Shown here: positions 1-64,000 of the stretch, one piece after another | Numbering within the stretch: position 1 is the first letter of the stretch | How the letters are laid out: each line of letters begins with the position of its first letter | From: Candidatus Zixiibacteriota bacterium | GTDB taxonomy: Bacteria > Zixibacteria > MSB-5A5 > GN15 > FEB-12 | DNA: 64,000 nt | Direction of reading: 5' to 3' | Assembly: GCA_034439475.1 (NCBI GenBank) | Contig: JAWXAN010000042.1 | Location: 64,765 to 128,764 of the forward strand | Notes under the pieces: model-generated | What the model was told of the DNA's origin: nothing | Databases searched by the model: none | What the model saw: only the letters and a program-made list of their open reading frames with translations | Made by a program: the position numbers and the translations under genes

Positions 1-1128
1 CATGCCGCAGAAGCCCTCTCTATCACCTCCATTTATATTCTGCCGGTAGCCGTCCTACCGGTCATTGTCGCGATACTCTTCGACGCCGAAGTCGGTATAC
101 TCTCGGTGGTTGCGCTCGCAATGTTGCTGGGCATCATGCATAGATTCTCCTTTCCCATAACATTATTAACGGTGGTGGTCGGCGCCTTTGCCGCCTATAG
201 CTCGCATTCGGTACGCAAGAGGGCGCATGCCTTTCGGATAATGCTTCTGGCAGTGTTCGGCTATTTCCTTGTGATACTGATAGTTGAAAGCCTTCGGATC
301 GGCGCTCACGAGGAATTGCTTGGCGAAATGCTCTACGGTTTTATCATTGCCGTGATTAGTGTGCCGCTCGCGATTTTTCTTTTCCTCCCATTTTTTGAAT
401 CACTGTTTGGCTTCACGACTGATATAAAGTTGCTTGAGTTGTCCGATCTCAACCATCCCTTGCTCAAGCGATTGGCGATTGAGGCGCCGGGGACATACCA
501 CCATTCTATAATTGTCAGTAATCTTACCGAAGCCGCAGCCAAGTCAATCGGCGGTAATCCTCTTCTGGCGCAGGTCGGGGCGTATTATCATGATATTGGC
601 AAGATTGAGATTCCGGAGTACTTTGTGGAAAATCAGTTGGGAGTTAAATCCAAGCATGAGTCGCTTTCGCCTTCGATGTCAGCTCTAGTTCTTGTAAGTC
701 ATGTCAAGAAGGGAAGACAATTGGGCGAGGAGGCAAATATCCCCGATGATGTATTGAACTTTATTGAAGAGCATCACGGCACAATGGTGATGTCGTACTT
801 TTACAATAAGGCCCTTGAGATGGGTGCGGATAAGAATTCCATGGACGAGTTTCGCTATCCCGGCCCACGTCCGCAGACCCGAGAAACGGGAATTGCCATG
901 CTGGCCGATGCTGTCGAGGCTTCAAGCCGGACGCTTGAAGACCCTAAACCGGCGCGAATAGACAGCCTGATTCAGAAGATTATTGATGACCGGTTCAAAT
1001 CAGGAGAACTTGATGAATGTCCGCTCACCCTCAAGGACCTTGCAAAAATTAAGGAAGCTTTCGCCCAAATCCTTGTGGCCGCTTTTCACCACCGTGTCCG
1101 CTATCCCAAAGAACAGCAGCCTGATTGA
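1..1128 (+). CDS. 7TM-HD (PgpH/YqfF-like) membrane HD-domain phosphohydrolase; 5' end lies outside the window
   Basis: Frame 1 is open from nt 1 (HAAEALSITSIYILPVAV...), so the track ORF at 106 is only the in-window part. Hydrophobic helices are followed by HD-domain motifs HHSIIVSNL, YYHDIGK and EEHHGT. The gene lies directly upstream of ybeY, as in the conserved yqfF-ybeY-corC cluster. Confidence 0.85.
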   Translation, partial: HAAEALSITSIYILPVAVLPVIVAILFDAEVGILSVVALAMLLGIMHRFSFPITLLTVVVGAFAAYSSHSVRKRAHAFRIMLLAVFGYFLVILIVESLRIGAHEELLGEMLYGFIIAVISVPLAIFLFLPFFESLFGFTTDIKLLELSDLNHPLLKRLAIEAPGTYHHSIIVSNLTEAAAKSIGGNPLLAQVGAYYHDIGKIEIPEYFVENQLGVKSKHESLSPSMSALVLVSHVKKGRQLGEEANIPDDVLNFIEEHHGTMVMSYFYNKALEMGADKNSMDEFRYPGPRPQTRETGIAMLADAVEASSRTLEDPKPARIDSLIQKIIDDRFKSGELDECPLTLKDLAKIKEAFAQILVAAFHHRVRYPKEQQPD

Positions 1129-1138
1129 ATGTGGGTAT

Positions 1139-1579
1139 ATGAAGCTAATGATATACAAGGAGACGCCCACTCAAATACCACGGGCGCGATTAGTTAAACT
1201 GGCGGAAAGTGTCTCAAAGCGAGAGTTTCGAAAAAACTCGGATGCGGTTATAAACCTCGTGTTCACCGATGCGGCAAGAATTCGAAGTCTCAATCGCCTT
1301 TACCGGGGGAAAAACAAGGTGACAGACGTTCTCTCCTTTCCACTTGATTCCGAAGCGAAGGCGGATGATATTTTCGGTGAAGTCTATATCTGTGTTTCTG
1401 TTGCCGAGCGTCAGGCCCGCGGATACGGGGCCACATTGCCGACCGAATATCTTAGACTGGCATGCCACGGCTTTTTACATCTCTTTGGGCACGATCACCA
1501 ACGTCCGGCAGAAGAGAAGAGAATGAAGGGGAAAGAGGATACGTATCTTGCTGGAATTATGAGTAAACTTCCATTATGA
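1139..1579 (+). CDS. ybeY: rRNA maturation endoribonuclease YbeY
   Basis: Zinc-binding motif HGFLHLFGHDH. I chose the ATG at 1139 (MKLMIYKE), 11 nt after the upstream stop, rather than the track start at 983, which overlaps the HD gene. Confidence 0.9.
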   Translation: MKLMIYKETPTQIPRARLVKLAESVSKREFRKNSDAVINLVFTDAARIRSLNRLYRGKNKVTDVLSFPLDSEAKADDIFGEVYICVSVAERQARGYGATLPTEYLRLACHGFLHLFGHDHQRPAEEKRMKGKEDTYLAGIMSKLPL

Positions 1580-2841
1580 CTATGTGGCTCTGTCCGCTTT
1601 TTATCGCGCTCGGTTATCTCACCGAATACATCGTTGCGCTCTATGCTTTGGCGGTTTATATCGATCCAGAAGAGGTCGAAACTCTATTTCCGGGCATATC
1701 ACGCCGCCGCCGTAGGTTTCTCAACACGCTTGTTGCAGATCCACGAGCGTTTGTGCAGGTTTTGGCTGTCTATCGCTCTTTTGTTCTCATTCTCAATACA
1801 ACATTGACAATTTTGTTTGTCCAATCACTGCATCCCGAGGGTGTGCCTATACAATGGTATTACTACCCGCTCTTTATGCTTATAGTTTGGCTGCTCCATA
1901 TCATCTTTGTCGAGTATCTTCCGAGACGGACCTCGCGCACCGCCATTGACAAATCGATGCATCGCCACATCTGGATTATCTCCACTATATACATACTCTT
2001 CTTTCCCGTAGTTCGGATGTACCGGCATGCCTTCAAGCGGCTCAATGAGGAGCAGAATGTGACCGAGGAGCAGAAGGATGATATAGTCGAGCGTGCCATT
2101 GAGACGCTTGCCGACCAGGCTGGCATCGGCGGCTCAATAATCGAGAAAGAAGAAAAAGAGATGATTGGAAGTATCTTCATGCTCGACCAAACCGTCGTCA
2201 GGGAAATTATGGTTCCAAGAATGGATATTATTGGTATTCATGACACTGCCAGTCTCAAAGAAGTTCAGTTAATTGTGAAAGAGAGCGGGTATTCACGCTT
2301 TCCGGTCTACTTCAAGGCAATCGATTCGGTAATCGGAATCCTGTATGTAAAGGACTTGTTCAGCGATTTACCGGATACGAATCAGGCGTTTAGTGTGCGT
2401 AAGATCATGCGGCCGTCTTACTTTGTACCCGAGACCAAAGTCATAAGCGAACTCCTTCGCGAGTTTAGGACCGAAAAGGTTCACATCGCTATTGTTGCCG
2501 ATGAATACGGCGGTGTGGCCGGTTTGGTGACACTTGAAGACATCCTCGAGGAAATTGTAGGCGAAATACAAGATGAACATGACGAGGAGGTAGAGGAGGA
2601 GTTTGTCAAACTTACGCACAACACCTATGTCCTTGATGCCGGAATGCTTATCGAAGACCTTCAGAGCCAATTGGATACCGATTATGACCAGGGCGACCAT
2701 GATACAGTCGGGGGGCTTATCTATGCTTTGGTGGGCTCTGTCCCGAAAAAGGGCGCGACGGTAAACTGGCATGATTTTCAGTTTCAAATTGACGAAGTAG
2801 TAGGCCAAAGGATCAAACGGTTGAGGCTCCGAACTACATAA
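1576..2841 (+). CDS. CNNM/CorC-HlyC family transporter-associated protein (DUF21 membrane domain, CBS pair, CorC_HlyC C-terminal domain)
   Basis: N-terminal TM helices, CBS-pair region (VREIMVPRMDI...VYVKDL...VADEYGGVAGLVTLEDILEEIVGEI) and a C-terminal GGLIYALVGSVPKKGATV...GQRIKRLRL. There is a 4-nt ATGA overlap with ybeY. Confidence 0.85.
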   Translation: MTMWLCPLFIALGYLTEYIVALYALAVYIDPEEVETLFPGISRRRRRFLNTLVADPRAFVQVLAVYRSFVLILNTTLTILFVQSLHPEGVPIQWYYYPLFMLIVWLLHIIFVEYLPRRTSRTAIDKSMHRHIWIISTIYILFFPVVRMYRHAFKRLNEEQNVTEEQKDDIVERAIETLADQAGIGGSIIEKEEKEMIGSIFMLDQTVVREIMVPRMDIIGIHDTASLKEVQLIVKESGYSRFPVYFKAIDSVIGILYVKDLFSDLPDTNQAFSVRKIMRPSYFVPETKVISELLREFRTEKVHIAIVADEYGGVAGLVTLEDILEEIVGEIQDEHDEEVEEEFVKLTHNTYVLDAGMLIEDLQSQLDTDYDQGDHDTVGGLIYALVGSVPKKGATVNWHDFQFQIDEVVGQRIKRLRLRTT

Positions 2842-2885
2842 AATTCAGGGTGCGTGGCATGCCATGGCAATCACACACTTCCACG

Positions 2886-2904
2886 ACGCATTTTTTGCGT
2901 TTTT
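2886..2904 (+). terminator. Weak candidate intrinsic terminator after the ybeY/corC operon
   Basis: acgca-ttttt-tgcgt hairpin (5 bp) followed by tttt, about 45 nt after the stop codon. Confidence 0.35.
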
Positions 2905-3113
2905 AGAAAAAAGTACTTGACAAACCCTTGCTATCAATATAGCTTGACAGTAGCAATAACTGCGTCGCTCAGCAGACTTGTAACAAATATGAGGTTGATA
3001 TTATCCTCATAGGCTACATGGAAATAGCGTAATCGTAGCTGGCGATTTCTCTTTATTTGTAAATACGTTTTGTATTTTCGTTTTCGTGCACAACATACCG
3101 AGGAGGAATTCTC

Positions 3114-3434
3114 ATGAAGGGCAAGACGGGTTCAACATTACTTGTGTTGCTTGTCGCATGCATCGCCTGCTTTGTTTCGGTACCAGTGGTGTCAAGCGAA
3201 CACCCATGGGATACGGACAAGCCACCAGGCGGTGGTCATATTATCTTTCCACCTCCGCCGGGCGCTGATACGGTTGTCATAGTTAAAGATTCAACGACTC
3301 AAATTGGCTCAGGTTCTCCACGACAGGAATCAAGCTTTGTTATGAGATCGATCTTTCGCGTCACGTATCAGATATCTCGTTTTTATGGTGGAAAGAAGCG
3401 ATTAAGCTCATCATGGGTCGGTTTTCGCGATTAA
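3114..3434 (+). CDS. Hypothetical small secreted protein
   Basis: GGAGGA 6 nt upstream of the ATG. Signal-peptide-like N-terminus MKGKTGSTLLVLLVACIACFVSVPVVSS. No recognisable family. Confidence 0.4.
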   Translation: MKGKTGSTLLVLLVACIACFVSVPVVSSEHPWDTDKPPGGGHIIFPPPPGADTVVIVKDSTTQIGSGSPRQESSFVMRSIFRVTYQISRFYGGKKRLSSSWVGFRD

Positions 3435-3511
3435 CTGATCTTTGTCGACGTAACTCACACCAGGGATAGGTGAACCCGGTAACGTTGAACAAATAAGGAC
3501 AATAGGGTAAG

Positions 3512-6451
3512 ATGAGACATACCTCACAGAACCTCCATCTCGATAACCGCCTGCTTGCGGTTGAAGAGCTTTATCGTCAGCGAAAGGCGCCGGAAGCGCG
3601 TATTGAGCTCGAACGGCTTAGCGACTCTGATTTTGCTCAATCCGAGCATGAATTGGGTCTCTTTCTCTCGCTCAAAGCTGATTCATATTGCTTCGAAGGA
3701 GAATACCGCAAATCACTCGAAGCCGGTATCAGGGGGGCCAAGCTTCTGGCCGATTCCCCGCTTACACGCCGCTACGGACGGGCTCTCCTCATTCTTGCCA
3801 AGGCATATTTTGGGCTTGGCGATCTTAAGAACTCGGAGATTCGTGCGAGAGACGCGTTAGCCTCGTTTAGACGAGACGGCGATATTGAAGGACAAATAGA
3901 TTCGCTGAACGCACAGGCCCGTGCTGTGTTTACCCGATGCGACTATTCTGCGGCCAGCCTCCTGCTTGATGATGCCGCTCTGCTTTGTACTGACAATCCG
4001 CGCCAACTCGCACAGTTAACCGGTAACTCAGGTCGTATAAAGATTCTATCCGGAAACTGGAGCGCCGCAGAGAAAGACCTTACTGCCGCACTCGAGTATG
4101 GCGTCGCCCACAACGAGGAGACCTCACAGGCGGTCAACCTGCTCTCGCTTGGTTACCTTAATTTGCGCCGCAGAGAATTTACCTCGGCCGACAGGTATTG
4201 GAAGCGCGCTCAGGTAATAATTGATCGTCTCAATCTGAAACGCGAAAAAATAATTCTGCTTGAGTATCAGGGCGAAATGGCTATCGAGAAAAAAGATATG
4301 TTCAAGGCCAAATCGATCCTGAGCGAGGCCTATCATCAGGGTAGATTGCTTGCACCTGAGTCGGCATTGGTCTCCCAATCGGCCCGGAGATTGGCCGAAG
4401 TCGAGTTGTCGCTCGATAACCTTGACGAAGCCATGAAATATGCCCAAAAGGCGCTTGAACTTGCCCAGCAAATGGGTGAAAAAATCGAAGCGGGTCTGGC
4501 CAAAAAAGTTATCGCACAGGTTTTTGCATCGCGTTCCTCATACGACGAAGCGATGGATTATATCACACGGGCTGTCGAAACTGTCCGCGAGGCGGGCGAT
4601 CCGTTTGATCTGGCCCGCACCCTGCTTTATTACGCCGAAATCTCGGGACAATCCGGCTCTGATGAACATGAAAAAATCCGAAGTGCATATGATGAAGCTA
4701 CGCGTATCTTCAAAAAGCTCAAACTTGATTTCTGGCTGGCCGAGGCCGATTTCCGTTCCGGACTCTTTGCCTGTTCACGCGGCGATCTGTCGCGCGGATT
4801 CAAGAAGATAAGTCGTGCTGAGAAATTATTTACCACCCTCTCTGATACTGGCAAAGTGCGAGCCGTTAATCAATTTCTTACCACAATGGCCGATCAGGCT
4901 GTGGCGCTGTCAATTTCACAAGAAAACAGTTTCAAGATTTTTGGCAATCTTGTTACGCAAGGGGATACGAAGGACCTCAAAAGCGGCAAAATGGACGATG
5001 TCCTCAATCTTCTGCTCCGCAGAGCCGGAGCTGACCGTGGGATAGTCTATTCACCTGACTTTACCGAGAGCCCGGTGGTCGCCTCGTTCCCGATAACGCC
5101 GCAGCAGATTAAGAAATTTGATGATACCTTCCGACAGCTTCTTGGACAGGAAGTCTCGCTTGTAAAGCCGACTCTCCTGCTTGACTGCCGTCGCGATCCC
5201 TATATAAATAATCTCTTCCCTGAAGTCCCATATCCGGTCGCAAGCGTAATTGTTGTCCCGTTCAAAATGAGCGACAACTCAAACAGTTTCCTCTATTTGG
5301 ATAAGCTGTCGCCAGACAACACTATCAATCCGTTTGGACAGGACGAACTCAATTTTGCAGTCGGTTTTTCTGACATCATTGCCTTCAAGGCGGCGGAATT
5401 GCATAAGATTAAGCTCATCGAGGATAATAGACGTCTCAAAGCCCAGCTTCGTCAGGAAGCGGCCTTTGCCAATATTATTACACAGAGCAGCCAGATGCTT
5501 GATTTGCTCAATCAGGTCAGGCAGATAGTTGATTCCCCGATTTCAATCGTGATTGAAGGCGAGACCGGATGTGGCAAAGACCTTTTGGCCCGAGCCATAC
5601 ACTATAACTCCAATCGGCGAGACAAGCGCTTCATTTCAATCAACTGCGCCGCTTTGCCGGAAACACTTCTGGAATCAGAGCTTTTTGGATATCGACGCGG
5701 CTCATTTACGGGCGCTGATCGTGACAAACCCGGTCTTTTCGAAGAAGCTCATGGCGGCACATTCTTCCTCGATGAAATAGCCGATATGCCGCTCTCGATT
5801 CAGGCAAAAATACTTCGGGCATTGGAATCCAAAGAGATCGTCCGACTTGGGGAGAGCACACCGAGAAAAGTCGATGTCCGAATTCTTTCGGCCACAAACA
5901 AGGATTTGAAAGAAGAAATGGCGGCCGGGCGCTTCCGTCAGGATCTGTTCTATAGACTTTCTGCCTTCAGCTTCCGTCTCCCATCCCTACGCGAGCGGAA
6001 AGAGGATATTCCTCTACTTGTGAACCATATGCTTCTTGAAAGCGGCAAGACCTGTACCGTAGAAGTTACGCGGCATTTGATGGCCTATGACTGGCCAGGA
6101 AATGTTCGCGAGTTGGAAAATGAAATGAAAAAACTGGTTCTTCTTGCTGGAGACGACGAAAAAATCAGGGTCGAGATCCTTTCCGCTCGAATCAGTCAGT
6201 CTACGAACAACTATGCCTCTCCCTCTGTCCTCAGTGGGAACGCTGCCGACGTCGTTGAATTCTCGCAGGATTATTCTTTGTACGATTTTCTCTCGAACCA
6301 TGAGAAACGGTTTATTATCAAGGCCCTCATGGAAAGTCGAGGGATAAAGAAACATGCTGCCAACCGGCTTAATATTCCCGAATCAACGTTGCGACTCAAG
6401 ATTAAAGAGTACAATCTCAATTTGAAGGCTCTTGACCTGCCCATTGCGTAG
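3512..6451 (+). CDS. Sigma-54-dependent transcriptional activator (bEBP) with a long TPR-like N-terminus, a GAF-like middle region, an AAA+ core and a Fis-type HTH
   Basis: Walker A GETGCGKDLLARAIH; sigma-54 contact loop ESELFGYRRGSFTGA (GAFTGA variant); Walker B GGTFFLDEIADM; RQDLFYRL; C-terminal HTH AANRLNIPESTLRLKIKEYNL. The first ~470 aa are helical repeats of TPR character. Confidence 0.85.
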   Translation: MRHTSQNLHLDNRLLAVEELYRQRKAPEARIELERLSDSDFAQSEHELGLFLSLKADSYCFEGEYRKSLEAGIRGAKLLADSPLTRRYGRALLILAKAYFGLGDLKNSEIRARDALASFRRDGDIEGQIDSLNAQARAVFTRCDYSAASLLLDDAALLCTDNPRQLAQLTGNSGRIKILSGNWSAAEKDLTAALEYGVAHNEETSQAVNLLSLGYLNLRRREFTSADRYWKRAQVIIDRLNLKREKIILLEYQGEMAIEKKDMFKAKSILSEAYHQGRLLAPESALVSQSARRLAEVELSLDNLDEAMKYAQKALELAQQMGEKIEAGLAKKVIAQVFASRSSYDEAMDYITRAVETVREAGDPFDLARTLLYYAEISGQSGSDEHEKIRSAYDEATRIFKKLKLDFWLAEADFRSGLFACSRGDLSRGFKKISRAEKLFTTLSDTGKVRAVNQFLTTMADQAVALSISQENSFKIFGNLVTQGDTKDLKSGKMDDVLNLLLRRAGADRGIVYSPDFTESPVVASFPITPQQIKKFDDTFRQLLGQEVSLVKPTLLLDCRRDPYINNLFPEVPYPVASVIVVPFKMSDNSNSFLYLDKLSPDNTINPFGQDELNFAVGFSDIIAFKAAELHKIKLIEDNRRLKAQLRQEAAFANIITQSSQMLDLLNQVRQIVDSPISIVIEGETGCGKDLLARAIHYNSNRRDKRFISINCAALPETLLESELFGYRRGSFTGADRDKPGLFEEAHGGTFFLDEIADMPLSIQAKILRALESKEIVRLGESTPRKVDVRILSATNKDLKEEMAAGRFRQDLFYRLSAFSFRLPSLRERKEDIPLLVNHMLLESGKTCTVEVTRHLMAYDWPGNVRELENEMKKLVLLAGDDEKIRVEILSARISQSTNNYASPSVLSGNAADVVEFSQDYSLYDFLSNHEKRFIIKALMESRGIKKHAANRLNIPESTLRLKIKEYNLNLKALDLPIA

Positions 6452-6506
6452 GCTCTTTGTCTAAATTCCTGTTGTCTTCGCGCATTTTCTTCAGTTCTTT
6501 TAGTAG

Positions 6507-7367
6507 ATGAAGCGCGAGGGACTCTGTTTTCTTCACTTTGCCTCCGATCCATTTTTCAATATGGCCTTCGATGAATGGCTTCTATTTCAGGCCGTCCAGA
6601 GTCCGCATACTATCTATGCCCGACTGTACACATGGCAAAAGCCAGCTATAACCTTTGGCTGTAATCAAAACGCCGATACGGCGTTTCTGGGCGAGGAGGT
6701 AGGGGATACTCCTGTCATCCGGAGAATAACAGGAGGCAGGGCCCTGCTGCATGACCCGTCCGAGCTCACGTATTCGATATCCGCAAATGCATCAGAGGGG
6801 GCTGGTTTCAGTGGAAATATCGGTCAGACATCGCAGAAAATCGCCACAATAATTCGCTGTTTTCTAAGCCATTACCGTGTCCAATCAGAGTATTCCGCTG
6901 AGTCTGCGGAAAACGAACAGGAGAGAAAACGGGATTTTTTTCATAAAGCGGCATGTTTTTCATCTGTTTCGCGAAACGAGCTGACCACCTCCATGGGGAA
7001 AATCGTCGGCTCGGCGCAACGCCGGATCGGGGCAGCATTCCTGCAACATGGAGCCATAAAATGGCGAGGGGTGGCTGTTCATCCAGCTTTGCATCTCAGA
7101 CCAGCATCCGGAAAGTACGTTGAGACAAGTAATGGTGAAAGCCTGAAGACTGTGGGGGAAAAAGAGTTTGGAGAGGCATCGCAAGTCTTCCTGCAGACGC
7201 TTCAGGAAGAAACCGGAGTGGAGTTTGCCGGCGGAGAGATAACAGAGAGCATGGCAGCAGTGATAAAAGACAGGTCGCTGGAAATCTCTTCTGAGCCCCT
7301 AAAAAAAAGAGATTGCATTAAACAAACAGCCGTGGTCGGAAGTCTTTCTGATACCCGGAACGGATAA
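6507..7367 (+). CDS. Lipoate-protein ligase / octanoyltransferase family protein (BPL_LplA_LipB catalytic domain only)
   Basis: NMAFDEWLL, RRITGGRALLHDPSELTYS and GKIVGSAQRRIGAAFLQHGAI resemble LplA/LipM/LipL catalytic-domain motifs. The start is uncertain (an alternative ATG gives MAFDEW). Confidence 0.65.
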   Translation: MKREGLCFLHFASDPFFNMAFDEWLLFQAVQSPHTIYARLYTWQKPAITFGCNQNADTAFLGEEVGDTPVIRRITGGRALLHDPSELTYSISANASEGAGFSGNIGQTSQKIATIIRCFLSHYRVQSEYSAESAENEQERKRDFFHKAACFSSVSRNELTTSMGKIVGSAQRRIGAAFLQHGAIKWRGVAVHPALHLRPASGKYVETSNGESLKTVGEKEFGEASQVFLQTLQEETGVEFAGGEITESMAAVIKDRSLEISSEPLKKRDCIKQTAVVGSLSDTRNG

Positions 7368-7635
7368 GGGAAAAAAGGTCTTGACTTTGGTCGGTTCGAG
7401 CGCGTACCTTTGCCTGTCTTGCGACTGACAAGAATCGCTCGACGGCTGAATGATAACGCATGATGCGAATCGCGTGTAAAGGGTTGGTTTAGGGCAAAGT
7501 GTTCCTCATATCTTTGTCGCTTAGAAGTATTTTATCAATCGTCCAAAGTACCGCGCGGCTCCAGGCGTCAAGATCATTCGATATAAATGTGAATGATATT
7601 TGGTGTAGGTGATATTTCTCGAGGAGGAAGAATAA

Positions 7636-10600
7636 ATGGTTTGTAGAGCTAATGGACTTCTTAGATTTCATCTGGTGTTCGCCGTGCTGGTTGTTTTGGG
7701 CGCCAGTTCCGCATTTTCTGCGTCGACCGGCCAGATAAAAGGAACCATTCTTGACAAGGAGACTGGCGAAGCGGTTATCGGCGCTTCGGTGGTTGTTGTC
7801 GGTACTAAACAGGGTGCGGTAACTAATGTAGATGGAAAATACACTATTCTCCGTGTGGACCCTGGAACGTACACGCTGAAAATTTCTTCTCTTGATTACA
7901 ATACTGTTGAAGTGACCAAAGTCGACGTCAAGGTCGATCTGACCACAGAAATCTCCGAAAAGATGACTAAACAGGTTGCCACCATTGACAAGCAGATTAC
8001 CGTTGTTGGTAAACGCGATATTATCGACAAGTATGAAACTTCCGGTTCGGCATCAATTACCCAGGAATCAATCAGCAAGCGTCCGGTAGCGACCGTTGAC
8101 AATATTCTCAAGCAGGTTGCCGGTGTTCAGCAGGGCCGTGGCGGAGAAATCTTCATTCGCGGCGGTCGCGGGGGTGAAGTGGGCTATATTGTTGATGGCG
8201 TGCCGATAGGAGATCCGCTCGGCGGTAGTTCAGCCGGAGCCAATTTGTCTCTTGTGGCCGGATCGATCCAGGAACTGCAAATTATTAAAGATGGCTTTGA
8301 TCCTGAATATGGAAATGCGCTTTCGGGTATTGTGAACATTCGTTCGCAAGTCGGCTCCAAGGACAACACGAATGCCAATATTTATTATACGACCGATGAC
8401 CTTGGTAACGGAAGACTCAACAAGTACTCCCAAAACGAAGATTTCCTCCGTTTAACGCTTTCGGGTCCCGACCCGATCCTGACCAATCGAATTCTCCCCG
8501 CCCTTGGGATAAATTTCCTCAGGGAAAAGGAATTCACTTATTTCCTTTATGGCGAAGTTGAAAAGCACGATGGCGACTTCCAATATCAGAATTATGATTC
8601 ACCGGCAACGCGTAAGAATTTTGGGAATTTCAATTTATTCGGTTTGGATATCCCCGAACGACTATACAATCGATATCATTTTCAAGCGAACACGAGATTC
8701 CGTCCGCAACAAAATCTTAAATTCGTGTTCTCGTACAAGTTGTGGGACACTCGCACAACCAGTTTCGATTGGAGTTATCGCTTCAGCGCGAATACCGCCC
8801 CTGTTAATACACAAAAACGACAGAGCCTTTCTCTGGAAGTTGCCCATGAGATTCAGAAGAACTTCACCTATGAAGCAATAGTGTCGTACACAAATCTTCA
8901 GAACACTTCGAGACCGGGCGATCCCAATAACCCCGGCAAGGGTCTGGACCCAGATCAGATGGCGCTTCAATCCGATTGGGAGACCTTCTCAGATCTTAAC
9001 CGCAATGGTGTCTATGATGTCCCTGAACCGATAATAAATCTCTTCCCTGACTCAGCCATCTATGGATCAGATTTTACCGGGCCGGCCTATACCATAGGCG
9101 AATACCTTAGCCTACAGAATCTGCAGGGCGGCGGTAGCTCATTTGCAAATTTCCGTTTTAACAATAATGGCATCTCCGACAGCCTTGAGGGCGAGCCATA
9201 CATTGACGTTAATGGAAACGGGGTATGGGATCGCGGAGATGACCTGCAGGATCGCAATGGGAATGGCATTTTTGATAGAGATCGCCGAGCGCTGGTTGGA
9301 ACTCCATTGCAGGAGCCGTATATCGATGGCGATTCAGTGCTGGGTGAGCCGTTTATCGACCTCGACGGCAACGGTGTGTACAACGCCGGAACAGACAACT
9401 TCGTGAGAAGCAACGATCCGACCATTAACCATGATCTCAATCATGACGGAAGATATAACGGCCCGACTTCGATTTGGTCTCCGAATATTCCGTATTACGA
9501 TAGAAATGGTAATGGTCTCTACGACGCACCAAATTTTCAGTACAACGTCGGAGAGCCGTTTACTGATGACAACGGAAACGGCCGGTTTGATCTTGGCGGC
9601 AGTTCGACGTTTCTTGATCCCTTGACGTATAGGCCAGAAGTTATTTGGTCGAGAAACCGCACACAGACCTATCGTGGTGAAGTAAAAATATTCCGACAGC
9701 TTGGCGCCCATGAACTAAAAGGCGGCTTCTCGTTGCAAAGAGATGTTTTTTCCTATGAGCGTATCGACAGGCCGTACCAACCTTACAGCGGCAGGCTTGA
9801 TGGCGGCGCTTACGGCGAACGGGGAGCTTTCCGCGACTTCTTTGGCTACGATCCGTTGCAAGGAACGTTTTATTTTCGAGATAAGATCGAATATGGTTCA
9901 ATGATTGCCAATCTTGGTCTCCGTCTGGATTATTTTCTACAGGACACCAGGGATTTAGCTGTAACCCTTCGTCGTGATGACCGAGGCGGACTCATTTTAG
10001 GTGACCGTCAAAAAATCTCGCCTCGAATTGGATTTTCATATCCTATCTCGGACAAGGCAAAAGTATATTTCAATTATGGTCATTTCTTCCAATTAGCGAC
10101 ATTTGACCGATTCTTTGCGAGAAATACCTCGTCGGTGGATCAGAATGCAGTGCTTGGAAATCCAAACTTAGACTATCAAAAGACCATTCAATATTCTTTT
10201 GGAGTTAAATATGCCGTGAATGAGAGCTATTCGCTTGACGTTCAGGGATATTTTAAGGATGAGTTCGATAAGATTAATCAGTTCACCGATGAAAGCGGCC
10301 CGGTTAAACGCCAAATTTATGCAAATTCTGACTATGGCCGCAGTCGCGGACTTGAGTTGACTTTGGAGAAACGATCGGGTGGATACGTTACCGGACAAGT
10401 AAGCTATACCTATGCTTTTGCGTTCGGAAAAGCTTCGCAGACCAATCCGAACTATCAAGCGAACTACCTGCTAACGGCACCTTTGGACGAGAATCCGCTG
10501 GATAATGATATCCGGCACTCGCTCAAATCCATTGTTCAGGTTTTTATTCCAAACACGGTCAAACCCCGGCTGTTCGGTCTGCCCATTCCCAGCGGATGGT

Positions 10601-10965
10601 CATTGGCGCTCGAGTCAATTGTCGAAAGCGGCGCGCCATTTACTCCGACCGTTGATTACCCGAATTTGGAGCCATTAGGTTTGGAGTCCCCGCCTATCAA
10701 TTCGTTGAGAATACCGACGACTGTTAACTTTGATATGCGCTTCTCGAAAGATTTCAAATTGGCCGGCATTGATTACAGCTTTATTCTCGAAATGGCCAAT
10801 ATTCTCAATAGCCGTAATATTGTGGATATCTATGAGAAGACTGGCCGTGCGGATACTGACCAAAACATAGGCGGGTTGGTTCTTGGCGGAACAGATTTTA
10901 ACAATGATCCAGCGAGATATGAGCGCCCCCGTCAGGTACAGGTCGGTCTTCAGATCAGCCTATAA
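7636..10965 (+). CDS. TonB-dependent-receptor-like outer-membrane barrel (carboxypeptidase-regulatory-like domain, plug, beta-barrel) with an inserted Ca-binding loop array
   Basis: GGAGGA RBS. Signal peptide LVFAVLVVLGASSAFSA. CarbopepD_reg-like GTILDKETGEAVIGASVVVVGTKQGAVTNVDGKYTI. Plug-like DNILKQVAGVQQGRGGEIFIRGGRGGEVGYIVDGVPIGDP...ELQIIKDGFDPEYGNALSGIVNI. Long C-terminal beta-strand-rich region. Confidence 0.8.
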   Translation: MVCRANGLLRFHLVFAVLVVLGASSAFSASTGQIKGTILDKETGEAVIGASVVVVGTKQGAVTNVDGKYTILRVDPGTYTLKISSLDYNTVEVTKVDVKVDLTTEISEKMTKQVATIDKQITVVGKRDIIDKYETSGSASITQESISKRPVATVDNILKQVAGVQQGRGGEIFIRGGRGGEVGYIVDGVPIGDPLGGSSAGANLSLVAGSIQELQIIKDGFDPEYGNALSGIVNIRSQVGSKDNTNANIYYTTDDLGNGRLNKYSQNEDFLRLTLSGPDPILTNRILPALGINFLREKEFTYFLYGEVEKHDGDFQYQNYDSPATRKNFGNFNLFGLDIPERLYNRYHFQANTRFRPQQNLKFVFSYKLWDTRTTSFDWSYRFSANTAPVNTQKRQSLSLEVAHEIQKNFTYEAIVSYTNLQNTSRPGDPNNPGKGLDPDQMALQSDWETFSDLNRNGVYDVPEPIINLFPDSAIYGSDFTGPAYTIGEYLSLQNLQGGGSSFANFRFNNNGISDSLEGEPYIDVNGNGVWDRGDDLQDRNGNGIFDRDRRALVGTPLQEPYIDGDSVLGEPFIDLDGNGVYNAGTDNFVRSNDPTINHDLNHDGRYNGPTSIWSPNIPYYDRNGNGLYDAPNFQYNVGEPFTDDNGNGRFDLGGSSTFLDPLTYRPEVIWSRNRTQTYRGEVKIFRQLGAHELKGGFSLQRDVFSYERIDRPYQPYSGRLDGGAYGERGAFRDFFGYDPLQGTFYFRDKIEYGSMIANLGLRLDYFLQDTRDLAVTLRRDDRGGLILGDRQKISPRIGFSYPISDKAKVYFNYGHFFQLATFDRFFARNTSSVDQNAVLGNPNLDYQKTIQYSFGVKYAVNESYSLDVQGYFKDEFDKINQFTDESGPVKRQIYANSDYGRSRGLELTLEKRSGGYVTGQVSYTYAFAFGKASQTNPNYQANYLLTAPLDENPLDNDIRHSLKSIVQVFIPNTVKPRLFGLPIPSGWSLALESIVESGAPFTPTVDYPNLEPLGLESPPINSLRIPTTVNFDMRFSKDFKLAGIDYSFILEMANILNSRNIVDIYEKTGRADTDQNIGGLVLGGTDFNNDPARYERPRQVQVGLQISL
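8992..9600 (+). other. Coding segment for an array of EF-hand / thrombospondin-type-3-like Ca-binding loops inside the receptor
   Basis: Reiterated D/N-x-D/N-G-N-G-x-aromatic-D loops: DLNRNGVYD, DVNGNGVWDRGDD, DRNGNGIFDRD, DLDGNGVYNAGTD, DLNHDGRYN, DRNGNGLYD, DDNGNGRFD. Confidence 0.6.
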
Positions 10966-10974
10966 CACACGAAA

Positions 10975-12012
10975 TTGATAATGGATAAGTTTGGTATGAC
11001 AATAGATGAGGTTACAATGAGACACCCGGTTTTTGATATGGTACGGCGCCGAATGCCCACACTCGATTGCTCCGTTGCTTCTCTTGCGCTGTGCGGGTTG
11101 CTGATGACCTTCGTGGTTTCATTCTCTCCCGCAACTGCTTATGGGCAGGCGAAAGTTGGCACAACGGGCGCGCAGTTTCTTGAACTCGGTGTTTCAGCCA
11201 GAGCGATGGGAATGGGCGAAGCCTTTGCAGCGACTGTCGATGATATTTCGGCGGTCTACTATAATCCGGCGGCGCTTTCTTACCTGCTCGGCAAAGAAGC
11301 CATGGCTACATATATCTCCATGCCGGCAGATATCGGATACGGCTTTGCGGCTATTGGTCTTCCGCTGGAGTCTATTGGAGGCGTGCTGGGAATTGGCACG
11401 TACGCTCTCTCCTCGGGGAGCATGTTGGAGTCTACGTATGGCAGACCCAAGGGAACCGGTCGTGAATTCTCCTACAATGATTTTGCGTTATCACTCGGCT
11501 ACGGCCGATATTTGACTGACCGTTTTTCGGTGGGGCTTACAGTGCGTTATATAGGTGAGTTCACGCATGATTTTGCGGCTTCCGGATGGTCGGCCGATGT
11601 TGGGACGCTTTATAACACCGGTTATCGCGGCTTCAAGATCGCTATGGTTATTACCAATTTCGGCCCCGATCTCAAATTCATCAGCGAGGACTATCCTTTG
11701 CCCATCAATTTCAAATTTGGCGGCTCGATTAATATGCTTGAAATGTCTGATCATGTTGCCACATTTGCAGCCGAAGGCTCTCATCCTTCGGACAATCTGG
11801 AAAAGTATAACGCCGGTGTGGAGTATACCTATAAAGATATGTTTGTACTTCGCGGCGGCAGTAGATTTAACTATGATGTTGATGGATTTACCGCCGGCGG
11901 AGGCGTCCGTCTTCCGTTTGGTCAAGAGAGCGAAATACGGATTGACTATGCCTTTCAGGATTTTGACATCCTGACCGAGGTTCATCGCTTTTCAATGTCT
12001 TTCGGATTTTAA
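10975..12012 (+). CDS. PorV/PorQ-family (FadL-like) outer-membrane beta-barrel protein
   Basis: Signal peptide ending ATAYGQ. N-terminal motif GAQFLELGVSARAMGMGEAFAATVDDISAVYYNPAAL resembles the PorV/PorQ signature. The remainder is alternating beta-strand sequence ending in F. It starts 9 nt after the receptor gene; the start codon is uncertain (in-frame ATGs at 11017, 11038 and 11053). Confidence 0.65.
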   Translation: MIMDKFGMTIDEVTMRHPVFDMVRRRMPTLDCSVASLALCGLLMTFVVSFSPATAYGQAKVGTTGAQFLELGVSARAMGMGEAFAATVDDISAVYYNPAALSYLLGKEAMATYISMPADIGYGFAAIGLPLESIGGVLGIGTYALSSGSMLESTYGRPKGTGREFSYNDFALSLGYGRYLTDRFSVGLTVRYIGEFTHDFAASGWSADVGTLYNTGYRGFKIAMVITNFGPDLKFISEDYPLPINFKFGGSINMLEMSDHVATFAAEGSHPSDNLEKYNAGVEYTYKDMFVLRGGSRFNYDVDGFTAGGGVRLPFGQESEIRIDYAFQDFDILTEVHRFSMSFGF

Positions 12013-12035
12013 GCTGAGGAAGGGTACTTTTTTTA

Positions 12036-14309
12036 ATGAATAATATATTTCGTTTACGACTCTCTCTTGGTCTGTCATTCTTTTGTCTTATTTCTTTGAT
12101 TGCCAGCGGATGTTCCAAGCGTCTTGAAGGTGATAAAATCGACAACGAACAACCGATTGTATGGTTTGTGAATGTTCCGGCAGAGAATACCACATTCTCG
12201 ACCAATCCGATAATCCACTGGGTGGGCCAGGACCGCGATGGTCAGATCCAGTATTACCGTTATGCGGTCATCCGTGAGGATTCAATCGCCAACCGTCTCA
12301 ATCTTCCATTGCCGCTCAGTTTACTGCAGGTTGACAATTTCAGTCGTGATGTCCTGCCTGCTTACATCGATACCATCTGGAAGTACCTCGATGTCAACCC
12401 CCAAGCCGGAGATCCGAAGACAAGCAACATTATTCCGATGTCTGCCGAACTTACCAATCCGGTGACGACCAAGGTTCCGCAATTTGTTTTCATCCAGGCC
12501 TTTGATGACGAACTCATGGGCTCACAAATTGCCTTCCGTAGATTTTTGAGGATAGACAATCCCCCAAATACCTTCGTGACAAACTTCAACCGAGCGGATC
12601 CAGCGACATTTATCGACTCGAAGTTTCCGTTTGGAATTACTGGTGTCAAGATGAGCTGGCGCGGCACGGATGTATTGGATTATCCCGCCGATCCGCCTCC
12701 GTTTGAATTTGAATGGCGTCTCTACGGCCCGTATAACTATAGCGACTCGCTCGCGGATACATCAAGGGACAGAGCCTTTGACAGGATAATGAAAAAGTAT
12801 GTGCAAAAAGTCTTTGTCACCACAGACGCGAAAGTTTATCGTTTTCGGCAGACCCCGCCCGCGTATTTTGATATCTGCGACACGTTTCCCGACTCGATTT
12901 CCTGCCAGAGGATATTCATTGATGCCATTACCGGAAACACTGCCTTTGGAATTATCGATACCCTTTTACTTGTTGATGACACCGGCTTTATAAACGCAGG
13001 CTACAACAAGATTGCTGCGAGTTCTTTCGACGGTATAGATCCATGGGTGTCTGACACTCGCGATTCAATCTACAATGTCTTTGAGTCGGACCCGTCGGAT
13101 GTGACTCGAGATGCCCGATTCATTTTTTGGGTGAGATGCCGTGATGACGCGCTTGTGCCAGATCTCACTCCGGCATTTGTTCATTTTACCGCCGTTGAGG
13201 CCAAGTACGAGCGCGATATTGGTATTGTCGATATGCAGAAAGCGTCAACAGACAACGGGATAATTAATCACAATTCGATTGATTCTCTAAAGTTTGTCCG
13301 AAACTACTGGTCATCGACTATACGCCAATGGAATCTTGACTCAAATCCCGGTGCATCAGCTGTAGAATTTGACAGCTTGAAGGACTATATACGCCCGAAC
13401 ACTGCCCAAGGTTTTACCATCACCTTAAAACAGCTTCTGTCATATAAAGTATTGATTCTTTACAGTGACGACTCGAAGTCGTCTCAGCTGACCGCCAACA
13501 TTGTCAAGAATTTTCTTCCGCAAGCGTTGCAGGCAGGTGTCAATGTTTGGATAATGGGACGTTCATTGCTCGAAGGCTCAAGTTCGGGACCTGTCGGTCT
13601 CCCTCCAAAGTCTCTCGTTCCAATTATCTGCGACCTAAAGTTTCCGAATTATTCGTTCTATTTCGGGGCGATTTCGATGGTCTTCACGGGTTGGGATTAT
13701 TGGGCAAGAAATACGCCTATTGGCACTGCTAATGTCAGAATTGAAGATTTTGTTGGTGCGTATAGTTTAAATCCTAACAAGTGGCCTGACTTAAAGGTGG
13801 ACACGCTTAAACTCGAGAATAGATACAAATGGTCGAAGGCACCCGGTAGTTTTCCTCTCTTCCGCCGTCCGAACGGGCCGGATTCAGGCAAGATGATTGT
13901 CGGCGCGTTGCCGGAGGTCGGTTGGACAGTTCGAGATTTCCGGACTGAAATATCACACCTTTACAAGTCAAAATATGGAGCGTCACATATTCTTCCCTAT
14001 CCCGAATACGTTTTCGACGGTACACCGGTGGCATTCCGACTGGATCGCGGATTCTTCCGAACGGCCCACTGGAACTTTACCCCGTATTCCCTTGAGACCG
14101 ATTCCTCTCAGAAAGTTGTAGGGGAGATGCTCACTTGGCTCTACGCGCCGAAAGCTCAGGCCAGCCCTGATGACTTCACCTCGGGTCAATACTCGACCAG
14201 CGCAAAATACCCTGTCTCAGCTGATGAGATGAGACAGCGTTACTGGAAGCTGTATGACGATAAGTCCAAGAACGCAGAGGATGTCACCTACGGAGTGCCA
14301 ATCAAATAA
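12036..14309 (+). CDS. Hypothetical 757-aa lipoprotein, function unknown
   Basis: Lipobox LIASGC after a hydrophobic N-terminus. It lies 23 nt after the PorV-like gene and is followed by a strong terminator. No family recognised by eye. Confidence 0.7.
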   Translation: MNNIFRLRLSLGLSFFCLISLIASGCSKRLEGDKIDNEQPIVWFVNVPAENTTFSTNPIIHWVGQDRDGQIQYYRYAVIREDSIANRLNLPLPLSLLQVDNFSRDVLPAYIDTIWKYLDVNPQAGDPKTSNIIPMSAELTNPVTTKVPQFVFIQAFDDELMGSQIAFRRFLRIDNPPNTFVTNFNRADPATFIDSKFPFGITGVKMSWRGTDVLDYPADPPPFEFEWRLYGPYNYSDSLADTSRDRAFDRIMKKYVQKVFVTTDAKVYRFRQTPPAYFDICDTFPDSISCQRIFIDAITGNTAFGIIDTLLLVDDTGFINAGYNKIAASSFDGIDPWVSDTRDSIYNVFESDPSDVTRDARFIFWVRCRDDALVPDLTPAFVHFTAVEAKYERDIGIVDMQKASTDNGIINHNSIDSLKFVRNYWSSTIRQWNLDSNPGASAVEFDSLKDYIRPNTAQGFTITLKQLLSYKVLILYSDDSKSSQLTANIVKNFLPQALQAGVNVWIMGRSLLEGSSSGPVGLPPKSLVPIICDLKFPNYSFYFGAISMVFTGWDYWARNTPIGTANVRIEDFVGAYSLNPNKWPDLKVDTLKLENRYKWSKAPGSFPLFRRPNGPDSGKMIVGALPEVGWTVRDFRTEISHLYKSKYGASHILPYPEYVFDGTPVAFRLDRGFFRTAHWNFTPYSLETDSSQKVVGEMLTWLYAPKAQASPDDFTSGQYSTSAKYPVSADEMRQRYWKLYDDKSKNAEDVTYGVPIK

Positions 14310-14335
14310 TTGAGACACTTTGAATTGATTTCAAA

Positions 14336-14366
14336 ACGAGACTGATTACTCAGTCTCGTTTTTTTA
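14336..14366 (+). terminator. Intrinsic terminator of the receptor/PorV/lipoprotein operon
   Basis: Perfect 10-bp stem acgagactga / tcagtctcgt with loop ttac, followed by ttttttt. Confidence 0.8.
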
Positions 14367-16556
14367 TTGTCTGAGTTGGGCTTTGATTTCCATTAGGAGC
14401 GAATCATTGGGAAATCGTCTCAAAGATTCGTTGAGAACCGAGTCGGCCATTAGATTTTCTCCTGTTGAGACTAATCCGCTGATCAGATTTACATATGCTG
14501 CCGAAAGCAGTGAATCATACGCTATCGCCTGTCTGCTGTATGATACGGCATCGGAGAATCGTCCCTGACGTCCAGAAATAAAACCAAGCTGAAAATAGAC
14601 TTTGGCCTTCTCGATGGAAAACTGAGACCGAATTTTGAAGAAATCAGGCTCGCTCATACGAAAATCATTTTCAAGCGGCGGCGGTGTGACAGCGAGCGAC
14701 GCGTCGAGTATCTCTCTCGCGAAATCCAAAACCTGCGATGCTGTAAGTATGGCTGCGGCTTCGTTTATCAGTTGAAGATTTGAGTCAGTGTCTTGGATAG
14801 CGTCTTTGGTGATAGACATAAATGAGTCCACCGGCTCTGTGGCGGCGGCAATCCTCAGCCTTATGTTTTGCGCAATAGGATCATACGGTCGCAAGAGCAG
14901 AGCCTGCTCGATTATCCGTTTGGCTTCGGCCGTTTTGCCTCCAATGAGAGAAAGGGAGGCGAGATTTATATAACTCTTTCCGCGCAATGGATTGGTGCGG
15001 CGCTCTCTTTCGTAGTAGAACCGCGCAGAATCGGTATTATTGAGACGGAAATGCACGTTGCCCAAATTGAAATTAGCCTCGGGAATTGTTGAGTCGATCT
15101 GTAGAGTTTGACTGAAATATGTGAGAGCCTGTTGATACTCTCCTCTGTTGTAGTGAAATAGTCCCTTTGTGGTTTGTAGAAGACCGACATGCGAGTGCGC
15201 GGAGATCTTTATGGGAAGCCAGGAGGTCGCCAAAGCCAGGATAAAGGCGGCGGCGTATTTCCAATGTGATCCGAATAGGCGGAATCGGCTTTGAAACATC
15301 GCTTGGATTGCAATGGCCGCAAAAATAAAATAAAAAGGGAGGAGAGGAAGCCGAAATCGGCTGGTAATAAAGAAAAGAGACCCGAGGGCTATGAATAAAC
15401 CCCACCACAGCACAAGTAACCGAGCTTGCCTGCGGTCCTTATAGGTAATGACTATTCCCAGCACAGCGAAAGGGAAGATAAGCCCGAATCGAAGCGGGTT
15501 TGAAGTCAGAAGAAAAATGCCGGCAAGTTTCGGTTCGCCCACTCGGTTGTTTGCGATCTCCCGGTTACTAAAATTGAGGAGAAGTTTTTTTGCCGTGAGT
15601 TTAAAAAAAGAAAACGGATTTTCAAAAATCCACTGGAATGCGCGATCTGTCCAGTAGTCGGATACTTTGCCGGGGGATAATTTTTCGCCCAATGTTTTCT
15701 CGGCAAAGAATGCGATATCAGCATATTGCCAGTTGAAGCCAAGCGGCTCGGGGAGGAAGGCGGATACTCCGTCGGCAGTTTCATTGTTTCCAATAAAAAA
15801 GTTAATCCCCCCTTGCGAGGCGATAAGCACAGATTCATCGCCTACAAGACGATTTCGGAGTGTCACCGGACCAATAACAAGCAATGCGGCGAGCGCCAAC
15901 ACGGCAAGATTCATGAGAGTCTCGCGCCGAGTGCCACTAAGGCGGATAACGAGAGTTGCCAGGAGCGGAAGAAAAAGAAGCGCTGTCGGTCTGGTCAGTG
16001 CGGAAAGAGAAAAGAGCGCGGACACCAAAAACAATAATTTCTGTGACGGCTTTTCTCTCCAGTTGAGAATCTGAAAAAAGGCAATTTGCAATAGAAGCAC
16101 GAAAAGGGGATCCGCGAGCAATTCGGATTCGAAGTAGAGCATTGCCGGATAGAAGGCATGGATCATAGCCGCAATGAGACCCACAGTGCGCGAGGAAAGC
16201 TTCTCGCCCAAGCGAAATGTCATGTAAACTGACGCAAGGCCGATAGCCAGGCCAAGGAAGCGGGCAGCCCATAACGATGGCTCAATCAGCGCATAGAAAA
16301 AGGCCAGAACAAATGTATAGAAAGGCGCTCGGAAATATGTCGTTTCGCCAAAAATATTCCCTCTCGCAATCGTCTGAGCCCAGTTGTGGTAGTAGTAGTT
16401 ATCAATAGTCAGTTGATCCCAATCAGGAAGGCCCTGATAGAGGTAGAGATAGAGCAGGCGAACACAAGCCGCGAGACCTAATACGAGAAATAGAGGGTAG
16501 GTTTGTTTGCTCGGATGGAATTTCGAAAAGGTCATCGGCCAAATATAGCATGACAC
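14364..16556 (-). CDS. Polytopic GT39/ArnT-PMT-like glycosyltransferase fused to C-terminal TPR repeats
   Basis: About 430 aa of multiple TM helices with the layout typical of GT-C dolichyl/undecaprenyl-phosphate-sugar transferases, then ~300 aa of TPR-like repeats (YNRGEYQQALTYFSQTLQIDS..., GRFSDAVSYSRQAIAYDS...). Confidence 0.65.
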   Translation of the reverse strand: MSCYIWPMTFSKFHPSKQTYPLFLVLGLAACVRLLYLYLYQGLPDWDQLTIDNYYYHNWAQTIARGNIFGETTYFRAPFYTFVLAFFYALIEPSLWAARFLGLAIGLASVYMTFRLGEKLSSRTVGLIAAMIHAFYPAMLYFESELLADPLFVLLLQIAFFQILNWREKPSQKLLFLVSALFSLSALTRPTALLFLPLLATLVIRLSGTRRETLMNLAVLALAALLVIGPVTLRNRLVGDESVLIASQGGINFFIGNNETADGVSAFLPEPLGFNWQYADIAFFAEKTLGEKLSPGKVSDYWTDRAFQWIFENPFSFFKLTAKKLLLNFSNREIANNRVGEPKLAGIFLLTSNPLRFGLIFPFAVLGIVITYKDRRQARLLVLWWGLFIALGSLFFITSRFRLPLLPFYFIFAAIAIQAMFQSRFRLFGSHWKYAAAFILALATSWLPIKISAHSHVGLLQTTKGLFHYNRGEYQQALTYFSQTLQIDSTIPEANFNLGNVHFRLNNTDSARFYYERERRTNPLRGKSYINLASLSLIGGKTAEAKRIIEQALLLRPYDPIAQNIRLRIAAATEPVDSFMSITKDAIQDTDSNLQLINEAAAILTASQVLDFAREILDASLAVTPPPLENDFRMSEPDFFKIRSQFSIEKAKVYFQLGFISGRQGRFSDAVSYSRQAIAYDSLLSAAYVNLISGLVSTGENLMADSVLNESLRRFPNDSLLMEIKAQLRQ

Positions 16557-16758
16557 AATTAATTACAGGCAAAAAAGTGTTTTATTTATCTGCATTTGGG
16601 TGCATGGTAATACTGCATCCTGATAACTGGCAATTGTCAACTACAGTTTACGGACGACTTGACTACGTGCTGCTTTAAGCTCATGGCTTTGATGGGGATA
16701 GAATATTTACTAAAAAGTGTTATGACCTGAGTTGCAGAGTTATGTAGCCATTAAGTCA

Positions 16759-16774
16759 CGGCATATCCTTTGCT
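16759..16774 (+). promoter_or_regulatory. Candidate sigma-54 (-24/-12) promoter upstream of the S8 protease gene
   Basis: cGGCATATCCTTTGCT. GG (16760-61) and GC (16772-73) have the canonical spacing (GGCA-N6-TTGC, against consensus TGGCACG-N4-TTGCW). It lies 20-38 nt upstream of the possible start codons, and an AAGGAG RBS follows at 16801. Confidence 0.4.
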
Positions 16775-16792
16775 CTTTGACTCCTTGTTGAA

Positions 16793-19714
16793 ATGAATGG
16801 AAGGAGTCAGGTGCGATTTCATAAAGTCCGACAGAGTTTACTGACTCTCAATGTTCTTTTGTTAATGTTTTTTCCCTCATTTTCTTTCGCCAATGATCGC
16901 ATTCACGAAAGCTTATCCTCGTTAGCTGGCAATCTCCAAGCCGCTGACAGTTTAGTTGATGTTCTAATTTTCCTGGATACCAAAGAAACTGAGGCTGCCG
17001 TTTCCAAATCGCTCCAGCGTCCAAACATAAGCCGACATACAAGAATACAATCCGTCATTACAAGTCTCACTTCGGTAACTCCGACAGATCGTAGAGAAGT
17101 GGAAGATTTCTTAAACAGCATCTCCAGTTCGCCAGTTCAGTTATACTGGATAGCGCCTTGTTACACAGCAACTATTCCGGCAAGTTCGCTTGGAAAACTC
17201 TCGACCATGAGCGCCGTGACATTGATAATACCAAATCTTGGTATCGACTTTATCCCGGTGGTGGAAAGCTCTCCCGCTCCACAGTCTGTTTCGACAATAG
17301 CCTCCGAGCTCAATGCTATGGGCGTTCCTCAACTTTGGCAGCGGGGCCTGACTGGCAAAGGTCGGTTAGTCTGTTCATTCGATACCGGAGTCGAAGGTGC
17401 CCATCCGGCATTATCATCAAAATGGCGTGGAAGACATAGTACTCTCTCCTCCTCCTGGTTTTCCAGTGTCTCACCAGACAGCCTGCCATCAGACAAAGTC
17501 GGCCATGGAACGCACACGATGGGAATAATGGTGGGTTCGGCATCAGCCGATTCTTTTGGAGTTGCCCCCGGCGCCGAGTGGATTTCCGCCGCGGTAATTG
17601 ATCAGGGACGCCCGCTCGGTACGACTGTAAGCGATATTATTGCCGCATTTCAGTGGTCTCTCAATCCGGATGGAAATATCTCCACAACGAATGATGTCCC
17701 CGATGTCATTCTCAACAGTTGGGGTATCCCGACCGGCCTCTTTGGTCCCTGCGACCAAACGTTTTGGTCTGTTATTGATAATGTTGAAGCGGCGGGAATT
17801 GTAACAATTTTCGCGGCCGGAAACGAAGGACCAAATCAAAAAACTATCAGAAATCCAGCGGACAGAGGAAGCAGTCCAACCAACTCATTCTCGGTCGGCG
17901 CGATTGATCTCGGCAATGTCGTCGCAAACTTTTCAAGCCGCGGTCCATCGGCCTGCGATCCGACACATATCAAGCCCGAGTTGGTTGCTCCGGGTGTGGT
18001 TGTCCGTTCTTCGACCAAGGGCGGCGGGTTTGCTTTTATGAGCGGAACATCGATGGCCGCTCCGTATATTGCTGGTCTGGTGGCGCTGTGCCGCCAGTAC
18101 AATCCCGACGCAACAGTTGACGAAATAAAACAAGCGTTAATAAATGCCGCAAATGACCTCGGGCCTGTAGGTGAAGACAATGCCTACGGATATGGGTTGG
18201 TCGACGCGTCCCGCCTGCCTGACTTTCTTTCAGCGCCGAGTCGAGCGGAATTTTCGGTGGCAGGACAAATTGTCAACGGAGATGGCGTCGCCTCGCCGGG
18301 CGAACTGATCGGACTTACCCTGTATCTTACGCAAAACTTCTCTTTGAATGCCTCAGTTCAAGGTCGTTTGAAGCCCCGCACGGCGGGTAATGTCGCCGTT
18401 ATCAATCAGCAGTCAGGATTCATTTTCGGCGAAGGCGGGGTAACGGCAATGAATGCTATACCATTTACACTGATGATCAACGAATCGGTGCCGAATGGGG
18501 CTTCAGAAAGTTTGGTACTTTATGTCGAGACGACCGATGGATCTGTCATTGATAGTGTCGAGTTGATATTAACCGTTGGATTTATTCCTCCCGGTCCAAA
18601 TGTGTCACACGCTGGGACTGCTGTCAGATTTTCAGTCTCAGGATTTGGGCAGTACGGCCTGGCATACGGCTCGATTTACAATCTCAATGGCGAAGGTTTT
18701 TGTTTCGGGAATTCTGAGAATCTACTCTATGAATCCGGTTTGATAGTGGGCAGGAGCGCACTTCAGCTATCATCGGCAATTCGCAATAGTCAGGGTTCAT
18801 TTACTCCTTCCGATTTTGCGCCCATCGGCGAATTCAGTCAGAGCCAAACAGTCGGAGAACTTCGCTACACTGTTGGTTTCGATGACCGACGCTCGTCAAT
18901 TCCCCTTCCGATAACCATCTCGCAGGAGACAATTAGTTATTCCAGCTTTGAGGATAATAGCATCGTCATAATGAACTACACATTGACGAATAAGACGTTG
19001 GAACGTCTGACTAACCTCCGCTTCGGTTTTTTAAACGATTTTGATTTGCCCGGCGCAAATAAGGCATACCTTGACGAGGTCGAAGGCTTTATTTATCAGC
19101 ATGGTGAGGGTGGCGCATTTATTGGTTTGGTTGCGCTAAAAAATGTCAATTCGTTCACCAGCATTTCCAATGTGACTGGCAAAACAGGCTTCACAAAGAC
19201 CCAGCAGTTCAGCCTTATTTCCACGAATGTCAACAATGTCGACAGTTCGCTCTCGGGCGATCTGCTTTTCATCGCGGCCTCAAATTCCATAACCCTTGAA
19301 CCTCGGGGAAATACTGAAGTTGCTTTTGCGCTCATTGCCGGTGACAATCTCGGACAACTCTATGAGAATATGGCTCGGGCAAGGGCGAAGTATGATATTG
19401 CGACAGGAATCGAAGACGACCCGGATGTTTTGCCGCAAAGCTTCAGCCTCGAGCAGAACTATCCCAATCCGTTTAATCCATCGACGACAATATCGTTTGG
19501 ACTTTCTGAGAGAAGTCATGTTTCCATCAGGGTCTTCAACATTCAAGGTCAGACGGTCAAGACCTTGACTTCAGGAGAACTTGGCCCGGGTAGCCATTCA
19601 GTCCTCTGGGATGCCACAAATGATCGGAATGAACCGGTATCCACGGGAATCTATTTTTATCGACTGGACACTAATTTTGGGGTCGAGACCCGTAAAATGG
19701 TTCTTTTAAGATGA
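16793..19714 (+). CDS. Subtilisin-like S8 serine protease with T9SS C-terminal sorting domain
   Basis: Catalytic triad contexts FDTGV (D), HGTHTMG (H) and GTSMAAPYIAG (S). N-terminal signal peptide. C-terminus LEQNYPNPFNPSTTISFGL...TGIYFYRL...RKMVLLR. An alternative start is GTG 16811, preceded by AAGGAG. Confidence 0.9.
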   Translation: MNGRSQVRFHKVRQSLLTLNVLLLMFFPSFSFANDRIHESLSSLAGNLQAADSLVDVLIFLDTKETEAAVSKSLQRPNISRHTRIQSVITSLTSVTPTDRREVEDFLNSISSSPVQLYWIAPCYTATIPASSLGKLSTMSAVTLIIPNLGIDFIPVVESSPAPQSVSTIASELNAMGVPQLWQRGLTGKGRLVCSFDTGVEGAHPALSSKWRGRHSTLSSSWFSSVSPDSLPSDKVGHGTHTMGIMVGSASADSFGVAPGAEWISAAVIDQGRPLGTTVSDIIAAFQWSLNPDGNISTTNDVPDVILNSWGIPTGLFGPCDQTFWSVIDNVEAAGIVTIFAAGNEGPNQKTIRNPADRGSSPTNSFSVGAIDLGNVVANFSSRGPSACDPTHIKPELVAPGVVVRSSTKGGGFAFMSGTSMAAPYIAGLVALCRQYNPDATVDEIKQALINAANDLGPVGEDNAYGYGLVDASRLPDFLSAPSRAEFSVAGQIVNGDGVASPGELIGLTLYLTQNFSLNASVQGRLKPRTAGNVAVINQQSGFIFGEGGVTAMNAIPFTLMINESVPNGASESLVLYVETTDGSVIDSVELILTVGFIPPGPNVSHAGTAVRFSVSGFGQYGLAYGSIYNLNGEGFCFGNSENLLYESGLIVGRSALQLSSAIRNSQGSFTPSDFAPIGEFSQSQTVGELRYTVGFDDRRSSIPLPITISQETISYSSFEDNSIVIMNYTLTNKTLERLTNLRFGFLNDFDLPGANKAYLDEVEGFIYQHGEGGAFIGLVALKNVNSFTSISNVTGKTGFTKTQQFSLISTNVNNVDSSLSGDLLFIAASNSITLEPRGNTEVAFALIAGDNLGQLYENMARARAKYDIATGIEDDPDVLPQSFSLEQNYPNPFNPSTTISFGLSERSHVSIRVFNIQGQTVKTLTSGELGPGSHSVLWDATNDRNEPVSTGIYFYRLDTNFGVETRKMVLLR

Positions 19715-19804
19715 ACGCTTTTCCGTATATTCATTGACAAGGCTGAAGTGATACTTAACTACACGATGAAAAAAATAATTCATGCGATACAAAGGATAAC
19801 AAGG

Positions 19805-22603
19805 ATGAACAATCCAACTCGTTCTCTTGCGGCTGTCGCAGGGATCATTCTCTGTGTTCTGACGGCTGCTGCTGTCAATGCCGTTTCTCCTACCGATGAA
19901 GCAATCGCGATTTGGAAAGCACAGGGGATCTATGAACAAAAGATAGCGGATTGGAAGGCGTTCAAGGAGGCTGGGGGATGCGCGCCCGGTGACCACTCTC
20001 TTTTCAGCAGAGAGAGAATACTCGCCAAAATGGCGCTTGGGGTTGACTCAGTGGAGACGGTCTATGTCCCGGTAATCCTTGTTGATTTTGTTGACTATAA
20101 ATGGAACGACAGCACATATGTGTTGGACGGCCAAACCAAACTTTCCACCCGAGTCTACGGCACGCCGTCGATGTTTGAATCTCTGCTGTTTTCGATCAAG
20201 GGCTCACCCGAAAGCAACCCGACGGGTTCAATGACCGATTTTTATATGGAAAACTCAAATGGCAAATTCTTTATGATTGGCGAAGTTCATGGTTGGTACA
20301 CCATGGACAAGCCCTATTCATATTACGTCGGCACCAACAGTGGACTTGGTGGTACCGGCTCGGTGCTTGCACGGGAAGCTATTGACTCAGCCGACACTCA
20401 CGGAGTGGATTTCAGTAGATATGACAACAACAATAACAATACCGTTGAGGGAGTTATCATCGTCCATGCCGGACCCGGCGCCGAGACCGGTCAGTGGGGC
20501 ATTTGGTCGCATAAGTCGGGCGTAACTCAAAATAAGGACGGGATGAGATTCTCTCAGTACACATTAAATCCGGAAGAATATGGCGGCACGATCTCGACGA
20601 TGGGCGTGTTTGCTCACGAATATGGGCATGTGCTCGGTCTTCCGGATCTATATGATGTCGGAAGTAACTCTAATGCCAGCGGACTTGGAAATTGGTCACT
20701 CATGTCAGGAGGAAGTTGGAATCAGAACGGCCGTGTGCCGGCTCATTTCGACGGATGGTGTAAGTGGAATCTTGGTTTTGCCAAGGCAACCATCTTGACT
20801 CAGAACACGCGTCAGGTCGAGTTCCCACAAACGACAACAGAAGCAGTCGTCTATCTTTTGCGAAATGCATCGGTTAGTTCGCTTGATTGGTGGATTGTCG
20901 AAAATCGTCAGAAAGTCGGCTTTGATGCGGCCCTGCCAGGGGCCGGTCTTATGATATATCATTACGACCAGGGAGCCGGCGCTCAGAATGACACGAATAG
21001 ATATCTCGTAGCGCTCGAACAAGCCGATGGATTAAATGGACTAATTAACGGCAGTAGCGGCGATGCCGGTGATACCTGGCCGGGGTCAACCAATAAGAGA
21101 AACTTTACAAATTTCACTACCCCTAATTCCTCTACAAATATAGGCGGACTGACAACTCAGGTCGGCGTCTGGAATATTTCCAATTCTGGGCCGATCATGT
21201 ACGCCGATCTTGACATCTCGTACTCAAGACCCTGGGTTGTTCTCTCAGGCGGCGATTCGATTAAGTTTTCCGATAATCTCCCGGGAGGTGACAACGATGG
21301 TATTTTCGAAGCTGGTGAAACGATTAAGTTTAATATGGGAGTGCTGAATCTGGCTAAAATCGCCTACGATACAAAGGTCACCTTGACCTGCGATAACCCC
21401 ACGCTCACTTTCGGCGGCAATCCCGGAAAACTCGAAACATTTCTTAATCCTACATTCACCGACCCGATTCGGATGCACACACCGATTTCGATTGTTATTC
21501 CGGCGGACTTTCAATCCAAAGGAGTCAATTTTACCATTACGCTGAACAGCGACTCGGTTATCAGTCTCAGCAATGGCGATGGCCTATTTGTAACAACTTT
21601 CCAGTCAAAAGTTACACTTGGAGCGCCTCAGATTATGCTTGTTGACGACGACAACGCTGGAGGATTCCAGAGCAGATACACCGTAGTACTTGATAGGATG
21701 AATCTTCCTTACGCAATTTGGGACAAGAGTGTAAGAGGAACTCCACCCTCGGCAGAGCTTGCAAAATATAGTTCCGTTTTCTGGTTTACCGGCTCGCAAA
21801 CAGCGGGCGGAACCCTGACAGCGGCTGATATAAGCGCGATCAAGCAACATATGGATGGCGGGGGCAATCTATGCCTGTCCAGCATGACTGTTCCTACTCA
21901 GTTGACTACCCTTGATTCAACATTCATGGAAACATATCTGAAGGCATCAGCTGGAAATTCACTGTTTGCCACTTACTTCTATGGTGTGCCCGGATTTGAG
22001 GTCAGTGACAGCAGCAGATATAATACGACCGGCGGTCATAATGGCACTCACCGCACTTTAACACCAATCAACGGTGGTCAGAGTCTGTTCACCCTCGGTA
22101 CGAACGGTAGTAATACGTCGCTCGGTACATGTGGAGTGCTCTATGATGGCTCATACAAGTCGGTGTTTTTGAGCTTTGCGATTGAGCATCTGAGTGATGG
22201 CTCATTAAACTCTAAACCCAAAGATTCGCTGATAGCTCGGATTATTAACTTTTTCGGAAAGGGAACTGCAACGGGCATCGATGATGACCAACAGGCTGGA
22301 CTTGTGCCCGCCGGATTCTCGTTGGCTCAAAATTATCCAAACCCCTTCAATCCAAGCACAACTATCGAGTATACAATTAACGGCAGCACAGGCTCGCGCA
22401 TACAGCGGGTGACACTTGCGGTCTATAATCTCCTCGGACAGAATGTGCGCACATTGGTCGACCAGACTCAGGGGCCGGGAACGTATACTGTAACCTGGGA
22501 TGGGAGCAATACCGAAGGGAGAGCTGTTTCAACCGGGCTTTACTTCTATCGACTTCAACGGGAAGGCGCAAGCGAGACCAAGAAGATGGTGCTCCTGAAA
22601 TAG
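19805..22603 (+). CDS. M6 (immune-inhibitor-A-like) zinc metalloprotease with T9SS C-terminal sorting domain
   Basis: HEYGHVLGLPDLYD zinc motif. Signal peptide MNNPTRSLAAVAGIILCVLTAAAVNA (start chosen at 19805; the track ORF opens at 19748). C-terminus LAQNYPNPFNPSTTIEY...TGLYFYRL...KKMVLLK. Confidence 0.85.
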   Translation: MNNPTRSLAAVAGIILCVLTAAAVNAVSPTDEAIAIWKAQGIYEQKIADWKAFKEAGGCAPGDHSLFSRERILAKMALGVDSVETVYVPVILVDFVDYKWNDSTYVLDGQTKLSTRVYGTPSMFESLLFSIKGSPESNPTGSMTDFYMENSNGKFFMIGEVHGWYTMDKPYSYYVGTNSGLGGTGSVLAREAIDSADTHGVDFSRYDNNNNNTVEGVIIVHAGPGAETGQWGIWSHKSGVTQNKDGMRFSQYTLNPEEYGGTISTMGVFAHEYGHVLGLPDLYDVGSNSNASGLGNWSLMSGGSWNQNGRVPAHFDGWCKWNLGFAKATILTQNTRQVEFPQTTTEAVVYLLRNASVSSLDWWIVENRQKVGFDAALPGAGLMIYHYDQGAGAQNDTNRYLVALEQADGLNGLINGSSGDAGDTWPGSTNKRNFTNFTTPNSSTNIGGLTTQVGVWNISNSGPIMYADLDISYSRPWVVLSGGDSIKFSDNLPGGDNDGIFEAGETIKFNMGVLNLAKIAYDTKVTLTCDNPTLTFGGNPGKLETFLNPTFTDPIRMHTPISIVIPADFQSKGVNFTITLNSDSVISLSNGDGLFVTTFQSKVTLGAPQIMLVDDDNAGGFQSRYTVVLDRMNLPYAIWDKSVRGTPPSAELAKYSSVFWFTGSQTAGGTLTAADISAIKQHMDGGGNLCLSSMTVPTQLTTLDSTFMETYLKASAGNSLFATYFYGVPGFEVSDSSRYNTTGGHNGTHRTLTPINGGQSLFTLGTNGSNTSLGTCGVLYDGSYKSVFLSFAIEHLSDGSLNSKPKDSLIARIINFFGKGTATGIDDDQQAGLVPAGFSLAQNYPNPFNPSTTIEYTINGSTGSRIQRVTLAVYNLLGQNVRTLVDQTQGPGTYTVTWDGSNTEGRAVSTGLYFYRLQREGASETKKMVLLK

Positions 22604-22633
22604 CCCGCCTCGCTCTCGCAAGATTTCTAAAAG

Positions 22634-22658
22634 CCGCTTTGTGAAAAAGCGGTTTTTT
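22634..22658 (+). terminator. Intrinsic terminator after the protease pair
   Basis: Stem ccgcttt / aaagcgg with loop gtgaa, followed by tttttt, 30 nt after the M6 stop. Confidence 0.75.
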
Positions 22659-22739
22659 ATTATCAGGCATAGCTAACGATCCTGTCGAAATATCGTTTTT
22701 TCGCCTCATAAGAGCGGTGAGATTATCCATTTACGCCGC

Positions 22740-22769
22740 TTGACGCCAGCTTTAAAATGCCCTTATATT
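22740..22769 (+). promoter_or_regulatory. Candidate sigma-70 promoter for the E2/lipB/fabL genes
   Basis: TTGACG (22740-45), 18-nt spacer, TATATT (22764-69), about 60 nt upstream of the ATG at 22827. Confidence 0.5.
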
Positions 22770-22826
22770 ACGGCCTATTATGTGTATGAACATGTTTATT
22801 TTGAGCAGATAAGGAATACTGATTTT

Positions 22827-24197
22827 ATGTCAATCGATGTCATAGTTCCCCAGATGGGAGAATCGGTCCTTGAGGGGACCATCTTGGAATGGAAAGTTAA
22901 AGTCGGCGACAAGGTCGAAATCAACCAGGCGCTTGTCGAATTGATGACCGATAAGGTGAATGTCGAAATTCCCGCTGAAGCCTCGGGAGTCGTCACCCAA
23001 ACGTATGCGACCGAGGGCCAGGTTGTTCGGGTTGGAGCCAAGATTGCCACTATCGATGACGGCAAAGTGGCCCCAGCGCCGCAGCCTTCAAGCGCTACGA
23101 AACAGCCGGAAATGACACCACAGCAACAACCTGCATCAGTCGCTAAAGCGGCCCCGGCACCTGCCGCAGCAATTAAAGGAACAGCGGCCGTTGGCAAGGG
23201 GAAAATGTCTCCCAAAGTGAAGATGCTCATTCGCGAATACGGTATCGATGCATCGCAGGTAACTCCCACCGGCAAAGATGGCCTTGTTACGGTTGAAGAT
23301 GTTATGCGTACAGTTGAAAGTAGAACTTCATCGGCGGGCTTTACTTCCGGGCCGATTCCATCGCCGGATGCGCCGGCATCGTATACAACGCCTCTGTTTG
23401 CCTCATCAGGAGCGCCATCGGGAACGACTCAGCAGGCACCTTTGAAGCCAAAAGTTCAAGTCCAAATTCCGGTCTTTGCGCCGATGCCTGAAGCCGCGCG
23501 GACAACCCGCAAACCGCTTGTTGGAGCCAGAAAACTGATTGCCGAACACATGGTCAAGTCGGTTCACACCTCGCCGCATGTAACTACATTCGAGGAGATC
23601 GATCTTACCGATCTGGTCGCATTCCGCAAAGAGATCAAGGACGAGTTTAAGAAAACCTATGGCGCCAATATCACCTATATGCCGTTCGTTGTGAAGGCCG
23701 CCTGTGTAGCTCTTAGAGAATATCCGACCGTCAATGCCTCGATTACCGATACCGAGATTATCATAAAGAATTATTACAATATCGGTATTGCCGTCGCCCG
23801 TGAGGACGGCCTAATCGTGCCGGTTATCAAAAATGCCGACAAGAAAACCATAGTCGAACTCGCGGTGGAAATTGCCTCGCTCGGTGAGAAGGCGCGAACA
23901 AACAAACTGACTCCCGACGATGTCTCCGACGGCACATTCACACTGACAAATGCCGGTATGTTTGGCGCGACCGGCTCGACCCCGATTATTGCCCAGCCGC
24001 AGGTCGCAATTCTGGGCATCCACGCCATTGTCCCTAAGCCCTGGGTGGTGAACGGCCAAATTGTTATCCGTGACATTTCTAACTTTGGTATGTCATTTGA
24101 CCATCGCCTTATCGACGGCCATACTGCCGTGCAGTTTCTGCACCGTGTGCATGAGTTCCTTGCAGACGGCAGAAAACTGCTAATGAGCCTGCGCTAA
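22827..24197 (+). CDS. 2-oxoacid dehydrogenase complex E2 (dihydrolipoamide acyltransferase)
   Basis: Lipoyl domain with the MTDKV lysine site, Ala/Pro-rich linker, peripheral-subunit-binding domain (SPKVKMLIREYGIDASQVTPTGKDGLVTVEDV), and catalytic domain with DHRLIDG. Start taken at MSIDVIVPQMGESV. Confidence 0.9.
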   Translation: MSIDVIVPQMGESVLEGTILEWKVKVGDKVEINQALVELMTDKVNVEIPAEASGVVTQTYATEGQVVRVGAKIATIDDGKVAPAPQPSSATKQPEMTPQQQPASVAKAAPAPAAAIKGTAAVGKGKMSPKVKMLIREYGIDASQVTPTGKDGLVTVEDVMRTVESRTSSAGFTSGPIPSPDAPASYTTPLFASSGAPSGTTQQAPLKPKVQVQIPVFAPMPEAARTTRKPLVGARKLIAEHMVKSVHTSPHVTTFEEIDLTDLVAFRKEIKDEFKKTYGANITYMPFVVKAACVALREYPTVNASITDTEIIIKNYYNIGIAVAREDGLIVPVIKNADKKTIVELAVEIASLGEKARTNKLTPDDVSDGTFTLTNAGMFGATGSTPIIAQPQVAILGIHAIVPKPWVVNGQIVIRDISNFGMSFDHRLIDGHTAVQFLHRVHEFLADGRKLLMSLR

Positions 24198-24201
24198 GAC
24201 C

Positions 24202-24906
24202 ATGCCCGAACTCTATCAGAAGCGCTACGGTTGGTTTCTGGAGCTTGGCCAGGTTGACTACGAACGGACGCTTAATTGGCAGCGCGAAATGGTAAAGCGC
24301 CGCGAGTCCGGAATGATTCGTGATACGATCATACTTGTTGAGCATCCGTCGGTTGTGACCGTTGGCCGCGACGGACACAAGAATAATTTTTTGGGTCTTT
24401 CCAGAGAGCCGATATTTATTGAACGGGGCGGCGATGTCACCTATCATGGGCCCGGCCAGCTTGTCGTCTACTTTGTATTCAATCTGACCCGTCGCGGGAG
24501 AGACCTGCATCAATTTGTCGAGTCTATTCAGGAAGGTATTATTCGCACACTGAAGGAATATGGTGTCGACAATGCCGCGCACAATCCAAAGAGCACTGGC
24601 GTCTGGATAGCCGACCGGAAACTGGCCTCGATTGGGGTGGCGGTCAAAAAGTGGATTTCTTTTCATGGCGCCGCAATCAATGTCAATACCGATTTGTCGG
24701 ACTTCAAACAGATCAATCCGTGCGGACTCGAGCCGGAAGTCATGACATCCCTTGAGCAACTTATAGACCGTCGTGTGCCACTCGCCGAATTCGGGCGAAT
24801 ACTCATTGAAAAATATGCTGAGGTTTTTGATACAAACTTCATGCCGGTTCACCTTGAGGAACTCGCCGAAGATGTCAAAAGTCAGGACGGCGGCGGACTC
24901 GTCTAA
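24202..24906 (+). CDS. lipB: Lipoyl(octanoyl) transferase LipB
   Basis: RGGDVTYHGPGQLVVY, KLASIGVAVKKWISFHGAAINV and INPCGL motifs. Confidence 0.9.
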   Translation: MPELYQKRYGWFLELGQVDYERTLNWQREMVKRRESGMIRDTIILVEHPSVVTVGRDGHKNNFLGLSREPIFIERGGDVTYHGPGQLVVYFVFNLTRRGRDLHQFVESIQEGIIRTLKEYGVDNAAHNPKSTGVWIADRKLASIGVAVKKWISFHGAAINVNTDLSDFKQINPCGLEPEVMTSLEQLIDRRVPLAEFGRILIEKYAEVFDTNFMPVHLEELAEDVKSQDGGGLV

Positions 24907-24936
24907 GGCCGAATCAATCAATACAGAGGGAGTGAG

Positions 24937-25683
24937 ATGGAGTTAAAGGGGAAAGTTGCGTTTGTCTCCGGAGCAACCCGGGGGATAGGACTTGCGACCG
25001 CAGAGCGTTTGGCCCAGATGGGCGCGAATGTTGTTATCAATTTTTTCAAATCGCGCGAAAGCGCCAATGCCGCACTGGAAAAGCTCAAAACATACGGCGT
25101 TGAATGTTACGCCCATCGGGCAAATATCGGCAACGACGAACAACTGCCCGGAATCTTCGAGGGTATCAAAGAACGTTTTGGCAGACTCGATATCTTGGTG
25201 TCGAATGTCTCAATTGGCAGTTACGCCGATTTGCTGGATGTAGACAATCGAAGTTGGGAAGTGCCTATGAACACCAATGCGCGGGCGTTCATGAAGTGTA
25301 TTCAACTTGGCACACCACTTATGCATGAGGGCGGGCGTATTTTGACGCTATCATCGCTTGGATCGACCCGCTACATCCCGGGTTATTCCGCGATTGGCGT
25401 TTCGAAGGCCGCCATCGAATCAATCGTTAGGTATGCCGCGGTCGAATTGGCTCCCAAGAAAATTACCGTGAATTGTGTCTCCGGCGGATTTATAGATACT
25501 GATGCCTTGAAAGTTTTCCCTAATTACGAAGAAATGAAAAAAGAGGTCGCACGGCGCACTCCATGCGGGCGAATTGGCACACCGGCGGAAGTAGCCGAAG
25601 TGGTTGCATTTTTGGCAAGTCCACGCTCGAGCTGGATAACGGGACAAACGATAATAGTCGATGGCGGCTATTCGCTTATGTAA
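24937..25683 (+). CDS. fabL: Enoyl-[acyl-carrier-protein] reductase, FabL-type SDR
   Basis: SGATRGIG cofactor motif. [58 protein letters not shown] closely parallels my recollection of Bacillus FabL, and the protein ends [13 protein letters not shown]. Confidence 0.75.
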
Positions 25684-25714
25684 ATAATTTTCATTCAATC
25701 TCAATAGGAAATCT

Positions 25715-26308
25715 ATGAACAAACTGGAAAAACGCGAGCTCAATTTACCCGTCGGCTATAACCCCAAAACCCAATCGATGGTCGCTCTGTTTGCGGCCCA
25801 GCTTGAGGATCAACTGCGATTGCTTAAAAGAGACCTTGAAGGGTTAGAGGTCAAGCATCTTGAATGGCAGCCACAGCCGGGAATGAATACCATCGGGATG
25901 CTTTTAGCGCATAATGCGGTTGTCGAAATCTGGTGGATAAATATCGCGCCGTATGGCATTCCAGCCAATCCCGATGGGGAGGCTCTCATGAAAAATACGA
26001 TAGGGATTTGTATGGACGATGACGGCCTGCCGATCCCCAGCGATGGAGTTCATCCAAAAACGCTGAGCAAAAAAACCCTCGAAGACTATCTGGGTATGCA
26101 AGACCGTGCCCGTGCTCTGGCTCATACGGCGATGAAAACATGGGATGATAACTCGCTTGAATCGACATATGTTCTGCGCGAGCGAGAAATAACTCGAGCC
26201 TGGACCCTCTATCATGTCCTTGAGCATTTTGCCGGACATTACGGACAGATGCTTTTGTTGATGCACCTGATGCGCGACGCGGGGGTGTTGGAGAAGAAGG
26301 CGACTTGA
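25715..26308 (+). CDS. DinB-family (four-helix-bundle metal-binding) protein
   Basis: His triad contexts LLAHNAVVE and YHVLEHFAGHYGQM, typical of the DinB/YfiT-like superfamily. Confidence 0.65.
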   Translation: MNKLEKRELNLPVGYNPKTQSMVALFAAQLEDQLRLLKRDLEGLEVKHLEWQPQPGMNTIGMLLAHNAVVEIWWINIAPYGIPANPDGEALMKNTIGICMDDDGLPIPSDGVHPKTLSKKTLEDYLGMQDRARALAHTAMKTWDDNSLESTYVLREREITRAWTLYHVLEHFAGHYGQMLLLMHLMRDAGVLEKKAT

Positions 26309-26420
26309 TGATTAGAAAAATTTTATTTTGCTTTCATAATTAGCCGAACCCTTATTGGATTAAACCCAAAGTGGGTTATTCCACAATAGTAATAGTTAAT
26401 TGCATTACCGGAGGAATCGA

Positions 26421-26960
26421 ATGAAGAAAGTTGCTGGACTCATCGTTTTAGCGGCATTGTTGTGCGCCAATAGCTCTACTGCTCAAACACCACTAAACAT
26501 TAAGGGATACGTGGGAGTAGGAATCGATATGCCGACCGGAATTCTCGGAGACGGATGGAATATGGGCTTTCACGGCGAAGCCGCTCTTGGCTTTCTCCTT
26601 CCAGCTCAGCCATTTGAAATTCTTGGCGAAATTGCCTACCATAGTTTCGGTCTTGATGATCAAGGAACTGGCATAGATGGAGGTACCTTCAGCGCGTTTC
26701 GATTTGGTGTCGCCGCCAAGGTTCGAATCATACCATCGGTGGGAACAACAGCGCCGTTCTTTTCCTTTGGAGTAGGATTTGCACAGGCAGCGATAGGTGA
26801 TATAGGTGGCTTCAGTTTTCCAGATGAAACGAAGCCATATATCAAACTCGGAGGCGGCGTTGATTTTTTGAAGTTCTTTGCCAAGGTTGAATATGTAAAT
26901 GTTTTTACAGAAGGTGAGAGCGCCAAATTTGTTCCGATTACATTTGGTGTGAGATTTTAA
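26421..26960 (+). CDS. Small outer-membrane beta-barrel protein (OmpW/porin-like)
   Basis: GGAGGA RBS before the ATG at 26421. Signal peptide MKKVAGLIVLAALLCANSSTAQ. Alternating-hydrophobicity strands and a terminal aromatic (GVRF). Confidence 0.65.
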   Translation: MKKVAGLIVLAALLCANSSTAQTPLNIKGYVGVGIDMPTGILGDGWNMGFHGEAALGFLLPAQPFEILGEIAYHSFGLDDQGTGIDGGTFSAFRFGVAAKVRIIPSVGTTAPFFSFGVGFAQAAIGDIGGFSFPDETKPYIKLGGGVDFLKFFAKVEYVNVFTEGESAKFVPITFGVRF

Positions 26961-27127
26961 GGCGTTGATTATCAGCGATGTCGTGCAGATCAGAGACGGT
27001 CTGCACGAAAGTCAACACTTGGTGCTCCATCAGCGGCGGATTGGATTGACACTGGCGGGGCGGACTGAGATTGCCGCGCCTGCCCGCCGTGGAGGGTCGC
27101 GCCTGGGAGGCCGCTCCTCGCAACGAC

Positions 27128-27949
27128 TCACTGGGAAATGACTGCTTTGATTCTTCGTTGCGAGATATATATCCCAAGTCCCAAGAGAAAGAGAGCCAGA
27201 GAAACTACCTGATTCCATGTCGGCTCAATCCCGCCAATCGAAAATATCATTTCCTCTTCGTAATACCTAACAAACTCAATCAAAAATCGAAAAAGAGCTT
27301 CAGCCATAAAAAGCACAGCAACAACCTGACCGGCAAACTGCCGCCGTTTCAACAGCTGGTGCAATACGAAAAATAACAGAAAGCCATATGCCGAGCTATA
27401 GATTTGCGCCGGATGCAGGTGCTGATCACGAAAAATCATCCATGGTATCGAATGGTCGGGGAACTGGACGCCCCACGGGAGGCCGGTCGGAGTGCCAAAA
27501 CAACAGCCGTTGAGAAAACAGCCGATTCGGGTAATGCCTATCCCCATTGCGAGGGTCGGCGAGAAGATATCAAAGACCTCAAGCACCGCTTGTTTCTTTA
27601 TTTTGCAATATGTGTATGCTGACAAAATTGCAAGCAGGACTCCGCCATACAGGTTCAAGCCGGCTATTCCGAATCCTCCGCCGGGGTCCGAATGAAACGG
27701 ATTAAAAATTGCGCCGAGATTGTTGGAAAATTCCGACCAGTGTAAAACAACATAGCCGAGTCTTGCGCCGACAATCCCGCCAAAAATAAATATGTACGTG
27801 ATTGTAAGATAGTAGTCGGGTGATTTCCCTGTTTTAGCCGCGACGCGCTGGACATACCAAACCCCGAAAAGAAACGTGAGCGCGAGCATCAGGCCGAAAG
27901 CGCGAATGGGGAAAGAGCCAATATAAAATAGTTCAGGCTGCATGTTCAA
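27128..27949 (-). CDS. lgt: Prolipoprotein diacylglyceryl transferase
   Basis: Polytopic membrane protein with the RIGCFLNGCCFG signature and a conserved N-terminus (FPIRAFGLMLAL). Confidence 0.9.
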   Translation of the reverse strand: MNMQPELFYIGSFPIRAFGLMLALTFLFGVWYVQRVAAKTGKSPDYYLTITYIFIFGGIVGARLGYVVLHWSEFSNNLGAIFNPFHSDPGGGFGIAGLNLYGGVLLAILSAYTYCKIKKQAVLEVFDIFSPTLAMGIGITRIGCFLNGCCFGTPTGLPWGVQFPDHSIPWMIFRDQHLHPAQIYSSAYGFLLFFVLHQLLKRRQFAGQVVAVLFMAEALFRFLIEFVRYYEEEMIFSIGGIEPTWNQVVSLALFLLGLGIYISQRRIKAVISQ

Positions 27950-28856
27950 TCCTTAATTCTGTCGTTTCTTTATCTTTCGCGCTCGGAGCGTTGAAGCAGT
28001 CACTTTTTTTCCAAACCAAAATGACCGAGGCAACTGCAAAAGCTGCGCCAACGAAGACATCGCTTATATAATGAAATCTCCCCCAAACAGTTCCGATGGC
28101 AAGTCCGATATTCAACGGAAGCAATATCCAGCCGAGAGGCCGATAGTGTTTTAGTGAAAACATGAGTATCACTAGCGCAACCCCGACATGCGAGGACGGC
28201 ATGGCCCCGCCCCTGACTGCGGCATTCTCTATTACGAATTCTACAAGAGGCCGGAAGAGTGGACCATCGATTGAGTTTATATACACATGGGCAAATTGCC
28301 AGCGCGGCCCCGCGACAGGGTAGAGCGCAAAAAGCAGATAGGAGGCAAAGAAGGTCAGGGTACAGGCGGCAAGGCACGGTTTAATAATTTTCAACTCCAT
28401 ACGCCGCAGAGCCGCAATGATAAAAACAGGGACCATCAGATAATATGTGAAATAGCAGAAGGAGACTATTTCTGTAACCCAGACATTCAGCAAATTTCTA
28501 TCAATATAGAGGGTCGGTTCTATGCCGAACAGGCGACTCTCAAAGTTGATGACCTGTGCGTCAAAGAAATGGTCAAAGAAAAGAAACATCTGACCGCCGG
28601 TCAGGCGATAGAAGAATGTAAAGAGCAAGGCCGGATAAACGGCGCGGATTATGGCATTCATTTTCCCTGTTGACTCCGGCAGAAATCTCACAAGTATCCA
28701 GACGAGAACTGCTATAGCAGTATATGATATAAGTTCATCAGTATATCCTGCAAGCGGCCGACCAAAACCGAGAACCAGGGCAATCATAAGGCCGCAGTAA
28801 CCAAGGATAAGCCGATCGGTTGGGTTGAAACGAACGGACTTGTTATTCTTTATCAT
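27933..28856 (-). CDS. PAP2-superfamily membrane phosphatase/transferase
   Basis: PAP2 motifs PSSHV and GRFHYISDV in a multi-TM protein. Start moved to the internal ATG (MIKNNKSV) to limit overlap with rsmI; the track ORF opens at 28925. Confidence 0.65.
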   Translation of the reverse strand: MIKNNKSVRFNPTDRLILGYCGLMIALVLGFGRPLAGYTDELISYTAIAVLVWILVRFLPESTGKMNAIIRAVYPALLFTFFYRLTGGQMFLFFDHFFDAQVINFESRLFGIEPTLYIDRNLLNVWVTEIVSFCYFTYYLMVPVFIIAALRRMELKIIKPCLAACTLTFFASYLLFALYPVAGPRWQFAHVYINSIDGPLFRPLVEFVIENAAVRGGAMPSSHVGVALVILMFSLKHYRPLGWILLPLNIGLAIGTVWGRFHYISDVFVGAAFAVASVILVWKKSDCFNAPSAKDKETTELRIEHAA

Positions 28857-29613
28857 CGTTTTCACTATCGCTATCGTTTTCGCTGTCGTTGTCTGGTTTG
28901 TATTTGTTCTTTTTGACGCGCACAACTTCGTACCCTTCGACTATGACAACAATTTCCCCTTTGATTGTGCGGTCCTGGTTTTCTAGCGATTCTATTATCG
29001 CGCTCAGCGTACCGCGGCGGTACTCCTCATGGATTTTGCTTATCTCTCGCGCAAGACAGGCCTGTCTGTCTCCAAGTACTTCGCGGGCATCGACCAGCAT
29101 AGAATAAATCCGGTGAGGTGACTCATAGAAGACAAGGGTGTGTTCGAAGTCTTTGAGCCGCTCAAGTCTGTTTTTGCGGCTACCGCTTTTAGGGGGCAGA
29201 AATCCTTCGAAAAAAAAGCGGTCGGTCGGAAGCCCGGAGGCGGTGAGAGCCGGAATGATAGCGGTCGGGCCGGGAAGCGCGATGATCTCAATTCCAACAT
29301 CGATAGCGCGTCGCACCAGCCGATATGCTGGGTCAGAAATCCCGGGGGAGCCAGCATCGGTTATGATCGCAATCGACTCTCCATTTTCAATCTGCTTAGC
29401 AAGCTGAGCCGAGCGTTCAGTCTCATTGAAGTCATGATATGAGATAAGCCGATTGCTGATTCCCAGCATATTCAGTAAATTGCCGCTTGTGCGGGTATCC
29501 TCGCAGGCAATAATCTGCACTGATTTCAAGGTGTCAATTGCCCGATCGGTAATATCAGACATATTCCCAATTGGTGTTGGAACAAGATATAGTTTGCCGG
29601 CAGTAGGGGGCAT
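28843..29613 (-). CDS. rsmI: 16S rRNA (cytidine1402-2'-O)-methyltransferase RsmI
   Basis: GKLYLVPTPIGNMSDIT, IACEDTR and ITDAGSPGISDP motifs. It has an unusual acidic C-terminal tail, PDNDSENDSDSENDDKE. Confidence 0.9.
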   Translation of the reverse strand: MPPTAGKLYLVPTPIGNMSDITDRAIDTLKSVQIIACEDTRTSGNLLNMLGISNRLISYHDFNETERSAQLAKQIENGESIAIITDAGSPGISDPAYRLVRRAIDVGIEIIALPGPTAIIPALTASGLPTDRFFFEGFLPPKSGSRKNRLERLKDFEHTLVFYESPHRIYSMLVDAREVLGDRQACLAREISKIHEEYRRGTLSAIIESLENQDRTIKGEIVVIVEGYEVVRVKKNKYKPDNDSENDSDSENDDKE

Positions 29614-29621
29614 TGAGATTA

Positions 29622-30485
29622 TCAGTCAAGAAGTCTAACAAAGTGTGGAATGGGCGACTTGTCAAAAGATGCAATTGGAGGCAGACGGCGTTTGAAGCTG
29701 TTCTGATTGAGCAAGCTGACAACCCGCTCTATCTTTTTCGCCGAAAATCCCTGACCCATAAGATGGGCTCTTGAGCGCTCATCTTTATCGATAATCTGCT
29801 CAAGAAGCCGGTCGATTTCATCGTAGCTCAAGCCAATCTCATCCTCGTCGGTCTGGCCTTCCCATAGATCAGCCGAGGGAGCTTTAGTCTGAATTGGCTC
29901 CGGAAGTTCAAGAAACCCAGCCAGCTGCCTGATTTCAGTTTTGTACAACTCTCCGATTGGATTGAGCGAACAGGCGGCATCTCCAAAGAGGGTGGTATAG
30001 CCGAGAGCAATTTCTGTGCGGTTGCCAGTTCCGAGCACCAATCCTCCGTGTTCTGAAGCGATATCAAAAAGGATGGACATCCTTTCTCTGGCCATTTTGT
30101 TTCCTGCCCTGATTTTGTCTTTGCCCGCAGGCCCAAGAAAATAGGCATCTATCATGGGTGAAATGTCAACGATTTTGTGTTCGATTTCAAGCCATTCGGC
30201 CATGAGACGGGCATCGTCTAATGAGTTCGGAGACGATGTGCGGTACGGCATCATGACCCCGAAAAGCTTGTGTGCGCCCACAGCCCGCACGGCAAGAGTC
30301 GCACAGAGCGAGGAGTCTATTCCTCCAGAGAGACCAACAACAAAGCCAGTACGGCCCGCAGCCTCGAGCTCCGTGCGCAGGAACTGGATGCTTTTCTGGA
30401 CGATGGTCTCATAGTCGGATTTCAGGGGCGTTGTCTGTGTTTCAGGCATATAACCAATAATAATATGTGATATAGAAGTCATCAA
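29622..30485 (-). CDS. nadE: NH3-dependent NAD+ synthetase
   Basis: PP-loop GLSGGIDSSL and TGNRTEIALGYTTLFGD. Confidence 0.9.
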   Translation of the reverse strand: MMTSISHIIIGYMPETQTTPLKSDYETIVQKSIQFLRTELEAAGRTGFVVGLSGGIDSSLCATLAVRAVGAHKLFGVMMPYRTSSPNSLDDARLMAEWLEIEHKIVDISPMIDAYFLGPAGKDKIRAGNKMARERMSILFDIASEHGGLVLGTGNRTEIALGYTTLFGDAACSLNPIGELYKTEIRQLAGFLELPEPIQTKAPSADLWEGQTDEDEIGLSYDEIDRLLEQIIDKDERSRAHLMGQGFSAKKIERVVSLLNQNSFKRRLPPIASFDKSPIPHFVRLLD

Positions 30486-30502
30486 GCGTTAATGTCTACC
30501 CC

Positions 30503-30531
30503 TTGACAGCTTTGGGCAAGTGATCTATATT
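30503..30531 (+). promoter_or_regulatory. Sigma-70 promoter of ssb
   Basis: TTGACA (30503-08), 17-nt spacer, TATATT (30526-31), 28 nt upstream of the ssb ATG. Confidence 0.65.
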
Positions 30532-30558
30532 ATTTCAAAACTAAGAAAGAAGGGCAAT

Positions 30559-30981
30559 ATGAGTGTGAACAAAGCAATCCTCATCGGGCGACTGGGGAAA
30601 GATCCGGAACTGAAGTACACGCCTGGCGGAAAAGCAGTGGCAAATTTTTCACTGGCCACAACCGAACGCTGGAGCGGTCAGGACGGTCAAAAAAATGAGT
30701 CGACCACCTGGCATAATATTGTTGCTTGGGGAAGACAAGCCGAATTGTGCAAGGAGTATCTTGCGAAAGGACGCGAAGTCTATATCGAAGGACGCATAGA
30801 TAATCGAAGCTACGATGACAAAGAAGGGAACAAGAAGTATATCTCTGAAGTCATCGTGCAGACGCTTCAGTTCCTTGGCTCCAAAACCGGAGGCTCAGCA
30901 GGCGGTGGCGGCAGCGAGGTTTCAGCCGAAGCGCCAGCACAAGCGCGGTCGGGCGGCGAAGACGACGATCTGCCTTTCTGA
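30559..30981 (+). CDS. ssb: Single-stranded DNA-binding protein
   Basis: MSVNKAILIGRLGKDPELKYTPGG OB-fold N-terminus, Gly-rich linker and acidic tip DDDLPF. Confidence 0.95.
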   Translation: MSVNKAILIGRLGKDPELKYTPGGKAVANFSLATTERWSGQDGQKNESTTWHNIVAWGRQAELCKEYLAKGREVYIEGRIDNRSYDDKEGNKKYISEVIVQTLQFLGSKTGGSAGGGGSEVSAEAPAQARSGGEDDDLPF

Positions 30982-31006
30982 TGTAATTGTGAACATTGAT
31001 GACTCC

Positions 31007-31032
31007 AAAGCCCCTTACAAGGGGCTTTTTTT
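31007..31032 (+). terminator. Intrinsic terminator after ssb
   Basis: Stem aaagcccc / ggggcttt with loop ttacaa, then a T-run. Confidence 0.85.
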
Positions 31033-31176
31033 ATTACTTTATTTGAACAGTAAATGTCACAAATAATACTCAGAAATCTTTTCTCTTTCTCCGAATCTAA
31101 TAGGGTATGGTAAACTCATGGCTGCGTCGGTCGCTGATTACAATAAAGACAACAACACTTTTTGGAGGTTTTTAAG

Positions 31177-31758
31177 ATGTCTACTCAGTTTCTCACTACG
31201 AACCAGATAGAAGGATATTCGGAACAGCGCCATCGCCTCTTCCGAACCATCGGGTTTATGGCCGCCTCGTGCCTCACTATTTCAGCGGCAATTATCTATT
31301 TTTTCAATAGCACGATTCTTGCGGAAAAATTCATAGCTGTCTGCGGTACGGTTGAATTGATGACAATGACACTAATGCCGTATATGATATCAGCAGTGAT
31401 TGCATCAATCACCGCGATTGGCGTAATTTCAATTCTACCAGCGGTGAGAATGGCTGACCCGGCTGAGAGGATACTGATGCGGCTTCGCGAGGCCGCAGGC
31501 GGGAACCTTTCGGCGAGAGTAAAGCTTCATGGGGATGTGCCGCTCAAAGACGTTGCCGCCGAGCTCAATGTGACTCTTTCAACTCTTGGCAGTCAGATCG
31601 CAACCTGGAAACTTATCAATCGCCAGCAGTGGGGAACGCTATGCCGGGTTCGTCTTGCGGCGGAAAATGAAGACATATCCGAAGTGATAAAATATGTGGC
31701 CGAGATGGAACAGAACTGGGATAAGATCGCTGAAATCGAACAGAGGATAATTACCTGA
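31177..31758 (+). CDS. Small two-TM membrane protein with a HAMP-like segment
   Basis: GGAGG RBS before the ATG at 31177. Two hydrophobic helices are followed by AERILMRLREAAGGNLSARVKLHGDVPLKDVAAELNVTLSTLGSQIA (HAMP-like). No output domain. Confidence 0.5.
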   Translation: MSTQFLTTNQIEGYSEQRHRLFRTIGFMAASCLTISAAIIYFFNSTILAEKFIAVCGTVELMTMTLMPYMISAVIASITAIGVISILPAVRMADPAERILMRLREAAGGNLSARVKLHGDVPLKDVAAELNVTLSTLGSQIATWKLINRQQWGTLCRVRLAAENEDISEVIKYVAEMEQNWDKIAEIEQRIIT

Positions 31759-32799
31759 TTATTCGAGTAACTTGTCTTCAATTTTCTTTACCCGTTTGAG
31801 CAATTCAGGGAGCCGTGTGAGACAGGCTTCGATACGTTTAATTTCCATTAACTCGCGCGCTGGGGTACCCCACACAACTTTCCCACTAGAAAGCGAGTTT
31901 GATACACCGGCCTGCGAACCGATTTTGACCCCATCGCTGATAGTAATATGCCCGGCCAGCCCAACCTGGCCGCCAATCACAACGCCATTGCCGATTTTTA
32001 CAGAACCAGCAATGCCGGTCTGCGCGACGATAATTGAATGCTGTCCGATCTCAACGTTATGACCGATCTGCACAAGATTATCGATCTTTGTTCCGTGGCC
32101 AATCTTGGTAGGTCCAAGCGCCCCCCGGTCAATCGTGGTGTTTGCGCCAATCTCAACATCGTTACCAATCTCTACATGGCCTATCTGTTTTATCTTATAT
32201 AATCCTGTTTCGGATTCGGCATAGCCAAAACCGTCCGAGCCGATAACCACACCGGCATGTAGTATGACATTATCCCCTATATGTGACCGATCAAGTATCT
32301 TCACGCCCGGATATAGCAGACAATTTTTGCCTATTGTTACCCGTTCGCCGATGAATATCGACGACATCAAATGAGTCTTGCTACTTATGCGGCAGTTTGC
32401 GCCAATTACGCAAAACGGACCGATAACAGCCGATGAATCAATGACTGCAGTGTTATCGATGGAAGTTGTGGCATGGATTGCTCCTTTAGATAGTGGGGCT
32501 GCAGGATAGAGTATGTCTACTATGCGGGCAAAAGTAAGGTATGGTTTATTATGGCGTATGACAGCGTGTCCGTGGCTTTCGGTTGTAGCATCAAGGACGA
32601 GCGCACCGGCCTTTGTGGCTGAGATAAACTTTGTATAGCGGGAATTGGCAACAAAACTAATATCAGAGGGGCCGGCCGTTTCAATAGGCGCGGCCCCGCT
32701 TATTTGGATATCCCGGTTTCCGGGCAAATCGAGAGTTCCGCCGATTTTCGCGGCGAGCTCACCGAGAGAGAATGATGGATTATTGTCCGAGTTTTTCAA
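31759..32799 (-). CDS. lpxD: UDP-3-O-acylglucosamine N-acyltransferase
   Basis: LpxD N-terminal domain, then long left-handed beta-helix hexapeptide repeats (IGDNVILHAGVVIGSDGFG...IGHNVEIGQHSIIVAQTGIAGS). Lies in the bamA-skp-lpxD arrangement. Confidence 0.9.
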   Translation of the reverse strand: MKNSDNNPSFSLGELAAKIGGTLDLPGNRDIQISGAAPIETAGPSDISFVANSRYTKFISATKAGALVLDATTESHGHAVIRHNKPYLTFARIVDILYPAAPLSKGAIHATTSIDNTAVIDSSAVIGPFCVIGANCRISSKTHLMSSIFIGERVTIGKNCLLYPGVKILDRSHIGDNVILHAGVVIGSDGFGYAESETGLYKIKQIGHVEIGNDVEIGANTTIDRGALGPTKIGHGTKIDNLVQIGHNVEIGQHSIIVAQTGIAGSVKIGNGVVIGGQVGLAGHITISDGVKIGSQAGVSNSLSSGKVVWGTPARELMEIKRIEACLTRLPELLKRVKKIEDKLLE

Positions 32800-33316
32800 G
32801 ACGTTCCAGCACTTTCGCAGTTACGTCGTACGTTTCTTTGATGTATCCCAAGCCGCTTTGGAGGGTAAAGATAACATCATATCCTTCTTCCACAGCAATC
32901 GACTCGATAGCTTTGGATACATTGTCAAGCAAAGGCCCAAGAAGGGTTTCCTGTTTCTGCTCGGCCTTTCCGCCTGGTCCATAAATCTCTTTGGTATAAT
33001 TATCAAGAGCGTCTTTTTTGATCCGGATCGATGCCTCGCGCTCTTTTCGCTTCTCATCGGAAAGAATTAGTTTCTGCTTGTCATAGTCGGTCAACATGGT
33101 TTCAAGCTCAGTCTGTTTGGCCTGGGCTGCGTCGTCCCATACTTTTCGCTCAGTCTCCCACTGCTCTTGGGCTCGTGTCCAGGCTTTGTAGCCGTCTTTA
33201 ATCAGATCGTCCTTTACGAAACCGATCTTGAGATTCTGAGCCGAAGCCGACGGGGCAATGGCGGCCATCATGATTAAGGCGAGAGCGGCAAGCCAGAGCA
33301 TTTTCACATTCTTCAT
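32780..33316 (-). CDS. skp: Periplasmic chaperone Skp/OmpH
   Basis: Signal peptide MKNVKMLWLAALALIMMAAIAPSASAQ, then a Lys/Glu-rich coiled-coil body. Sits between bamA and lpxD. Confidence 0.8.
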   Translation of the reverse strand: MKNVKMLWLAALALIMMAAIAPSASAQNLKIGFVKDDLIKDGYKAWTRAQEQWETERKVWDDAAQAKQTELETMLTDYDKQKLILSDEKRKEREASIRIKKDALDNYTKEIYGPGGKAEQKQETLLGPLLDNVSKAIESIAVEEGYDVIFTLQSGLGYIKETYDVTAKVLERLEKLGQ

Positions 33317-33342
33317 CACGTTTGTCTCCTTACGCAAGGTTA

Positions 33343-35886
33343 TTACCGAAAAGTCGTCCCGATTTGAAAGTGGGGTTTCCACTTCTGTTCTTCATCTTTA
33401 TACTTGTCTAATGGATAAGCGAAATCAAAGCCGATTGTTCCAATACCGGGTACGGCGACCCTGAATCCGAACCCAACTCCCTTATATAGGCCGCCTGCAA
33501 TATTGGGGTCAGAACTTGGACGGACAAACGGGCTAATCTTGTCCCGATTGAGCCATGAATTGCCCGCATCAAAGAATAAGAGTCCGAAAACAGAGCGCGA
33601 CACAATCGGCACCTGTATTTCAAGATTAGTCACGAGCAGATATTTTCCGCGAACGCGAGTTGTTAGCGGACTCGATGTCACAAAGGAAGTATCGTTAGCC
33701 GGATCAGATCCCGGTACGGCATTGGTGTCGAGGAAGAAGAAAGTTGTGTCCGCGGTTGTAAAGGTTGAATCGGGTGTCAGATTGCCGTCGTCATATCCTC
33801 GTATCACCCCGTCGTAGGCTGTCCCTCCCGGGCTAAATCGATCAGAGAGGAGGATTCTATCATCGCCAGAAGGAGAGGTAACCACACTGTATTGTACTTT
33901 CGCGGCCAACGAAAACTTCCAGAAAAGAGGAATAAATTTTGAAAGGGCGAGAGAATGTTTCTGATAATTCCAATATCCACCCAAAAACCCGCCAGTCGTT
34001 TCAAAGGTATAGCTCAATACCGAGCCTTTTGTCGCAAACTCAGGTAGGTCACGTGAATCGCGTGTGAGGGTAAATCCAAGCCGGGAAGCGGTGTTCCATT
34101 CGTCGCCGATGTCGATTGGAGAACCCTGAAAGGGCCGGCCGGTGATTGTTTGTCTTCGATCGAAGATCCCTGTGCTGTCGGCGGGAAATCTATTTTGGTC
34201 GAAAATACCATCCCGATTGGTGTCAAATTGCGCAAGCGATCTAAATGAATTTGCAGCTATATATGAATAGTCAAAGTCGTGATACCGTGTGCGTTCAAGC
34301 CGATATGAGGTGAAGGCGCGGAAATACCTGTCCGGCCATCTGAGTCGTCGTCCAAGCCGCACCGAGCCGCCTTGGCGTTGTTCGGTGTAATCTTCAAACC
34401 AGCGGCGATTAGTGCTGAAAACATCGAGGCCCAGAAGCGTGGGGCGTCCCGCGAGCCACGGCTCAGTGAAAGAAATCGAAACAGAGTTGCGTCGTCCGCC
34501 GAATTCGATATTAAACGACAGATTTTGTCCCCGTCCGCCTAAGTTGGGAATGCCAAGTCCGACATTTCCTACGACCTTATCCTGACTATTGTAGCCAGCG
34601 CCCGCGGAGACCTGACCGGTCTGCTTTTCTTCAATTTTGAATTCAATGTCGACATCTCCATTGGGCAGATCGACTGGCTCCGGCAGGGCATTGGTGAAAA
34701 AGTTGAGCGCCATTATATCCCGAACAGACTGGATAAGAAGCGATCTATTAAAGACCTGCCCGGGAAGCATCGAGATTTCACGCCGGATAACATTCTCGCG
34801 TGTTTTCGTGTTGCCCAGAATTCTCACGAGATTTACATGGGAAGGAAGGCCTTCGGTGATGGCATACAAAATATCGAGAATAGAATCAGAACGCGTGACC
34901 CTCTCGTCAGTTATCCGGGAATGAAGATGGCCAACCTCCTGGTAGGTTGTGTAGAGTTCATAAAGGGACTGCTCGTACTCCTCGTTGTTGAAGACTTCGC
35001 CTTCTTCGAATTTGAGTTTGCTCTTGAGCAATGGCTCTTTCAGGATTTCGTTGCCGGAGAATGCGGATGTTCCAAAGTAATAGAGCGGCCCTTCGTATAC
35101 CTCGAGGTATATCGTCATGCGATTAGTGGAAGAATCGATGCGAGTTGAATCAGAGATGACATAGGCATCGACAAATCCTCGTTTGCGGTATTCCTCAACT
35201 ATTTTTTCCAAGTCTTCAGGATATTTTTCTTCGGCAAAATCAGAGCTTCGTAAAAACCCTCTTTTACGGTTTCGCATTTTCTTAACTAATTCGTTGGCCG
35301 ATACGCGAGAATTTCCAGTCATCACAACCCGCTCGACTTTGACCTTGGACTTTTCGTTAATTGAATACGTCAGACTTGCTTCTGACGAATCCTCATTGTA
35401 TTTGAGTTCCGATGTCACTTCGGCCTGGAAATAACCTTCACCGGCGTACTCTTCGAGGATTTGTTGTTTCTTAAGATGGATAAGGTAGGGAGAGATATAG
35501 CCGCCGACACCGAGTCCGAGCTTTTCTCTGAGGTCTTTTGTTTTTATCTCTTTGTTGCCGACAAAATTAAGCGATGACAGCTTGGGTAGTTCAGCAACCA
35601 CAATCGCGATCTTGAGCCCACCCGACACTTCTGTCGCCTCGATTTTCACGTCGGAGAAAATGCCGAGAGCATACAAGCGTTCGATAGCTGATTGGATATT
35701 GGTCGCGGTAAGTGGGGAACCAATGTCGATTCCGGCGACGCTGAGAATCAGCGAACCGGTTGTGACGCGGTTTCCTTCGACGTCAATCTTGACTACATTA
35801 TAAGCTGTCTGCGCCGTGACCTGTGACGCTGAGAAAGCGGCGAGAGTCAGGACGAAGGCAAGAGCGATCCCTGCTCTCAAATACAT
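33343..35886 (-). CDS. bamA: Outer-membrane protein assembly factor BamA
   Basis: Signal peptide, POTRA-type repeats (VVKIDVEGNRVT..., VERVVMTGNSRVSANEL..., VNLVRILGNTKTRENVIRREI...) and a C-terminal beta-barrel. Confidence 0.9.
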   Translation of the reverse strand: MYLRAGIALAFVLTLAAFSASQVTAQTAYNVVKIDVEGNRVTTGSLILSVAGIDIGSPLTATNIQSAIERLYALGIFSDVKIEATEVSGGLKIAIVVAELPKLSSLNFVGNKEIKTKDLREKLGLGVGGYISPYLIHLKKQQILEEYAGEGYFQAEVTSELKYNEDSSEASLTYSINEKSKVKVERVVMTGNSRVSANELVKKMRNRKRGFLRSSDFAEEKYPEDLEKIVEEYRKRGFVDAYVISDSTRIDSSTNRMTIYLEVYEGPLYYFGTSAFSGNEILKEPLLKSKLKFEEGEVFNNEEYEQSLYELYTTYQEVGHLHSRITDERVTRSDSILDILYAITEGLPSHVNLVRILGNTKTRENVIRREISMLPGQVFNRSLLIQSVRDIMALNFFTNALPEPVDLPNGDVDIEFKIEEKQTGQVSAGAGYNSQDKVVGNVGLGIPNLGGRGQNLSFNIEFGGRRNSVSISFTEPWLAGRPTLLGLDVFSTNRRWFEDYTEQRQGGSVRLGRRLRWPDRYFRAFTSYRLERTRYHDFDYSYIAANSFRSLAQFDTNRDGIFDQNRFPADSTGIFDRRQTITGRPFQGSPIDIGDEWNTASRLGFTLTRDSRDLPEFATKGSVLSYTFETTGGFLGGYWNYQKHSLALSKFIPLFWKFSLAAKVQYSVVTSPSGDDRILLSDRFSPGGTAYDGVIRGYDDGNLTPDSTFTTADTTFFFLDTNAVPGSDPANDTSFVTSSPLTTRVRGKYLLVTNLEIQVPIVSRSVFGLLFFDAGNSWLNRDKISPFVRPSSDPNIAGGLYKGVGFGFRVAVPGIGTIGFDFAYPLDKYKDEEQKWKPHFQIGTTFR

Positions 35887-35911
35887 ATTTGTACTCGTTG
35901 CTGCACCCGGT

Positions 35912-36226
35912 TTACGGTTTCACAATCCTGCTGATTCTGATCTCAGTAAACCCTTGACGATGCCCTTGCGTTCTTTTGTACTTCGTACGCCGTTTGTACT
36001 TGTACATGAGGATTTTCTCCCCTTTGCCCGATTTGACGATTTCGGCTTCGATTCGAGCGCCTGTGACAAATGGGGCTCCAATTGTTGCGGACTGGCCGTC
36101 ATGGATGAGCAATACTTCGTTAATATCCAGTTTCGATCCGGACGAGGCATTTTGGGAGGGGACTGATATGACATTCCCTTCCTCGCCACGATACTGAAAA
36201 CCGGATAATTTAAAAATCGCGTACAT
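35912..36226 (-). CDS. rplU: 50S ribosomal protein L21
   Basis: MYAIFKLSGFQYR...ILMYKYKRRTKYKRTQGHRQGFTEIRI, with an AAGGAG RBS. Confidence 0.9.
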   Translation of the reverse strand: MYAIFKLSGFQYRGEEGNVISVPSQNASSGSKLDINEVLLIHDGQSATIGAPFVTGARIEAEIVKSGKGEKILMYKYKRRTKYKRTQGHRQGFTEIRISRIVKP

Positions 36227-36538
36227 GTTTGCTCCTTACGTTATCTACTGTCAGGACGGGGGAGCTACCCCCGAGTTATCCTAAAGCCTGAAAAGGTAAG
36301 GATATCCGAAGTCAAGTCAAGGTAAATTTTCGTGGGGGGAAACCAAGCATTTGGTAACATACTGCTTAAATTTCAAAGACTTATACTGGTTCCATTAAAA
36401 ATTCGAACCTAACATCACTGGTCATTGTTAGTAGCGGGATAGAAAAGTTTACTCGATAGTGATTGCACAAGAGCTGTCATTTGATATATTCCGATGTCAA
36501 AGCGTCCATAATGTAATGGAAGAAATTGTCTTAAGTGT

Positions 36539-38590
36539 ATGGCACAGATGAATGTAGATTTAGAACGCAGCGGGCCGTCGCAGGGAGCTTTTGAACTCCA
36601 CACAACTTTTCCACCTCGTGGAGACCAACCCCGGGCGATTGCCGAGCTCACCGAAGGAATCCTCGCGGGTCACAAGCACCAAACCCTGCTTGGCGTAACT
36701 GGCTCAGGAAAGACCTTCACAATGGCTAATGTCATTGCCAATTGTGGCCGACCGACTTTGGTTATTTCACACAACAAGACCCTTGCGGCCCAGCTCTATG
36801 GCGAGTTAAAGACTTTCTTCCCTAAAAATGCAGTGGAATTCTTCATTTCATACTTTGATTATTACCAGCCCGAAGCCTATATGCCGACAACTGACACTTT
36901 TATTGAAAAAGACACGGCAATGAACGAAGATATCGCCCGATTGCGGCTTCGCGCGACCGCTTCGCTTCTCGAACGCCGAGATGTCATCGTTGTGGCCTCG
37001 GTCTCCTGTATTTACGGTTTGGGCTCGCCTGAGGAATACGCCAAACAGATGATGATACTGGAGAAGGGTGTTCCTTGCGACCGAGATGAGATGATTCGGA
37101 ATCTCATCAACATTCACTACAACCGTAATGAGATGGAGTTTGTCAGGGGAAACTTCCGAGTAAGAGGCGACACTATCGAGCTAATTCCCGCCTATCGTGA
37201 AACAGCGCTCCGGTTCGAGTTCTTTGGCGATGAGATTGACCGCATTTCAGAAATTGACCCCCTCACCGGAGAAATTCTTGACGACCGCGACCGGGTCGCG
37301 CTCTATCCGGCCAAGCACTTTGTCACATCGAAAGCGACTCTCGAGCGTTCTTACACACAGATAGAAGAAGAACTTAAGGATCAGCTCGAGATTTTCCGCC
37401 AGCTGGATAAACTACTTGAAGCACAGCGTATTGAATCACGGACTAAATATGATCTTGAGATGCTCAAGGAAGTTGGTTACTGCAGCGGGATTGAGAACTA
37501 CTCGCGCTATCTGACTGGCCGCGAAGCGGGTGAGAGGCCTAAAACGCTCATCGATTTTTTCCCGAGGGATTTTATCACGGTAATCGATGAATCTCATCAG
37601 AGTATTCCTCAGATACGAGGTATGTATGCCGGGGATAGAAGCCGTAAGGAAGTATTGGTCGAACATGGGTTTAGATTGCCATCGGCGCTCGATAACCGTC
37701 CGCTTTTTTTTGAGGAATTTCAAAATCTGGTTAGTCAGGTTGTGTATGTTTCAGCCACACCATCGGTGTATGAGCTTGAGCAGTCCGAAGGCGTAGTTGT
37801 GGAACAAGTTATTCGCCCTACAGGGCTGTTGGATCCGCAGATTACGATAAAGCCGCTGGGTACCCAAGTTGATGACCTACTCGAACAAGTGAGAGTTCGT
37901 CAGGCAAAGGGGGAACGAGTGCTGGTGACCACGCTGACAAAACGGATGGCAGAAGATTTGACCGATTATCTGACGCGTATGGATGTCCGGGTGCGCTACC
38001 TCCACAGCGAAATTAATACGATTGAACGAACCGAGATCATCCGCGATCTTCGGCTTCATGAGTTTGATGTTCTCGTGGGAATTAATTTGCTCCGCGAAGG
38101 ACTTGATTTACCCGAAGTGTCACTGGTCGCAATTCTGGATGCGGACAAGGAGGGCTTTTTGCGCTCGGAGCGCTCGCTTATTCAGACCGCCGGACGCGCC
38201 GCAAGGAACAAGAACGGCGAGGTTATATTTTATGCTGACAAAATAACCGACTCGATGAGAAAAGCGATCGAAGAAACCGACCGACGGAGAATCAAACAAC
38301 AGGCGTACAATGAGGAACATCATATTAATCCCGAGACGATTCTGAAAACCCGTGACGAAATTCTCCGCTCGACTCAGTTTGCGGACTCAAAAACTGCTAT
38401 TGCGGACATGACCTTTGAAAAGCCGGAGCATTTTTCTCTCATGTCAACCGAAGATCAGTTATCCTTTATGTTGCAAGCGATGAAACGAGCGGCCGATAAT
38501 CTTGACTTTGACACGGCCATTCTTATTCGTGACGAGGTTACAAAGCTTAAGGAAGATATGAAAAAACAAAAGAACAGGACCCGCCGCTAA
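36539..38590 (+). CDS. uvrB: Excinuclease ABC subunit B
   Basis: Walker [16 protein letters not shown], helicase motifs ([41 protein letters not shown]) and a C-terminal UVR motif. Confidence 0.95.
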
Positions 38591-39543
38591 TGCGAAAGAC
38601 TATACATTCGCCGTTCTCCTCGTCTCGCTGGATTCTTTCGTTTGGAAGACTATTCGGTGTATTTGGTATGTTTCTTCTTTCGCTGACAGGGTGCGAAAAG
38701 CGAAAGGATATTTTTCTTAATGATGTTGACGAAATATCGCGTTATATTGTTGAGACCGAACAGGGGATAGACCTGTTTCGCGCCACAGAGCTGATCCCCA
38801 CCATTACCTACTCGGTTCCTTTTGACAGCGATCCGTATCGCGATAGTGTTACCAGCCAGACACGCAAAATCACTGTTCTTGTAGACACTGTTGCTGTCGA
38901 GTACGCCGGCTTAGGACAGGTGCTTGAGGCATGGGCAACAGTAGAAGACCGCATTAGTGTCACTACGATAATTGAGCGGGCGGATTTCGCCGACACACTC
39001 AGAGGGGTGCGGGTGCTTACGCGCTATGGCTTCTTTCTCAAGTTGGGCAATGACAGCCATGACTATCTTGGATGGCTGCTGTGGGGCTACAATCCAATTG
39101 GAGAGTTTCCCACACCGGTCAATGTCCGAGTCAGTTATCTCGACGGCGAGGATTCGGTTACCTTTTTCGGCGATTTGTCGGCCTATTCCACCAGGCACAA
39201 CGGCGCATCGGATGGAAAACCCGGTGTGACGGATAATATTTCCGTTCGGTTTCAGCAGGTACTTGAACTCAAAACAATCCCGAACGGAGGGAAACTGGTT
39301 CTGCAAACCAATACTGCAAATGGGTCTTCCCCAGTGAGGTATTATCAGCACATTTCGAGCTTCACCGGAAGTGGCGTTGAGCATAGTTTAATGTCTCGAG
39401 TGAATCGCGACATCTCACGAGACACGCTGAAAACGCCTGACGATAATCCTCGTCTATGGAATATTCTTTTTATTCAGTCATTCGAGGATGAGCGGGCTCA
39501 ATTTTCAAAATGCTGGTGTATTCCGTACAGGTCTGCTCAGTAA
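38590..39543 (+). CDS. Hypothetical lipoprotein
   Basis: Lipobox LSLTGC after a hydrophobic N-terminus. TAATG overlap with the uvrB stop. No family recognised. Confidence 0.6.
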   Translation: MRKTIHSPFSSSRWILSFGRLFGVFGMFLLSLTGCEKRKDIFLNDVDEISRYIVETEQGIDLFRATELIPTITYSVPFDSDPYRDSVTSQTRKITVLVDTVAVEYAGLGQVLEAWATVEDRISVTTIIERADFADTLRGVRVLTRYGFFLKLGNDSHDYLGWLLWGYNPIGEFPTPVNVRVSYLDGEDSVTFFGDLSAYSTRHNGASDGKPGVTDNISVRFQQVLELKTIPNGGKLVLQTNTANGSSPVRYYQHISSFTGSGVEHSLMSRVNRDISRDTLKTPDDNPRLWNILFIQSFEDERAQFSKCWCIPYRSAQ

Positions 39544-39669
39544 ACGGAGCCGAAGCCGCCTCACAGGCGACAATTATCTGTATCTCGATGAAATTTTAAC
39601 TATATGGCGCAAGCGATTAAGAATATATTCGATACAAATTAAACCAAAGATCACTTCCAGGGAGGAATT

Positions 39670-40482
39670 GTGAAAAGACACACACGGAAACGTATCGGAT
39701 TATTCATCGTCATGCTATTGGCAACAGTAATGACCGGATGCGGAACAGGAATCCCATCAGGACACAGGGGCGTATTTTTTAGCCGGTTCGGAGATGGAAC
39801 CGAGTTTGGGCGGATTTATAATGAGGGCTTCAACTTTCATGCGCCTTGGAATAGCATCTTTATTTACAAGACCCAGCTACAGGAGCAGAAGGAAGACCTT
39901 ACACTGCTTTCATCCGACGGGGCGACAATCGGTCTTGAAGTCTCGGTTCTTTACCGGCCGATTTCTGAGAAGCTCGATTCATTGCAATACACGATAGGGC
40001 CGAATTACTACCAAGTCGCTGTTGCTCCGAATATTCGCGCGATTGCCCGCGAAATAGGCGCCAAATACACGCCCGAAGAAATCTATGCGACAAAACGCGA
40101 ACAGATGACAACCGAAATGTTCAAACTTCTCGCCCAACAAACGGCCGCCAAATATATTGTCGTCGAAAATGTTCTGGTGCGAAATGTTTCCATCCCGGAA
40201 AAAATTTCAGAGGCCATCAATTTCAAACTCAGCGCCGCTCAGGATGCCCAGAAGATGGAGTTCACACTTCAAAAGGAGAAGCTAGAAGCGGATCGTAAAC
40301 GGATAGAGGCCCAGGGTATCGCCGACTTCCAAAAGATTGTGTCTGCGGGATTATCGCCGGCATTGCTGAAATGGAAAGGGATTGAGGCAACCGAGCGATT
40401 GGCAAGTTCCCCCAATACAAAAGTTGTGATTGTGGGCAACGACGCCGGGGGTCTGCCGATAATTCTCAGCTCAGATAAATAG
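39670..40482 (+). CDS. SPFH/band-7 (prohibitin-family) membrane protein
   Basis: GGAGGA RBS. N-terminal anchor/lipobox-like MTGCG. SPFH core (SSDGATIGLEVSVLYRP...IREIGAKYTPEEIYATKRE) and a coiled-coil with EADRKRIEAQGIADFQKIV. Confidence 0.85.
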   Translation: MKRHTRKRIGLFIVMLLATVMTGCGTGIPSGHRGVFFSRFGDGTEFGRIYNEGFNFHAPWNSIFIYKTQLQEQKEDLTLLSSDGATIGLEVSVLYRPISEKLDSLQYTIGPNYYQVAVAPNIRAIAREIGAKYTPEEIYATKREQMTTEMFKLLAQQTAAKYIVVENVLVRNVSIPEKISEAINFKLSAAQDAQKMEFTLQKEKLEADRKRIEAQGIADFQKIVSAGLSPALLKWKGIEATERLASSPNTKVVIVGNDAGGLPIILSSDK

Positions 40483-40515
40483 CCGCTCACACTTTATTTA
40501 TCCAGAACAGAAACG

Positions 40516-40549
40516 AAAAGCCGACTGTGCACTCACAGTCGGCTTTTTT
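40516..40549. terminator. Bidirectional intrinsic terminator between the convergent SPFH gene and acs
   Basis: Stem gccgactgtg / cacagtcggc with loop cact, flanked by aaaa on the left and tttttt on the right. Confidence 0.85.
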
Positions 40550-40590
40550 CTGTTACATAATCTCTGGAATGGAAGAATATCCGGTTCGCG

Positions 40591-42576
40591 TTACTCTTCC
40601 TGATAATTTTTCTTTATCCGGTTTATGACGTCCGGGTCAGCGAGGGTGGACGTGTCGCCTAAAACATTTCCTGTTGCAAGATCGCGAAGCAGACGCCGCA
40701 TGATTTTGCCTGAGCGGGTCTTGGGCAAGTCGGCTGAGAAGATTATCTTCTCGGGTCTTGCCAGAGCGCCGATTTTTCGGGTGACATGGTCTTTTAGTAA
40801 AGCCACAAGCTTGTCATCAGCCTTAACATTTTTACCGAGCGTCACGAATGCCGCCAGCGACTCCCCTTTCAATTCATGCGGGATACCCACAACTGCGGCT
40901 TCTACAACTGTGTCATGCTCCACCAAAGCCGATTCGACCTCCATAGTAGAGATTCGATGTCCGGCCGTATTTATGACATCATCGACTCGGCCTAAAATCC
41001 AAAAATAGTCATCCGAATCGAGCTTCGCGCCGTCGCCCGGGAAGTATATGTTGGGCCATTTCGACCAATATGTTTGAACAAACCGCTCGCGATCTCCCCA
41101 TAGCCCGCGAAGCATTCCTGGCCACGGTGTTGTTATGGCAAGAAAACCGCCCCCTTCAGTTATTTGGGCTCCTTTCTCATCGAGCAATGCCGCTTGAATA
41201 CCCGGAAACGGGCGAGTCGCCGAGCCGGGTTTTGTAGCAGTCAGACCGGGGAGAGGGGTAATCATGATATGGCCGGTCTCGGTTTGCCACCATGTGTCAA
41301 CGATTGGACATCTCTCATGACCGATGACCTCCCGATACCACATCCAGGCCTCGGGATTTATCGGTTCGCCGACCGAACCGAGAAGACGCAATGAGGTCAG
41401 GTCATGTTTGTCCGGCCACTCGCGACCCCATTTCATGAAAGAGCGTATTGCAGTTGGGGCCGTGTAAAAGATCGAAACGCCATAATTTTCTACTATCTGC
41501 CAAAACCTGTCCGGATTTGGCCAATCAGGCGCGCCTTCGTAGATAATCTGGGTTGCTCCGTTTGCAAGCGGGCCATAGGTAACATACGAATGTCCTGTGA
41601 CCCATCCGCAGTCGGCCGTACACCAAAAGACATCGTCGTCTTTAATGTCAAAGACAAGTTTTGTGGTGGCATAGACACCGGTCAGATAACCGCCGCAGGT
41701 ATGCATTATCCCTTTCGGTTTTCCCGTCGTGCCGGAAGTGTAAAGGATAAAGAGTGGGGCCTCACTGTCGAGATAGACCGGCTGGCAAAAGTTTTCGGCG
41801 TCGGCCATGAGATTATGGTACCAATGGTCGCGTCCTTCTTTGAAACGGAGCAAAAAATCCCCGCGCTTCACTACGACCACATGTTCAATTGTCCGGCAGT
41901 CCGCCAACGCAACATCGGCATCGTATTTCAACGGAATTATTCCACCGCGACGGTATCCACCATCGGCAGTGATGAGCACTTTTGCCTCGGCATCGTTTAT
42001 CCTGTCTTTCAAAGATTCCGGCGAGAATCCGCCAAAAACAACGGAGTGAATAGCCCCAATCCTGGCGCAGGCAAGCATCGATATCACAAGCTCGGGTATC
42101 ATCGGCAGATAAATCGCAACACGGTCGCCTTGGGTGACGCCAAGCTTTTTCAGGACATTGGCAAACTTGTTGACCTCTTTATATAACCCAAGATATGTGT
42201 ACGTCCGTTTATCGCCGAGCTCGCCTTCCCAGATAAGGGCGGCTTTATTTTTACGACCCTCTTTGATATGCCTGTCAAGACAGGATTCTGTAATGTTGAG
42301 TTTCCCACCCACAAACCATTCGGCATCGGGCGGATTCCATTTGAGAACTTTGGTCCATTTTTTGTGCCAGACAAGCTCTTCGGCCATTAATGCCCAGAAT
42401 CCTTCAGGGTCGGATTGGGCTGTCTCATAAATAGCCGGATCATTGGCGCTGGCCTGTTTGGTGAAGGCGGCTGGAGGTTTGAATAATCGGTTTTCGGTAA
42501 GGAGGATGTCGATTGTCTTATCTGATTTGGTCTCTATCTTTTTTGTCTTTTGTGAAGTTTTGACGGTCTTGGCCAT
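40591..42576 (-). CDS. acs: Acetyl-CoA synthetase
   Basis: AMP-binding motif [18 protein letters not shown], and the C-terminal [14 protein letters not shown] with the conserved Lys. Confidence 0.95.
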
Positions 42577-42818
42577 TTGAAAGTCTCCAACTCGGATTCG
42601 GTCTCGTTTTAGTCAAATATGCCGTACAATCCTGATAATTGTCAAGAAGGGAGGTGGCCTGCATCTGAGTAGACGGCAATTACTTCAAGGCCAGTGTCAG
42701 GAGCAGAGTTCGCAATCCATGTCACAAATTAGTCCGACGTGGTTACTTAGGTCATCAGCGTTCGACTCTGACATCAAAATTGAGGCTGAAACAAGCCTCA
42801 AATTGCCGTCTCTAAATT

Positions 42819-42834
42819 TGGCCTAATTATTGCT
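42819..42834 (+). promoter_or_regulatory. Sigma-54-like -24/-12 element upstream of the giant gene
   Basis: TTGGCCTAATTATTGCTT: TGGC and TTGCT with canonical spacing (8 nt between GG and TTGC). It lies about 255 nt upstream of the ATG at 43090. Confidence 0.3.
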
Positions 42835-42862
42835 TCACTATAGCTCGCGGCAACTATAGCCC

Positions 42863-42890
42863 TTGACTTATCGCAGTATTTGGCTATACT
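42863..42890 (+). promoter_or_regulatory. Sigma-70 promoter candidate for the giant gene
   Basis: TTGACT (42863-68), 16-nt spacer, TATACT (42885-90). This predicts a leader of roughly 190 nt. Confidence 0.55.
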
Positions 42891-43089
42891 TCTGGTAGAG
42901 GCTGAAAGAGGTAGGCTCCAATCGAGACCCTCATACATTTACTGCATAAGGCTTGTGAAAGCTGATAGTTGAAAAGAATTCAGTGTGAAAAGCTGTCCTT
43001 TGGGGAAGCAATTCCCTTCGGGATTCCGAGAACGCGCCGAGAACAACTGCTGCCGCTCTTGGTTTGAGGAAGTCGATTTAGGAGGAAAG

Positions 43090-46000
43090 ATGAATCGATT
43101 CGGGTTGTTGTCTATATATTTACTTGCGTGTCTTCTCTGTATTGGTGTTGCTGGCAGCGTTAATGCCGACCCGCTGGTACATCCCCCCATTTTGGAACTG
43201 CCCAATGATACGGCAGTTTTTTTGTGCAAGGGAGACTCTATCTGCTATGTGGTTGCGGCCACCGACACCGATCCCCTCGAAGAACTGACGCTGAGCTTGC
43301 TCAGCGGCCCGATTAGTTTTCCGACCAAAAAATTCGACAATCCGCTCACTACAAAAATCTGCTTCAAACCAACAAGCGGGGGGACATACCGATTCATCTG
43401 GAAAATAGTCGACAATTCCGGCCGGTCGGATATCGATACCGTCATATATACAGTCTTATTCAACGATCCTCCTTCAATGCAAGACCAGTACTTCTCGACG
43501 CTTTTTTGCAGAGGAGAGTCAGTCAGGACCCTGCAAGTTGTAGCTACTGATGCCGAAAACGATATTCTCACATATAAACTGATCTCCGGCCCGGGATCTA
43601 TAAATCCAGAGTCCGGCCTCATCAGTTATCTCCCGATAGCTACCGGCATATATACTTTTTCGGTTCTCGTGACCGATTTATGCGGAAGCGATATGGCCAA
43701 TGTGTTCGACACCGTCGAGGTCGTCAAACCAGCAAAACTTGACTGTCCGGGGGATACCTCAATTACGATCTGCGAGGGGACCAAAATCTGCCTCTATGGT
43801 TTTTCGTCGACCTTCGATGAGACGACTGTATCACATGGCACAATTGTCAATGAGACGCTCTGTTTTACGGCTGATACATCCGGCGTCTATGTTATCAAAG
43901 TTATCGGAACCGACAAATGCGGCGCGGATACCTGTGAAACCAGAGTGACGGTAAACAAAGGCGAACTTCCGAGCATCAAAGACCAATACTTTTCGGGTAG
44001 TTTCTGTTCTGATGAGATAAAAAGAACCCTTCAGGTTATTGCGACCGATGCTGACAATGATGTTCTGACCTATGAATTGCTCTCAGGTCCCGGCTCGATC
44101 AACTCATCGACCGGTTTGATTGCGTACACACCAACAGCAAGTGGCGTTTATACTTTTTTAGTTAGTGTGAGCGATACATGCGGAAGCGCTATCGCACAGG
44201 TATTCGACACGATAGTTGTCAATCCGAAAGGGAAGGTTGACTGCCCCGGCGATACCTCGCTGATGCTTTGCGAAGGAACAAAAGTTTGCCTCCCCGGTTT
44301 CGGATCCGATTTTGAGCATACGACCGTGTCGCTGGGAACGCTTGTCGATGGCACAGTCTGCTTTACGGCTGACACGAGCGGTGTCTATGTTATTAAGTTG
44401 ATAGGCAGCAATGAGTGCGGCGCTGATACCTGCGAGACACGGGTCACGGTCGGAAAGAGTACATTTACAGGATTTGTCTGTGGCGATACCGCCAACAGTA
44501 AAACTCTTAACCTTTGCTCGTCAGAAAATATTACTGTTCTCAAGGATTGTCATATAAATGGCGATCAAGTGTCGGTTATCTCATCATATGGGACATGGAA
44601 TGCTCAGACGGGAAACTGGACCTTCTACGCTGATACAAGCGGATTATATACGACCTTGATCGTTGCAACCGATTCCTGTGGCGCGAGTGATTCGCTCACA
44701 TTAAGTCAGGAAGTGGCAATAAACAAGCCACCCAGGATAGTTTTGCCAAACGACACCACCACGTTCTTATGCGAATCAGATTCGATATGCTTTGAATTCT
44801 TCGTGTTTGATTCACCAAGTGATATCAGAGGTAGAATTGTTGAATCGAACATCGGAAGTTTCAAGCCACAGGCTGCTCCTATTTTATTCCCACAGACCAA
44901 ATTTGAGGTCTGCTTTTTAGGGGACACAGCCGGTGTGTACCAAATTATCATCACCGCCACTGACTCATGCGGTGTAACCGACAAAGATACCGTCTTAGTT
45001 ACCGTCAAGAAAAACCGCGCGCCGTATATTACTATGGCCAACGATTTCACCGTCGCAAGCTGTACCGCTGAAAAAATCTGTTTTTCTGCCACCGCCGATG
45101 ATCTTGATCTCAACATCCAGACTATTACTTCAAATTTTGGTATATTCGATAACAACAGCGATCGAATCTGTTTCGATGCCGACACGAATGGCGTCTACAC
45201 GATCATCCTCACTGCTACCGACAGTTGCGAAGTGAGCGATCAAGACACAACCAAAGTCACGGTCACTGTCAACAAGCCGCCGACATTGAGTCTTGGACCT
45301 GATTTCACCAAAGACACCTGTGGACTCCTGTCCGAAATTTGCATAAACACCGGCATAGTTGACGAGAATATTAAATCTGTCACGACCACTTTTGGGCTTT
45401 ATAATCCTAACACCAAACAGGTCTGTTTTATACCCGATTCATCCGGCCTCTACGTTCTTGTAGTAAGAGTTGTCGACGATTGCAATATCGCTGCAGTAGA
45501 TACGGTCAATATAACCATCGGTCTCAACCACCCGCCGACTGTCAGCGGCTTCAATGATACGACCCTCTATATCTGTTCGCCGCAATATATCTGCCTTAAT
45601 CCTTCGATCATAGATGCTGACAATGATATTGCGTCGGTGACGATCAATCAGGGGAAATTCAAAGACGGCATGTACTGCTTTGTTCCCTACGACAGCGGGA
45701 CATACACGCTTATTTTAACTGTGATCGATTCCTGTGGCAATAAAGTTATAGATACGGCCAAGGTCAAAGTCACAACTGATCAAGGAATGAATGTGGTCGT
45801 CCCGAAAGACACCTCGATTTTCCTCTGCGAAGCGGATACCCTTTGTTTCCCGATAAAAAATATACCCGCCAATGCGACAATTAAAGTTCGCGGTACTGGT
45901 GTCTGGTACAATCCGGCAACCCAAACAGTCTGCTTCTACTCATCATGCTGTATCCAGAACAAGATTTATGTCGATGTGACGACACCATGCGGAAAGCGCA

Positions 46001-49000
46001 CATTCAGCTTCACCGTCAATCTGATGACTAACAGCAAACCGCTGGTGATTCTGCCTCAGGACGGCGCGTATCAACTTTGCGACGCCAAGGAAATCTGTCT
46101 CCCGGCCGGTATTTCTGATTTGGACAAAAATATATCTTCCATTGTGGTGGAAGGCGGAACATACGACGCATACAGCAAAACAATCTGTTTTGCTCCCGAT
46201 ACTGCCGGAGTCTATATTATCAAAGTAACGGCTACCGACTCGTGCGGCCTGGGCGACTCCGATTTTATCCGCGCGACAGTGCGAATCAACTTCCCACCAG
46301 TTATCACGTATACCCCGACAGACAGCATTTTTGAGCAATGTAATCTCACTCAGATTTGTTTGCCGGTAAATGTTTCCGATAATGACAAAAATATCCAAAA
46401 CATTACCGTCTCGAACGGCGGTGTGTATAATGCAATCAACAAAACAGTCTGTTTCAACCCACCGGGCATCGGACAGTTTTGCCTCCAGATGGTTGCCTAT
46501 GACAGTTGCGGTATTGCCGATTCAGCAGACATCTGTTTCACAGTTACCGCGGGCGACTCGGTTGAGATTGCCTGCCCTGTGATAGGCACTCCTGGTCGTT
46601 CACGTGGCTCCGTGACGACCGTTATTCCGGCATTGCTCTGCGGGCCGGACTCTGTTTGTATCCCGCTTGCCGTAACAGGTGATTATTCGTCGATTTCCGT
46701 CACCGGCGGAATATATAAAGATGGTGAGATATGCTTTTACGCTGACACAACCGGTGAATACAGCTTCACGGTTATTGCATCCGGTTCATGCAACAGTGAC
46801 ACCTGCCAGTTTACTTATCCCGTGATGATTGAGCCATCGGTTTTCGTGAGATGCCCAGGCGATACTGCGGTAAATCTTTGTTTTAGCGATACGCTTTGTT
46901 TCCCGATCGAGACATCGGTTCCGATGACCTACCTGACAGTTCTTGGCGGAGGTTACATTGATGGAGCGAACCTCTGCGTTCCGCTCACAGTGACCGGCAC
47001 AAAAATTATTACTGTCATCGCCGCAGGCGAATGCGGCTCAGACACCTGCTCGTTTACAGTCGGTACCAAACTCAATACGCCGCCAAGTGTCAAAGTTGAC
47101 GACACCACGTTTACCCTTTGTGCGCTCGATAAACTCTGCTTCCCAGTTGATGTCTTTGATGTTGATGGTAACCTGAAAGAACTCACAACGTCTATCGGCT
47201 CAGTTGGAAAAGTTGCAATCGAAAATCTTGCCGCACAGGTACTGAATGAAGACGGCCAGCCGACTGTATCAACGACACCGGAATACAAGATATGCTTTAC
47301 CCCAGAAGCTTATGGCACATACAATATTGTTGTCACTGCGATCGATTCATGCGGCAAAACAGATACCGACACTCTGACTGTTACTATCAATCAAGGGGAT
47401 GGTGTCTCGATAGCCTGTCCGAAACTGGACTCGCTCAGTTTTTGCGCTCCGAGCCAAATCTGTCTGCCGATACCAATAACAGGCGAAACGTTTGATGTCA
47501 TTTCCGGCTTTGGCGTCTGGGAAAACGACACCCTCTGTTTTGATGCCGACACAAGCGGATTCTATGCTTTTGACCTGATAGCGACATCAGGATGCAACAC
47601 CGATACTTGTTTAATCGAGATTGCAATCGCGATTTCAGATTCAGTTAACATAACCTGTCCGACCGGGGATACCACCTTGGTTGCCTGTCAGTCACCGGCC
47701 GTCTTCACCTTCCGCTATTCGATTACCGGCAATCCCACCAAGATTACCATTACCCCGCCCAATGCTATATTAGAGGGGGGACTTATCAAATTGACGGTCA
47801 ATCAGACTGGCTCGTATGTGGTCAAAGTTATTGTTGAAGGCAACTGTAATATTGACAGCTGTTTTTTCACTGTGAATGCCGCAATCAATACCCCGCCAGT
47901 GTTGATGGGACCTGAAGATACAAGTCTTGTCGCTTGCGTCCTGAGTACAATATGCCTGCCTATCAAAGCAGTCGATGCCGAAAATAATATCCGTGAAATT
48001 CGGTCGACACTCGGCGTGGTCGATGATTCAGTCATCTGCTTTACTCCGTCGGCATTCGGCGACTATCAAATTATTCTCTCGGCCGTCGATTCCTGCGGCG
48101 AGCGCGCAGTCGATACCTTCTTAATTTCCGTGAATCAGGGAGATTCAGTTGAAATCAACTGCCCGAACTCAACAATCCTTGTCTCGGTGATAGTTCCTGA
48201 TTCGATTCGTGTCCCGCTCACCATTACGCCTGAAGGAGTGGGTGTGATAATCCAGCCCGACGGTTCGGGTTACTATGACCAGAACACCAGCGAGGTTGTT
48301 GTGTATGTGACTTCATATGGAGCGCATTCCTACCAAGTGATTGCTTCAAGTAAATGCGATGTTGACTCATGTGACCTCACTATCGAAGTCGGCGAATATT
48401 TCCCGCCGACTGTGGTGTGTATCGGGACCACAGACACAGTGCTCTGTTTGACCGAACAGGATACGCTCTGTTTGCCGGTAACAGTATCTGGTAGTGCGAC
48501 CAATGTTGCCGTTTCTCCGGCAGGCGTGTACGCTGACGGTCAGGTTTGCATTCCTGTTGACACCGCCGGAACATATTTGGTTCGGATAATCGCCTCAAAC
48601 GAAACCGACGCCGATACCTGCTATTCTTCAATCACAGTTACCCGCAGCAAGCCGCCTGTTGTCGACTTGCCGCCATCGCTGTCATTTGCGCTCTGCCAGT
48701 TCGGAGAGCTGTGTGTCCCGGTTGATATAAGTCAGAGTGACTATGACCTTGCTCAAATTACAGTCAACTTTGGCCGCTACGACTCGACCCTTAAATCAGT
48801 CTGCGCGACATTTGACACAACCGGATTATATACGATAATCGTCTCAGTCATCGACTCATGCGGTAACTCTTCAACCGATACCTCGCTTGTGACTGTCACT
48901 GTCAATACCCCTCCGACTGTTGGCCTTGGCGCTGATTTCAAAGAGTTCTTGTGCGCTGTATCCAGCGAGATTTGTGTGCCAGTAAATGTCTCAGATGACA

Positions 49001-51444
49001 ACCTCGGCACTGTCACCTCCAATTTTGGGGTCTACAGCGCGGTAAAGAATACGGTTTGTTTTATAGCAGATACTTCGGGAATCTACACGATTATTGTGAC
49101 TGCCACCGACACGTGCGGCCAGTCGTCGGTTGATTCAATTAGAATAGACGTTGAAAAGAATACTCCGCCCTCGATTAGCGCTTTCAAAGATACTTTGCTA
49201 TACCTCTGCAAACCACGTGAAATATGCCTCCCGCTCAGCGTTCTCGACATCGATGGCAATCTGGCTTCGGTGACGGTAAATCGCGGCACGATTAAAAATG
49301 GCACAATCTGCTTTGTCCCGTATGACAGCGGGTCATATCAGTTCATTATTACTGCTACAGACTCATGCGGAGCGATCGCTGAGCATCGGGCAACGTTACG
49401 AATCAGAACCGATCAGGGAATTGCGCTTATCTGCCCGAAGGACACAGCGTTGTTCTTGTGCGAGCCTGATACGCTCTGCTTCCCAGTGGGCGGAATCCCT
49501 GACGATGCAACTGTCACAGTGTCAGGAACTGGTGTCTGGTGGGATCCGATAGGACAGAAAGTCTGCTTCTACTCCTCGTGCTGTATCCAAAATAGAATAC
49601 GTGTCAACGCCAAATCAGCATGCGGACAGACATTTACGTGCAGCTTTACTGTCAATCTGATGACCAATGCCAAACCGCTGGTCATTCTGCCCCAGGACAC
49701 GACTGTTGTCCAGTGTGCTCCGACACAAATTTGTTTGCCGGTCGGAATTCAGGATATTGATAAGAATCTTAAAAATATTACGGTTGTTGGCGCAGTTTAT
49801 AACGCACAATCTAAGATTGTTTGTTTCACACCCAATACTGTCGGTACATACACGATAACGGTCAAGGCGACCGACTCATGCGAATTATATGACGATGACA
49901 AAATGGTTGTTCGTGTTGAAGGAAACAAACCGCCGACAATCAGCTACACGCCGGTTGACACGGTATATAATCAGTGCCAGCCAACTCAGATTTGTCTGCC
50001 GGTTTCAATTGCCGATTCCGATAGTAATCTCGGTTCAGTCACGGTAACCGGGGGCGTGTATAACGCTACTCAGGGCACAGTCTGCTTCACGCCGAACAGC
50101 TCCGGCGAGTATTGTGTCATGGTATACGCGAACGATAAATGTGGGACGAGTGACACGCTTGAAATTTGTGTTGACATTACCACAGGCAATTTTGCGGAAA
50201 TTCTCTGCCCAGCCAATCCCTTCAAAGAAGACACGCTCTGCAAACCCGGTCTTGTCTGTGTTCCGCTATCTGTGACTGGAGTGAATTACTCCGTGACGGT
50301 CGAAAGCGGAACATGGGAGAGCAACCAGCTCTGTTTCAGCGCAGACACCAGCGGTGTATATACACTCAAGGTCATTGCCTCAGCGCAGTGCAACAGTGAT
50401 ACCTGTATTGTAAGAGTCCCCATGGTTATCGAACCTAAAATCGAGATTGTTTGTCCGGGTAACCAGAATGTCTTTCTTTGTGGTTCCGATACGCTCTGTT
50501 ATCCATTGACCGTTTTAGGATCAGTAACAAATATCACCGCCAGCGCCGGTGCGTATATCGAGGGCAATAACGTCTGTGTGCCCTTTATCGTGAGTGGCAG
50601 TCGATCCATACAAGTCATCGCCAGCGGTGAATGCGGAGCAGATACCTGCGCGTTTACGATCTCAGCTACAATTAATAGGGCTCCGATTGTGACCCTTGGC
50701 AAAGACAGTGCTTTGACGGTCTGTACTTTGAACCAGATTTGTGTGCCTTTGACTATTCAAGATTTCAATAGTAATATTCGAACGATAACGACCACACTTG
50801 GGACAATTCAGGGCAGCCAGCTTTGCTTTACCCCAACCACATTCGGGACATTCACCCTAATTGTGACTGCCACCGACTCCTGCGGAGCAAGCGGCAAAGA
50901 CACGATCAAAGTGACTATCAACAAAGGCGCCTCGGCTGTTATCACATGTCCCGATAATCTCCAGTTCGCATCGCTTTGCAAACCAGACACGATCTGTATC
51001 ATTGCGCCCATAACACCCGCAAATGCCATTGTCACAATTCTCCCAGCTGGAACGTACAATCCATCAACCGGCACGATCTGTGTGTATGCTGACAAGAGCG
51101 GCACCTTTCCGATTAAGATTATCGCATCCGCCCCATGCGGCACTGATACGTGCGACTTCAATCTTCAAGTCACACTGAACCAAAAGCCGGTTATTTCCTG
51201 TCCCGGAGCAATTGATACGCTTCTCTGCATTGCTTCGCCGACGACGCTGTGCTTCCCAGTGACTGTCACAGGAACAGGAGTCAGTGTTACGGTCAAACCG
51301 TTTGGAACATACTCGGCCGGAACGGTCTGCCTGCCGATATCAGCTGTAGGGACATTCGCAATAAAAATCATCGGAACAGGCGTCTGCGGAGTAGACACCT
51401 GCGAAACTTCGGTGACCGTCCGCAAGGATGAGGCCCTTCGCTAA
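43090..51444 (+). CDS. Giant secreted cysteine-rich modular protein (about 32 Ig-like modules); N-terminal part of a split T9SS cargo
   Basis: GGAGGA RBS (43081-86). Signal peptide MNRFGLLSIYLLACLLCIGVAGSVNA. Reiterated ~85-100-aa modules carry conserved Cys and the core ...(I/V)CF.(A/P)DTSG(V/I)YT...V.ATDSCG..D.DT..VTV. The protein has no C-terminal sorting domain of its own. Confidence 0.9.
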   Translation: MNRFGLLSIYLLACLLCIGVAGSVNADPLVHPPILELPNDTAVFLCKGDSICYVVAATDTDPLEELTLSLLSGPISFPTKKFDNPLTTKICFKPTSGGTYRFIWKIVDNSGRSDIDTVIYTVLFNDPPSMQDQYFSTLFCRGESVRTLQVVATDAENDILTYKLISGPGSINPESGLISYLPIATGIYTFSVLVTDLCGSDMANVFDTVEVVKPAKLDCPGDTSITICEGTKICLYGFSSTFDETTVSHGTIVNETLCFTADTSGVYVIKVIGTDKCGADTCETRVTVNKGELPSIKDQYFSGSFCSDEIKRTLQVIATDADNDVLTYELLSGPGSINSSTGLIAYTPTASGVYTFLVSVSDTCGSAIAQVFDTIVVNPKGKVDCPGDTSLMLCEGTKVCLPGFGSDFEHTTVSLGTLVDGTVCFTADTSGVYVIKLIGSNECGADTCETRVTVGKSTFTGFVCGDTANSKTLNLCSSENITVLKDCHINGDQVSVISSYGTWNAQTGNWTFYADTSGLYTTLIVATDSCGASDSLTLSQEVAINKPPRIVLPNDTTTFLCESDSICFEFFVFDSPSDIRGRIVESNIGSFKPQAAPILFPQTKFEVCFLGDTAGVYQIIITATDSCGVTDKDTVLVTVKKNRAPYITMANDFTVASCTAEKICFSATADDLDLNIQTITSNFGIFDNNSDRICFDADTNGVYTIILTATDSCEVSDQDTTKVTVTVNKPPTLSLGPDFTKDTCGLLSEICINTGIVDENIKSVTTTFGLYNPNTKQVCFIPDSSGLYVLVVRVVDDCNIAAVDTVNITIGLNHPPTVSGFNDTTLYICSPQYICLNPSIIDADNDIASVTINQGKFKDGMYCFVPYDSGTYTLILTVIDSCGNKVIDTAKVKVTTDQGMNVVVPKDTSIFLCEADTLCFPIKNIPANATIKVRGTGVWYNPATQTVCFYSSCCIQNKIYVDVTTPCGKRTFSFTVNLMTNSKPLVILPQDGAYQLCDAKEICLPAGISDLDKNISSIVVEGGTYDAYSKTICFAPDTAGVYIIKVTATDSCGLGDSDFIRATVRINFPPVITYTPTDSIFEQCNLTQICLPVNVSDNDKNIQNITVSNGGVYNAINKTVCFNPPGIGQFCLQMVAYDSCGIADSADICFTVTAGDSVEIACPVIGTPGRSRGSVTTVIPALLCGPDSVCIPLAVTGDYSSISVTGGIYKDGEICFYADTTGEYSFTVIASGSCNSDTCQFTYPVMIEPSVFVRCPGDTAVNLCFSDTLCFPIETSVPMTYLTVLGGGYIDGANLCVPLTVTGTKIITVIAAGECGSDTCSFTVGTKLNTPPSVKVDDTTFTLCALDKLCFPVDVFDVDGNLKELTTSIGSVGKVAIENLAAQVLNEDGQPTVSTTPEYKICFTPEAYGTYNIVVTAIDSCGKTDTDTLTVTINQGDGVSIACPKLDSLSFCAPSQICLPIPITGETFDVISGFGVWENDTLCFDADTSGFYAFDLIATSGCNTDTCLIEIAIAISDSVNITCPTGDTTLVACQSPAVFTFRYSITGNPTKITITPPNAILEGGLIKLTVNQTGSYVVKVIVEGNCNIDSCFFTVNAAINTPPVLMGPEDTSLVACVLSTICLPIKAVDAENNIREIRSTLGVVDDSVICFTPSAFGDYQIILSAVDSCGERAVDTFLISVNQGDSVEINCPNSTILVSVIVPDSIRVPLTITPEGVGVIIQPDGSGYYDQNTSEVVVYVTSYGAHSYQVIASSKCDVDSCDLTIEVGEYFPPTVVCIGTTDTVLCLTEQDTLCLPVTVSGSATNVAVSPAGVYADGQVCIPVDTAGTYLVRIIASNETDADTCYSSITVTRSKPPVVDLPPSLSFALCQFGELCVPVDISQSDYDLAQITVNFGRYDSTLKSVCATFDTTGLYTIIVSVIDSCGNSSTDTSLVTVTVNTPPTVGLGADFKEFLCAVSSEICVPVNVSDDNLGTVTSNFGVYSAVKNTVCFIADTSGIYTIIVTATDTCGQSSVDSIRIDVEKNTPPSISAFKDTLLYLCKPREICLPLSVLDIDGNLASVTVNRGTIKNGTICFVPYDSGSYQFIITATDSCGAIAEHRATLRIRTDQGIALICPKDTALFLCEPDTLCFPVGGIPDDATVTVSGTGVWWDPIGQKVCFYSSCCIQNRIRVNAKSACGQTFTCSFTVNLMTNAKPLVILPQDTTVVQCAPTQICLPVGIQDIDKNLKNITVVGAVYNAQSKIVCFTPNTVGTYTITVKATDSCELYDDDKMVVRVEGNKPPTISYTPVDTVYNQCQPTQICLPVSIADSDSNLGSVTVTGGVYNATQGTVCFTPNSSGEYCVMVYANDKCGTSDTLEICVDITTGNFAEILCPANPFKEDTLCKPGLVCVPLSVTGVNYSVTVESGTWESNQLCFSADTSGVYTLKVIASAQCNSDTCIVRVPMVIEPKIEIVCPGNQNVFLCGSDTLCYPLTVLGSVTNITASAGAYIEGNNVCVPFIVSGSRSIQVIASGECGADTCAFTISATINRAPIVTLGKDSALTVCTLNQICVPLTIQDFNSNIRTITTTLGTIQGSQLCFTPTTFGTFTLIVTATDSCGASGKDTIKVTINKGASAVITCPDNLQFASLCKPDTICIIAPITPANAIVTILPAGTYNPSTGTICVYADKSGTFPIKIIASAPCGTDTCDFNLQVTLNQKPVISCPGAIDTLLCIASPTTLCFPVTVTGTGVSVTVKPFGTYSAGTVCLPISAVGTFAIKIIGTGVCGVDTCETSVTVRKDEALR
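43468..44463 (+). repeat. Tandem duplication (2 x 498 bp, 166 codons) inside the giant gene
   Basis: PPSMQDQYFSTLFC...CGADTCETRVTVNKGE is followed directly by LPSIKDQYFSGSFC...CGADTCETRVTVGKS. The two copies are collinear throughout. Confidence 0.85.
45010..51440 (+). repeat. Super-repeat inside the giant gene: a multi-module block of about 3.63 kb followed by a second, shorter, collinear copy
   Basis: The offset is exactly 3,633 bp at three checkpoints: VNKPPT 45268 / VNTPPT 48901, CFYSSCC 45931 / 49564, and (I/L)CP 46573 / 50206. Module order is conserved to the end of the ORF. Confidence 0.85.
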
Positions 51445-51536
51445 CCGTCCCCTCTGGACTTAGTTTCGAACGCTGTCCCGAGGATTCGACTCCAATCTGC
51501 GTCGATGGAATATATGGCGATGACAGCCGTAGCGCC

Positions 51537-53216
51537 GTGACATTGAGCAAAACATGCGGCATAGGCTCGCTGGTCCTCAGCGGCTCAGATAGTGGCAAAA
51601 TATGTTTTGTTCCAGACACGACCGGCATCTATACCTTCTGTGTTCAAGCTACCGACGGCTGCAATGTGACGAAAGACACCGTGTCTGTAACGATTTTGCC
51701 TAAAGATGATTGCGATGTTTGTGTCCGCTTCTCATTTGACTACGGTGAATGTTCACCTGTGGGCGTGCGCAAGAAAATAGCTCTTAATATCGAATCAAAT
51801 CAGCCCATCGGCGGTTTTGAGCTTCTGTTGAGTTTCGATGCCTCGGTGCTCAGTTTCGTTGGAGCCTCAACAGTTGGAACCGCAATTAAGGATTGGGAGT
51901 ATTTCACATGGAATCTTAAGAGCGCAGGTTGCGGCTCATCGTGTCCCTCGGGACTTATACGGTTTGTGGGAATAGCGGATATTAATAACGGAGCCAAACA
52001 CCCACCCCTGTCGGCCTTCTCGCCCAATGGCGCGCTTGTATTCATTGAATTCCAGATTGCCAACAATCAGAACCTCGGAGATCAATTCGTTCCGGTTTCC
52101 TTTGTATGGTTTAGCTGCGCTGACAATAGTGTCTCCGACCCAACGGGAAGCACTCTGTATGTCGATAGCCGAATCTACAATCCGGGCGGCATTCTGCTGT
52201 GGGACGAATTCAATGATACCGTTTTCCCTGAAAGTAATCGACTGTTCGGTCTTGGAGCGCCAGACAACTGCTTTACCGGCGCTGGCAAGACGCCTCCGCG
52301 GCGGTGTATTGAGTTTATCAACGGCGGAGTTTGTATTATTCATCCGGATTCGATTGATGCTCGCGGCGATGTCAACCTTAATAATCTCGCGTATGAGATA
52401 GCCGATGCCGTGCTCTTCTCAAATTACTTCATCCACGGGCTCGGCGTTTTCACTCTTAGCGTCCCCGGACAGATTGCCGCGACCGATGTCAATGCTGATG
52501 GTTCCACGCTTACTGTTTCTGATTTGACATACCTCATTCGCGTTATTGTCGGCGATGCCGATCCGGTGCCCAAGACAGATCCGTATGCTGAAAACGCATC
52601 GGTAGAAACCGAAACAAGCAATGGGCAAATGACAGTTTCAACCGAAACAGTCGGGGATGTCGGCGGGGCCTATTTTGTCTACGCACTTTCAGAGAACATG
52701 GTGATAGAATCTGTGCAGTTGACCGATGCGTCCTCGCAGATGGACCTCATGTACGGAGTAGAGAACGGCCAGTTGCGAATACTTGTCTGGAATATTGGAA
52801 CAGCACGAATCGAAGCTGGCAAGCATGATCTTCTCAAAATCAACTACGCTGGCGAGGCAGATGTACGGCTGGACAAGGTAGACATAGCCGATTATCATGG
52901 ACGGCCATACGTCACAGGTAAGACCGCTGGAGCTGTTCCGGAAAGCTACACGCTCCAACAGAACTATCCGAATCCGTTCAATCCGACGACTACAATCTCA
53001 TTCAGTCTGCCCGTATCCGGCGTGTGGAAGCTGAGCATATATAATATCAGAGGCGCGCTTGTGAGACAATATACCGGAAGTGACGAAGCTGGCTCAACGA
53101 ATGTCGTCTGGGATGGTAGAACCGAACAAGGTGAAACGAGCGCATCTGGCATGTATCTCTACCGTCTGGAGGCGGCAAGCTTCTTGAAGACAATGAAAAT
53201 GATACTATTGAAGTAA
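51537..53216 (+). CDS. C-terminal part of the split giant protein: one further Cys-rich module, a cohesin-like domain, a dockerin-like pair, a beta-sandwich and the T9SS sorting domain
   Basis: This frame is already open from 51432 and encodes a complete upstream module half (LTVPSGLSFERCPEDSTPICVDGI...). There is no signal peptide at the GTG start. ICFVPDTTGIYTFCVQATDGCN matches the giant-gene module. The C-terminus is LQQNYPNPFNPTTTISFSL...GMYLYRL...MKMILLK. Confidence 0.85.
   Translation: MTLSKTCGIGSLVLSGSDSGKICFVPDTTGIYTFCVQATDGCNVTKDTVSVTILPKDDCDVCVRFSFDYGECSPVGVRKKIALNIESNQPIGGFELLLSFDASVLSFVGASTVGTAIKDWEYFTWNLKSAGCGSSCPSGLIRFVGIADINNGAKHPPLSAFSPNGALVFIEFQIANNQNLGDQFVPVSFVWFSCADNSVSDPTGSTLYVDSRIYNPGGILLWDEFNDTVFPESNRLFGLGAPDNCFTGAGKTPPRRCIEFINGGVCIIHPDSIDARGDVNLNNLAYEIADAVLFSNYFIHGLGVFTLSVPGQIAATDVNADGSTLTVSDLTYLIRVIVGDADPVPKTDPYAENASVETETSNGQMTVSTETVGDVGGAYFVYALSENMVIESVQLTDASSQMDLMYGVENGQLRILVWNIGTARIEAGKHDLLKINYAGEADVRLDKVDIADYHGRPYVTGKTAGAVPESYTLQQNYPNPFNPTTTISFSLPVSGVWKLSIYNIRGALVRQYTGSDEAGSTNVVWDGRTEQGETSASGMYLYRLEAASFLKTMKMILLK
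51711..52346 (+). other. Cohesin-like domain coding segment
   Basis: VRFSFDYGECSPVG..IALNIESNQPIGGFELLLSFDASVLSFVGAS...GALVFIEFQIANNQNLGDQFVPVSF matches the cohesin-type beta-sandwich pattern (GGF.L.L.FD...L.F). Recognised by eye only. Confidence 0.5.
52356..52565 (+). other. Dockerin-like duplicated Ca-binding segment
   Basis: Two EF-hand-like repeats: GDVNLNNLAYEIADAVLFSNYF and TDVNADGSTLTVSDLTYLIRVIVG. Confidence 0.55.
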
Positions 53217-53240
53217 GCAATCCCCTCTTATCTTTCCTCT

Positions 53241-53279
53241 AAGGCGCCCTGCATCCGCAATCGCAGGGCGCCTTTTTTT
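53241..53279. terminator. Strong intrinsic terminator after the split giant gene (convergent with rlmH)
   Basis: 12-bp stem aaggcgccctgc / gcagggcgcctt with loop atccgcaatc, followed by a T-run. Confidence 0.85.
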
Positions 53280-53286
53280 ATATCTG

Positions 53287-53760
53287 CTATTTGTGGTAGG
53301 CAGTACCGGCAAGAATGGTAAAGCCACGATAAAGTTGTTCAAGCAGAACCAGACGAACCACCTGATGAGACATGGTAAGGGGAGAGAGGGAAAGGACGGA
53401 ATTTGCCGAGGTGAGAATCTTGTCGTCAAGGCCATATGCCCCGCCGATAAGAAAATTGACTCTCCCGCCGCTCTCGATGGACAGCCGCCTAAGCATATCT
53501 GCGAAAGCCAGCGAGTCGACGGGTTTGCCTGAATCGCTCAATGCAATCGTATAACCGCCCCGTGACATTTCCTTGGAAAACAGTTCGCCTTCCTGCCGCT
53601 TCAGTTCAGGCACAGGCAAGGCAGAGGCATTCTTGACAGAAGGCAAAATTGTAATTGAAAGAGCAGCGTATTTTAGCAGAAGCGTCTTGTAATGTTCGAT
53701 ACCCTCGGTTATCCAAGGATCTTTGTCCCGGCCCACAGCAATTATTGAAACTTTTAGCAT
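53287..53760 (-). CDS. rlmH: 23S rRNA (pseudouridine1915-N3)-methyltransferase RlmH
   Basis: MLKVSIIAVGRDKD...FLIGGAYGLDDKIL...LSLSPLTMSHQVVRLVLLEQLYRGFTILAGTAYHK. Start taken at the internal ATG at 53760 rather than the track start at 53916. Confidence 0.9.
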   Translation of the reverse strand: MLKVSIIAVGRDKDPWITEGIEHYKTLLLKYAALSITILPSVKNASALPVPELKRQEGELFSKEMSRGGYTIALSDSGKPVDSLAFADMLRRLSIESGGRVNFLIGGAYGLDDKILTSANSVLSLSPLTMSHQVVRLVLLEQLYRGFTILAGTAYHK

Positions 53761-53764
53761 GACT

Positions 53765-54160
53765 TCATGCCTTAAGCAGCTTGAGAATAACACGCCTCGT
53801 TCTTGGTCCATCGAATTCGCAGAAGTAAATCCCTTGCCACTGGCCAAGGATGAGTTTTCCACTTTCAACGATGACTGTGGCCGATGAACCCACAAGCGCC
53901 GTCTTGATATGCGCATCAGAGTTTCCTTCGCTGTGTTGGTAGCCGTCCTGCTGAGGAAACTCTCGTTTCAGTTTGTGCAGAATATCCCGTTTAACGTCGG
54001 GATCGCTGTCTTCGTTGATTGTGACCGCGGAGGTCGTGTGGGGAACAAAACAAACGACTACGCCGTCGGTGAATGCAGCGTCTTCGATTGCGTTCTCTAC
54101 CTGCAAAGTGATATCAATCATTGCCTCGCGTGAGGGCGTCAATAAAGAAAATTCAATCAT
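53765..54160 (-). CDS. yjbQ: YjbQ/UPF0047-family protein (secondary thiamine-phosphate synthase-like)
   Basis: VCFVPHTTSAVTINEDSDPDVKRD...HSEGNSDAHIKTALVGSS...GKLILGQWQGIYFCEFDGPR. Confidence 0.85.
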   Translation of the reverse strand: MIEFSLLTPSREAMIDITLQVENAIEDAAFTDGVVVCFVPHTTSAVTINEDSDPDVKRDILHKLKREFPQQDGYQHSEGNSDAHIKTALVGSSATVIVESGKLILGQWQGIYFCEFDGPRTRRVILKLLKA

Positions 54161-55074
54161 GAGGCGAAAAGGGCTTCGGCAAATTGTTTGGAGTCAAAGC
54201 GCTGGATGTCATGGATCCCCTCACCCAGCCCGACGAAATCGACCGGCACGCCTAATTCCTCGGCAATGGCTATAACCACGCCCCCTTTTGCTGTCCCATC
54301 AAGTTTGGTGATGATAAGTCCGTCACACCCGACGGCCTCCGTGAATACTTTCACTTGTTGCAGAACATTCTGTCCGGCGGTTCCGTCGACAATAAGTTTT
54401 GAAAGAATAGTGGCGTCGGGGGCGGCTTTTTCAATCACCCGTTTAATCTTTTTCAGTTCATCCATCAGATTGCTTTTGGTGTGAAGCCGTCCGGCAGTGT
54501 CGATGAGTAGAATATCTGTTCCACGTGCCCTAGCCGCCGATGCCGCATCGAAGGCCACGGAGGATGGATCCGCGCGTTCTTCGGAACGAATCATTTCGAC
54601 GCCGCTCCGCTCAGCCCAAATTGCTATCTGGTCGATGGCGGCGGCTCGGAAAGTATCACAGGCTCCGATCATAACTTTTTTACCTTCGCATGAGAAGAGA
54701 GTTGCGAGTTTGCCAATAGTGGTTGTTTTGCCAACGCCGTTGACACCGGTGATGAGCCAAATGACCGGCTTACTATCGGATTTTCTGGCAAGCTGAGCGT
54801 CTTTGCGAGACAGGATTAGGGTGATTTCCTCTTTCAACAGCGCCATCAGCTCATCACCCTCGGTGATCTTTTTCTGCCTGGCGCTGATCTTTAGTTTGTC
54901 GATAAGCCTGTTGGTGGCCTGAAAACCGACATCGGCTTGGATAAGAATTTCTTCGATCTCATCGAGCAATTCATCGTCTATTTTACGGCGCAAGATGACT
55001 TCAGAAATTTTGCCAAGGATGGATTCCTTAGTTTTAGACAATGACTTTTTCAGTTTCTCAAAGGGATTAAACAT
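54157..55074 (-). CDS. ftsY: Signal-recognition-particle receptor FtsY (short form, NG domain)
   Basis: GVNGVGKTTTIGKLA, DTAGRLH and ITKLDGTAKGG GTPase motifs. Confidence 0.9.
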   Translation of the reverse strand: MFNPFEKLKKSLSKTKESILGKISEVILRRKIDDELLDEIEEILIQADVGFQATNRLIDKLKISARQKKITEGDELMALLKEEITLILSRKDAQLARKSDSKPVIWLITGVNGVGKTTTIGKLATLFSCEGKKVMIGACDTFRAAAIDQIAIWAERSGVEMIRSEERADPSSVAFDAASAARARGTDILLIDTAGRLHTKSNLMDELKKIKRVIEKAAPDATILSKLIVDGTAGQNVLQQVKVFTEAVGCDGLIITKLDGTAKGGVVIAIAEELGVPVDFVGLGEGIHDIQRFDSKQFAEALFAS

Positions 55075-55090
55075 TAGAGCCGCTTATGGT

Positions 55091-58000
55091 CTACGATTCG
55101 TGATCGCCGGATGGAGTCTTCACGCTCGGCTTGAGCCGATCTTGGATCGATTCAGGAACCGGTTCGCCATTGTCGTCGGCTACAGATCGGGTACGCTTCC
55201 ATAACCTGTTTTCAAAGTTCTGAGGGTCAGATTCAATCACAGTCCGCACAGTGTTTGGTTGGCCATCTTCTGATTCTGTCTCGGCGAATTTTACTGCGAC
55301 AAGCTTGGACACACCGGGTTGTTCCATAGTGATGCCGTAGAGGTTGTCCGCGGTTTCCATCGTTATTTTGTTGTGTGTGATGGTAATAAATTGCGTCTGC
55401 GATGAGAATTTGCGGATGATAGTCAGGAAGCGGCGGCAGTTGGCATCATCAAGCGGGGCATCGATTTCATCGAGAATACAGAACGGCGACGGCTTAACTA
55501 GATAGAGTGAGAAGAGCAGAGATATCGCCGTCAACGCCCGTTCGCCGCCGGACATCATGGTAATGGGCAGAAGTTTTTTGCCGTGAGGACGCGCGATAAT
55601 TTCGATATTGGATTCAAGCGGGTCTTCGGGATTCTCAAGCCGAATCTCAGCCTCGCCGCCGTTGAACAATTCAACAAACAGGGCACGGAAGTTTACCTGA
55701 ACCTTATCGAGCGTCTCATTGAACAACTGCTTGGCTGTCTGATTGATCTTAGTGATTGTAGTCTGAAGGTTGTTTTTGGCTGTTGTTAAATCCCTTATCT
55801 GTTCATCGAGGAATTTCTCGCGCTCGCTTGCTTCCTGATATTCATCCAGCGCAAGCAGGTTAACCGCGCCGAAGCTTTTGAGTTTTTCTTTGAGATCGAC
55901 AAGATTTGCTTTGGCGGTTTCATCGGTCAGTTCACTTTCGGGCCGGCGAGACTCGATGGTTCTAATGTCAATATAGTAGTCATCGCGAAGTTTTTCGGTG
56001 ATGCCTCGAGTCTCAGATTCATTTGTGTTAAGACGGATCTCAATCTGATGAAGCTGTTCGCCAAGCGTATCCTGTTCCTCGCGAAGGTTGCGAATTGTAC
56101 GCTCCTGAGTTGACAAACGTTCGGCAAAACTGCTCTGCTGCTGACGGTACTCGTTCTGTTTTGCTGTATACGCCTCGCGGTGCTCAAAGGATGCTTTCAG
56201 TTCGGTTTCAAGCTCCGTGTTCGTCTTTGTGCCGACAGCAATCTCTTCGAGCAATTGGGCAATTTCCCGCTCTTTGACCAAACGGGTTTGCTCGAGTTCG
56301 GTTTTGATTTCCTGAACATGTTTCATGCGGCTTTCGGTCTGTTGTAGACGACTTTTGGCTTCGATATGAAGTACCTGAAGTTTAGCCACACGCTCCAAAG
56401 CATCGCTTGCGGCCTTTTCGACATCCTCGAGACGAGTGCCGGCCATCTTAATATTTTGAAGAAGATTATCCTTTTGATCGGATAACTGAGTGAAGTCCAA
56501 TCCGAGCGAATATTGACGGTTTTGAATCCGTGTCAATTTGTCTTTGACACCTACTAATTCTTTCTCGAGGCGTTCGACTTCAGCGGTCAATGATCTCTGT
56601 TCAAAACCATGTTCATTGAGTTTATGCTGGACGGCGTCTATTTCTTCCTGGATTGATTCATTGTCAGCCGTCAATGTCCCAGACTGGGCGCGAGCTCCGG
56701 CGAGGGTAACTGCCTCGCGATTCTTTTTCTCACGAATATCAGCAAGCTGGCTGGTGAACTGAGTGATGAACTCTTCCTGCTCCTGAACCTTTTCACGACG
56801 GCGAAAAAGAGGGAAATGATCGTCGGAGCCGCCGGTGATAAGATTGTTGCCATAGAGGATGCCGTCGGTCGAGACGGCTGTAAATCCGTAGGGGAGATGG
56901 GGAAGAATGCTTTCGGGATTGGTTCCTTCGCGGAACACAAGTATGCGAGAGAGTACGGCGTCTTTTAGGGTCTTGAGATAGTCCGGAGCGGTAACAAAAC
57001 TATCAAGCCAGCCAATCACGCCATCGACGTGGATTTCTGGACGTTTCACCGCCGAGTTGATAACGCCTGTATTGGGAACCAGAATGCCGATCTTCCCCTT
57101 TTTTTCAGTTTTCAAAAATGAAATAATTGCTTCGGCAGCGGACTTCTCCTGACAGATAAGAAACTGCGAAATCTCTCCCAATGCAGTCTCAAGAGCGACG
57201 TCCATTCCCGCGACCGGCACAAAATGTTCGGCGACAGTGCCCGCGATAGCCGGCCAGCGGCCTCGGTTTTGCATCGCAACGACCAAGCCTGATTCATACC
57301 CCTCATAATGGAGCATCATCTCCTCAAGAAGTGTCCTACGGGCCTGGCATGCCTCAAGCGAAGCTGTAAGGTTGGACGCCTCCATTGTAAGCTCGTTTCC
57401 ATGTTCGACAAGCCGTTCCATCGTTTCAGTCAGAAAAGTTTGGGTCTGCTCAATTTCGGCGCGTTGACTCTGGAGTTCGTTCAGTCTTTTCTGATCCTGA
57501 TCGACATGGGACAGAATGTCCTGACGAAGCGGATTTCCCTCAGCAAGACGCGCGGTCAATTCGGAGGCAAGCCGTTTTAGTTCATCTTCCTGTTCTTTGA
57601 GCGAGCTTTCTTCGGTCTTGCCGGAGGATAATTTTCCTTCGAGTTCAATTAACTGCTGGTTGTCTGTTTCTTTGCTCGAACGGGCGCTGTGCATCCGTCG
57701 GTCGGATTCGGCTTGACTTGTCTCGGCCTCGGCCAACTGAGCGGCAAGAATTGTGACTTCCTCTGATTGAGTCGCCAATTCGGTATCCGAGACAGCAAGC
57801 TGATCAGAGAGGGTGGCAACTCTCACGGCAGCAGTATTGATATCAGCTGTATTCTTCTCAATTATCTCATTGGCGTGGGCGGTACGGGTGCGAAGCACCG
57901 CAATCCTCTGTTCAAGCGAGTGGGCTGACTCAGATGCCGAGTAGATAAATTGTCCGACCTCGGTCAATTGTCGCTCAATCTCGCTCAATGACTGCCGATC

Positions 58001-58813
58001 CCCCCCAAGACTCGCTGCGGCGCTGTCCAGAGCAGTGGCCCTGCCCAGCTTTTGATCGGAGAGTTGTTTGGAAGAGCCTTTTAGCTCGCGCTTTTCCTTG
58101 TCAAGAGAGTGCACTCGCTGAGTGGCGAAGTACAGCTCCCAATCCTTTATTTCGTTGCGAACTTCGCTGTATCGCTCGGCCTTTTTCTGCTGGCGATGGA
58201 GCGAATTCACGCGAGTCTTGACTTCTGAATGAATATCTTTCAGACGAAGAAAATCATTTTCGGTTGCTTCGAGCTTTCTCAAAGCGGCGCGTTTGCGATG
58301 TTTGTATTTGGTGATACCGGCCGCCTCCTCGAACAGGAAGCGACGTTCCTCGGCTTTATCCGAAATGACTGATTCGATCATATCCTGTTGAATTACCGAA
58401 TACGAGTGCGCGCCCATCCCCGTATCGACAAAAAGCTCGGTGATATCTTTCAGACGGCAGGGAATCTTATTCAGCAGATATTCGGATTCGTCGCTTCTGA
58501 AAAGCCGGCGGGTAATCTGAACCTCGTGGTATTCAGTTGGCAAAACCCCGCGATCATTGACAACGGTAAGCGTGACTTCGGCCATGCCCAACGGCTTCAT
58601 TTCACGTGTGCCATTGAAAATAACCTCTTCCATCTTGCCACCCCGCAACAAAGTCGGTCTCTGCTCGCCCAGCACCCAGCGAAGGGCATCGAGGATATTG
58701 GTTTTTCCACACCCGTTCGGGCCGACAATAGCAGTCACACCCTCAGAAAACTTCACGACAGTTTTATTTGGAAATGATTTAAAGCCGAGTATTTCTAATT
58801 GCTTTAGGTACAT
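55091..58813 (-). CDS. smc: Chromosome segregation protein SMC
   Basis: N-terminal Walker A GPNGCGKTNILDA, long coiled coils with a central hinge, signature MSGGERALTAISL and Walker B FCILDEIDAPLD. Confidence 0.95.
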   Translation of the reverse strand: MYLKQLEILGFKSFPNKTVVKFSEGVTAIVGPNGCGKTNILDALRWVLGEQRPTLLRGGKMEEVIFNGTREMKPLGMAEVTLTVVNDRGVLPTEYHEVQITRRLFRSDESEYLLNKIPCRLKDITELFVDTGMGAHSYSVIQQDMIESVISDKAEERRFLFEEAAGITKYKHRKRAALRKLEATENDFLRLKDIHSEVKTRVNSLHRQQKKAERYSEVRNEIKDWELYFATQRVHSLDKEKRELKGSSKQLSDQKLGRATALDSAAASLGGDRQSLSEIERQLTEVGQFIYSASESAHSLEQRIAVLRTRTAHANEIIEKNTADINTAAVRVATLSDQLAVSDTELATQSEEVTILAAQLAEAETSQAESDRRMHSARSSKETDNQQLIELEGKLSSGKTEESSLKEQEDELKRLASELTARLAEGNPLRQDILSHVDQDQKRLNELQSQRAEIEQTQTFLTETMERLVEHGNELTMEASNLTASLEACQARRTLLEEMMLHYEGYESGLVVAMQNRGRWPAIAGTVAEHFVPVAGMDVALETALGEISQFLICQEKSAAEAIISFLKTEKKGKIGILVPNTGVINSAVKRPEIHVDGVIGWLDSFVTAPDYLKTLKDAVLSRILVFREGTNPESILPHLPYGFTAVSTDGILYGNNLITGGSDDHFPLFRRREKVQEQEEFITQFTSQLADIREKKNREAVTLAGARAQSGTLTADNESIQEEIDAVQHKLNEHGFEQRSLTAEVERLEKELVGVKDKLTRIQNRQYSLGLDFTQLSDQKDNLLQNIKMAGTRLEDVEKAASDALERVAKLQVLHIEAKSRLQQTESRMKHVQEIKTELEQTRLVKEREIAQLLEEIAVGTKTNTELETELKASFEHREAYTAKQNEYRQQQSSFAERLSTQERTIRNLREEQDTLGEQLHQIEIRLNTNESETRGITEKLRDDYYIDIRTIESRRPESELTDETAKANLVDLKEKLKSFGAVNLLALDEYQEASEREKFLDEQIRDLTTAKNNLQTTITKINQTAKQLFNETLDKVQVNFRALFVELFNGGEAEIRLENPEDPLESNIEIIARPHGKKLLPITMMSGGERALTAISLLFSLYLVKPSPFCILDEIDAPLDDANCRRFLTIIRKFSSQTQFITITHNKITMETADNLYGITMEQPGVSKLVAVKFAETESEDGQPNTVRTVIESDPQNFENRLWKRTRSVADDNGEPVPESIQDRLKPSVKTPSGDHES

Positions 58814-58824
58814 GGTCCCTTTCT

Positions 58825-59418
58825 TCAGCCGTTGGTTGCCACAGGAGAGCCATCGAGAGTCCGATTCATAATGGCCGCCAACGTTTCAAGCAGCGAACGA
58901 TAAATATTCCGTTCATCGCGAAGATATTTCGATTTGATTTCGAGGTTGTAAAATGGCTCTCCGATATGATTTCCTCGTCCGATACGAACGGCGTTTGGGA
59001 AATGGAGGAGAACCGTGGATGTAAAGTTCGTTTGTTCCAGACTCAAGTCCATCACAAGGTCAAATTTGTACTCCTGGAGTGATTTCAAAAAAGTCGGCTT
59101 CGGAAGTCCAGCCCAGGTCAGTTGGTCCATAGCAGGGGTGAGCAAGTGGAATCCCTTCCGTGGATAAATGTCCGTCACCTGTACCCCGGGCACAGCGAGG
59201 AGTGTGATGTCGGCGGTCTTAAAGAGACTTGCCAGTTGAGGAAGGAATTGCTTTACAAGAGTCAGCTCGCGCAACCCTGGAGGAAGACAAACAAGAATAT
59301 GTTTTGTGACCATGAGATCGCCCGGAAAGGAGCGGCTGGTTGGCTGCATTTGCTTGCGGAAACGTCGCAGATAAAAATCGGCCACAATTTTCCTGATGTT
59401 GAATATAGGCTTTTTCAT
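58825..59418 (-). CDS. Hypothetical protein
   Basis: 197-aa ORF tightly packed between rodZ-like (adjacent) and smc (11 nt). No motif recognised. Confidence 0.5.
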   Translation of the reverse strand: MKKPIFNIRKIVADFYLRRFRKQMQPTSRSFPGDLMVTKHILVCLPPGLRELTLVKQFLPQLASLFKTADITLLAVPGVQVTDIYPRKGFHLLTPAMDQLTWAGLPKPTFLKSLQEYKFDLVMDLSLEQTNFTSTVLLHFPNAVRIGRGNHIGEPFYNLEIKSKYLRDERNIYRSLLETLAAIMNRTLDGSPVATNG

Positions 59419-60318
59419 TTATCTCCCTGCTCCTTGTACGCCGCTTTGGAGTAGTGTGTCGCCCGCTCGTCCAAGCATCGTATCACTTTGGGATTGAGAA
59501 ATCTCCTCGGGCATGAGGAAGGATGTATAATTGCTTCGATTGACTTCGACCCGGGTCGCCCTACGCGTGCCTGGATCGCTCAGATCAGCTTTTTTCCCGT
59601 TGAGACGAATATCCACAGCCTCCGGTATTCCAATACTGATTATTAACACCTCCTCGGCATCAATCTGATAGTCTTTGCCAATCACAAGGTCCCCGTTTAT
59701 GACCGTGTCACCGTCGGCCAGAATCATCGCTGAGGACTGCACACGAGTCATGATGCTGAGGGTGAGTCCGCTTATTGAATCCAAGGGGGGATTGAAATTC
59801 TGTTCGTTTGAATTGCCCGCATTTGACGAAGATCTAACCCCGGGGCTGACAGAGCTGCCATTCGAGGCCTCTGTTTTATCCGTCACCGAACGGAACAATG
59901 CAAGCCCTAGTATACCTAACACGATAAAAATGAGAATCAGCACCCAACTGCTTTTCTTCGCTGGTTCAATAATATTCTCCTCGATCTTTTGGAATCTCGA
60001 CTTCTTTGATCTTTCGGGGGGCGCAGGAGGCGGGGCGTTTGCTGCGCGCTCGGCGTCTTCTGCGGCCTCTCGTTCGCCAATCTCCTCGCGGATGGCATCG
60101 ACAGTACGGGTGTAGTCGATACCAAGGTAGGTCGCGTATGATTTCGCAAAGAGCATGAAGTACAGTTCGGCAGGTAGTTTACTCGCCGAGCCGTCTTCGA
60201 CATAGCCGAGATTCGTCTCGCTGATTTTCAGTTCATTAGAAATCGTGGACAACTCAAGTTTGCGATGGAGTCGCTCCTGCTTGAGAAGATTGCCGATTTT
60301 TCCATATAATTCATTCAT
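59419..60318 (-). CDS. RodZ-like cytoskeleton-associated protein (XRE-type HTH, TM helix, C-terminal beta domain)
   Basis: N-terminal HTH LLKQERLHRKLELSTISNELKISETNLGYVEDG, a charged linker, the TM helix WVLILIFIVLGILGLALF and a C-terminal DUF4115-like region. Confidence 0.7.
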   Translation of the reverse strand: MNELYGKIGNLLKQERLHRKLELSTISNELKISETNLGYVEDGSASKLPAELYFMLFAKSYATYLGIDYTRTVDAIREEIGEREAAEDAERAANAPPPAPPERSKKSRFQKIEENIIEPAKKSSWVLILIFIVLGILGLALFRSVTDKTEASNGSSVSPGVRSSSNAGNSNEQNFNPPLDSISGLTLSIMTRVQSSAMILADGDTVINGDLVIGKDYQIDAEEVLIISIGIPEAVDIRLNGKKADLSDPGTRRATRVEVNRSNYTSFLMPEEISQSQSDTMLGRAGDTLLQSGVQGAGR

Positions 60319-60332
60319 GTCGCATCATTCTA

Positions 60333-60941
60333 TCACCCAATTTTGAGAAGTACTTCCCCCGCCAGACGATTGAGCAGAACACGGGGTAGACCAATGACAG
60401 TATCAAGATTCCCCTCGATTCTGTCAACTAAAAACGTCCCCATCCCTTGAATTCCGTATGCCCCAGCTTTATCCATGGGCTCGCCTGTTGCCACATACTC
60501 CCACACTCTGTCGTTATCAAGTATATGAAACCGGACTTCGGTGGTATCGTAACCGCTCATGAGAGGAATACCGTCGGCGGCTAAGCTTAGGGCCGAAACG
60601 ACAGTGTGAGATTGTCCCGATAGAGCCATCAGGGTGTGAAACGCATCAGCTTTTGTAACTGGTTTCCCGAGTATTTTGTTCGCCAGAACAACAATGGTAT
60701 CACATCCAATTACCACAGCATTTGTGGTGATTCGCCCGAAAACTTCGCCAGATTTTTCCTCTGCCAAACGCACAGCGTATTTGCGCGGATCTTCCAAATC
60801 ACGGGTGGATTCATCAATTTCGGGAGCAACTTGAGTGAATTCTATGCCTGTTTCCTGGAGCAAAGTGACTCGGCGAGGTGAAGCGGAACCGAGGATTACC
60901 GGGCGGAGAGTGGCGAGACGGCGAAGCTCTTCATACATCAT
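60333..60941 (-). CDS. maf: Maf-family nucleoside-triphosphate pyrophosphatase
   Basis: ILGSASPRRVTLL, DES..., GCDTIVV and KAGAYGIQG motifs. Confidence 0.9.
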   Translation of the reverse strand: MMYEELRRLATLRPVILGSASPRRVTLLQETGIEFTQVAPEIDESTRDLEDPRKYAVRLAEEKSGEVFGRITTNAVVIGCDTIVVLANKILGKPVTKADAFHTLMALSGQSHTVVSALSLAADGIPLMSGYDTTEVRFHILDNDRVWEYVATGEPMDKAGAYGIQGMGTFLVDRIEGNLDTVIGLPRVLLNRLAGEVLLKIG

Positions 60942-61374
60942 GGTCGAGAATAATTGTCACAGGGCCATGATTTGTAAAGGTCAAATCCATTTTTCTGCCA
61001 AACTGACCGGTTTGGGTGTCAAGTCCCGAAGTTTTCATCTTTTCTACAAAGATATTATAGAGTTTCGCCGCTGCAACAGGTTCCATGGCGTCAGTGAAGG
61101 CCGGGCGTCTTCCTTTTCGGGTGTCGGCATAAAGCGTAAACTGCGACACAATCATAATTTGAGCCTGTAGGTCTAAAACCGAGAGGTTCATTTTTTGCTC
61201 GCTGTCTTCAAATATCCGCAAGTTTATTGCTTTGTCAGCCAGTGAGGTACACGATAGCTCATTGTCGCCCGTTTTGGTGCCAAATAATATTAGAAGACCT
61301 TGTGCGATAGAGCTATAAAGCTCTCCGCCGATCCATACCTGACATCCTATAACTCGCTGTAATACCAGTCTCAT
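60931..61374 (-). CDS. dtd: D-aminoacyl-tRNA deacylase
   Basis: MRLVLQRV..., GLLILFG, SQFTLYADTRKGRRPAF and NHGPVTIILD. Confidence 0.9.
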   Translation of the reverse strand: MRLVLQRVIGCQVWIGGELYSSIAQGLLILFGTKTGDNELSCTSLADKAINLRIFEDSEQKMNLSVLDLQAQIMIVSQFTLYADTRKGRRPAFTDAMEPVAAAKLYNIFVEKMKTSGLDTQTGQFGRKMDLTFTNHGPVTIILDHDV

Positions 61375-61548
61375 TAGCCTGATCGTTCCTTTGTGTTCAG
61401 TATAACAGCCCGCAAGGAACTAGGAAATGTTTATTCAGTGAGTTCTAGACAAGAAAAAGGCTTGCTGGAACCTTGTTTTCCTTGCATTGTTAGAGTAGTT
61501 AATAGGAAAGAAACACAATTAGCGTAGATAGCGAGGCATTTAGTATTT

Positions 61549-61875
61549 ATGAAAAAACCGGTAGACATAACTGATGACAGCTTTGAGATGGAAGTTATCC
61601 AGTCAGGAACGCCCGTTATAGTCGATTTCTGGGCTACATGGTGCGGTCCATGCCGAATGATAGCCCCAATCCTGGAGGAAGTGGCCACCGAATTGGGTGA
61701 TAAGGTGAAAATCGCCAAATTGGATATTGATCACAATCATGTGATAGCCGGGAAGTACAATATTATGTCGATTCCGTCGCTTCTCTTTTTCAAGAACGGC
61801 GAGGTTGTCGATCAAATGACCGGAGCTTTTCCAAAAGCACAGATTCTCGCCCGTCTTCAAAAGGTGCTCGTTTAA
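61549..61875 (+). CDS. trxA: Thioredoxin
   Basis: VDFWATWCGPCRMIAP active site. 108 aa. Confidence 0.95.
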   Translation: MKKPVDITDDSFEMEVIQSGTPVIVDFWATWCGPCRMIAPILEEVATELGDKVKIAKLDIDHNHVIAGKYNIMSIPSLLFFKNGEVVDQMTGAFPKAQILARLQKVLV

Positions 61876-61910
61876 CTCCAATCGGTTACAACGATCCAAA
61901 ATAAAGCTGA

Positions 61911-61946
61911 CCGCAGACTCCTAAATAGAGTCCGCGGCTGGCTTTT
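61911..61946 (+). terminator. Candidate terminator after trxA
   Basis: ccgcagactc / gagtccgcgg stem (9 of 10 bp), loop ctaaata, and a tttt run 5 nt downstream. Confidence 0.45.
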
Positions 61947-62134
61947 AGTATTCTCGATGCATAAACGACTCTCAGTCATGGCTAATGTATAGATCCGTCA
62001 CAACAGATTTATGAATCTTAAAGAAAATACTCCTGAGTGAGAGTCAAAATCGGTCTAAAAATAGGATAAACACAAACCAGAAGACTTGGGCGGGACTGTA
62101 TCTCGATGCTCAGACTGCCGATAGAGTAAACTAT

Positions 62135-62959
62135 ATGTGGAAGAACAACCGATATCGTCCTGAAGGCGGCCTGTCCATAGGCCCGGGAGCAATCTCTCCA
62201 TTCATTAAAACGATGTTAATCTTTAACATCGCGGTTTTTGTCCTTCAAATACTCATTCCCGGACTGAGCGAGATTTTTGGACTGAGTCCGGCGGTATTCT
62301 TTGAGCGTTTTCCAAATCTGCTCTATCAACCGTTTACCTATATGTTCCTCCACGGCGGCTTCGGTCATATTTTCTTTAATATGTTCATGCTGTGGATGTT
62401 CGGCACCGAAGTCGAGCACTCGATGGGTAGCAAGTCATTTGGGCGGTTTTATATACTTGCTGGGCTGGCTGGAGCATTGTTGACTTTGATAGTTCATCCG
62501 AGCCAAGAGGCAGTCATGGTCGGAGCTTCAGGAGCAATAAATGGTGTACTCGTTGCCTACTGGATAATGTTTCCCACTCGCCTTCTCTATATCTATTTTC
62601 TTTTCCCGGTTCAGGTAAAATGGGCAATTCCAGGTCTTATGTTGATAAGTTTTCTCTTTGGAGGATCAAATATCGCCCATATGGCTCACCTCGGAGGAGC
62701 TGTGTGCGGATTCATTTACCTGAAAGAAAACTGGCGCTGGGCTTCTTTTGGAAGCAGATTTAAAAACTTGCGCTACCGTCGTCAATCCGCGAAGCTTGAA
62801 AAGAAGCGGCAGGAAGCGTCAGAGATTATGAAACGAGTAGATACGATACTGGATAAAATAAACGAAGTCGGCATAGAAAATATTAGCAAGGCCGACCGTA
62901 AGTTTCTCGAAGACGCCTCATCTGAATTGTCGAAACAGAAAAATTTGTCCAAAAACTGA
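62135..62959 (+). CDS. Rhomboid-family intramembrane serine protease
   Basis: Six-TM core with the GASGAING (catalytic Ser) and AHLGGAV (catalytic His) motifs, followed by a charged C-terminal tail. Confidence 0.85.
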   Translation: MWKNNRYRPEGGLSIGPGAISPFIKTMLIFNIAVFVLQILIPGLSEIFGLSPAVFFERFPNLLYQPFTYMFLHGGFGHIFFNMFMLWMFGTEVEHSMGSKSFGRFYILAGLAGALLTLIVHPSQEAVMVGASGAINGVLVAYWIMFPTRLLYIYFLFPVQVKWAIPGLMLISFLFGGSNIAHMAHLGGAVCGFIYLKENWRWASFGSRFKNLRYRRQSAKLEKKRQEASEIMKRVDTILDKINEVGIENISKADRKFLEDASSELSKQKNLSKN

Positions 62960-62968
62960 GCCTGTCCC

Positions 62969-64000
62969 ATGCGAAAAAAAGTTCTTCTTGCAGAAGCATC
63001 TGAGTCGACCCGCAGAGTCGCCGATTTAGTATTGAAGCAAAACGGCTTCGAGGTTATCGCCGTGGCAACCGCCGAGCGGGCCAAGGAAGTCCTTCAGTTC
63101 ACGCGTCCGGATATTCTTGTCATTGGCTCAGGACTCACCGGTTCCGATATGCAACCTTTCTACGAAAAAGTGCAGGCCGATTCCAAATTGACATCAATTC
63201 CCATGCTTCTGATTCAGTCACCGCATTCGAGCGATCTTCCCTTTCCGCCAGAGGTTATAATTCCACAGCCGCTCGAACCACATGACTTCATTGCACGAAT
63301 ACAGACATTTATTGGACAGTCAACCTCGGGTGGGAAGGCCTCCGAAAAAATCTCTTTTGAATCTCCCCATATAGACGACAATACGCTTGATGAAGCGCTG
63401 GGAATAGGAAGTATCGAGGTGACAGACTCTGAGGTTATGGATCGGACATCCACTAGTACTCCGAGAAAGCCGAAGACTTCAGAGAAAATGATAGGATATG
63501 ACCATATCGAGGAACACACTGATCAGCATATAGATTCGATGAGCATCAGAGACAACGATCTGAGTTCAATCCGCTCGACAAATTCTTCACGTTCCGCCGA
63601 TCGTGGCACGGGCCAGATTGAAATTGTGAGAGATCAATATGGATTGGTTGATGCGCCGGAGCCGCAACGAGCCTCTCATGGCCCGTCGGATTATGATTGG
63701 TTTGTCAATTCAATGCAGCAGGACAATACCGTGGCACCGCCCAAGCCTGTTGCGCCGAAGCACGCCCGATCAGCGCCCGTAGTCGATTCGGGTAAGCTCC
63801 GCATCAAGGAAACGTCCACGATTATCAATCCTGTCACAAAGCCGATCACCCAACCAGTGCCTACCTCCCAGCCGCCTGTTCCACAGAATGATTCACGGCA
63901 CACCACAGGTGTCGAAAAATTCATCGACGAATTCAAGAAAGAAATCGAATTATTCAAATCAACAGAACCTGAGAGCGTGGTGGTTCAGGAAACGGATTCA
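62969..64000 (+). CDS. Receiver-like (pseudo-receiver) domain protein with a long Pro/Ser/Thr-rich tail; 3' end lies outside the window
   Basis: This ORF is not in the supplied track because it runs off the window. I translated it by hand from the ATG at 62969 and found no stop through 64000. The N-terminus MRKKVLLAEASESTRRVADLVLKQNGFEVIAVATAERAKEVLQFTRPDILVIGSGL has a CheY-like layout. Confidence 0.6.
   Translation, partial: MRKKVLLAEASESTRRVADLVLKQNGFEVIAVATAERAKEVLQFTRPDILVIGSGLTGSDMQPFYEKVQADSKLTSIPMLLIQSPHSSDLPFPPEVIIPQPLEPHDFIARIQTFIGQSTSGGKASEKISFESPHIDDNTLDEALGIGSIEVTDSEVMDRTSTSTPRKPKTSEKMIGYDHIEEHTDQHIDSMSIRDNDLSSIRSTNSSRSADRGTGQIEIVRDQYGLVDAPEPQRASHGPSDYDWFVNSMQQDNTVAPPKPVAPKHARSAPVVDSGKLRIKETSTIINPVTKPITQPVPTSQPPVPQNDSRHTTGVEKFIDEFKKEIELFKSTEPESVVVQETDS

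Follow-up and report, generated by a model that had tools for sequence, protein, structure and literature searches.

The three genes analyzed here (g1, g2, and g3) encode a single outer-membrane module that characterizes the phylum Zixibacteria. They were identified in a 64-kb stretch of DNA from a Zixibacteria MAG (hereafter the window), for which a compact operon had been predicted that encodes a TonB-type barrel with a plug, a barrel of the PorV/PorQ family, and a large orphan lipoprotein. This operon is real. The module is described in the following by its domain identities, its operon structure, its phylum-wide synteny, a conserved sigma-54 site among its neighbors, and the fold of g3 as seen in structure models.

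Operon structure and the three encoded proteins

The three open reading frames are co-directional, and their lengths of 1109, 345, and 757 aa as well as their coordinates (Table 1) match the original prediction exactly. g1 starts at an ATG with a GGAGG ribosome-binding site ahead of it. The tight linkage of g1 and g2 was upheld with regard to its conservation, while the proposed 9-nt gap is true only for the TTG start of the longest open reading frame; the comparison of orthologs favors the ATG at 11026 over the TTG at 10975, and the gap is therefore probably about 60 nt. The distance between the g1 stop codon and the mature N-terminus of g2 (QAKVGTTGAQFLELG) had a median of 171 nt and was 121–191 nt in 68 of 70 loci, with two outliers of 1895 and 3097 nt, and the distance from the g2 stop codon to the lipobox cysteine of g3 had a median of 108 nt across species. 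The operon ends at the predicted terminator hairpin, in which 13 pairs are followed by TTTATT, a few bases off the position first given (14336–14366). Since the hairpin is placed between the convergent stop codons of g3 (14309) and the PMT_2/TPR gene (14364), it is probably bidirectional; an A-run 5′ of the hairpin would read as a T-run on the opposite strand.

Table 1. Coordinates of the module, its neighboring genes, and sequence elements in the window.
Feature	Position	Strand	Description
Sigma-54 enhancer-binding activator	3512..6451	+	Pfam: N-terminal TPR/MalT-like region, AAA+ Sigma54_activat, HTH_8
Divergent LplA/LipB-catalytic-fold protein	6507..7367	+	PF21948, 76 bits; directly upstream of g1
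g1	7636..10965	+	TonB-dependent-transporter-type outer-membrane protein, 1109 aa; ORF and Pfam
g1 N-terminal extension	7732..7977	+	Carboxypeptidase-regulatory-like, SusC/Oar type; Pfam, PDB sequence matches
TonB-box-like strand ITVVG	7996..8010	+	Consensus ITVxG; directly before plug; 80–95% conserved in 62 orthologs
g1 plug domain	8029..8328	+	PF07715, model positions 2–106 of 107
g1 barrel insert	8923..9615	+	About 230 aa; six calcium-loop-like motifs, conserved among orthologs
g2	11026..12012 (longest ORF from TTG 10975, 345 aa)	+	PorV/PorQ-family small barrel, FadL superfamily
g3	12036..14309	+	Lipoprotein, 757 aa; no library family match
g3 N-terminal region	12153..13205	+	Two to three predicted Ig/FN3-like beta-sandwich domains; AF2 pLDDT 84.6, pTM 0.81
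g3 C-terminal domain	13212..14165	+	Predicted alpha/beta, class-I glutamine-amidotransferase-like (ThuA/STM1381-like) fold; domain model pLDDT 79, pTM 0.86
Intrinsic-terminator hairpin	14333..14362		13-pair stem, 4-nt loop, T-run
PMT_2 membrane glycosyltransferase with C-terminal TPR repeats	14364..16556	-	Pfam; ArnT/PMT-type, polyprenyl-phosphate-sugar-dependent
Sigma-54 promoter-like element CGGCATATCCTTTGCT	16759..16774	+	19 nt 5′ of S8 ATG
S8 subtilase	16793..19714	+	Signal peptide, Peptidase_S8, FlgD_ig, T9SS type-A C-terminal sorting domain
M6 metallopeptidase, immune-inhibitor-A-like	19748..22603	+	Pfam; signal peptide, T9SS type-A C-terminal sorting domain
Third protein with T9SS-type C-terminal domain	51537..53216		

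The domain layout proposed for g1 was borne out by the Pfam search: a signal peptide is followed by a SusC-type carboxypeptidase-regulatory-like N-terminal domain (CarbopepD_reg_2, residues 34–114), a plug (Plug, 132–231), and a TonB-receptor barrel (TonB_dep_Rec_b-barrel, 578–948). The PDB sequence matches of the N-terminal extension are two isolated domains, 6ytc (“TonB-dependent receptor”) and 9hfj (“SusC homolog”). The orthologs (n = 62) are 1105–1138 aa long and align almost without gaps, the plug being the best-conserved N-terminal part (identity 0.65–0.79). The ITVVG strand probably functions as the TonB box, given its position and its similarity to TonB boxes. The barrel insert carries six copies of the motif D-x-N-G-N-G-x-[YWF]-D (residues 453, 524, 539, 575, 622, and 644) and had no match in Pfam and PDB sequence searches; it presumably forms an extracellular loop that lies outside the membrane and binds calcium. 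The C-terminal half additionally matches PF25183 OMP_b-brl_4 (48 bits; cut-off 30), which we take to be a model of Oar-like barrels.

As predicted, g2 scored as a member of the PorV/PorQ family (NF033709, 197 bits; cut-off 90). It remained below the equivalog cut-offs for PorQ (100 vs. 220 bits) and PorV (63 vs. 250 bits) and also missed that for PorV2, and because these scores place it outside the PorV and PorQ equivalogs, its proposed designation as the “cargo shuttle” of the T9SS translocon is not warranted. Its sole sequence relative in the PDB is PorV of F. johnsoniae (6h3i_F, E = 1e-10); g2 also matches the Pfam family Toluene_X/FadL. Its identity across the phylum is 55–74%, and conservation along the mature protein is even (0.63–0.78) except for a block of 25 residues (151–175, 0.49), a pattern that would fit, without proving it, a burial of surface loops in contacts between proteins.

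For g3 no family was matched in Pfam or NCBIfam. Homologs were obtained as 118 clusters at 25–43% identity, none with Pfam domains, and a separate profile search returned 825 matches at E ≤ 1e-3; the family is named only in Zixibacteria-type MAGs. On sequence grounds, g3 belongs to a previously unrecognized lipoprotein family. It evolves about twice as fast as g2 yet retains a nearly invariant G25-C26 of the lipobox and the subsequent peptide C-[TS]-x-x-L-x-G-[ED]-x3-N-x2-P, in which the acidic residues after the cysteine bear only a partial likeness to the Bacteroidota export signal. In Foldseek searches against the PDB, the N-terminal model matched tandem FN3, Ig, S-layer, and adhesin domains, and the top matches of the C-terminal domain were all GATase1-like (probability 0.9–0.99, with weak E-values of 1e-3 to 5e-2). 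No conserved catalytic cysteine or histidine was present in the lists of invariant residues, and the GATase1-like head of g3 is taken to be non-catalytic. The original view that the lipoprotein is not SusD-like agrees with the lack of a SusD match in Pfam and with the model, in which Ig-like sandwiches and a glutamine-amidotransferase-like head replace the all-alpha TPR fold.

Synteny and genomic context across the phylum

The synteny survey included 80 species-level loci, and the denominators given here are the loci with enough sequence. Next to g3 the triad is near-invariant, with g2 adjacent in 70/74 and g1 in 58/62 loci, two of the four absences of g1 being alignment artifacts. The anticipated synteny in related genomes was hence seen across the whole phylum, and the arrangement, seen again in essentially all related genomes with enough sequence to show it, is far beyond chance. 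The wider conserved block comprises the LplA-like gene (55/58), the sigma-54 activator gene upstream of the triad (39/49), the triad, the PMT_2/TPR glycosyltransferase gene convergent with g3 (55/57), and the genes of the S8 (46/49) and M6 (37/42) peptidases with T9SS C-terminal domains. The LplA/LipB-fold protein has no signal peptide and is “hypothetical” in NCBI naming. The deepest clade, in which g3 is 25–29% identical, keeps the same gene order and the LplA-like gene, with the sigma-54 activator and M6 absent; the same order was also found in lineages with g3 of 629–868 aa, and the PMT_2/TPR gene follows the more divergent g3 homologs too. Two loci deviate: in L085 a g3 homolog adjoins an S8/FlgD_ig peptidase although g1 and g2 are absent, and in L076 one g3 copy ends an exbD-tonB operon, an association confined to a single lineage; the nearest relatives of that g3 are in canonical triads.

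The three T9SS cargo genes expected in the window are present (for S8, Por_Secre_tail scored 28.8 bits with a cut-off of 27), and their link to the triad is firmer than first claimed, since S8 and M6 are its conserved neighbors. The element CGGCATATCCTTTGCT upstream of S8 is the only match to the pattern YGGCAY-N5-TTGCW in the window. An equivalent sigma-54 site (at least 8/12) was the best match within 300 nt 5′ of S8 in 51 of 53 loci; the twelve best-scoring of these sites were 21–113 nt before the S8 start, 11 of them at 21–49 nt. Upstream of g1, the multi-locus scan detected no such pattern.

Relation to known systems and putative function

RagAB takes up peptides made by T9SS-secreted proteases, and it and the SusCD “utilisomes” of Bacteroidota are precedents for the reading proposed below. 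The Zixibacteria module resembles SusCD/RagAB in the N-terminal extension fold of its TonB-type barrel (PDB 9hfj, 6ytc), in the encoding of transporter and lipoprotein in one operon, and in the adjacent secreted hydrolases. Unlike in these systems, g1 was rejected as SusC/RagA (58 bits; cut-off 368), neither the sequence nor the modeled fold of g3 resembles SusD, a PorV/PorQ-family barrel gene is inserted between the transporter and lipoprotein genes, and the locus is a single-copy core of the phylum and not a variable PUL. The T9SS sub-complexes PorV-PorU and PorQ-PorZ and the PorP/SprF carrier barrels are similar in that g2 is homologous to PorV/PorQ and CTD-bearing proteins are encoded alongside, but g2 is below all three equivalog cut-offs and is co-transcribed with genes for a lipoprotein and a TonB-type transporter in place of PorU or PorZ. 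We know of no association of g2 with SprA. In PorQ-PorZ and PorV-PorU the cognate small barrel holds the uncleaved C-terminal domain (PMC10202324). BamG, a 14-strand barrel of the FadL superfamily, binds the conserved lipidated N-terminus of the surface lipoprotein BamH (PMC12578637, PMC12611786); as with the paralog pair of BamG and BamH, a FadL-superfamily barrel and a lipoprotein with a conserved N-terminus are here encoded as an operon, whereas g2 has no sequence match to BamG and a TonB-type transporter would take the place of BamA as the large partner. Oar of Myxococcus xanthus shares the CarboxypepD_reg-extended architecture of a TonB-dependent transporter and is needed to secrete the subtilisin-like protease PopC, which has neither signal peptide nor CTD (PMC6434023), but it lacks PorV-like or g3-like partners. 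Judged from the sequences, what is new here is that a PorV/PorQ-family barrel and an unrecognized lipoprotein family are joined to a TonB-type transporter, in an arrangement related to known transporter-lipoprotein systems.

We tentatively propose (with a probability of roughly 0.4) that the module is an outer-membrane complex in which protein digestion at the surface is coupled to TonB-driven uptake of peptides, g2 serving as the docking barrel; it would be a peptide “utilisome” built without SusD. The products of g1, g2, and g3 would assemble as a single complex in which g2 would be the platform on which the lipidated N-terminus of g3, with its conserved peptide, docks, comparable to the FadL-like BamG and BamH, and may also hold retained C-terminal domains of S8 and M6, comparable to PorQ-PorZ and PorV-PorU. 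The adjacent activator would switch on the peptidases via the sigma-54 promoter; S8 and M6, exported by a CTD-dependent pathway, would cut proteins at the cell surface; the products would be captured by g3 and the g1 insert, and oligopeptides imported through g1 with TonB energy. The PMT_2/TPR enzyme may glycosylate one or more of these envelope proteins. The link of g3 to proteases is supported by L085, where its homolog stays beside S8/FlgD_ig without g1 and g2, and the link to TonB by the copy ending the exbD-tonB operon.

Nutrient-uptake loci usually vary between species, and the near-universal, single-copy, and highly conserved triad is more like housekeeping envelope machinery, which counts against this proposal. 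The lack of the sigma-54 site of the peptidase genes at g1–g3 and the scores of g2 below the PorV and PorQ cut-offs count against it as well, as does the distribution of the PorV/PorQ family. This family has been reported in Brachyspira by a paper that attributes the T9SS to the FCB superphylum, to which this spirochaete does not belong (bioRxiv 10.1101/2025.01.03.631275); from this report we infer, beyond what the paper states, that Brachyspira itself has no T9SS. The same differences in promoters, g2 scores, and family distribution, the Toluene_X/FadL match, the g3 copy within the exbD-tonB operon, and the fact that g1 carries every sequence hallmark of an importer would suit ordinary TonB-dependent import of another nutrient (metal complex, cofactor, glycan, or lipid), with g3 as a binding lipoprotein of the BtuG/SusE kind, g2 as a FadL-type channel or structural partner whose PorV-family membership would reflect FadL-superfamily ancestry only, and the proteases as conserved neighbors without a mechanistic link. 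We consider this somewhat unlikely, as S8 stays linked across the deepest branchings of the phylum and also where loci have been rearranged, no Rfam element including riboswitches was found in the 270-nt leader or anywhere in 6400–17000, and genes for the metabolism or periplasmic binding of a specific nutrient are missing from the conserved block.

Conservation at the level of machinery is also what an export or anchoring device would exhibit, with g1 acting like Oar or g1-g2-g3 being a counterpart of T9SS attachment or translocon-accessory proteins that handles the CTD-bearing S8 and M6. The Oar-type architecture of g1 (CarboxypepD_reg N-terminal extension, plug, barrel), its score above the PF25183 cut-off, the conserved subtilase neighbor, the homology of g2 to PorV, and the Oar precedent (PMC6434023) are in line with such a device, which we nevertheless regard as improbable: S8 and M6 have the signal peptide and CTD that PopC lacks, which points to Sec plus a CTD-dependent route, folded cargo of 950 aa would be a tight fit for a 22-strand barrel, g3 is without the invariant Cys/His expected of a PorU-like sortase, and there are no grounds for supposing that Zixibacteria are without SprA. 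An accessory role in outer-membrane biogenesis, with g2 and g3 as functional analogs of FCB-type BamG and BamH that are attached to a large transporter or dedicated to its assembly, appears very improbable. BamG holds BamH at its N-terminus and itself docks on a larger barrel, a bamG2-bamH2 operon exists, and both proteins occur in most FCB phyla (PMC12578637, PMC12611786), to which the conserved post-Cys peptide of g3 and the housekeeping-like conservation of the module would correspond; however, among PDB chains g2 matches PorV but not BamG, even at E ≤ 10, neither search with the g3 models had a BAM subunit in its top 50 structural matches, and bamA-skp-lpxD is in the window 20 kb off, outside the conserved block. 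If the preferred reading of surface proteolysis coupled to peptide import is true, uncultured Zixibacteria would digest protein at the cell surface and take in the pieces.

The three-gene operon and its products

The three open reading frames of the operon (hereafter g1, g2 and g3) were recovered on the forward strand at the positions originally predicted, with products of 1109, 345 (counted from a TTG start) and 757 aa, respectively. A GGAGG ribosome-binding site precedes the ATG of g1. The longest-ORF start of g2 (TTG 10975) is probably wrong: the orthologues share an in-frame 'IDExxM' stretch, most simply read as a ribosome-binding site translated as protein, followed by a Met and by a signal peptide whose last residues, ahead of QAKVGTTGAQFLELG, are A-x-A/G; this makes ATG 11026 the probable true start in the window. 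The 338-aa call for g2 by NCBI exceeds the length from this ATG. The predicted tight linkage of g1 and g2 was upheld, with the gap revised from 9 nt to about 60 nt when the start favored by the orthologues is used. The intergenic spacing in the triad is strikingly fixed across species, with a median of 171 nt between the stop codon of g1 and the mature N-terminus of g2 (121-191 nt in 68 of 70 loci, with two outliers) and a median of 108 nt from the g2 stop to the lipobox Cys of g3.

Positions and occurrence of the operon, its neighbors and other features; loci L076, L082 and L085 are g3-family loci from other genomes and are numbered separately
Feature	Position	Strand	Description	Occurrence at compared loci
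Activator	3512-6451	+	TPR/AAA+ sigma-54 enhancer-binding protein	near g3 in 39/49
LplA-like gene	6507-7367	+	divergent LplA/LipB fold, 76 bits; 'hypothetical' at NCBI	near g3, upstream of g1, in 55/58
g1	7636-10965	+	TonB-type plugged barrel	upstream of g2 in 58/62 (two misses are fragmented alignments); 42-62% identity to window protein
g1 C-terminus	10957-10965	+	end without aromatic residue	VNL, INL or ISL in g1 and its orthologues
g2	10975 (TTG) or 11026 (ATG)-12012	+	PorV/PorQ-family barrel	directly upstream of g3 in 70/74; 55-74% identity to window protein
g3	12036-14309	+	lipoprotein	27-45% identity to window protein
Hairpin	14333-14362		13-pair stem, then T-run, between convergent stops of g3 and the minus-strand gene
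PMT_2/TPR gene	14364-16556	-	glycosyltransferase	convergent with g3 in 55/57
Sigma-54 promoter-like element	16759-16774	+	YGGCAY-N5-TTGCW just upstream of S8; sole match in 64 kb
S8	16793-19714	+	peptidase with T9SS-type C-terminal sorting domain (CTD)	near g3 in 46/49
M6	19748-22603	+	peptidase with CTD	near g3 in 37/42
E2 acyltransferase	22740-24197		lipoyl-bearing
Canonical LplA/LipB-fold gene	24202-24906	+	143 bits
lgt and PAP2 phosphatase	27128-28925		near the bamA-skp-lpxD cluster
Envelope-biogenesis cluster	31759-35886	-	bamA (five POTRA + Omp85), skp/ompH, lpxD
2819-aa protein	42985-51444	+	many PKD, Big_9, Big_13, cadherin-like and Y_Y_Y domains
Third CTD cargo	51537-53216	+	559 aa; only Pfam matches FlgD_ig and Por_Secre_tail, C-terminal
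Extra g3 copy, L082	6912-15058		after two HtrA-like Trypsin_2/PDZ proteases, before a dockerin-domain protein
Extra g3 copy, L076	8538-12058		last gene of an exbD-tonB operon
g3-like gene, L085	4843-10958		protein with Big_7, without g1 and g2, divergent from an S8/FlgD_ig peptidase

In g1 (NCBI: 'TonB-dependent receptor') a carboxypeptidase-regulatory-like N-terminal domain (residues 34-114), resembling the solved N-terminal extension domains 6ytc (TonB-dependent receptor) and 9hfj (SusC homologue), is followed by the plug-then-barrel order that defines TonB-dependent transporters: PF07715 at residues 132-231, covering nearly the whole model (47.6 bits, cut-off 23.9), and PF00593 (60.9 bits, cut-off 27; 67 bits with the C-terminal half alone). 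The C-terminal half alone also matched PF25183 (OMP_b-brl_4; 48 bits, cut-off 30), described by the search result merely as 'outer membrane beta barrel domain' and taken by us to be an Oar-like barrel model. Assignment to SusC/RagA was rejected, TIGR04056 scoring 58.2 bits (cut-off 368), with the match confined to the N-terminal 183 positions of the model; the SusD/RagB partner was sought as well, and no SusD-family match was found in g3 or 42 aligned homologues. The g1 orthologues (n = 62; 1105-1138 aa) align nearly free of gaps and conserve an ITVxG strand ahead of the plug, a putative TonB box; no exbBD-tonB genes were found in the window. An insert at about residues 430-660, without a match in Pfam or among PDB sequences, contains six D-x-N-G-N-G-x-[YWF]-D motifs, which are kept phylum-wide and by sequence resemble calcium loops of the EF-hand, FG-GAP or TSP3 type. 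g1 and its orthologues lack the aromatic C-terminal residue usual in TonB-dependent transporters and many BAM substrates.

The original assignment of g2 to the PorV/PorQ family was confirmed by NF033709 (197.2 bits, cut-off 90; model positions 1-326 of 326) and agrees with the NCBI annotation ('PorV/PorQ family protein'). All three equivalogs tried were rejected, namely T9SS PorV (NF033710, 63 bits against 250), PorQ (NF033711, 100 against 220) and PorV2 (NF052325, 53 against 325). The sole sequence relative of g2 in PDB was Flavobacterium johnsoniae PorV (6h3i_F, E = 1e-10); BamG and FadL chains were not retrieved there even at E ≤ 10, and the 120 homologues listed were exclusively Zixibacteria orthologues. 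Conservation per 25-residue block was 0.63-0.78 over the mature protein except for one block at 0.49; such evenness is unusual for a small barrel with environment-facing loops and would fit loops buried in protein contacts.

The lipoprotein g3 matched no Pfam family, either alone or together with 42 homologues, and no NCBIfam model, and a profile of its family retrieved nothing from PDB sequences. A G-C lipobox is nearly invariant in the family, and the peptide after the Cys is conserved as C-[TS]-x-x-L-x-G-[ED]-x3-N-x2-P. The AlphaFold2 model (pLDDT 84.6, pTM 0.81) contains two to three Ig/FN3-like sandwiches at about residues 40-390, which in Foldseek match tandem FN3, Ig, S-layer and adhesin structures. 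For the C-terminal alpha/beta domain modeled alone (pLDDT 79, pTM 0.86) the top 30 Foldseek matches all had the class-I glutamine-amidotransferase-like fold (including STM1381, a Planctomyces GATase1-like protein, ThuA-like proteins and GH42 trimerisation domains), with high probabilities, weak E-values (1e-3 to 0.2) and target-normalised TM-scores of 0.18-0.54. Neither a Cys nor a His is invariant across the family, so amidotransferase-type catalysis can be rejected for this domain, which would be a fold relative at most; a role as an enzyme, either amidotransferase or PorU-like protease, was rejected on the same ground. The lack of a SusD Pfam match in the 42 members, together with a predicted fold of FN3/Ig-like sandwiches and a GATase1-like domain in place of an all-alpha TPR-like one, rules out that g3 is a divergent SusD, in line with the original reading. 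Conservation of g3 is patchy: the N-terminal peptide, the first sandwich and a few other blocks are kept and much of the rest drifts, as might be expected if the conserved end serves in docking and the body is more exposed.

Distribution and genomic context

In a scan with one genome per species, g3 relatives were found in 117 genomes; 80 loci were used for comparison, and the denominators in the table count the loci of sufficient length for the gene concerned to be visible. A 'candidate division Zixibacteria' MAG encodes a hypothetical protein with 100% identity to the window g3, whose named homologues are all from Zixibacteria/GN15 except for a few records labeled Acidobacteriota or 'bacterium'. 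The triad proved syntenic in related genomes. True exceptions were the extra g3 copies in L082 and L076, L067 being too short to read. A linkage to TonB as a trait of the g3 family was rejected, because the exbD-tonB context is specific to the lineage of L076 and its nearest relatives lie in canonical triads. The deepest clade (g3 25-29% identical) keeps the LplA-like gene, g1, g2, g3, PMT_2/TPR and S8 and is devoid of the activator and M6, and PMT_2/TPR and S8 still follow the more divergent g3 proteins of 629-868 aa found by the profile search. From the synteny, including these two groups and L085, it follows that the block is a core feature of the phylum and that the glycosyltransferase and the subtilase are the most persistent partners of g3.

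Many MAGs carrying the block (L008, L010, L011, L014, L015, L023, L060 and others) are titled 'uncultured Ignavibacteriales', 'Calditrichota' or 'Candidatus Acidoferrum', and MAGs labeled Acidobacteriota are also among those with contigs that carry it. Because the same block is carried, the former labels probably reflect weak MAG taxonomy; the eight-gene block is a clean phylum marker that could be used to correct MAG labels or to detect mis-binned contigs. Two LplA/LipB-fold genes occur in the window, the canonical one beside the E2 acyltransferase gene and the divergent one in the block, where a cytoplasmic protein with a ligase fold thus accompanies an outer-membrane operon.

Sorting-domain proteases and their regulation

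S8 and M6 both combine a signal peptide with a C-terminal Por_Secre_tail (PF18962; 28.8 and 27.4 bits, cut-off 27), the combination that defines type-A CTD cargo of the T9SS. Both have a stronger match to FlgD_ig, and the motif NYPNPFNPSTTI occurs at both C-termini. As these CTD-bearing peptidases are conserved neighbors of the triad, the proposed link of the module to T9SS-type cargo holds. No T9SS core genes were found within the window or the 20-kb loci, and the literature search returned no paper combining Zixibacteria with T9SS and no description of a PorV-like barrel inside a TonB-transporter operon. Elsewhere in the window lies a third CTD cargo; the 2819-aa protein is probably a giant surface adhesin, in which no C-terminal sorting domain was detected at E ≤ 1e-3. 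The bamA/skp/lpxD cluster is outside the conserved block around g1-g3.

Conservation of the activator led us to search for sigma-54 promoters. No such promoter was consistently present across loci upstream of g1 or the LplA-like gene. In 51 of 53 orthologous loci (within L003-L082) the top-ranking site upstream of S8 was a YGGCAY-N5-TTGCW element, and the twelve highest-scoring of these sites lie 21-113 nt ahead of the start. Given this placement before S8 and not before g1, the adjacent activator probably controls the protease genes, and g1-g3 would be transcribed separately. No Rfam element was detected at E ≤ 1 in 6400-17000, a region that includes the 270-nt leader of g1.

Possible function of the operon

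The most economical model, to which we assign a probability of roughly 0.4, is that of a complex for surface proteolysis and peptide import. In this model g1, g2 and g3 would assemble as one complex with g2 as the docking barrel for g3 and possibly also for the CTDs of S8 and M6, the two proteases would act at the cell surface, and their peptide products would be imported by g1. SusCD utilisomes and peptide import by RagAB form the background to the proposal. Docking by small barrels is known from two systems. In the Bacteroidota BAM, BamG, a FadL-like barrel docked on BamA, grips the surface lipoprotein BamH by its lipidated, conserved N-terminus, and a paralogous BamG-BamH pair forms an operon (PMC12578637, PMC12611786). 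PorU and PorZ of the T9SS retain their CTDs and stay bound to PorV and PorQ, and cognate PorV-like barrels are thought to hold and protect specific CTDs (PMC10202324). A further precedent for the model is Oar, a TonB-dependent transporter with a CarboxypepD_reg N-terminal extension that is required to secrete a subtilisin-like protease (PMC6434023). The main rival, which we regard as rather unlikely, is a plain importer of some other nutrient with the proteases as unrelated neighbors; for one form of it, a riboswitch-controlled cofactor transporter, the lack of Rfam elements in the region searched is contrary evidence.

A role of g1-g2-g3 in export or attachment appears improbable. It too has a precedent in Oar, whose N-terminal extension is present in g1 as well; PopC, the cargo of Oar, differs from S8, which carries a signal peptide and a CTD (PMC6434023). 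Passage through a 22-strand barrel is made less likely by the size of the cargo and by the Sec signal and CTD that S8 and M6 carry. Slightly more doubtful still is a TonB-energised machine, combining a plugged 22-strand-type barrel with a PorV-like carrier, that exports or surface-anchors CTD-bearing proteins. If true, it would do part of the work of the SprA-PorV or PorQUZ attachment complex of Bacteroidota in Zixibacteria and would connect the sorting signal of the T9SS with TonB-dependent secretion of the Oar type. A BAM-accessory role for g2 and g3, for which BamG-BamH would be the parallel, is very improbable because neither protein has detectable similarity to its counterpart: no BamG match to g2 was obtained, and no BAM subunit was among the top 50 PDB structural matches in either search with the g3 models, so that both identities were rejected.

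The original interpretation is supported in part: the module exists, is conserved, contains no SusD and has a link to T9SS-type cargo; the complex itself and a PorV-like shuttle function are putative. The module can be classed among the transporter-lipoprotein systems already known from outer membranes, as a variant whose lipoprotein belongs to a family without a match among the library models. Two inventions distinguish the outer membrane of the FCB superphylum, transporter-lipoprotein complexes and PorV-like carrier barrels, which to our knowledge have so far been studied separately. Here a transporter, a PorV-like barrel and a lipoprotein of an unrecognised family are combined as new partners in one operon that adjoins T9SS-type proteases and is conserved across an entire uncultured phylum. 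If the three proteins form one complex, the principle of a small FadL-like barrel as docking platform would extend from BAM and T9SS to nutrient transporters, and the complex would suggest in concrete terms how detrital protein may feed the Zixibacteria, common inhabitants of sediments and aquifers.

Follow-up and report, generated by a model that had tools for sequence, protein, structure and literature searches.

A giant, cysteine-rich T9SS protein of Zixibacteria with 33 Ig-like modules, probably a rigid surface fibre or adhesin

Introduction

RTX/BIg adhesins such as Marinomonas MpIBP (region II), Aeromonas 6xi1 and Salmonella SiiE (2yn3) contain long arrays of ~85-105-aa Ig-like extender domains and are very acidic, with acidic loops. 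They are Cys-poor T1SS substrates with RTX repeats, in which interdomain Ca2+ confers stiffness, and they carry recognisable ligand-binding domains near the tip. The SprB-type filaments of Bacteroidota are also giant, repetitive surface proteins, exported by a C-terminal T9SS signal; the repeats of SprB belong to PF13573 (SprB repeats), and its sorting domain is of type B. The adhesin of the Gram-positive Mobiluncus mulieris, 7,651 aa long, consists of dozens of tandem Ig-like domains with covalent cross-links in each domain, a cross-strand disulfide included (PMC10619420). Its ester, isopeptide and disulfide links are all intra-domain, and its authors infer a flexible interdomain linker (PMC10619420). 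HYR (PF02494) and HYR_4C (PF23237) domains are ~80-aa Ig-like modules with a C-P start and a C-x-F-x-V end.

Here, we analysed a locus in a 64-kb stretch of Zixibacteria DNA (hereafter the window), which encodes a giant protein with an Ig-like array, a cohesin-like and dockerin-like tail and a T9SS sorting domain.

Results

One gene, apparently split by a single base

The locus was initially delineated as two adjacent ORFs that would encode ~3,375 aa if fused, which is borne out by other assemblies. The first frame (43090-51444, + strand) starts with ATG and encodes 2,784 aa; the second is open from 51432 to a stop codon at 53214-53216. They constitute a single gene of 3,375 residues, and the split is only a one-base run-length difference in a CCC run (51434..51436, +) that is one C short relative to other assemblies. 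In a base-by-base comparison, JGI contig Ga0163154_10000023 has CCCC at this site and hence a single 3,375-aa ORF. The intact 3,375-aa protein is also encoded by Logan SRR6448214_6988, and the intact form is found in ENA as well. Alignment of the window with the JGI contig over 30 kb shows a single gap and a single mismatch, as does alignment with the Logan contig over 21 kb. The located mismatch (46187, G/A) keeps a consensus Cys in the window and gives a Tyr in the JGI contig.

We consider it improbable that the frameshift is real in this genome, in which case the first ORF would lack the sorting domain and its product would be non-functional or held in the periplasm. The NCBI MAG record has the same split (MDZ4723463.1, 2,784 aa, and MDZ4723464.1, 559 aa), and the window is a separate consensus, since one SNP also separates it from the JGI and Logan contigs. 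However, four other cluster members, of near-identical sequence and from JGI, Logan and ENA assemblies, are unsplit (3,375, 3,375, 3,410 and 3,246 aa), a one-base homopolymer change is a typical consensus error, neither a ribosome-binding site nor a separate start is present for the second ORF at the junction, and the rest of the 10 kb is free of signs of decay. An assembly chimera of shorter paralogues, raised in the preliminary description as an artefact to be considered, is unlikely: the longest DNA repeats within the locus are <=64 nt with 60-84% identity, a TRF search returned no tandem repeats, and 40 aligned orthologues are collinear with the window protein.

Direct reading of the DNA shows a Shine-Dalgarno sequence, AGGAGG (43080..43085, +), with 4 nt between it and the ATG; it favours a start at 43090 over one at the GTG at 42985. 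A candidate sigma-70-like promoter, TTGACT-16-TATACT (42863..42890, +), lies ~200 nt upstream of the start and has 10 of 12 consensus matches, in a scan by consensus match only that returned 4 sites in the region against 0.6 expected. The gene product is a secreted protein of ~355 kDa, very acidic (pI ~4.3) and, as initially noted, very Cys-rich (168 of 3,375 residues, 5.0%). The Sec-type signal peptide was recognized again by eye from the translation (aa 1-26, 43090..43167, +; MNRFGLLSIYLLACLLCIGVAGSVNA, followed by DP), and complete tail-bearing relatives likewise have a basic residue and a hydrophobic stretch at their N-termini.

An array of 33 Ig-like modules

Using an hmm profile iterated from one module, with a called span of aa 29-2860, we identified an uninterrupted series of 33 Ig-like modules of ~85 aa (43174..51701, +; aa 29-2871 after fusion), each with an E value between 1e-16 and 1e-31. 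The initial count of 32 modules in the first ORF and one in the second thus holds, with the 33rd lying across the junction; the sequence motif on which it was based, searched in strict form, retrieves only 24. All 33 modules belong to one Ig-like beta-sandwich family. The AlphaFold2 model of modules 30 and 31 consists of two beta-sandwiches (pLDDT 95.9), whose best Foldseek matches are tandem Ig, cadherin-like and adhesin-extender domains, in keeping with the Ig-like nature first proposed.

In line with the unassigned type of the first description, the modules are not covered by any one Pfam family. Of the 33, modules 2 (27.6 bits) and 4 (32.1 bits) alone pass a gathering score, both as Big_9 (cut-off 23.6), and three 6-Cys modules scanned singly had no family match at E<=1. 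Two N-terminal modules had been seen as He_PIG/cadherin-like; module 4 falls just below the He_PIG threshold (23.3 bits, cut-off 24). The suggested HYR resemblance of the second module class found no HMM support: the window modules share the Ig-like type, approximate size and terminal motifs of HYR and HYR_4C domains, but gave no match to these families among the matches listed at E<=1 (25 of 27 families), nor did eight modules scanned singly. HYR_4C-type modules occur in other proteins with the same tail (P0169).

Ordered by cysteine class, the array reads 1a2a2a11111a112122122111211221221, i.e., conserved blocks and 1-2-2 triplets rather than the largely alternating classes described at first. 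Modules 3-7 (43717..45009, +) form a lineage-variable region according to per-module coverage in the 24 closest orthologues, with module 3 covered in 0/24, module 6 in 1/24 and module 7 in 0/24. Modules 9-17 (45262..47634, +) and 23-31 (48895..51177, +) are the two copies of an old segmental duplication; identity at a module offset of 14 is 36-61%, against an average of ~27% for other offsets, and the orthologue consensus contains both copies. Acidic D-x-[DN]-x-[DN] loops, which may bind Ca2+, occur in about half of the modules that lack the C1-C6 pair; these loops were written D-x-D-x-N in the preliminary description.

A cohesin-like and dockerin-like tail and a sorting domain

The proposed cohesin/dockerin tail was recovered by several approaches. 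A first cohesin-like beta-sandwich (aa 2875-3085, 51711..52343, +), identified by AlphaFold2 and Foldseek, starts with a conserved C-D-V-C motif. The AlphaFold2 tail model is confident over its residues 8-222, Foldseek matches it to the cohesin dyad 3l8q (5.7e-9) and to single cohesins, and its mean identity among orthologues is 58%. The next segment (aa 3086-3162, 52344..52574, +) is dockerin-like: it has two D-x-N-x-[DN] loops with a helix-forming stretch after each, reproducing the two-loop pattern of dockerins. Among 20 orthologous segments, 14 match Pfam Dockerin_1 (best 9.2e-7); that of the window scores 16.5 bits, under the cut-off of 22.9, its best PDB profile matches are the dockerins 4fl4_A and 4dh2_B, both weak, and AlphaFold2 confidence is low over it. 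It is the best conserved part of the tail (75%), which is itself the best conserved part of the protein among orthologues. A second cohesin-like beta-sandwich (aa 3163-3285, 52575..52943, +; AlphaFold2 residues 300-410, pLDDT about 85) matches cohesins by Foldseek and, by PDB profile, cohesin 2xdh (E=0.22). Relatives with the same tail cassette pass the Pfam Cohesin and Dockerin_1 cut-offs.

The C-terminal region (52965..53216, +, stop included) is a T9SS type A sorting domain, as first assigned (TIGR04183, 38.9 bits, cut-off 23); it also matches Pfam FlgD_ig (3e-9) and is just below the threshold for Por_Secre_tail (25.3 bits, cut-off 27). Between 996 and 1,585 cluster representatives carry the tail cassette. 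These include complete scaffoldin-like proteins with a signal peptide, a CTD and 2-6 cassettes each.

Conservation in Zixibacteria

The gene is a core gene of the uncultured phylum Zixibacteria. At the loci of its best 80 relatives in species genomes, genes for rlmH (75/80), ftsY (73/80), yjbQ (68/80) and smc (63/80) are found convergent downstream, and the order of modules and of their classes is conserved among relatives. Orthologues from Zixibacteria/GN15 (e.g., MBI5266936.1, PWB74943.1 / UniRef100_A0A855XB90 and HOP07403.1) have the same architecture, with 25-38 modules, 3.9-5.2% Cys and the same tail, sorting domain and chromosomal neighbourhood. They are collinear with the window protein at 30-49% identity, show no difference in kind and bear generic automatic names only. 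The window also encodes a PorV/PorQ family protein (10975-12009; 197 bits, cut-off 90) and two further CTD-bearing proteases.

The protein had been presented as an undescribed type. More than 200 relatives are deposited in public databases, as hypothetical proteins or under generic names such as 'PKD repeat protein' and 'T9SS type A sorting domain-containing protein', and in the literature searched, we found no study of the Zixibacteria/GN15 orthologues and no paper joining Zixibacteria with T9SS or type IX secretion. The family is thus uncharacterised rather than unseen.

Co-variation of cysteine residues

We examined the presence of the six consensus Cys residues in 1,211 modules of 40 proteins. 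C1 and C6 co-vary within modules (phi 0.96-0.97), as do C3 and C4 (phi 0.95-0.96). C2 does not co-vary with C5 of the same module (phi -0.01) but does so with C5 of the following one (phi 0.83; table [25, 6; 4, 1127]). In 78 species genomes, a set that partly overlaps with the 40 proteins, the corresponding table is [25, 10; 2, 1520]. Shared ancestry inflates these counts: in the first set, a single orthologous junction accounts for 23 of 25 internal co-losses, and about 5-6 co-loss events look independent over both sets. The few discordant junctions mostly involve truncated or divergent N-terminal modules. In the window protein, C2 is missing from module 20 and C5 from module 21. The ends of the array follow the same rule: in 34 of the 40 proteins, the opening module, with no module before it to pair with, has no C5, and the tail begins with C-x-x-C in 34/34 proteins whose last module has C2, and with a single Cys at its opening in 6/6 proteins whose last module lacks it.

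From these patterns, we infer that C2 of one module pairs with C5 of the next, which would staple adjacent domains together at 31 of 32 junctions. In the AlphaFold2 strand assignment, C2 lies just past strand A' and C5 in the F-G turn, at opposite poles of the Ig domain. The 4-6 conserved Cys residues, initially counted per module, would accordingly form pairs of two kinds, with C1-C6 and C3-C4 intra-module and C2-C5 apparently inter-module. The cysteine pattern suggests that disulfides join neighbouring domains into a stiff rod.

Discussion

We regard it as fairly probable that this giant T9SS protein is a rigid, surface-anchored fibre or adhesin, with modules locked internally by disulfides and stapled at their junctions. 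The chain would cross the inner membrane via Sec and be folded and oxidised in the periplasm. Within a module, a C3-C4 disulfide would tie strand B to strand E, and 6-Cys modules would have a second internal bond, C1-C6, from strand A to strand G. Between modules, C2 from the A'-B turn, at the C-terminal pole of one domain, would bond to C5 from the F-G turn of the next, at that domain's N-terminal pole, and the last module would be stapled to the C-x-x-C at the start of the tail. At ~4 nm per Ig domain, this would give a stiff rod of ~100-150 nm. T9SS-type machinery would then recognise the sorting domain and pass the chain over the outer membrane, the protein remaining attached by its C-terminal end, and the conserved cohesin/dockerin base may dock the rod to itself or to scaffoldin-like partners of the same cassette. 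The most likely role is that of a structural surface fibre or adhesin holding the cell to particles or other cells. The sorting domain agrees with the T9SS anchoring initially proposed; adhesion is conjecture, and no distinct ligand-binding domain was found in the protein.

The same cysteines might instead be free thiols or metal ligands, binding metal-sulfide minerals or coordinating metals at the junctions. Many Zixibacteria live in reducing sediments, and many come from anoxic settings, where extracellular disulfides might be unstable; four cysteines cluster at the junctions preceding 6-Cys modules, and paired conservation by itself cannot separate disulfides from two-ligand sites. Nevertheless, module 21 keeps C1 and C6 although C2 and C5 are lost at its junction with module 20, which indicates that the pairs are independent and does not fit a Cys4 metal site. 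Moreover, the 3,375-aa protein has no CxxCH motif, few His residues (12) and no match to metal-binding families, and C3 and C4 lie on adjacent strands B and E, like known cross-strand disulfides. This reading is thus very unlikely.

Alternatively, the protein could be released or self-assemble instead of forming a single anchored fibre, cohesin and dockerin binding in trans to yield head-to-base polymers or a cross-linked sheath, S-layer-like lattice or biofilm matrix. The presence of both types of modules in one chain, their high conservation and the existence of multi-cassette scaffoldin-like proteins are consistent with this model, as is a core gene of fixed architecture, which would be unusual in an adhesin and is seen more typically in structural components of the envelope. 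Against it, each 33-module rod has only one dockerin and two cohesin-like modules, and in the Bacteroidota studied, proteins with type A sorting domains usually end up attached to the surface; we deem release or self-assembly unlikely. A cellulosome-like scaffold, i.e., a surface spacer that recruits enzymes with dockerins through its cohesin-like modules or inserts its own dockerin into an anchoring scaffoldin, would serve polymer degradation rather than adhesion. It draws on the cohesin and dockerin homology, on how common the cassette is among other secreted proteins, of which some bear an unrelated N-terminal cargo of 400-660 aa, and on the nearby genes for secreted proteases with the same sorting domain. 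However, those protease genes lack the cassette, no other cassette or dockerin is encoded in the 64-kb window, and no enzyme family was matched in the cargo proteins examined, making this hypothesis doubtful at best.

We thus favour the anchored, stapled fibre, which resembles several known systems in part. The fold of both tail sandwiches matches that of cohesins such as the ScaA dyad of A. cellulolyticus (3l8q), CipA of C. thermocellum (1aoh) and 2xdh of A. fulgidus (TM to target 0.6-0.79). Unlike in cellulosomal systems, cohesin and dockerin modules are present in one chain, beside a T9SS sorting domain and under an Ig-like rod, and the first cohesin-like domain is larger (~210 aa) and has conserved cysteines. 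Relative to SprB, the protein has no SprB repeat match, a type A sorting domain and a different phylum of origin. RTX/BIg adhesins are among its structural and profile matches and share its long Ig-like array, acidity and acidic loops; neither RTX repeats nor a distinct tip domain were found in the window protein, which has instead a T9SS sorting domain, ~5% Cys and a probable inter-domain disulfide. Finally, whereas the cross-links of the M. mulieris adhesin are confined to single domains, one conserved Cys pair of the Zixibacteria protein appears to bridge consecutive domains.

A single gene encodes the giant modular protein

The giant protein is encoded on the forward strand by ORF1 (43090-51444; 2,784 aa) and ORF2, whose frame is open from 51432 to a stop codon at 53214-53216. 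A Shine-Dalgarno motif (AGGAGG) is located 4 nt ahead of the ATG at 43090, and a promoter-like site is found approximately 200 nt upstream of this ATG. Direct reading of the junction showed that one C added to the CCC run at 51434-36 fuses both frames. An exact look-up of the 2,784-aa ORF1 product returned no record; a homology search instead yielded the fused form, P0001 (3,375 aa), which is 100% identical across the entire ORF1 and intact on JGI contig Ga0163154_10000023 (194.8 kb) and Logan contig SRR6448214_6988. Compared over 30 kb (JGI) and 21 kb (Logan), the window shows a single gap and a single mismatch to each contig, and the gap in the JGI comparison corresponds to CCCC versus CCC at 51434-36. 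The sole substitution relative to the JGI contig, at 46187, affects C4, one of the six recurrent Cys positions of the modules (C1 to C6, see below): G in the window codes for the conserved Cys of module 12, and A in the JGI contig for a Tyr, which would leave C3 of that module without a partner.

The 90%-identity cluster comprises MDZ4723463.1 (2,784 aa) and MDZ4723464.1 (559 aa) from an NCBI Zixibacteria MAG, which exactly match the split ORFs of the window, and four unsplit members from JGI, Logan and ENA assemblies (3,375, 3,375, 3,410 and 3,246 aa). Because unsplit members are found beside the split pair, the two ORFs are one gene, and the two NCBI gene models should be merged. The split most likely represents a homopolymer consensus error in the NCBI MAG; a recent null allele, meaning that the gene is truly broken in this genome, is a less likely explanation. 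We do not favour programmed frameshifting or phase variation, as the run has just 3-4 C and the retrieved orthologues are single multi-thousand-residue proteins. The preliminary description had considered that the locus might be an assembly chimera of shorter paralogous genes. Such a chimera, or collapsed repeats, is unlikely, as the longest DNA repeats are at most 64 nt at 60-84% identity and Tandem Repeats Finder reports none; the agreement of several assemblies and the existence of collinear orthologues also argue against it.

The modules form one Ig-like family without a Pfam model

We started an HMM from one module, iterated it over the protein and identified 33 contiguous modules between residues 29 and 2860, each with an E value of 1e-16 to 1e-31 and all alignable as a single family. 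The mature protein is ~355 kDa, with a pI of ~4.3 and 168 Cys residues (5.0%). An AlphaFold2 (AF2) model of modules 30 and 31, built from 32 orthologous pairs, is of very high confidence (pLDDT 95.9, pTM 0.72) and consists of two beta-sandwiches. Its best Foldseek matches in the PDB (E values of 1e-8 to 1e-6) are tandem Ig-like arrays, namely those of SraP, sidekick, titin, NCAM, cadherins, LigA and an RTX-adhesin extender. The modules are thus predicted to be Ig-like/E-set beta-sandwich repeats in tandem, with 7-8 strands each, the initial count of about 33 modules being borne out by the HMM and their Ig-like nature by the structural search. Profile searches of the PDB with the modules returned just distant Ig-like relatives (SraP cadherin-like modules, SiiE, and the PKD domains of KIAA0319L and ColH).

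Summed over the whole protein, Pfam scores pass for Big_9 (59.5 bits) and PKD (53.6 bits), but these matches, like those to K319L-like PKD and Y_Y_Y, are sums of sub-threshold ones. Individual modules fall short of the gathering cut-offs of PKD (PF00801/PF18911), Big_9 (PF17963) and He_PIG (PF05345), with the exceptions of modules 2 and 4 for Big_9 (27.6 and 32.1 versus 23.6); module 4 is borderline for He_PIG. Sub-threshold single-module matches include K319L-like_PKD (11 of the 33), PKD_4 (8 of the 33) and He_PIG (6 of the 33). The resemblance of one module class to HYR domains, proposed earlier from its Cys skeleton, was not supported: neither HYR (PF02494) nor HYR_4C (PF23237) is among the 25 families listed out of the 27 matched by the 33 modules at E<=1, nor do they match any of eight modules scanned singly. 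The three of these eight modules that are of the 6-Cys type, with the C1-C6 pair, matched no Pfam family at all at E<=1. Pfam is therefore without a model for these modules, most clearly for the 6-Cys type.

Modules 9-17 and 23-31 represent an old segmental duplication (36-61% identity, versus ~27% on average at other offsets), and modules 2-3 and 4-5 a younger one. Modules 11 and 25, which are mutual duplicates, harbour the motif VCFYSSCC with vicinal Cys residues (45946-45951 and 49579-49584, residues 953-954 and 2164-2165, respectively); orthologues keep VCFYSDCC. These two rank high among the 33 modules in mean identity between orthologues (53-55%), and they may constitute a functional site instead of a plain spacer.

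A conserved cohesin/dockerin-like base precedes a T9SS sorting domain

The N-terminus, read by eye, has a putative Sec signal peptide with a basic n-region, a hydrophobic core and V-N-A|D. The last ~85 residues form a T9SS type A sorting domain (TIGR04183, 38.9 bits versus a cut-off of 23, residues 512-591 of ORF2), which confirms its earlier assignment; Por_Secre_tail of Pfam is just under its cut-off (25.3 versus 27), and FlgD_ig matches with an E value of 3e-9.

A model of the 425 residues ahead of the sorting domain, generated from 20 orthologues, shows two confident beta-sandwiches around a poorly modelled, dockerin-like stretch (AF2 confidence ~30). As a profile search of the PDB with the whole orthologue tail gave just a marginal cohesin match (2xdh, E = 0.22), a structure-based search was needed. 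Foldseek retrieved a cohesin dyad (3l8q, 5.7e-9) and many single cohesins with TM scores to target of 0.6-0.79, of which 1aoh and 3ul4 match a tail sandwich at 0.79, which argues for a cohesin fold. In the intervening segment, two D-x-N-x-[DN] loops are readable and the best PDB profile matches are dockerins, albeit weak ones. Pfam Dockerin_1 (PF00404) matches 14 of the 20 orthologues (best E value 9.2e-7), and the window copy remains below the cut-off (16.5 versus 22.9 bits). For the cohesin/dockerin tail of the preliminary description, the cohesin fold is supported, and Pfam Cohesin (PF00963) does not match the window's own sequence even at E<=10. No part of the giant protein is better conserved than the tail, with mean identities of 75% for the dockerin-like segment, 60% for the sorting domain and 58% for the first cohesin-like domain, versus 30-55% for the modules.

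A PorV/PorQ-family protein (NF033709, 197 bits versus 90) is encoded in the window at 10975-12009, in a row of three forward-strand genes (7636-14306). It follows the gene for a 1,109-aa outer-membrane protein with CarboxypepD_reg, Plug and TonB-barrel domains and precedes a 757-aa ORF without Pfam or NCBIfam match. These three genes may belong to a sorting apparatus of the T9SS type, here in a phylum other than the Bacteroidota. Two further CTD cargo genes of the window, adjacent and on the forward strand, code for secreted proteases, an S8 subtilase (16793-19711) and an M6 InhA-like metallopeptidase (19748-22600), both of which end in the FlgD_ig/Por_Secre_tail-type sorting domain of the giant protein and neither of which harbours the cohesin-dockerin cassette. 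No link to the giant gene is evident for a sigma-54 activator of 979 aa (3512-6448, forward strand), which has a MalT-like TPR region at its N-terminus.

The cassette recurs in other proteins with sorting domains

We searched the rest of the window for the cassette and the modules and found neither. A full-library profile search for the cassette yielded 1,585 cluster representatives at E<=1e-10, or 996 at E<=1e-30. The 40 cassette-bearing representatives that we examined are of three kinds. The first are fragments with 3-9 modules ahead of the cassette, which are probably giant relatives. The second are complete proteins with a signal peptide and a sorting domain, in which 2-6 cassettes stand in tandem with no more than one Ig module, and the third are complete proteins with one cassette behind 400-660 residues of unrelated sequence. 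P0126, P0141, P0147, P0163, P0121 and others, none of them encoded in the window, are complete and have a signal peptide, and most of them end in a CTD-type tail. Consisting of 2-6 cassette copies in tandem and no more than one Ig-like module, they look like scaffoldins and are candidate docking partners of the giant protein.

Some cassette relatives pass the Cohesin (36.6 and 29.3 bits versus 24.1) and Dockerin_1 (35.7 bits for P0121) cut-offs of Pfam. Because the cassette recurs with sorting domains and some copies pass these cut-offs, the base of the giant protein belongs to a wider cohesin-dockerin repertoire joined to T9SS sorting domains. In P0169, a protein from outside the window with the same tail, the recent Pfam family HYR_4C ('HYR-like domain with 4 cysteines') matches classical CP...DNC-type modules; since it does not match those of the window, at least two different Cys-rich Ig-like module types are combined with this tail.

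The giant gene belongs to the Zixibacteria core

The giant protein has more than 200 large relatives, all generically named; the 120 matches listed have 1,750-3,949 residues. Almost all named sources of these relatives are Zixibacteria/GN15 MAGs. Forty relatives are collinear with the window protein, each with 25-38 modules and 3.9-5.2% Cys. Scanning one genome per species with the tail profile yielded 365 relatives, the best 80 of which are mostly labelled Zixibacteria or GN15, the remainder being Ignavibacteriales, Calditrichaeota or 'bacterium'. In most of these 80 loci (L003-L082), mainly from Zixibacteria MAGs, gene order is unusually stable, with acs or band-7/uvrB, the giant gene and then convergent rlmH-yjbQ-ftsY-smc; genomes JAYRFH01 and JACRAV01 have two tail-bearing loci each.

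Among the best 80 loci, the convergent downstream genes include rlmH in 75, ftsY in 73, yjbQ in 68 and smc in 63, and acs, a band-7 gene or uvrB is found upstream where enough DNA is available. Given these conserved housekeeping neighbours, the giant gene belongs to the vertically inherited core and is neither mobile nor an accessory adhesin gene. Module classes likewise follow a conserved order: the C-terminal class string ...122122122111211221221, in which modules are numbered by cysteine class, recurs in many closer orthologues, and modules 3, 6 and 7 are without counterparts in most orthologues. Module order and cysteine-class order are thus kept despite 30-50% sequence divergence. As a rule, giant surface proteins with Ig repeats are accessory adhesins that evolve rapidly. 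Core status together with the kept order of modules and cysteine classes suggests a structural function within the cell envelope.

Cysteine co-variation suggests staples between modules

We analysed co-variation of the six recurrent Cys positions in 1,211 modules from 40 proteins. C1 (in 'CP' at the module start) and C6 (in 'DTC' at the start of strand G) co-occur with a phi of 0.96-0.97, and C3 (strand B) and C4 (strand E) with a phi of 0.95-0.96, suggesting that C1-C6 and C3-C4 are intra-module pairs. C2 and C5 are present in 97% and 95% of modules, respectively. Their pairing within a module was ruled out (phi -0.01), and so was that of C5(i) with the sequence-nearest C2(i+1) (phi -0.04). 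By contrast with these values, C2(i) and C5(i+1) co-vary strongly, with a phi of 0.83 (table [[25,6],[4,1127]]), and modules from 78 species genomes, a set partly overlapping the first, gave the table [[25,10],[2,1520]].

Three more findings agree with pairing across the junction. Module 20 of the window protein is devoid of C2, and module 21 of C5. The first module has no C5 in 34 of the 40 proteins. At the other end, the tail opens with C-x-x-C when the last module has C2 (34 proteins) and with a single Cys when it does not (6 proteins). The AF2 strand map assigns C2 to the C-terminal pole of the domain, directly past strand A', and C5 to the opposite, N-terminal pole, in the tight turn between strands F and G. 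The two positions would thus be distant inside one domain and adjacent across the junction, which fits the Ig topology. One orthologous junction accounts for 23 of the 25 co-losses in the first set, and approximately 5-6 events look independent over both sets; the few discordant junctions mostly involve truncated or divergent modules. The inter-module C2(i)-C5(i+1) staple is therefore well supported but unproven.

Thiol or metal chemistry is a rival explanation for the conservation of these cysteines. Cys4 metal clusters at the junctions are disfavoured because the cysteine pairs are lost independently of each other. The giant protein has no CxxCH heme motif, and its C-x-x-C motifs occur nowhere but in the signal peptide and where the tail opens. 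Of the modules without the C1-C6 pair, 55% have an acidic D-x-[DN]-x-[DN] loop, versus 5% of those with it.

Proposed organization and comparison with known systems

The best-supported reading is that of a Sec- and T9SS-exported, C-terminally attached, disulfide-locked 33-domain rod with a docking base. The protein would be exported by Sec and then by the T9SS and attached to the surface at its C-terminal end. Its 33 Ig-like domains would form a disulfide-locked rod some 100-150 nm long, and the conserved cohesin/dockerin base would dock this rod to itself or to scaffoldin-like partners. The analysis establishes the architecture, folds, sorting domain and conservation of the protein, whereas its disulfide map, export route, anchoring, rod length and any adhesive role are inferred. 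As rival functions, the protein might build a self-assembling lattice or matrix, or serve as an enzyme scaffold. A more ambitious version of the rod reading combines three elements, namely staples between the A'-B turn and the next F-G turn at nearly all junctions, a core rod found throughout the Zixibacteria phylum, and a cohesin-dockerin base plugged into a T9SS-linked scaffoldin-like network. We put it forward tentatively, considering it slightly more likely to fail in some part than to hold as a whole. If true, it would represent a non-cellulolytic 'cellulosome-style' surface architecture in an uncultured phylum. The putative inter-domain staples, the core-gene status and the combination of cohesin-dockerin modules with T9SS sorting are the main points of interest, the last suggesting surface protein networks outside the classical cellulosome producers. 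In the literature searched, no paper joins Zixibacteria with T9SS or type IX secretion, and Zixibacteria are unmentioned among the matches listed for adhesins, PKD, giant or surface proteins, and cohesin/dockerin.

By their defining tests, the giant protein is outside the RTX, SprB, PKD and HYR families. RTX/T1SS giant adhesins have C-terminal RTX nonapeptide repeats and a T1SS signal; in contrast, the giant protein ends in a T9SS sorting domain and has no RTX or hemolysin-type Ca-binding match in Pfam or NCBIfam. Judged from its sequence, it shares with fibrillar adhesins a repetitive stalk (the 33 modules) and a predicted surface anchor (the sorting domain), and the stalk would work like their extender region. 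We found no distinct ligand-binding domain, as modules of one family fill the chain from signal peptide to tail and Pfam shows no other family; any adhesive role is thus conjectural.

Known solutions for stiffening such fibres are Ca2+ bridges and intradomain isopeptide or ester bonds, and to our knowledge no rigid bacterial surface fibre built by inter-domain disulfide staples has been described. The staple, if real, would be a new principle for stiffening protein fibres and would provide a design rule for rigid engineered rods, with one Cys in the A'-B turn and another in the next F-G turn. The closest cross-linked analogue is the Mobiluncus mulieris adhesin, in which all cross-links are intradomain and for which a flexible interdomain linker was inferred by the authors (PMC10619420); in the giant protein, one of the cysteine pairs would instead span neighbouring domains.

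Follow-up and report, generated by a model that had tools for sequence, protein, structure and literature searches.

The repeats of the surface adhesins Ebh and SasG, of the Rib/alpha-like proteins and of the RTX ice-binding adhesin MpIBP are typically near-identical in nucleotide sequence, differ in copy number from strain to strain and pose difficulties for assembly. Another group of surface adhesins, comprising SprB and RemA of Flavobacterium johnsoniae and the CHU_C proteins, is secreted by the type 9 secretion system (T9SS) of Bacteroidota, with SprB carrying a type B C-terminal domain (CTD). The A-band of titin is organized into super-repeats of seven domains in the D-zone and eleven domains in the C-zone, present in 6 and 11 copies, respectively (PMC7427331).

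Here we analyze a giant gene within a 64,000-nt stretch of Zixibacteria DNA (the window) whose product contains a super-repeat. The feature, found in an undescribed family, is of an ordinary kind and can be likened to the super-repeats of titin. In both proteins a block of Ig-like domains, differing from one another and set in a fixed order, has been duplicated as a unit, block length is conserved, domains at equivalent positions resemble each other more than their neighbors, and each domain contributes ~4 nm of length. In contrast to titin, the window protein has two copies of its block, is bacterial and secreted rather than an intracellular ruler, and is built from PKD/cadherin-like modules with 4 or 6 Cys instead of Ig/Fn3 domains; it is not known to have a partner of matching periodicity, and its family has a gene-conversion hot-spot at one module. 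With Ebh, SasG, Rib and MpIBP it shares great length, tandem beta-sandwich modules and growth by internal duplication, but its copies are 57% identical in nucleotides, no two modules are the same, and the copy number stays at two throughout a phylum-level family. We found no description of this giant surface protein family in the literature on Zixibacteria, and public records label its members “hypothetical” or just “T9SS type A sorting domain-containing”.

Organization of the giant gene

The window splits the gene, through a frameshift, into two ORFs at 42985-51444 and 51537-53216. Its start is likely the ATG at 43090 (MNRFGLL...), in agreement with the start of protein P0001. An independent Logan assembly (SRR6448214; L001) matches the window over 16,128 nt except for one SNP, the G/A at 46,187, and one indel (99.99%) and contains the gene as one 3,375-aa ORF, confirming the proposal of the initial annotation that the gene extends beyond the stop at 51444 and takes in the following ORF. 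The stop itself (51442-51444) is created by a 1-nt deletion at 51434, within a run of C. A programmed frameshift at this position was considered and rejected, as every inspected homologue and the other assembly of the same population are in frame. The two ORFs should be merged as one gene in annotation, the split being a homopolymer indel. Downstream, a SPOUT methyltransferase gene lies on the minus strand, both in the window and at the two homologue loci that extend beyond the gene.

Within the protein we identified 33 Ig-like modules (M1-M33) of ~85 aa each using our own module HMM, which replaced a cysteine-motif regular expression that caught only 23. The modules are of two types, P with 4 Cys and C with 6 Cys, and short motifs such as P-C-C recur throughout. 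The features are as follows.

43090..53216, + strand: giant secreted surface protein gene, ~3,375 aa (P0001 100% identical, 3,375 aa, in frame)
43459..44469, + strand: a further, separate tandem duplication, of two modules (M2-M3 / M4-M5), offset 498 nt (59.7% nt identity, best 600-nt window)
45007..45264, + strand: M8, collinear with M22, pairing not demonstrable (M8-M22 score 139, 32% aa; higher with M30, 187, and M12, 170)
45265..47067, + strand: copy A core M9-M15, module order P P C P P C C (mutual best matches in M23-M29, scores 176-275)
45772..46014, + strand: hallmark module M11 (TDQ...CFYSSCC...), the most conserved module (M11-M25 60.5% aa, 65.8% nt)
47068..47874, + strand: extra P-C-C triplet M16-M18, copy A only (module scores and diagonals; homologues with ~930-aa spacing lack the triplet)
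47875..48639, + strand: copy A tail M19-M21 (P C C), partners of M30-M32 (scores 191, 141, 204)
48640..48894, + strand: M22, collinear partner of M8 (module comparison)
48895..50667, + strand: copy B core M23-M29 (BLASTP alignment, module scores)
49405..49656, + strand: M25, the other hallmark module with CFYSSCC (motif, HMM, comparison with M11)
50668..51420, + strand: copy B tail M30-M32 (module scores)
51421..51702, + strand: M33, unpaired, straddling the frameshift (module HMM match over the joined frame; the frame-3 translation continues the module)
51432..51436, + strand: frameshift site, GGCCC in the window and GGCCCC in the independent assembly (L001 alignment; P0001 reads ...RKDEAPSLTVP...)
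51699..52970, + strand: C-terminal region with a cohesin-like domain, a dockerin-like stretch and a second cohesin-like domain (AF2 mean pLDDT 73; Foldseek)
52965..53204, + strand: T9SS type A C-terminal sorting domain (TIGR04183 38.9 bits, cut-off 23)

Pairing and age of the two blocks

A scan of all offsets across 42985-53216 recovers the off-diagonal near 3.63 kb: offset 3633 reaches 59.3% identity in its best 600-nt window and the diagonal carries on at offsets 3636 and 3600, compared with ~37-44% for unrelated offsets. The 3,633-nt offset (1,211 aa) is exact at three anchors, 45268/48901 (VNKPPT/VNTPPT), 45931/49564 (CFYSSCC) and 46573/50206 (CP), with exact codon register held over ~1.3 kb, and the indel noted after the third anchor (CPVIGTPGRSRGSVTTVIPALLC versus CPANPFKEDTLC) is real. 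Whole-protein self-BLASTP returned only the trivial match; with the protein cut into halves at residue 1880, residues 672-1626 align collinearly with 1883-2806 at 42.5% identity over 961 columns (762 bits, E = 0), while the next register scores 434 bits. In the matrix of all 33 modules, M9-M15 and M23-M29 form seven consecutive reciprocal best hits at a constant offset of +14 modules, with scores of 275 for M11-M25 (next best 108) and 224 for M15-M29 (next best 127). True pairs share 50% aa identity, versus 36% for same-type pairs at shifted positions. Distinct modules are hence collinear at one constant offset, and the offset, BLASTP and reciprocal best hits together bear out the en bloc multi-module duplication within a single giant gene that the initial annotation had proposed.

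The extent of the repeat required revision. The module series does repeat, but the collinear alignment covers 11 modules rather than the “about 12” first counted. M8 and M22 (45007/48640) are collinear, in keeping with a proposed start at ~45010, but at 32% aa identity they are no more alike than unrelated same-type modules; the position-specific likeness that characterizes M9-M15 and M23-M29 fails here, leaving the 5′ duplication boundary without demonstrable pairing. At the other end, M30-M32 match M19-M21 (total score 536) better than M16-M18 (391), indicating that copy A has an extra three-module unit, and at nucleotide level the diagonal gets to 0.44 for offset 2787, compared with 0.37 for offset 3531. 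The plain collinear pairing of M16-M18 with M30-M32, given by BLAST and by the initial annotation, was dropped in favor of M19-M21/M30-M32 (offset ~2,787 nt), which fits better.

The copy A and copy B cores are 56.6% identical in nucleotides and 50% in amino acids, with a longest shared exact word of 15 nt. Synonymous sites are saturated, as pS is 0.75 between the copies and 0.77 for deliberately mis-paired modules; pN is 0.34 and dN 0.45, and given that dS is saturated, dN/dS between the blocks cannot be expressed as a ratio. Saturation also holds in the separate tandem duplication, where M2-M4 share 63% and M3-M5 66% aa identity. Neither the high nucleotide identity nor the small synonymous divergence expected of a recent tandem duplication is found between the blocks. 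The locally high identity that had been pointed out does exist (84% over 63 nt), but not as a sign of recency, as the stretch holds 7 synonymous differences in 19 shared codons; it encodes the most conserved peptide of the family.

The family is present at 34 loci from separate Zixibacteria metagenome-assembled genomes (MAGs), to which it appears to be confined, and homologues at just 30-45% identity already have both copies at conserved spacing. Of 26 modules in the closest homologue (P0002, 43% identity), 22 correspond to the window module at the equivalent position, across both blocks. Exactly two hallmark CFYSxCC modules occur in 69 of the 120 best homologues and three in none, as counted by our own HMM (match of at least 85 bits), which replaced a regular expression that missed copies in several homologues; by pattern search, both motifs are present in 29 of the 35 best homologues, 926-1,231 aa apart. 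Among the 120 best homologues the spacing has modes at ~930 and ~1,120-1,230 aa, varying over evolutionary time by one three-module unit. The copy-number differences of a variable array were not observed among these 120 homologues and one independent assembly.

Neighbor-joining trees, built from short alignments without bootstrap, give A and B subtrees that mirror each other in most subfamilies when the 7-module cores are used, although the A and B copies of the window protein and P0002 weakly join each other and not their positional counterparts; positional orthology in the window lineage therefore rests on module-level best hits. The B copies are more conserved than the A copies (B-B 0.48, A-A 0.42), and several A-position homologue modules consequently score best against copy B of the window protein. 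Judging from these comparisons, we consider the duplication to be ancient and common to the whole gene family, neither recent nor unstable.

Probable gene conversion at the hallmark module

In 28 of 29 proteins, copies A and B are more alike within a protein than across proteins. This excess is concentrated in M11 (0.69 within versus 0.57 across) and M12 (0.57 versus 0.48), with the two values nearly equal in M13, M14 and M15 (0.35/0.34, 0.39/0.37 and 0.34/0.32), and in a tree of M11+M12 the A and B copies cluster by subfamily. Two homologue loci have low local synonymous divergence between their copies: L018, with a pS of 0.10 and an exact run of 101 nt, and L002, with a pS of 0.25 and an exact run of 35 nt. 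In the window gene, the lowest pS over any 40 codons is 0.57, and a mild drop of pS in conserved regions may partly reflect the counting bias of the Nei-Gojobori method. Concerted evolution is thus seen for the family at M11-M12 but not as a recent event in the window, which shows at most an old trace of gene conversion. We regard the hallmark region as a putative localized gene-conversion hot-spot, a new finding, with clear tracts in some MAGs. In principle, the high-identity tracts of these other MAGs might stem from chimeric assembly.

Taken together, the data make it highly probable that an ancestral en bloc duplication, whose copies have since diverged, was combined with position-specific, episodic conversion at the CFYSxCC module in some lineages. 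A unit of about 10-11 modules (P-P-P-C-P-P-C-C-P-C-C) would have been duplicated en bloc in the ancestor of the gene family, presumably through out-of-register recombination between similar modules. Purifying selection would then have acted on the copies while they diverged to ~50% aa and ~57% nt identity, with each position keeping its identity across species, and the family would have retained both at conserved spacing, save for the gain or loss of one P-C-C triplet. The region of the CFYSxCC module would have been episodically re-homogenized by gene conversion in some lineages, though not recently in the window genome.

Recent expansion by unequal recombination in the window lineage, with a copy number that is perhaps still variable, was the reading of the initial annotation. 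It would account for the collinear repeat in exact codon register over ~1.3 kb and for the 63-nt stretch of 84% identity, but the nucleotide divergence, the saturated synonymous sites, the 15-nt longest exact match and the presence of both copies in distant homologues leave it very improbable. The length polymorphism suggested for the locus is likewise not seen, as the Logan assembly of SRR6448214 has the same structure. Repeats are a general worry in metagenome assembly, and a second copy arising from a chimeric join or a mis-assembled paralogous locus must be weighed, yet nothing specific speaks for it. The Logan assembly reproduces 16.1 kb at 99.99%, the same two-block layout occurs in >60 homologues from independent assemblies, and the frame is continuous through both copies; we give such an artefact almost no credence. 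Nor does the suggested hazard for short-read assembly hold up, since exact matches of at most 15 nt leave nothing to collapse. The repeat is neither an assembly hazard nor a sign of instability.

Continuing concerted evolution across the whole block, which would make the present divergence a poor guide to the age of the duplication, gains from the within-protein excess in 28 of 29 proteins and from the tracts in L018 and L002. We consider it unlikely, because the effect is limited to M11-M12, the pS of the window gene never falls below 0.57 per 40 codons and the flanks give mirrored A/B subtrees. A history with no duplication, in which selection on the order of module types assembled the same order twice independently, could draw on the recurrence of P-C-C and other short P/C motifs throughout the protein; given that the pairs are mutual best hits among 33 modules, and are well above same-type modules at shifted positions in identity (50% versus 36% aa), this is scarcely conceivable.

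Fold, secretion and possible role

An AF2 model of M10-M12 (pLDDT 92) consists of three all-beta sandwich domains, and Foldseek placed the SraP adhesin, protocadherins, cadherin-23 and Ig domains of titin at the top of its matches; searching the modules against solved structures by sequence gave nothing useful (nanobodies, E ~0.02). Over the whole protein, Pfam PKD (53.0 bits, cut-off 23.5), Big_9 (59.2, cut-off 23.6) and PKD_4 (56.8, cut-off 27) exceed their cut-offs as sums of many weak stretches, placing it, along with the beta-sandwich model, among PKD/bacterial Ig-like (Big) module proteins. Cadherin and protocadherin ectodomains and the cadherin-like modules of SraP are similar in fold and in acidic motifs, as the P-type modules appear by eye to carry DxDxN-like motifs. 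The resemblance is limited by the low sequence identity (10-17%), by 4-6 conserved Cys in each window module and by a Pfam Cadherin score below cut-off in the giant protein (22.1 versus 28.8 bits), and a placement among the cadherin-like calcium-binding repeats is not supported.

The C-terminal model resembles non-cellulosomal cohesin-dockerin systems, in that two modeled cohesin-like sandwiches flank a stretch in which two DxNxDG-type repeats, picked out by eye, may be read as dockerin-like. Foldseek matched this model to the type II cohesin dyad 3l8q (E 7e-9) and to single cohesins (TMt 0.64-0.79), with E values up to 1e-5. In contrast to those systems, the C-terminal 424 aa have no Pfam match at E up to 10, and hence neither Cohesin nor Dockerin, the dockerin-like stretch (residues 219-293) has a pLDDT below 50, and a profile search of solved structures gave a weak cohesin match (E 0.08). 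By sequence, the C-terminal ORF matched only a FlgD-like CTD among solved structures.

The gene product is very probably a cysteine-rich, T9SS-sorted surface protein in which tandem PKD/cadherin-like Ig-like modules are followed by a C-terminal region of cohesin-like character and then by a type A sorting domain. From its fold and sorting signal, the duplication would have lengthened a beads-on-a-string surface fiber or adhesin by ~40-55 nm and doubled its most conserved module. A more speculative proposal, which we hold to be rather improbable, is that the fixed two-copy architecture is functional and not historical: a matched hallmark pair, kept alike and separated by a spacer of defined length, would act as an extracellular bacterial ruler reminiscent of titin. 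If so, the CFYSxCC modules (6-8 Cys), ~11-14 Ig-like domains or roughly 45-55 nm apart and kept alike by gene conversion or co-evolution, could bind a lineage-specific ligand at two equivalent sites, or could pair with one another, in the same molecule or from one molecule to the next.

The locus brings to light a so far unnamed family of giant T9SS surface proteins with a conserved two-block architecture and a localized gene-conversion hot-spot. It offers a clean bacterial case of a principle known from titin-like proteins: a block duplication can be both of great age and specific by position, unlike the repeats of many pathogen adhesins, which are near-identical and vary in copy number. With Zixibacteria still uncultured, such surface proteins are among the few handles on their attachment to particles or partners.

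Secretion by the T9SS is indicated by the type A sorting domain, also detected by Pfam as FlgD_ig (37.5 bits, cut-off 27) and, just below cut-off, as Por_Secre_tail (PF18962; 25.5, cut-off 27). At the N-terminus, MNRFGLLSIYLLACLLCIGVAGSVNA looks by eye like a Sec signal peptide. Like SprB, RemA and the CHU_C proteins, this is a huge repetitive protein of the FCB group with a C-terminal T9SS sorting domain; unlike SprB, it has a type A CTD (TIGR04183) and no match to the SprB-repeat Pfam family. The core T9SS genes SprA/Sov, PorK-N and PorU are absent from the 64-kb window. A PorV/PorQ family protein is encoded in the window at 10975-12012 (197 bits, cut-off 90), as are two more CTD-bearing proteases.

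Extent and anatomy of the super-repeat

An HMM built from the giant protein itself delimits 33 consecutive Ig-like modules (M1-M33) of about 80-105 aa each. Four cysteines and a DxDxN-like acidic motif mark the P type, six or more cysteines the C type; overall, cysteine makes up 5% of the protein (171 residues). The initial annotation had read part of this series as an en bloc duplication, and its 3,633-nt offset is exact at all three anchor pairs it named, with the encoded peptides as stated. When all offsets over 42985-53216 are compared, the best 600-nt window for 3633 is 59.3% identical, and the diagonal carries on at 3636 and 3600; unrelated offsets rise no higher than about 37-44%. Only one other signal is of this order, at offset 498 near 43,400, and it stems from a distinct tandem duplication. 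With the protein split after residue 1880, BLASTP between the two parts pairs residues 672-1626 with 1883-2806 (42.5% identity, 961 columns, 762 bits), the second-best register scoring 434 bits. In an all-against-all score matrix, every module of M9-M15 forms a reciprocal best-hit pair with the one 14 places further on, in M23-M29 (scores 176-275), which, with the collinear BLASTP alignment, upholds the en bloc reading.

Features of the giant gene
42985-51444, plus strand: ORF 1, 2,819 aa
51537-53216, plus strand: ORF 2, 559 aa, next after ORF 1
43459-43974 and 43975-44469: two-module tandem duplication, M2-M3 / M4-M5, offset 498 nt
45,265-48,639: copy A, including an additional P-C-C triplet
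47,068-47,874: the extra P-C-C triplet of copy A, M16-M18, missing from copy B
48,895-51,420: copy B, without a counterpart of M16-M18

Beyond the cores, M30, M31 and M32 score 191, 141 and 204 against M19, M20 and M21 versus only 161, 117 and 113 against M16, M17 and M18, and the nucleotide scan concurs, with diagonal 2787 reaching 0.44 versus 0.37 at 3531. M8 and M22 are collinear, yet their similarity is not above that of unrelated P-type pairs in the score matrix. On the basis of this matrix, the repeat unit is refined to about 10 modules, possibly 11, with the extra triplet in copy A. M2-M3 and M4-M5 share 63-66% amino acid and about 65% nucleotide identity, their synonymous sites being saturated; because the order of N-terminal modules differs among homologues, this smaller duplication looks lineage-specific.

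The stop at 51444 could be taken for a gene boundary or a programmed frameshift. However, translation in frame 3 carries M33 past it, and P0001, a protein of 3,375 aa from the protein database search, is 100% identical and reads through without a break (...RKDEAPSLTVP...), so that the suspected continuation into the next ORF is borne out. The Logan contig SRR6448214, source of P0001 and assembled independently from the same population, reproduces 40,090-56,216 over 16,128 nt with only two differences. At 46187 the window has G (a family-invariant Cys), whereas the contig and P0001 have A (Tyr); in the C-run at 51434 the window is one C short (GGCCC at 51432-51436 versus GGCCCC). As P0001 and the in-frame Logan contig rule out both a boundary and a programmed frameshift, the break at 51434 is a homopolymer indel, whether through error or as a rare variant.

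Age of the duplication and conversion at the hallmark module

Divergence between copies A and B was measured over seven core pairs (581 codons) as synonymous (pS) and nonsynonymous (pN) differences per site, with mis-paired modules of the same type as control.

Divergence of core pairs and control
Measure; core pairs; mis-paired same-type control
Amino acid identity; 50.3%; 36%
Nucleotide identity; 56.6%; 45%
pN; 0.34; 0.48
pS; 0.75; 0.77

Synonymous sites between core pairs are saturated, and the longest exact word common to both blocks is 15 nt. Even the 63-nt stretch cited for high local identity (84%) encodes the most conserved peptide of the family, TFSFTVNLMTNSKPLVILPQD, and holds 7 synonymous differences in 19 shared codons. 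The same layout occurs in homologues at 30-45% identity; in the closest, P0002, 22 of 26 modules (M8 to M33) match their positional counterpart, B copies evolving more slowly than A copies and thereby distorting best-hit assignments. Searched with an HMM of the hallmark CFYSxCC module (M11 in copy A, M25 in copy B), 69 of the 120 best homologues have exactly two, 9 (mostly shorter proteins) have one, 42 have none, and no homologue has three. Distances between the two hallmark modules fall into clusters around 1,120-1,230 aa and around 930 aa, which differ by one P-C-C triplet. In a neighbour-joining tree of the seven-module cores, calculated without support values, most subfamilies show mirrored A and B subtrees, while the two copies of the giant protein and of P0002 join one another weakly. 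Saturated pS, the 15-nt longest word and the two-block layout in distant homologues together indicate that the duplication is older than the radiation of the sampled family. They contradict the initial annotation's view of recent unequal recombination; an assembly hazard at the locus is likewise at odds with the 15-nt word and the independent assembly, and present-day length polymorphism with an old layout shared by homologues.

Independent evolution after one old duplication would make A-B identity within a protein equal to that between proteins, which is not what is seen. Overall identity is 0.469 within versus 0.422 between, and of 29 proteins 28 have the higher value within. M11 (0.69 versus 0.57) and M12 (0.57 versus 0.48) account for this excess, which is almost nil in M13-M15; in a neighbour-joining tree of M11+M12, also without support values, A and B cluster by subfamily, not position. 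Synonymous divergence drops locally in some other Zixibacteria MAGs. In the homologue locus L018, 8398-8866 and 11965-12433 are 82% identical over 474 nt (exact run 101 nt), with pS 0.10 against 0.78 in the flanks; in L002, 3275-3608 and 6951-7283 are 82% identical over 337 nt (exact run 35 nt, pS 0.25), although Nei-Gojobori pS may run somewhat low in conserved segments. L003 has no pS drop though its amino acid identity is high. Such tracts could be assembly chimeras, but they are present in several independent MAGs, and they probably represent localised gene conversion inside otherwise saturated blocks. The M11/M12 excess, the M11+M12 tree and the local pS collapses thus bear the signature of episodic gene conversion limited to the hallmark module, on top of strong purifying selection. 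The window holds at most an old trace: its best block-to-block match is 67% over 439 nt (45,631-46,062 versus 49,264-49,698), and minimum pS over 40-codon windows is 0.57.

The feature is of a known kind, a domain-block ('super-repeat') duplication, for which titin's super-repeat (PMC7427331) offers the nearest parallel. Only the conserved two-site architecture and its hot-spot of conversion might reward more work.

The surface-protein family and its T9SS setting

Whole-protein scores for PKD, PKD_4 and Big_9 exceed Pfam cut-offs. An AlphaFold2 model of M10-M12 (29 aligned sequences, mean pLDDT 92) shows three beta-sandwich domains in series, and Foldseek places it closest, among PDB entries, to SraP adhesin, protocadherins, cadherin-23 and tandem Ig domains of titin. 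At the C-terminal end lies a type A sorting domain of the T9SS (TIGR04183, 38.9 bits, cut-off 23). The preceding 424 aa (51699-52970) have no match in the Pfam search and model as two cohesin-like sandwiches flanking a low-confidence stretch with two DxNxDG repeats, putatively dockerin-like. At 50-59% identity this region is better conserved within the family than any other part, the Ig-like modules included, and it is found too in more distant VWA-containing relatives. The protein may be a long T9SS-anchored surface fibre or putative adhesin, with a putative signal peptide and putative calcium binding. Titin's figure is about 4 nm per Ig-like domain (PMC7427331), at which 33 modules would reach roughly 130 nm.

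Homologues with organism names bear the label Zixibacteria/GN15, and a scan of species-representative genomes gives 34 loci, nearly all from Zixibacteria MAGs. As far as our literature searches show, this family of giant T9SS surface proteins is previously undescribed. P0062-P0120 (27-31% identity, about 3,200-3,700 aa) share its cohesin-like C-terminal region and sorting domain, have VWA domains and lack the hallmark module, and would on that account form a sister family of different repeat architecture. A further tandem duplication, of three modules, lies in P0009 (L002 1764-2359 versus 2529-3124; offset 765 nt, 69% nucleotide identity; order 8-9-10-8-9-10), so block duplications recur in the family.

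T9SS-related genes
10975-12012: PorV/PorQ family outer-membrane protein, 197 bits, cut-off 90
16793-19714 and 19748-22603: two more T9SS-CTD proteins, an S8 subtilase and an M6 peptidase

The PorV/PorQ protein and the two CTD-bearing proteases point to a probably active T9SS secretome in the source genome. At the thresholds used, Pfam matches neither of two sizeable ORFs, 12036-14309 (757 aa) and 38590-39543 (317 aa). Neighbours of the giant gene are housekeeping genes (uvrB, acetyl-CoA synthetase, ftsY, smc, bamA), and the minus-strand SPOUT methyltransferase gene 3' of it also lies downstream in both homologue loci that extend past the gene.
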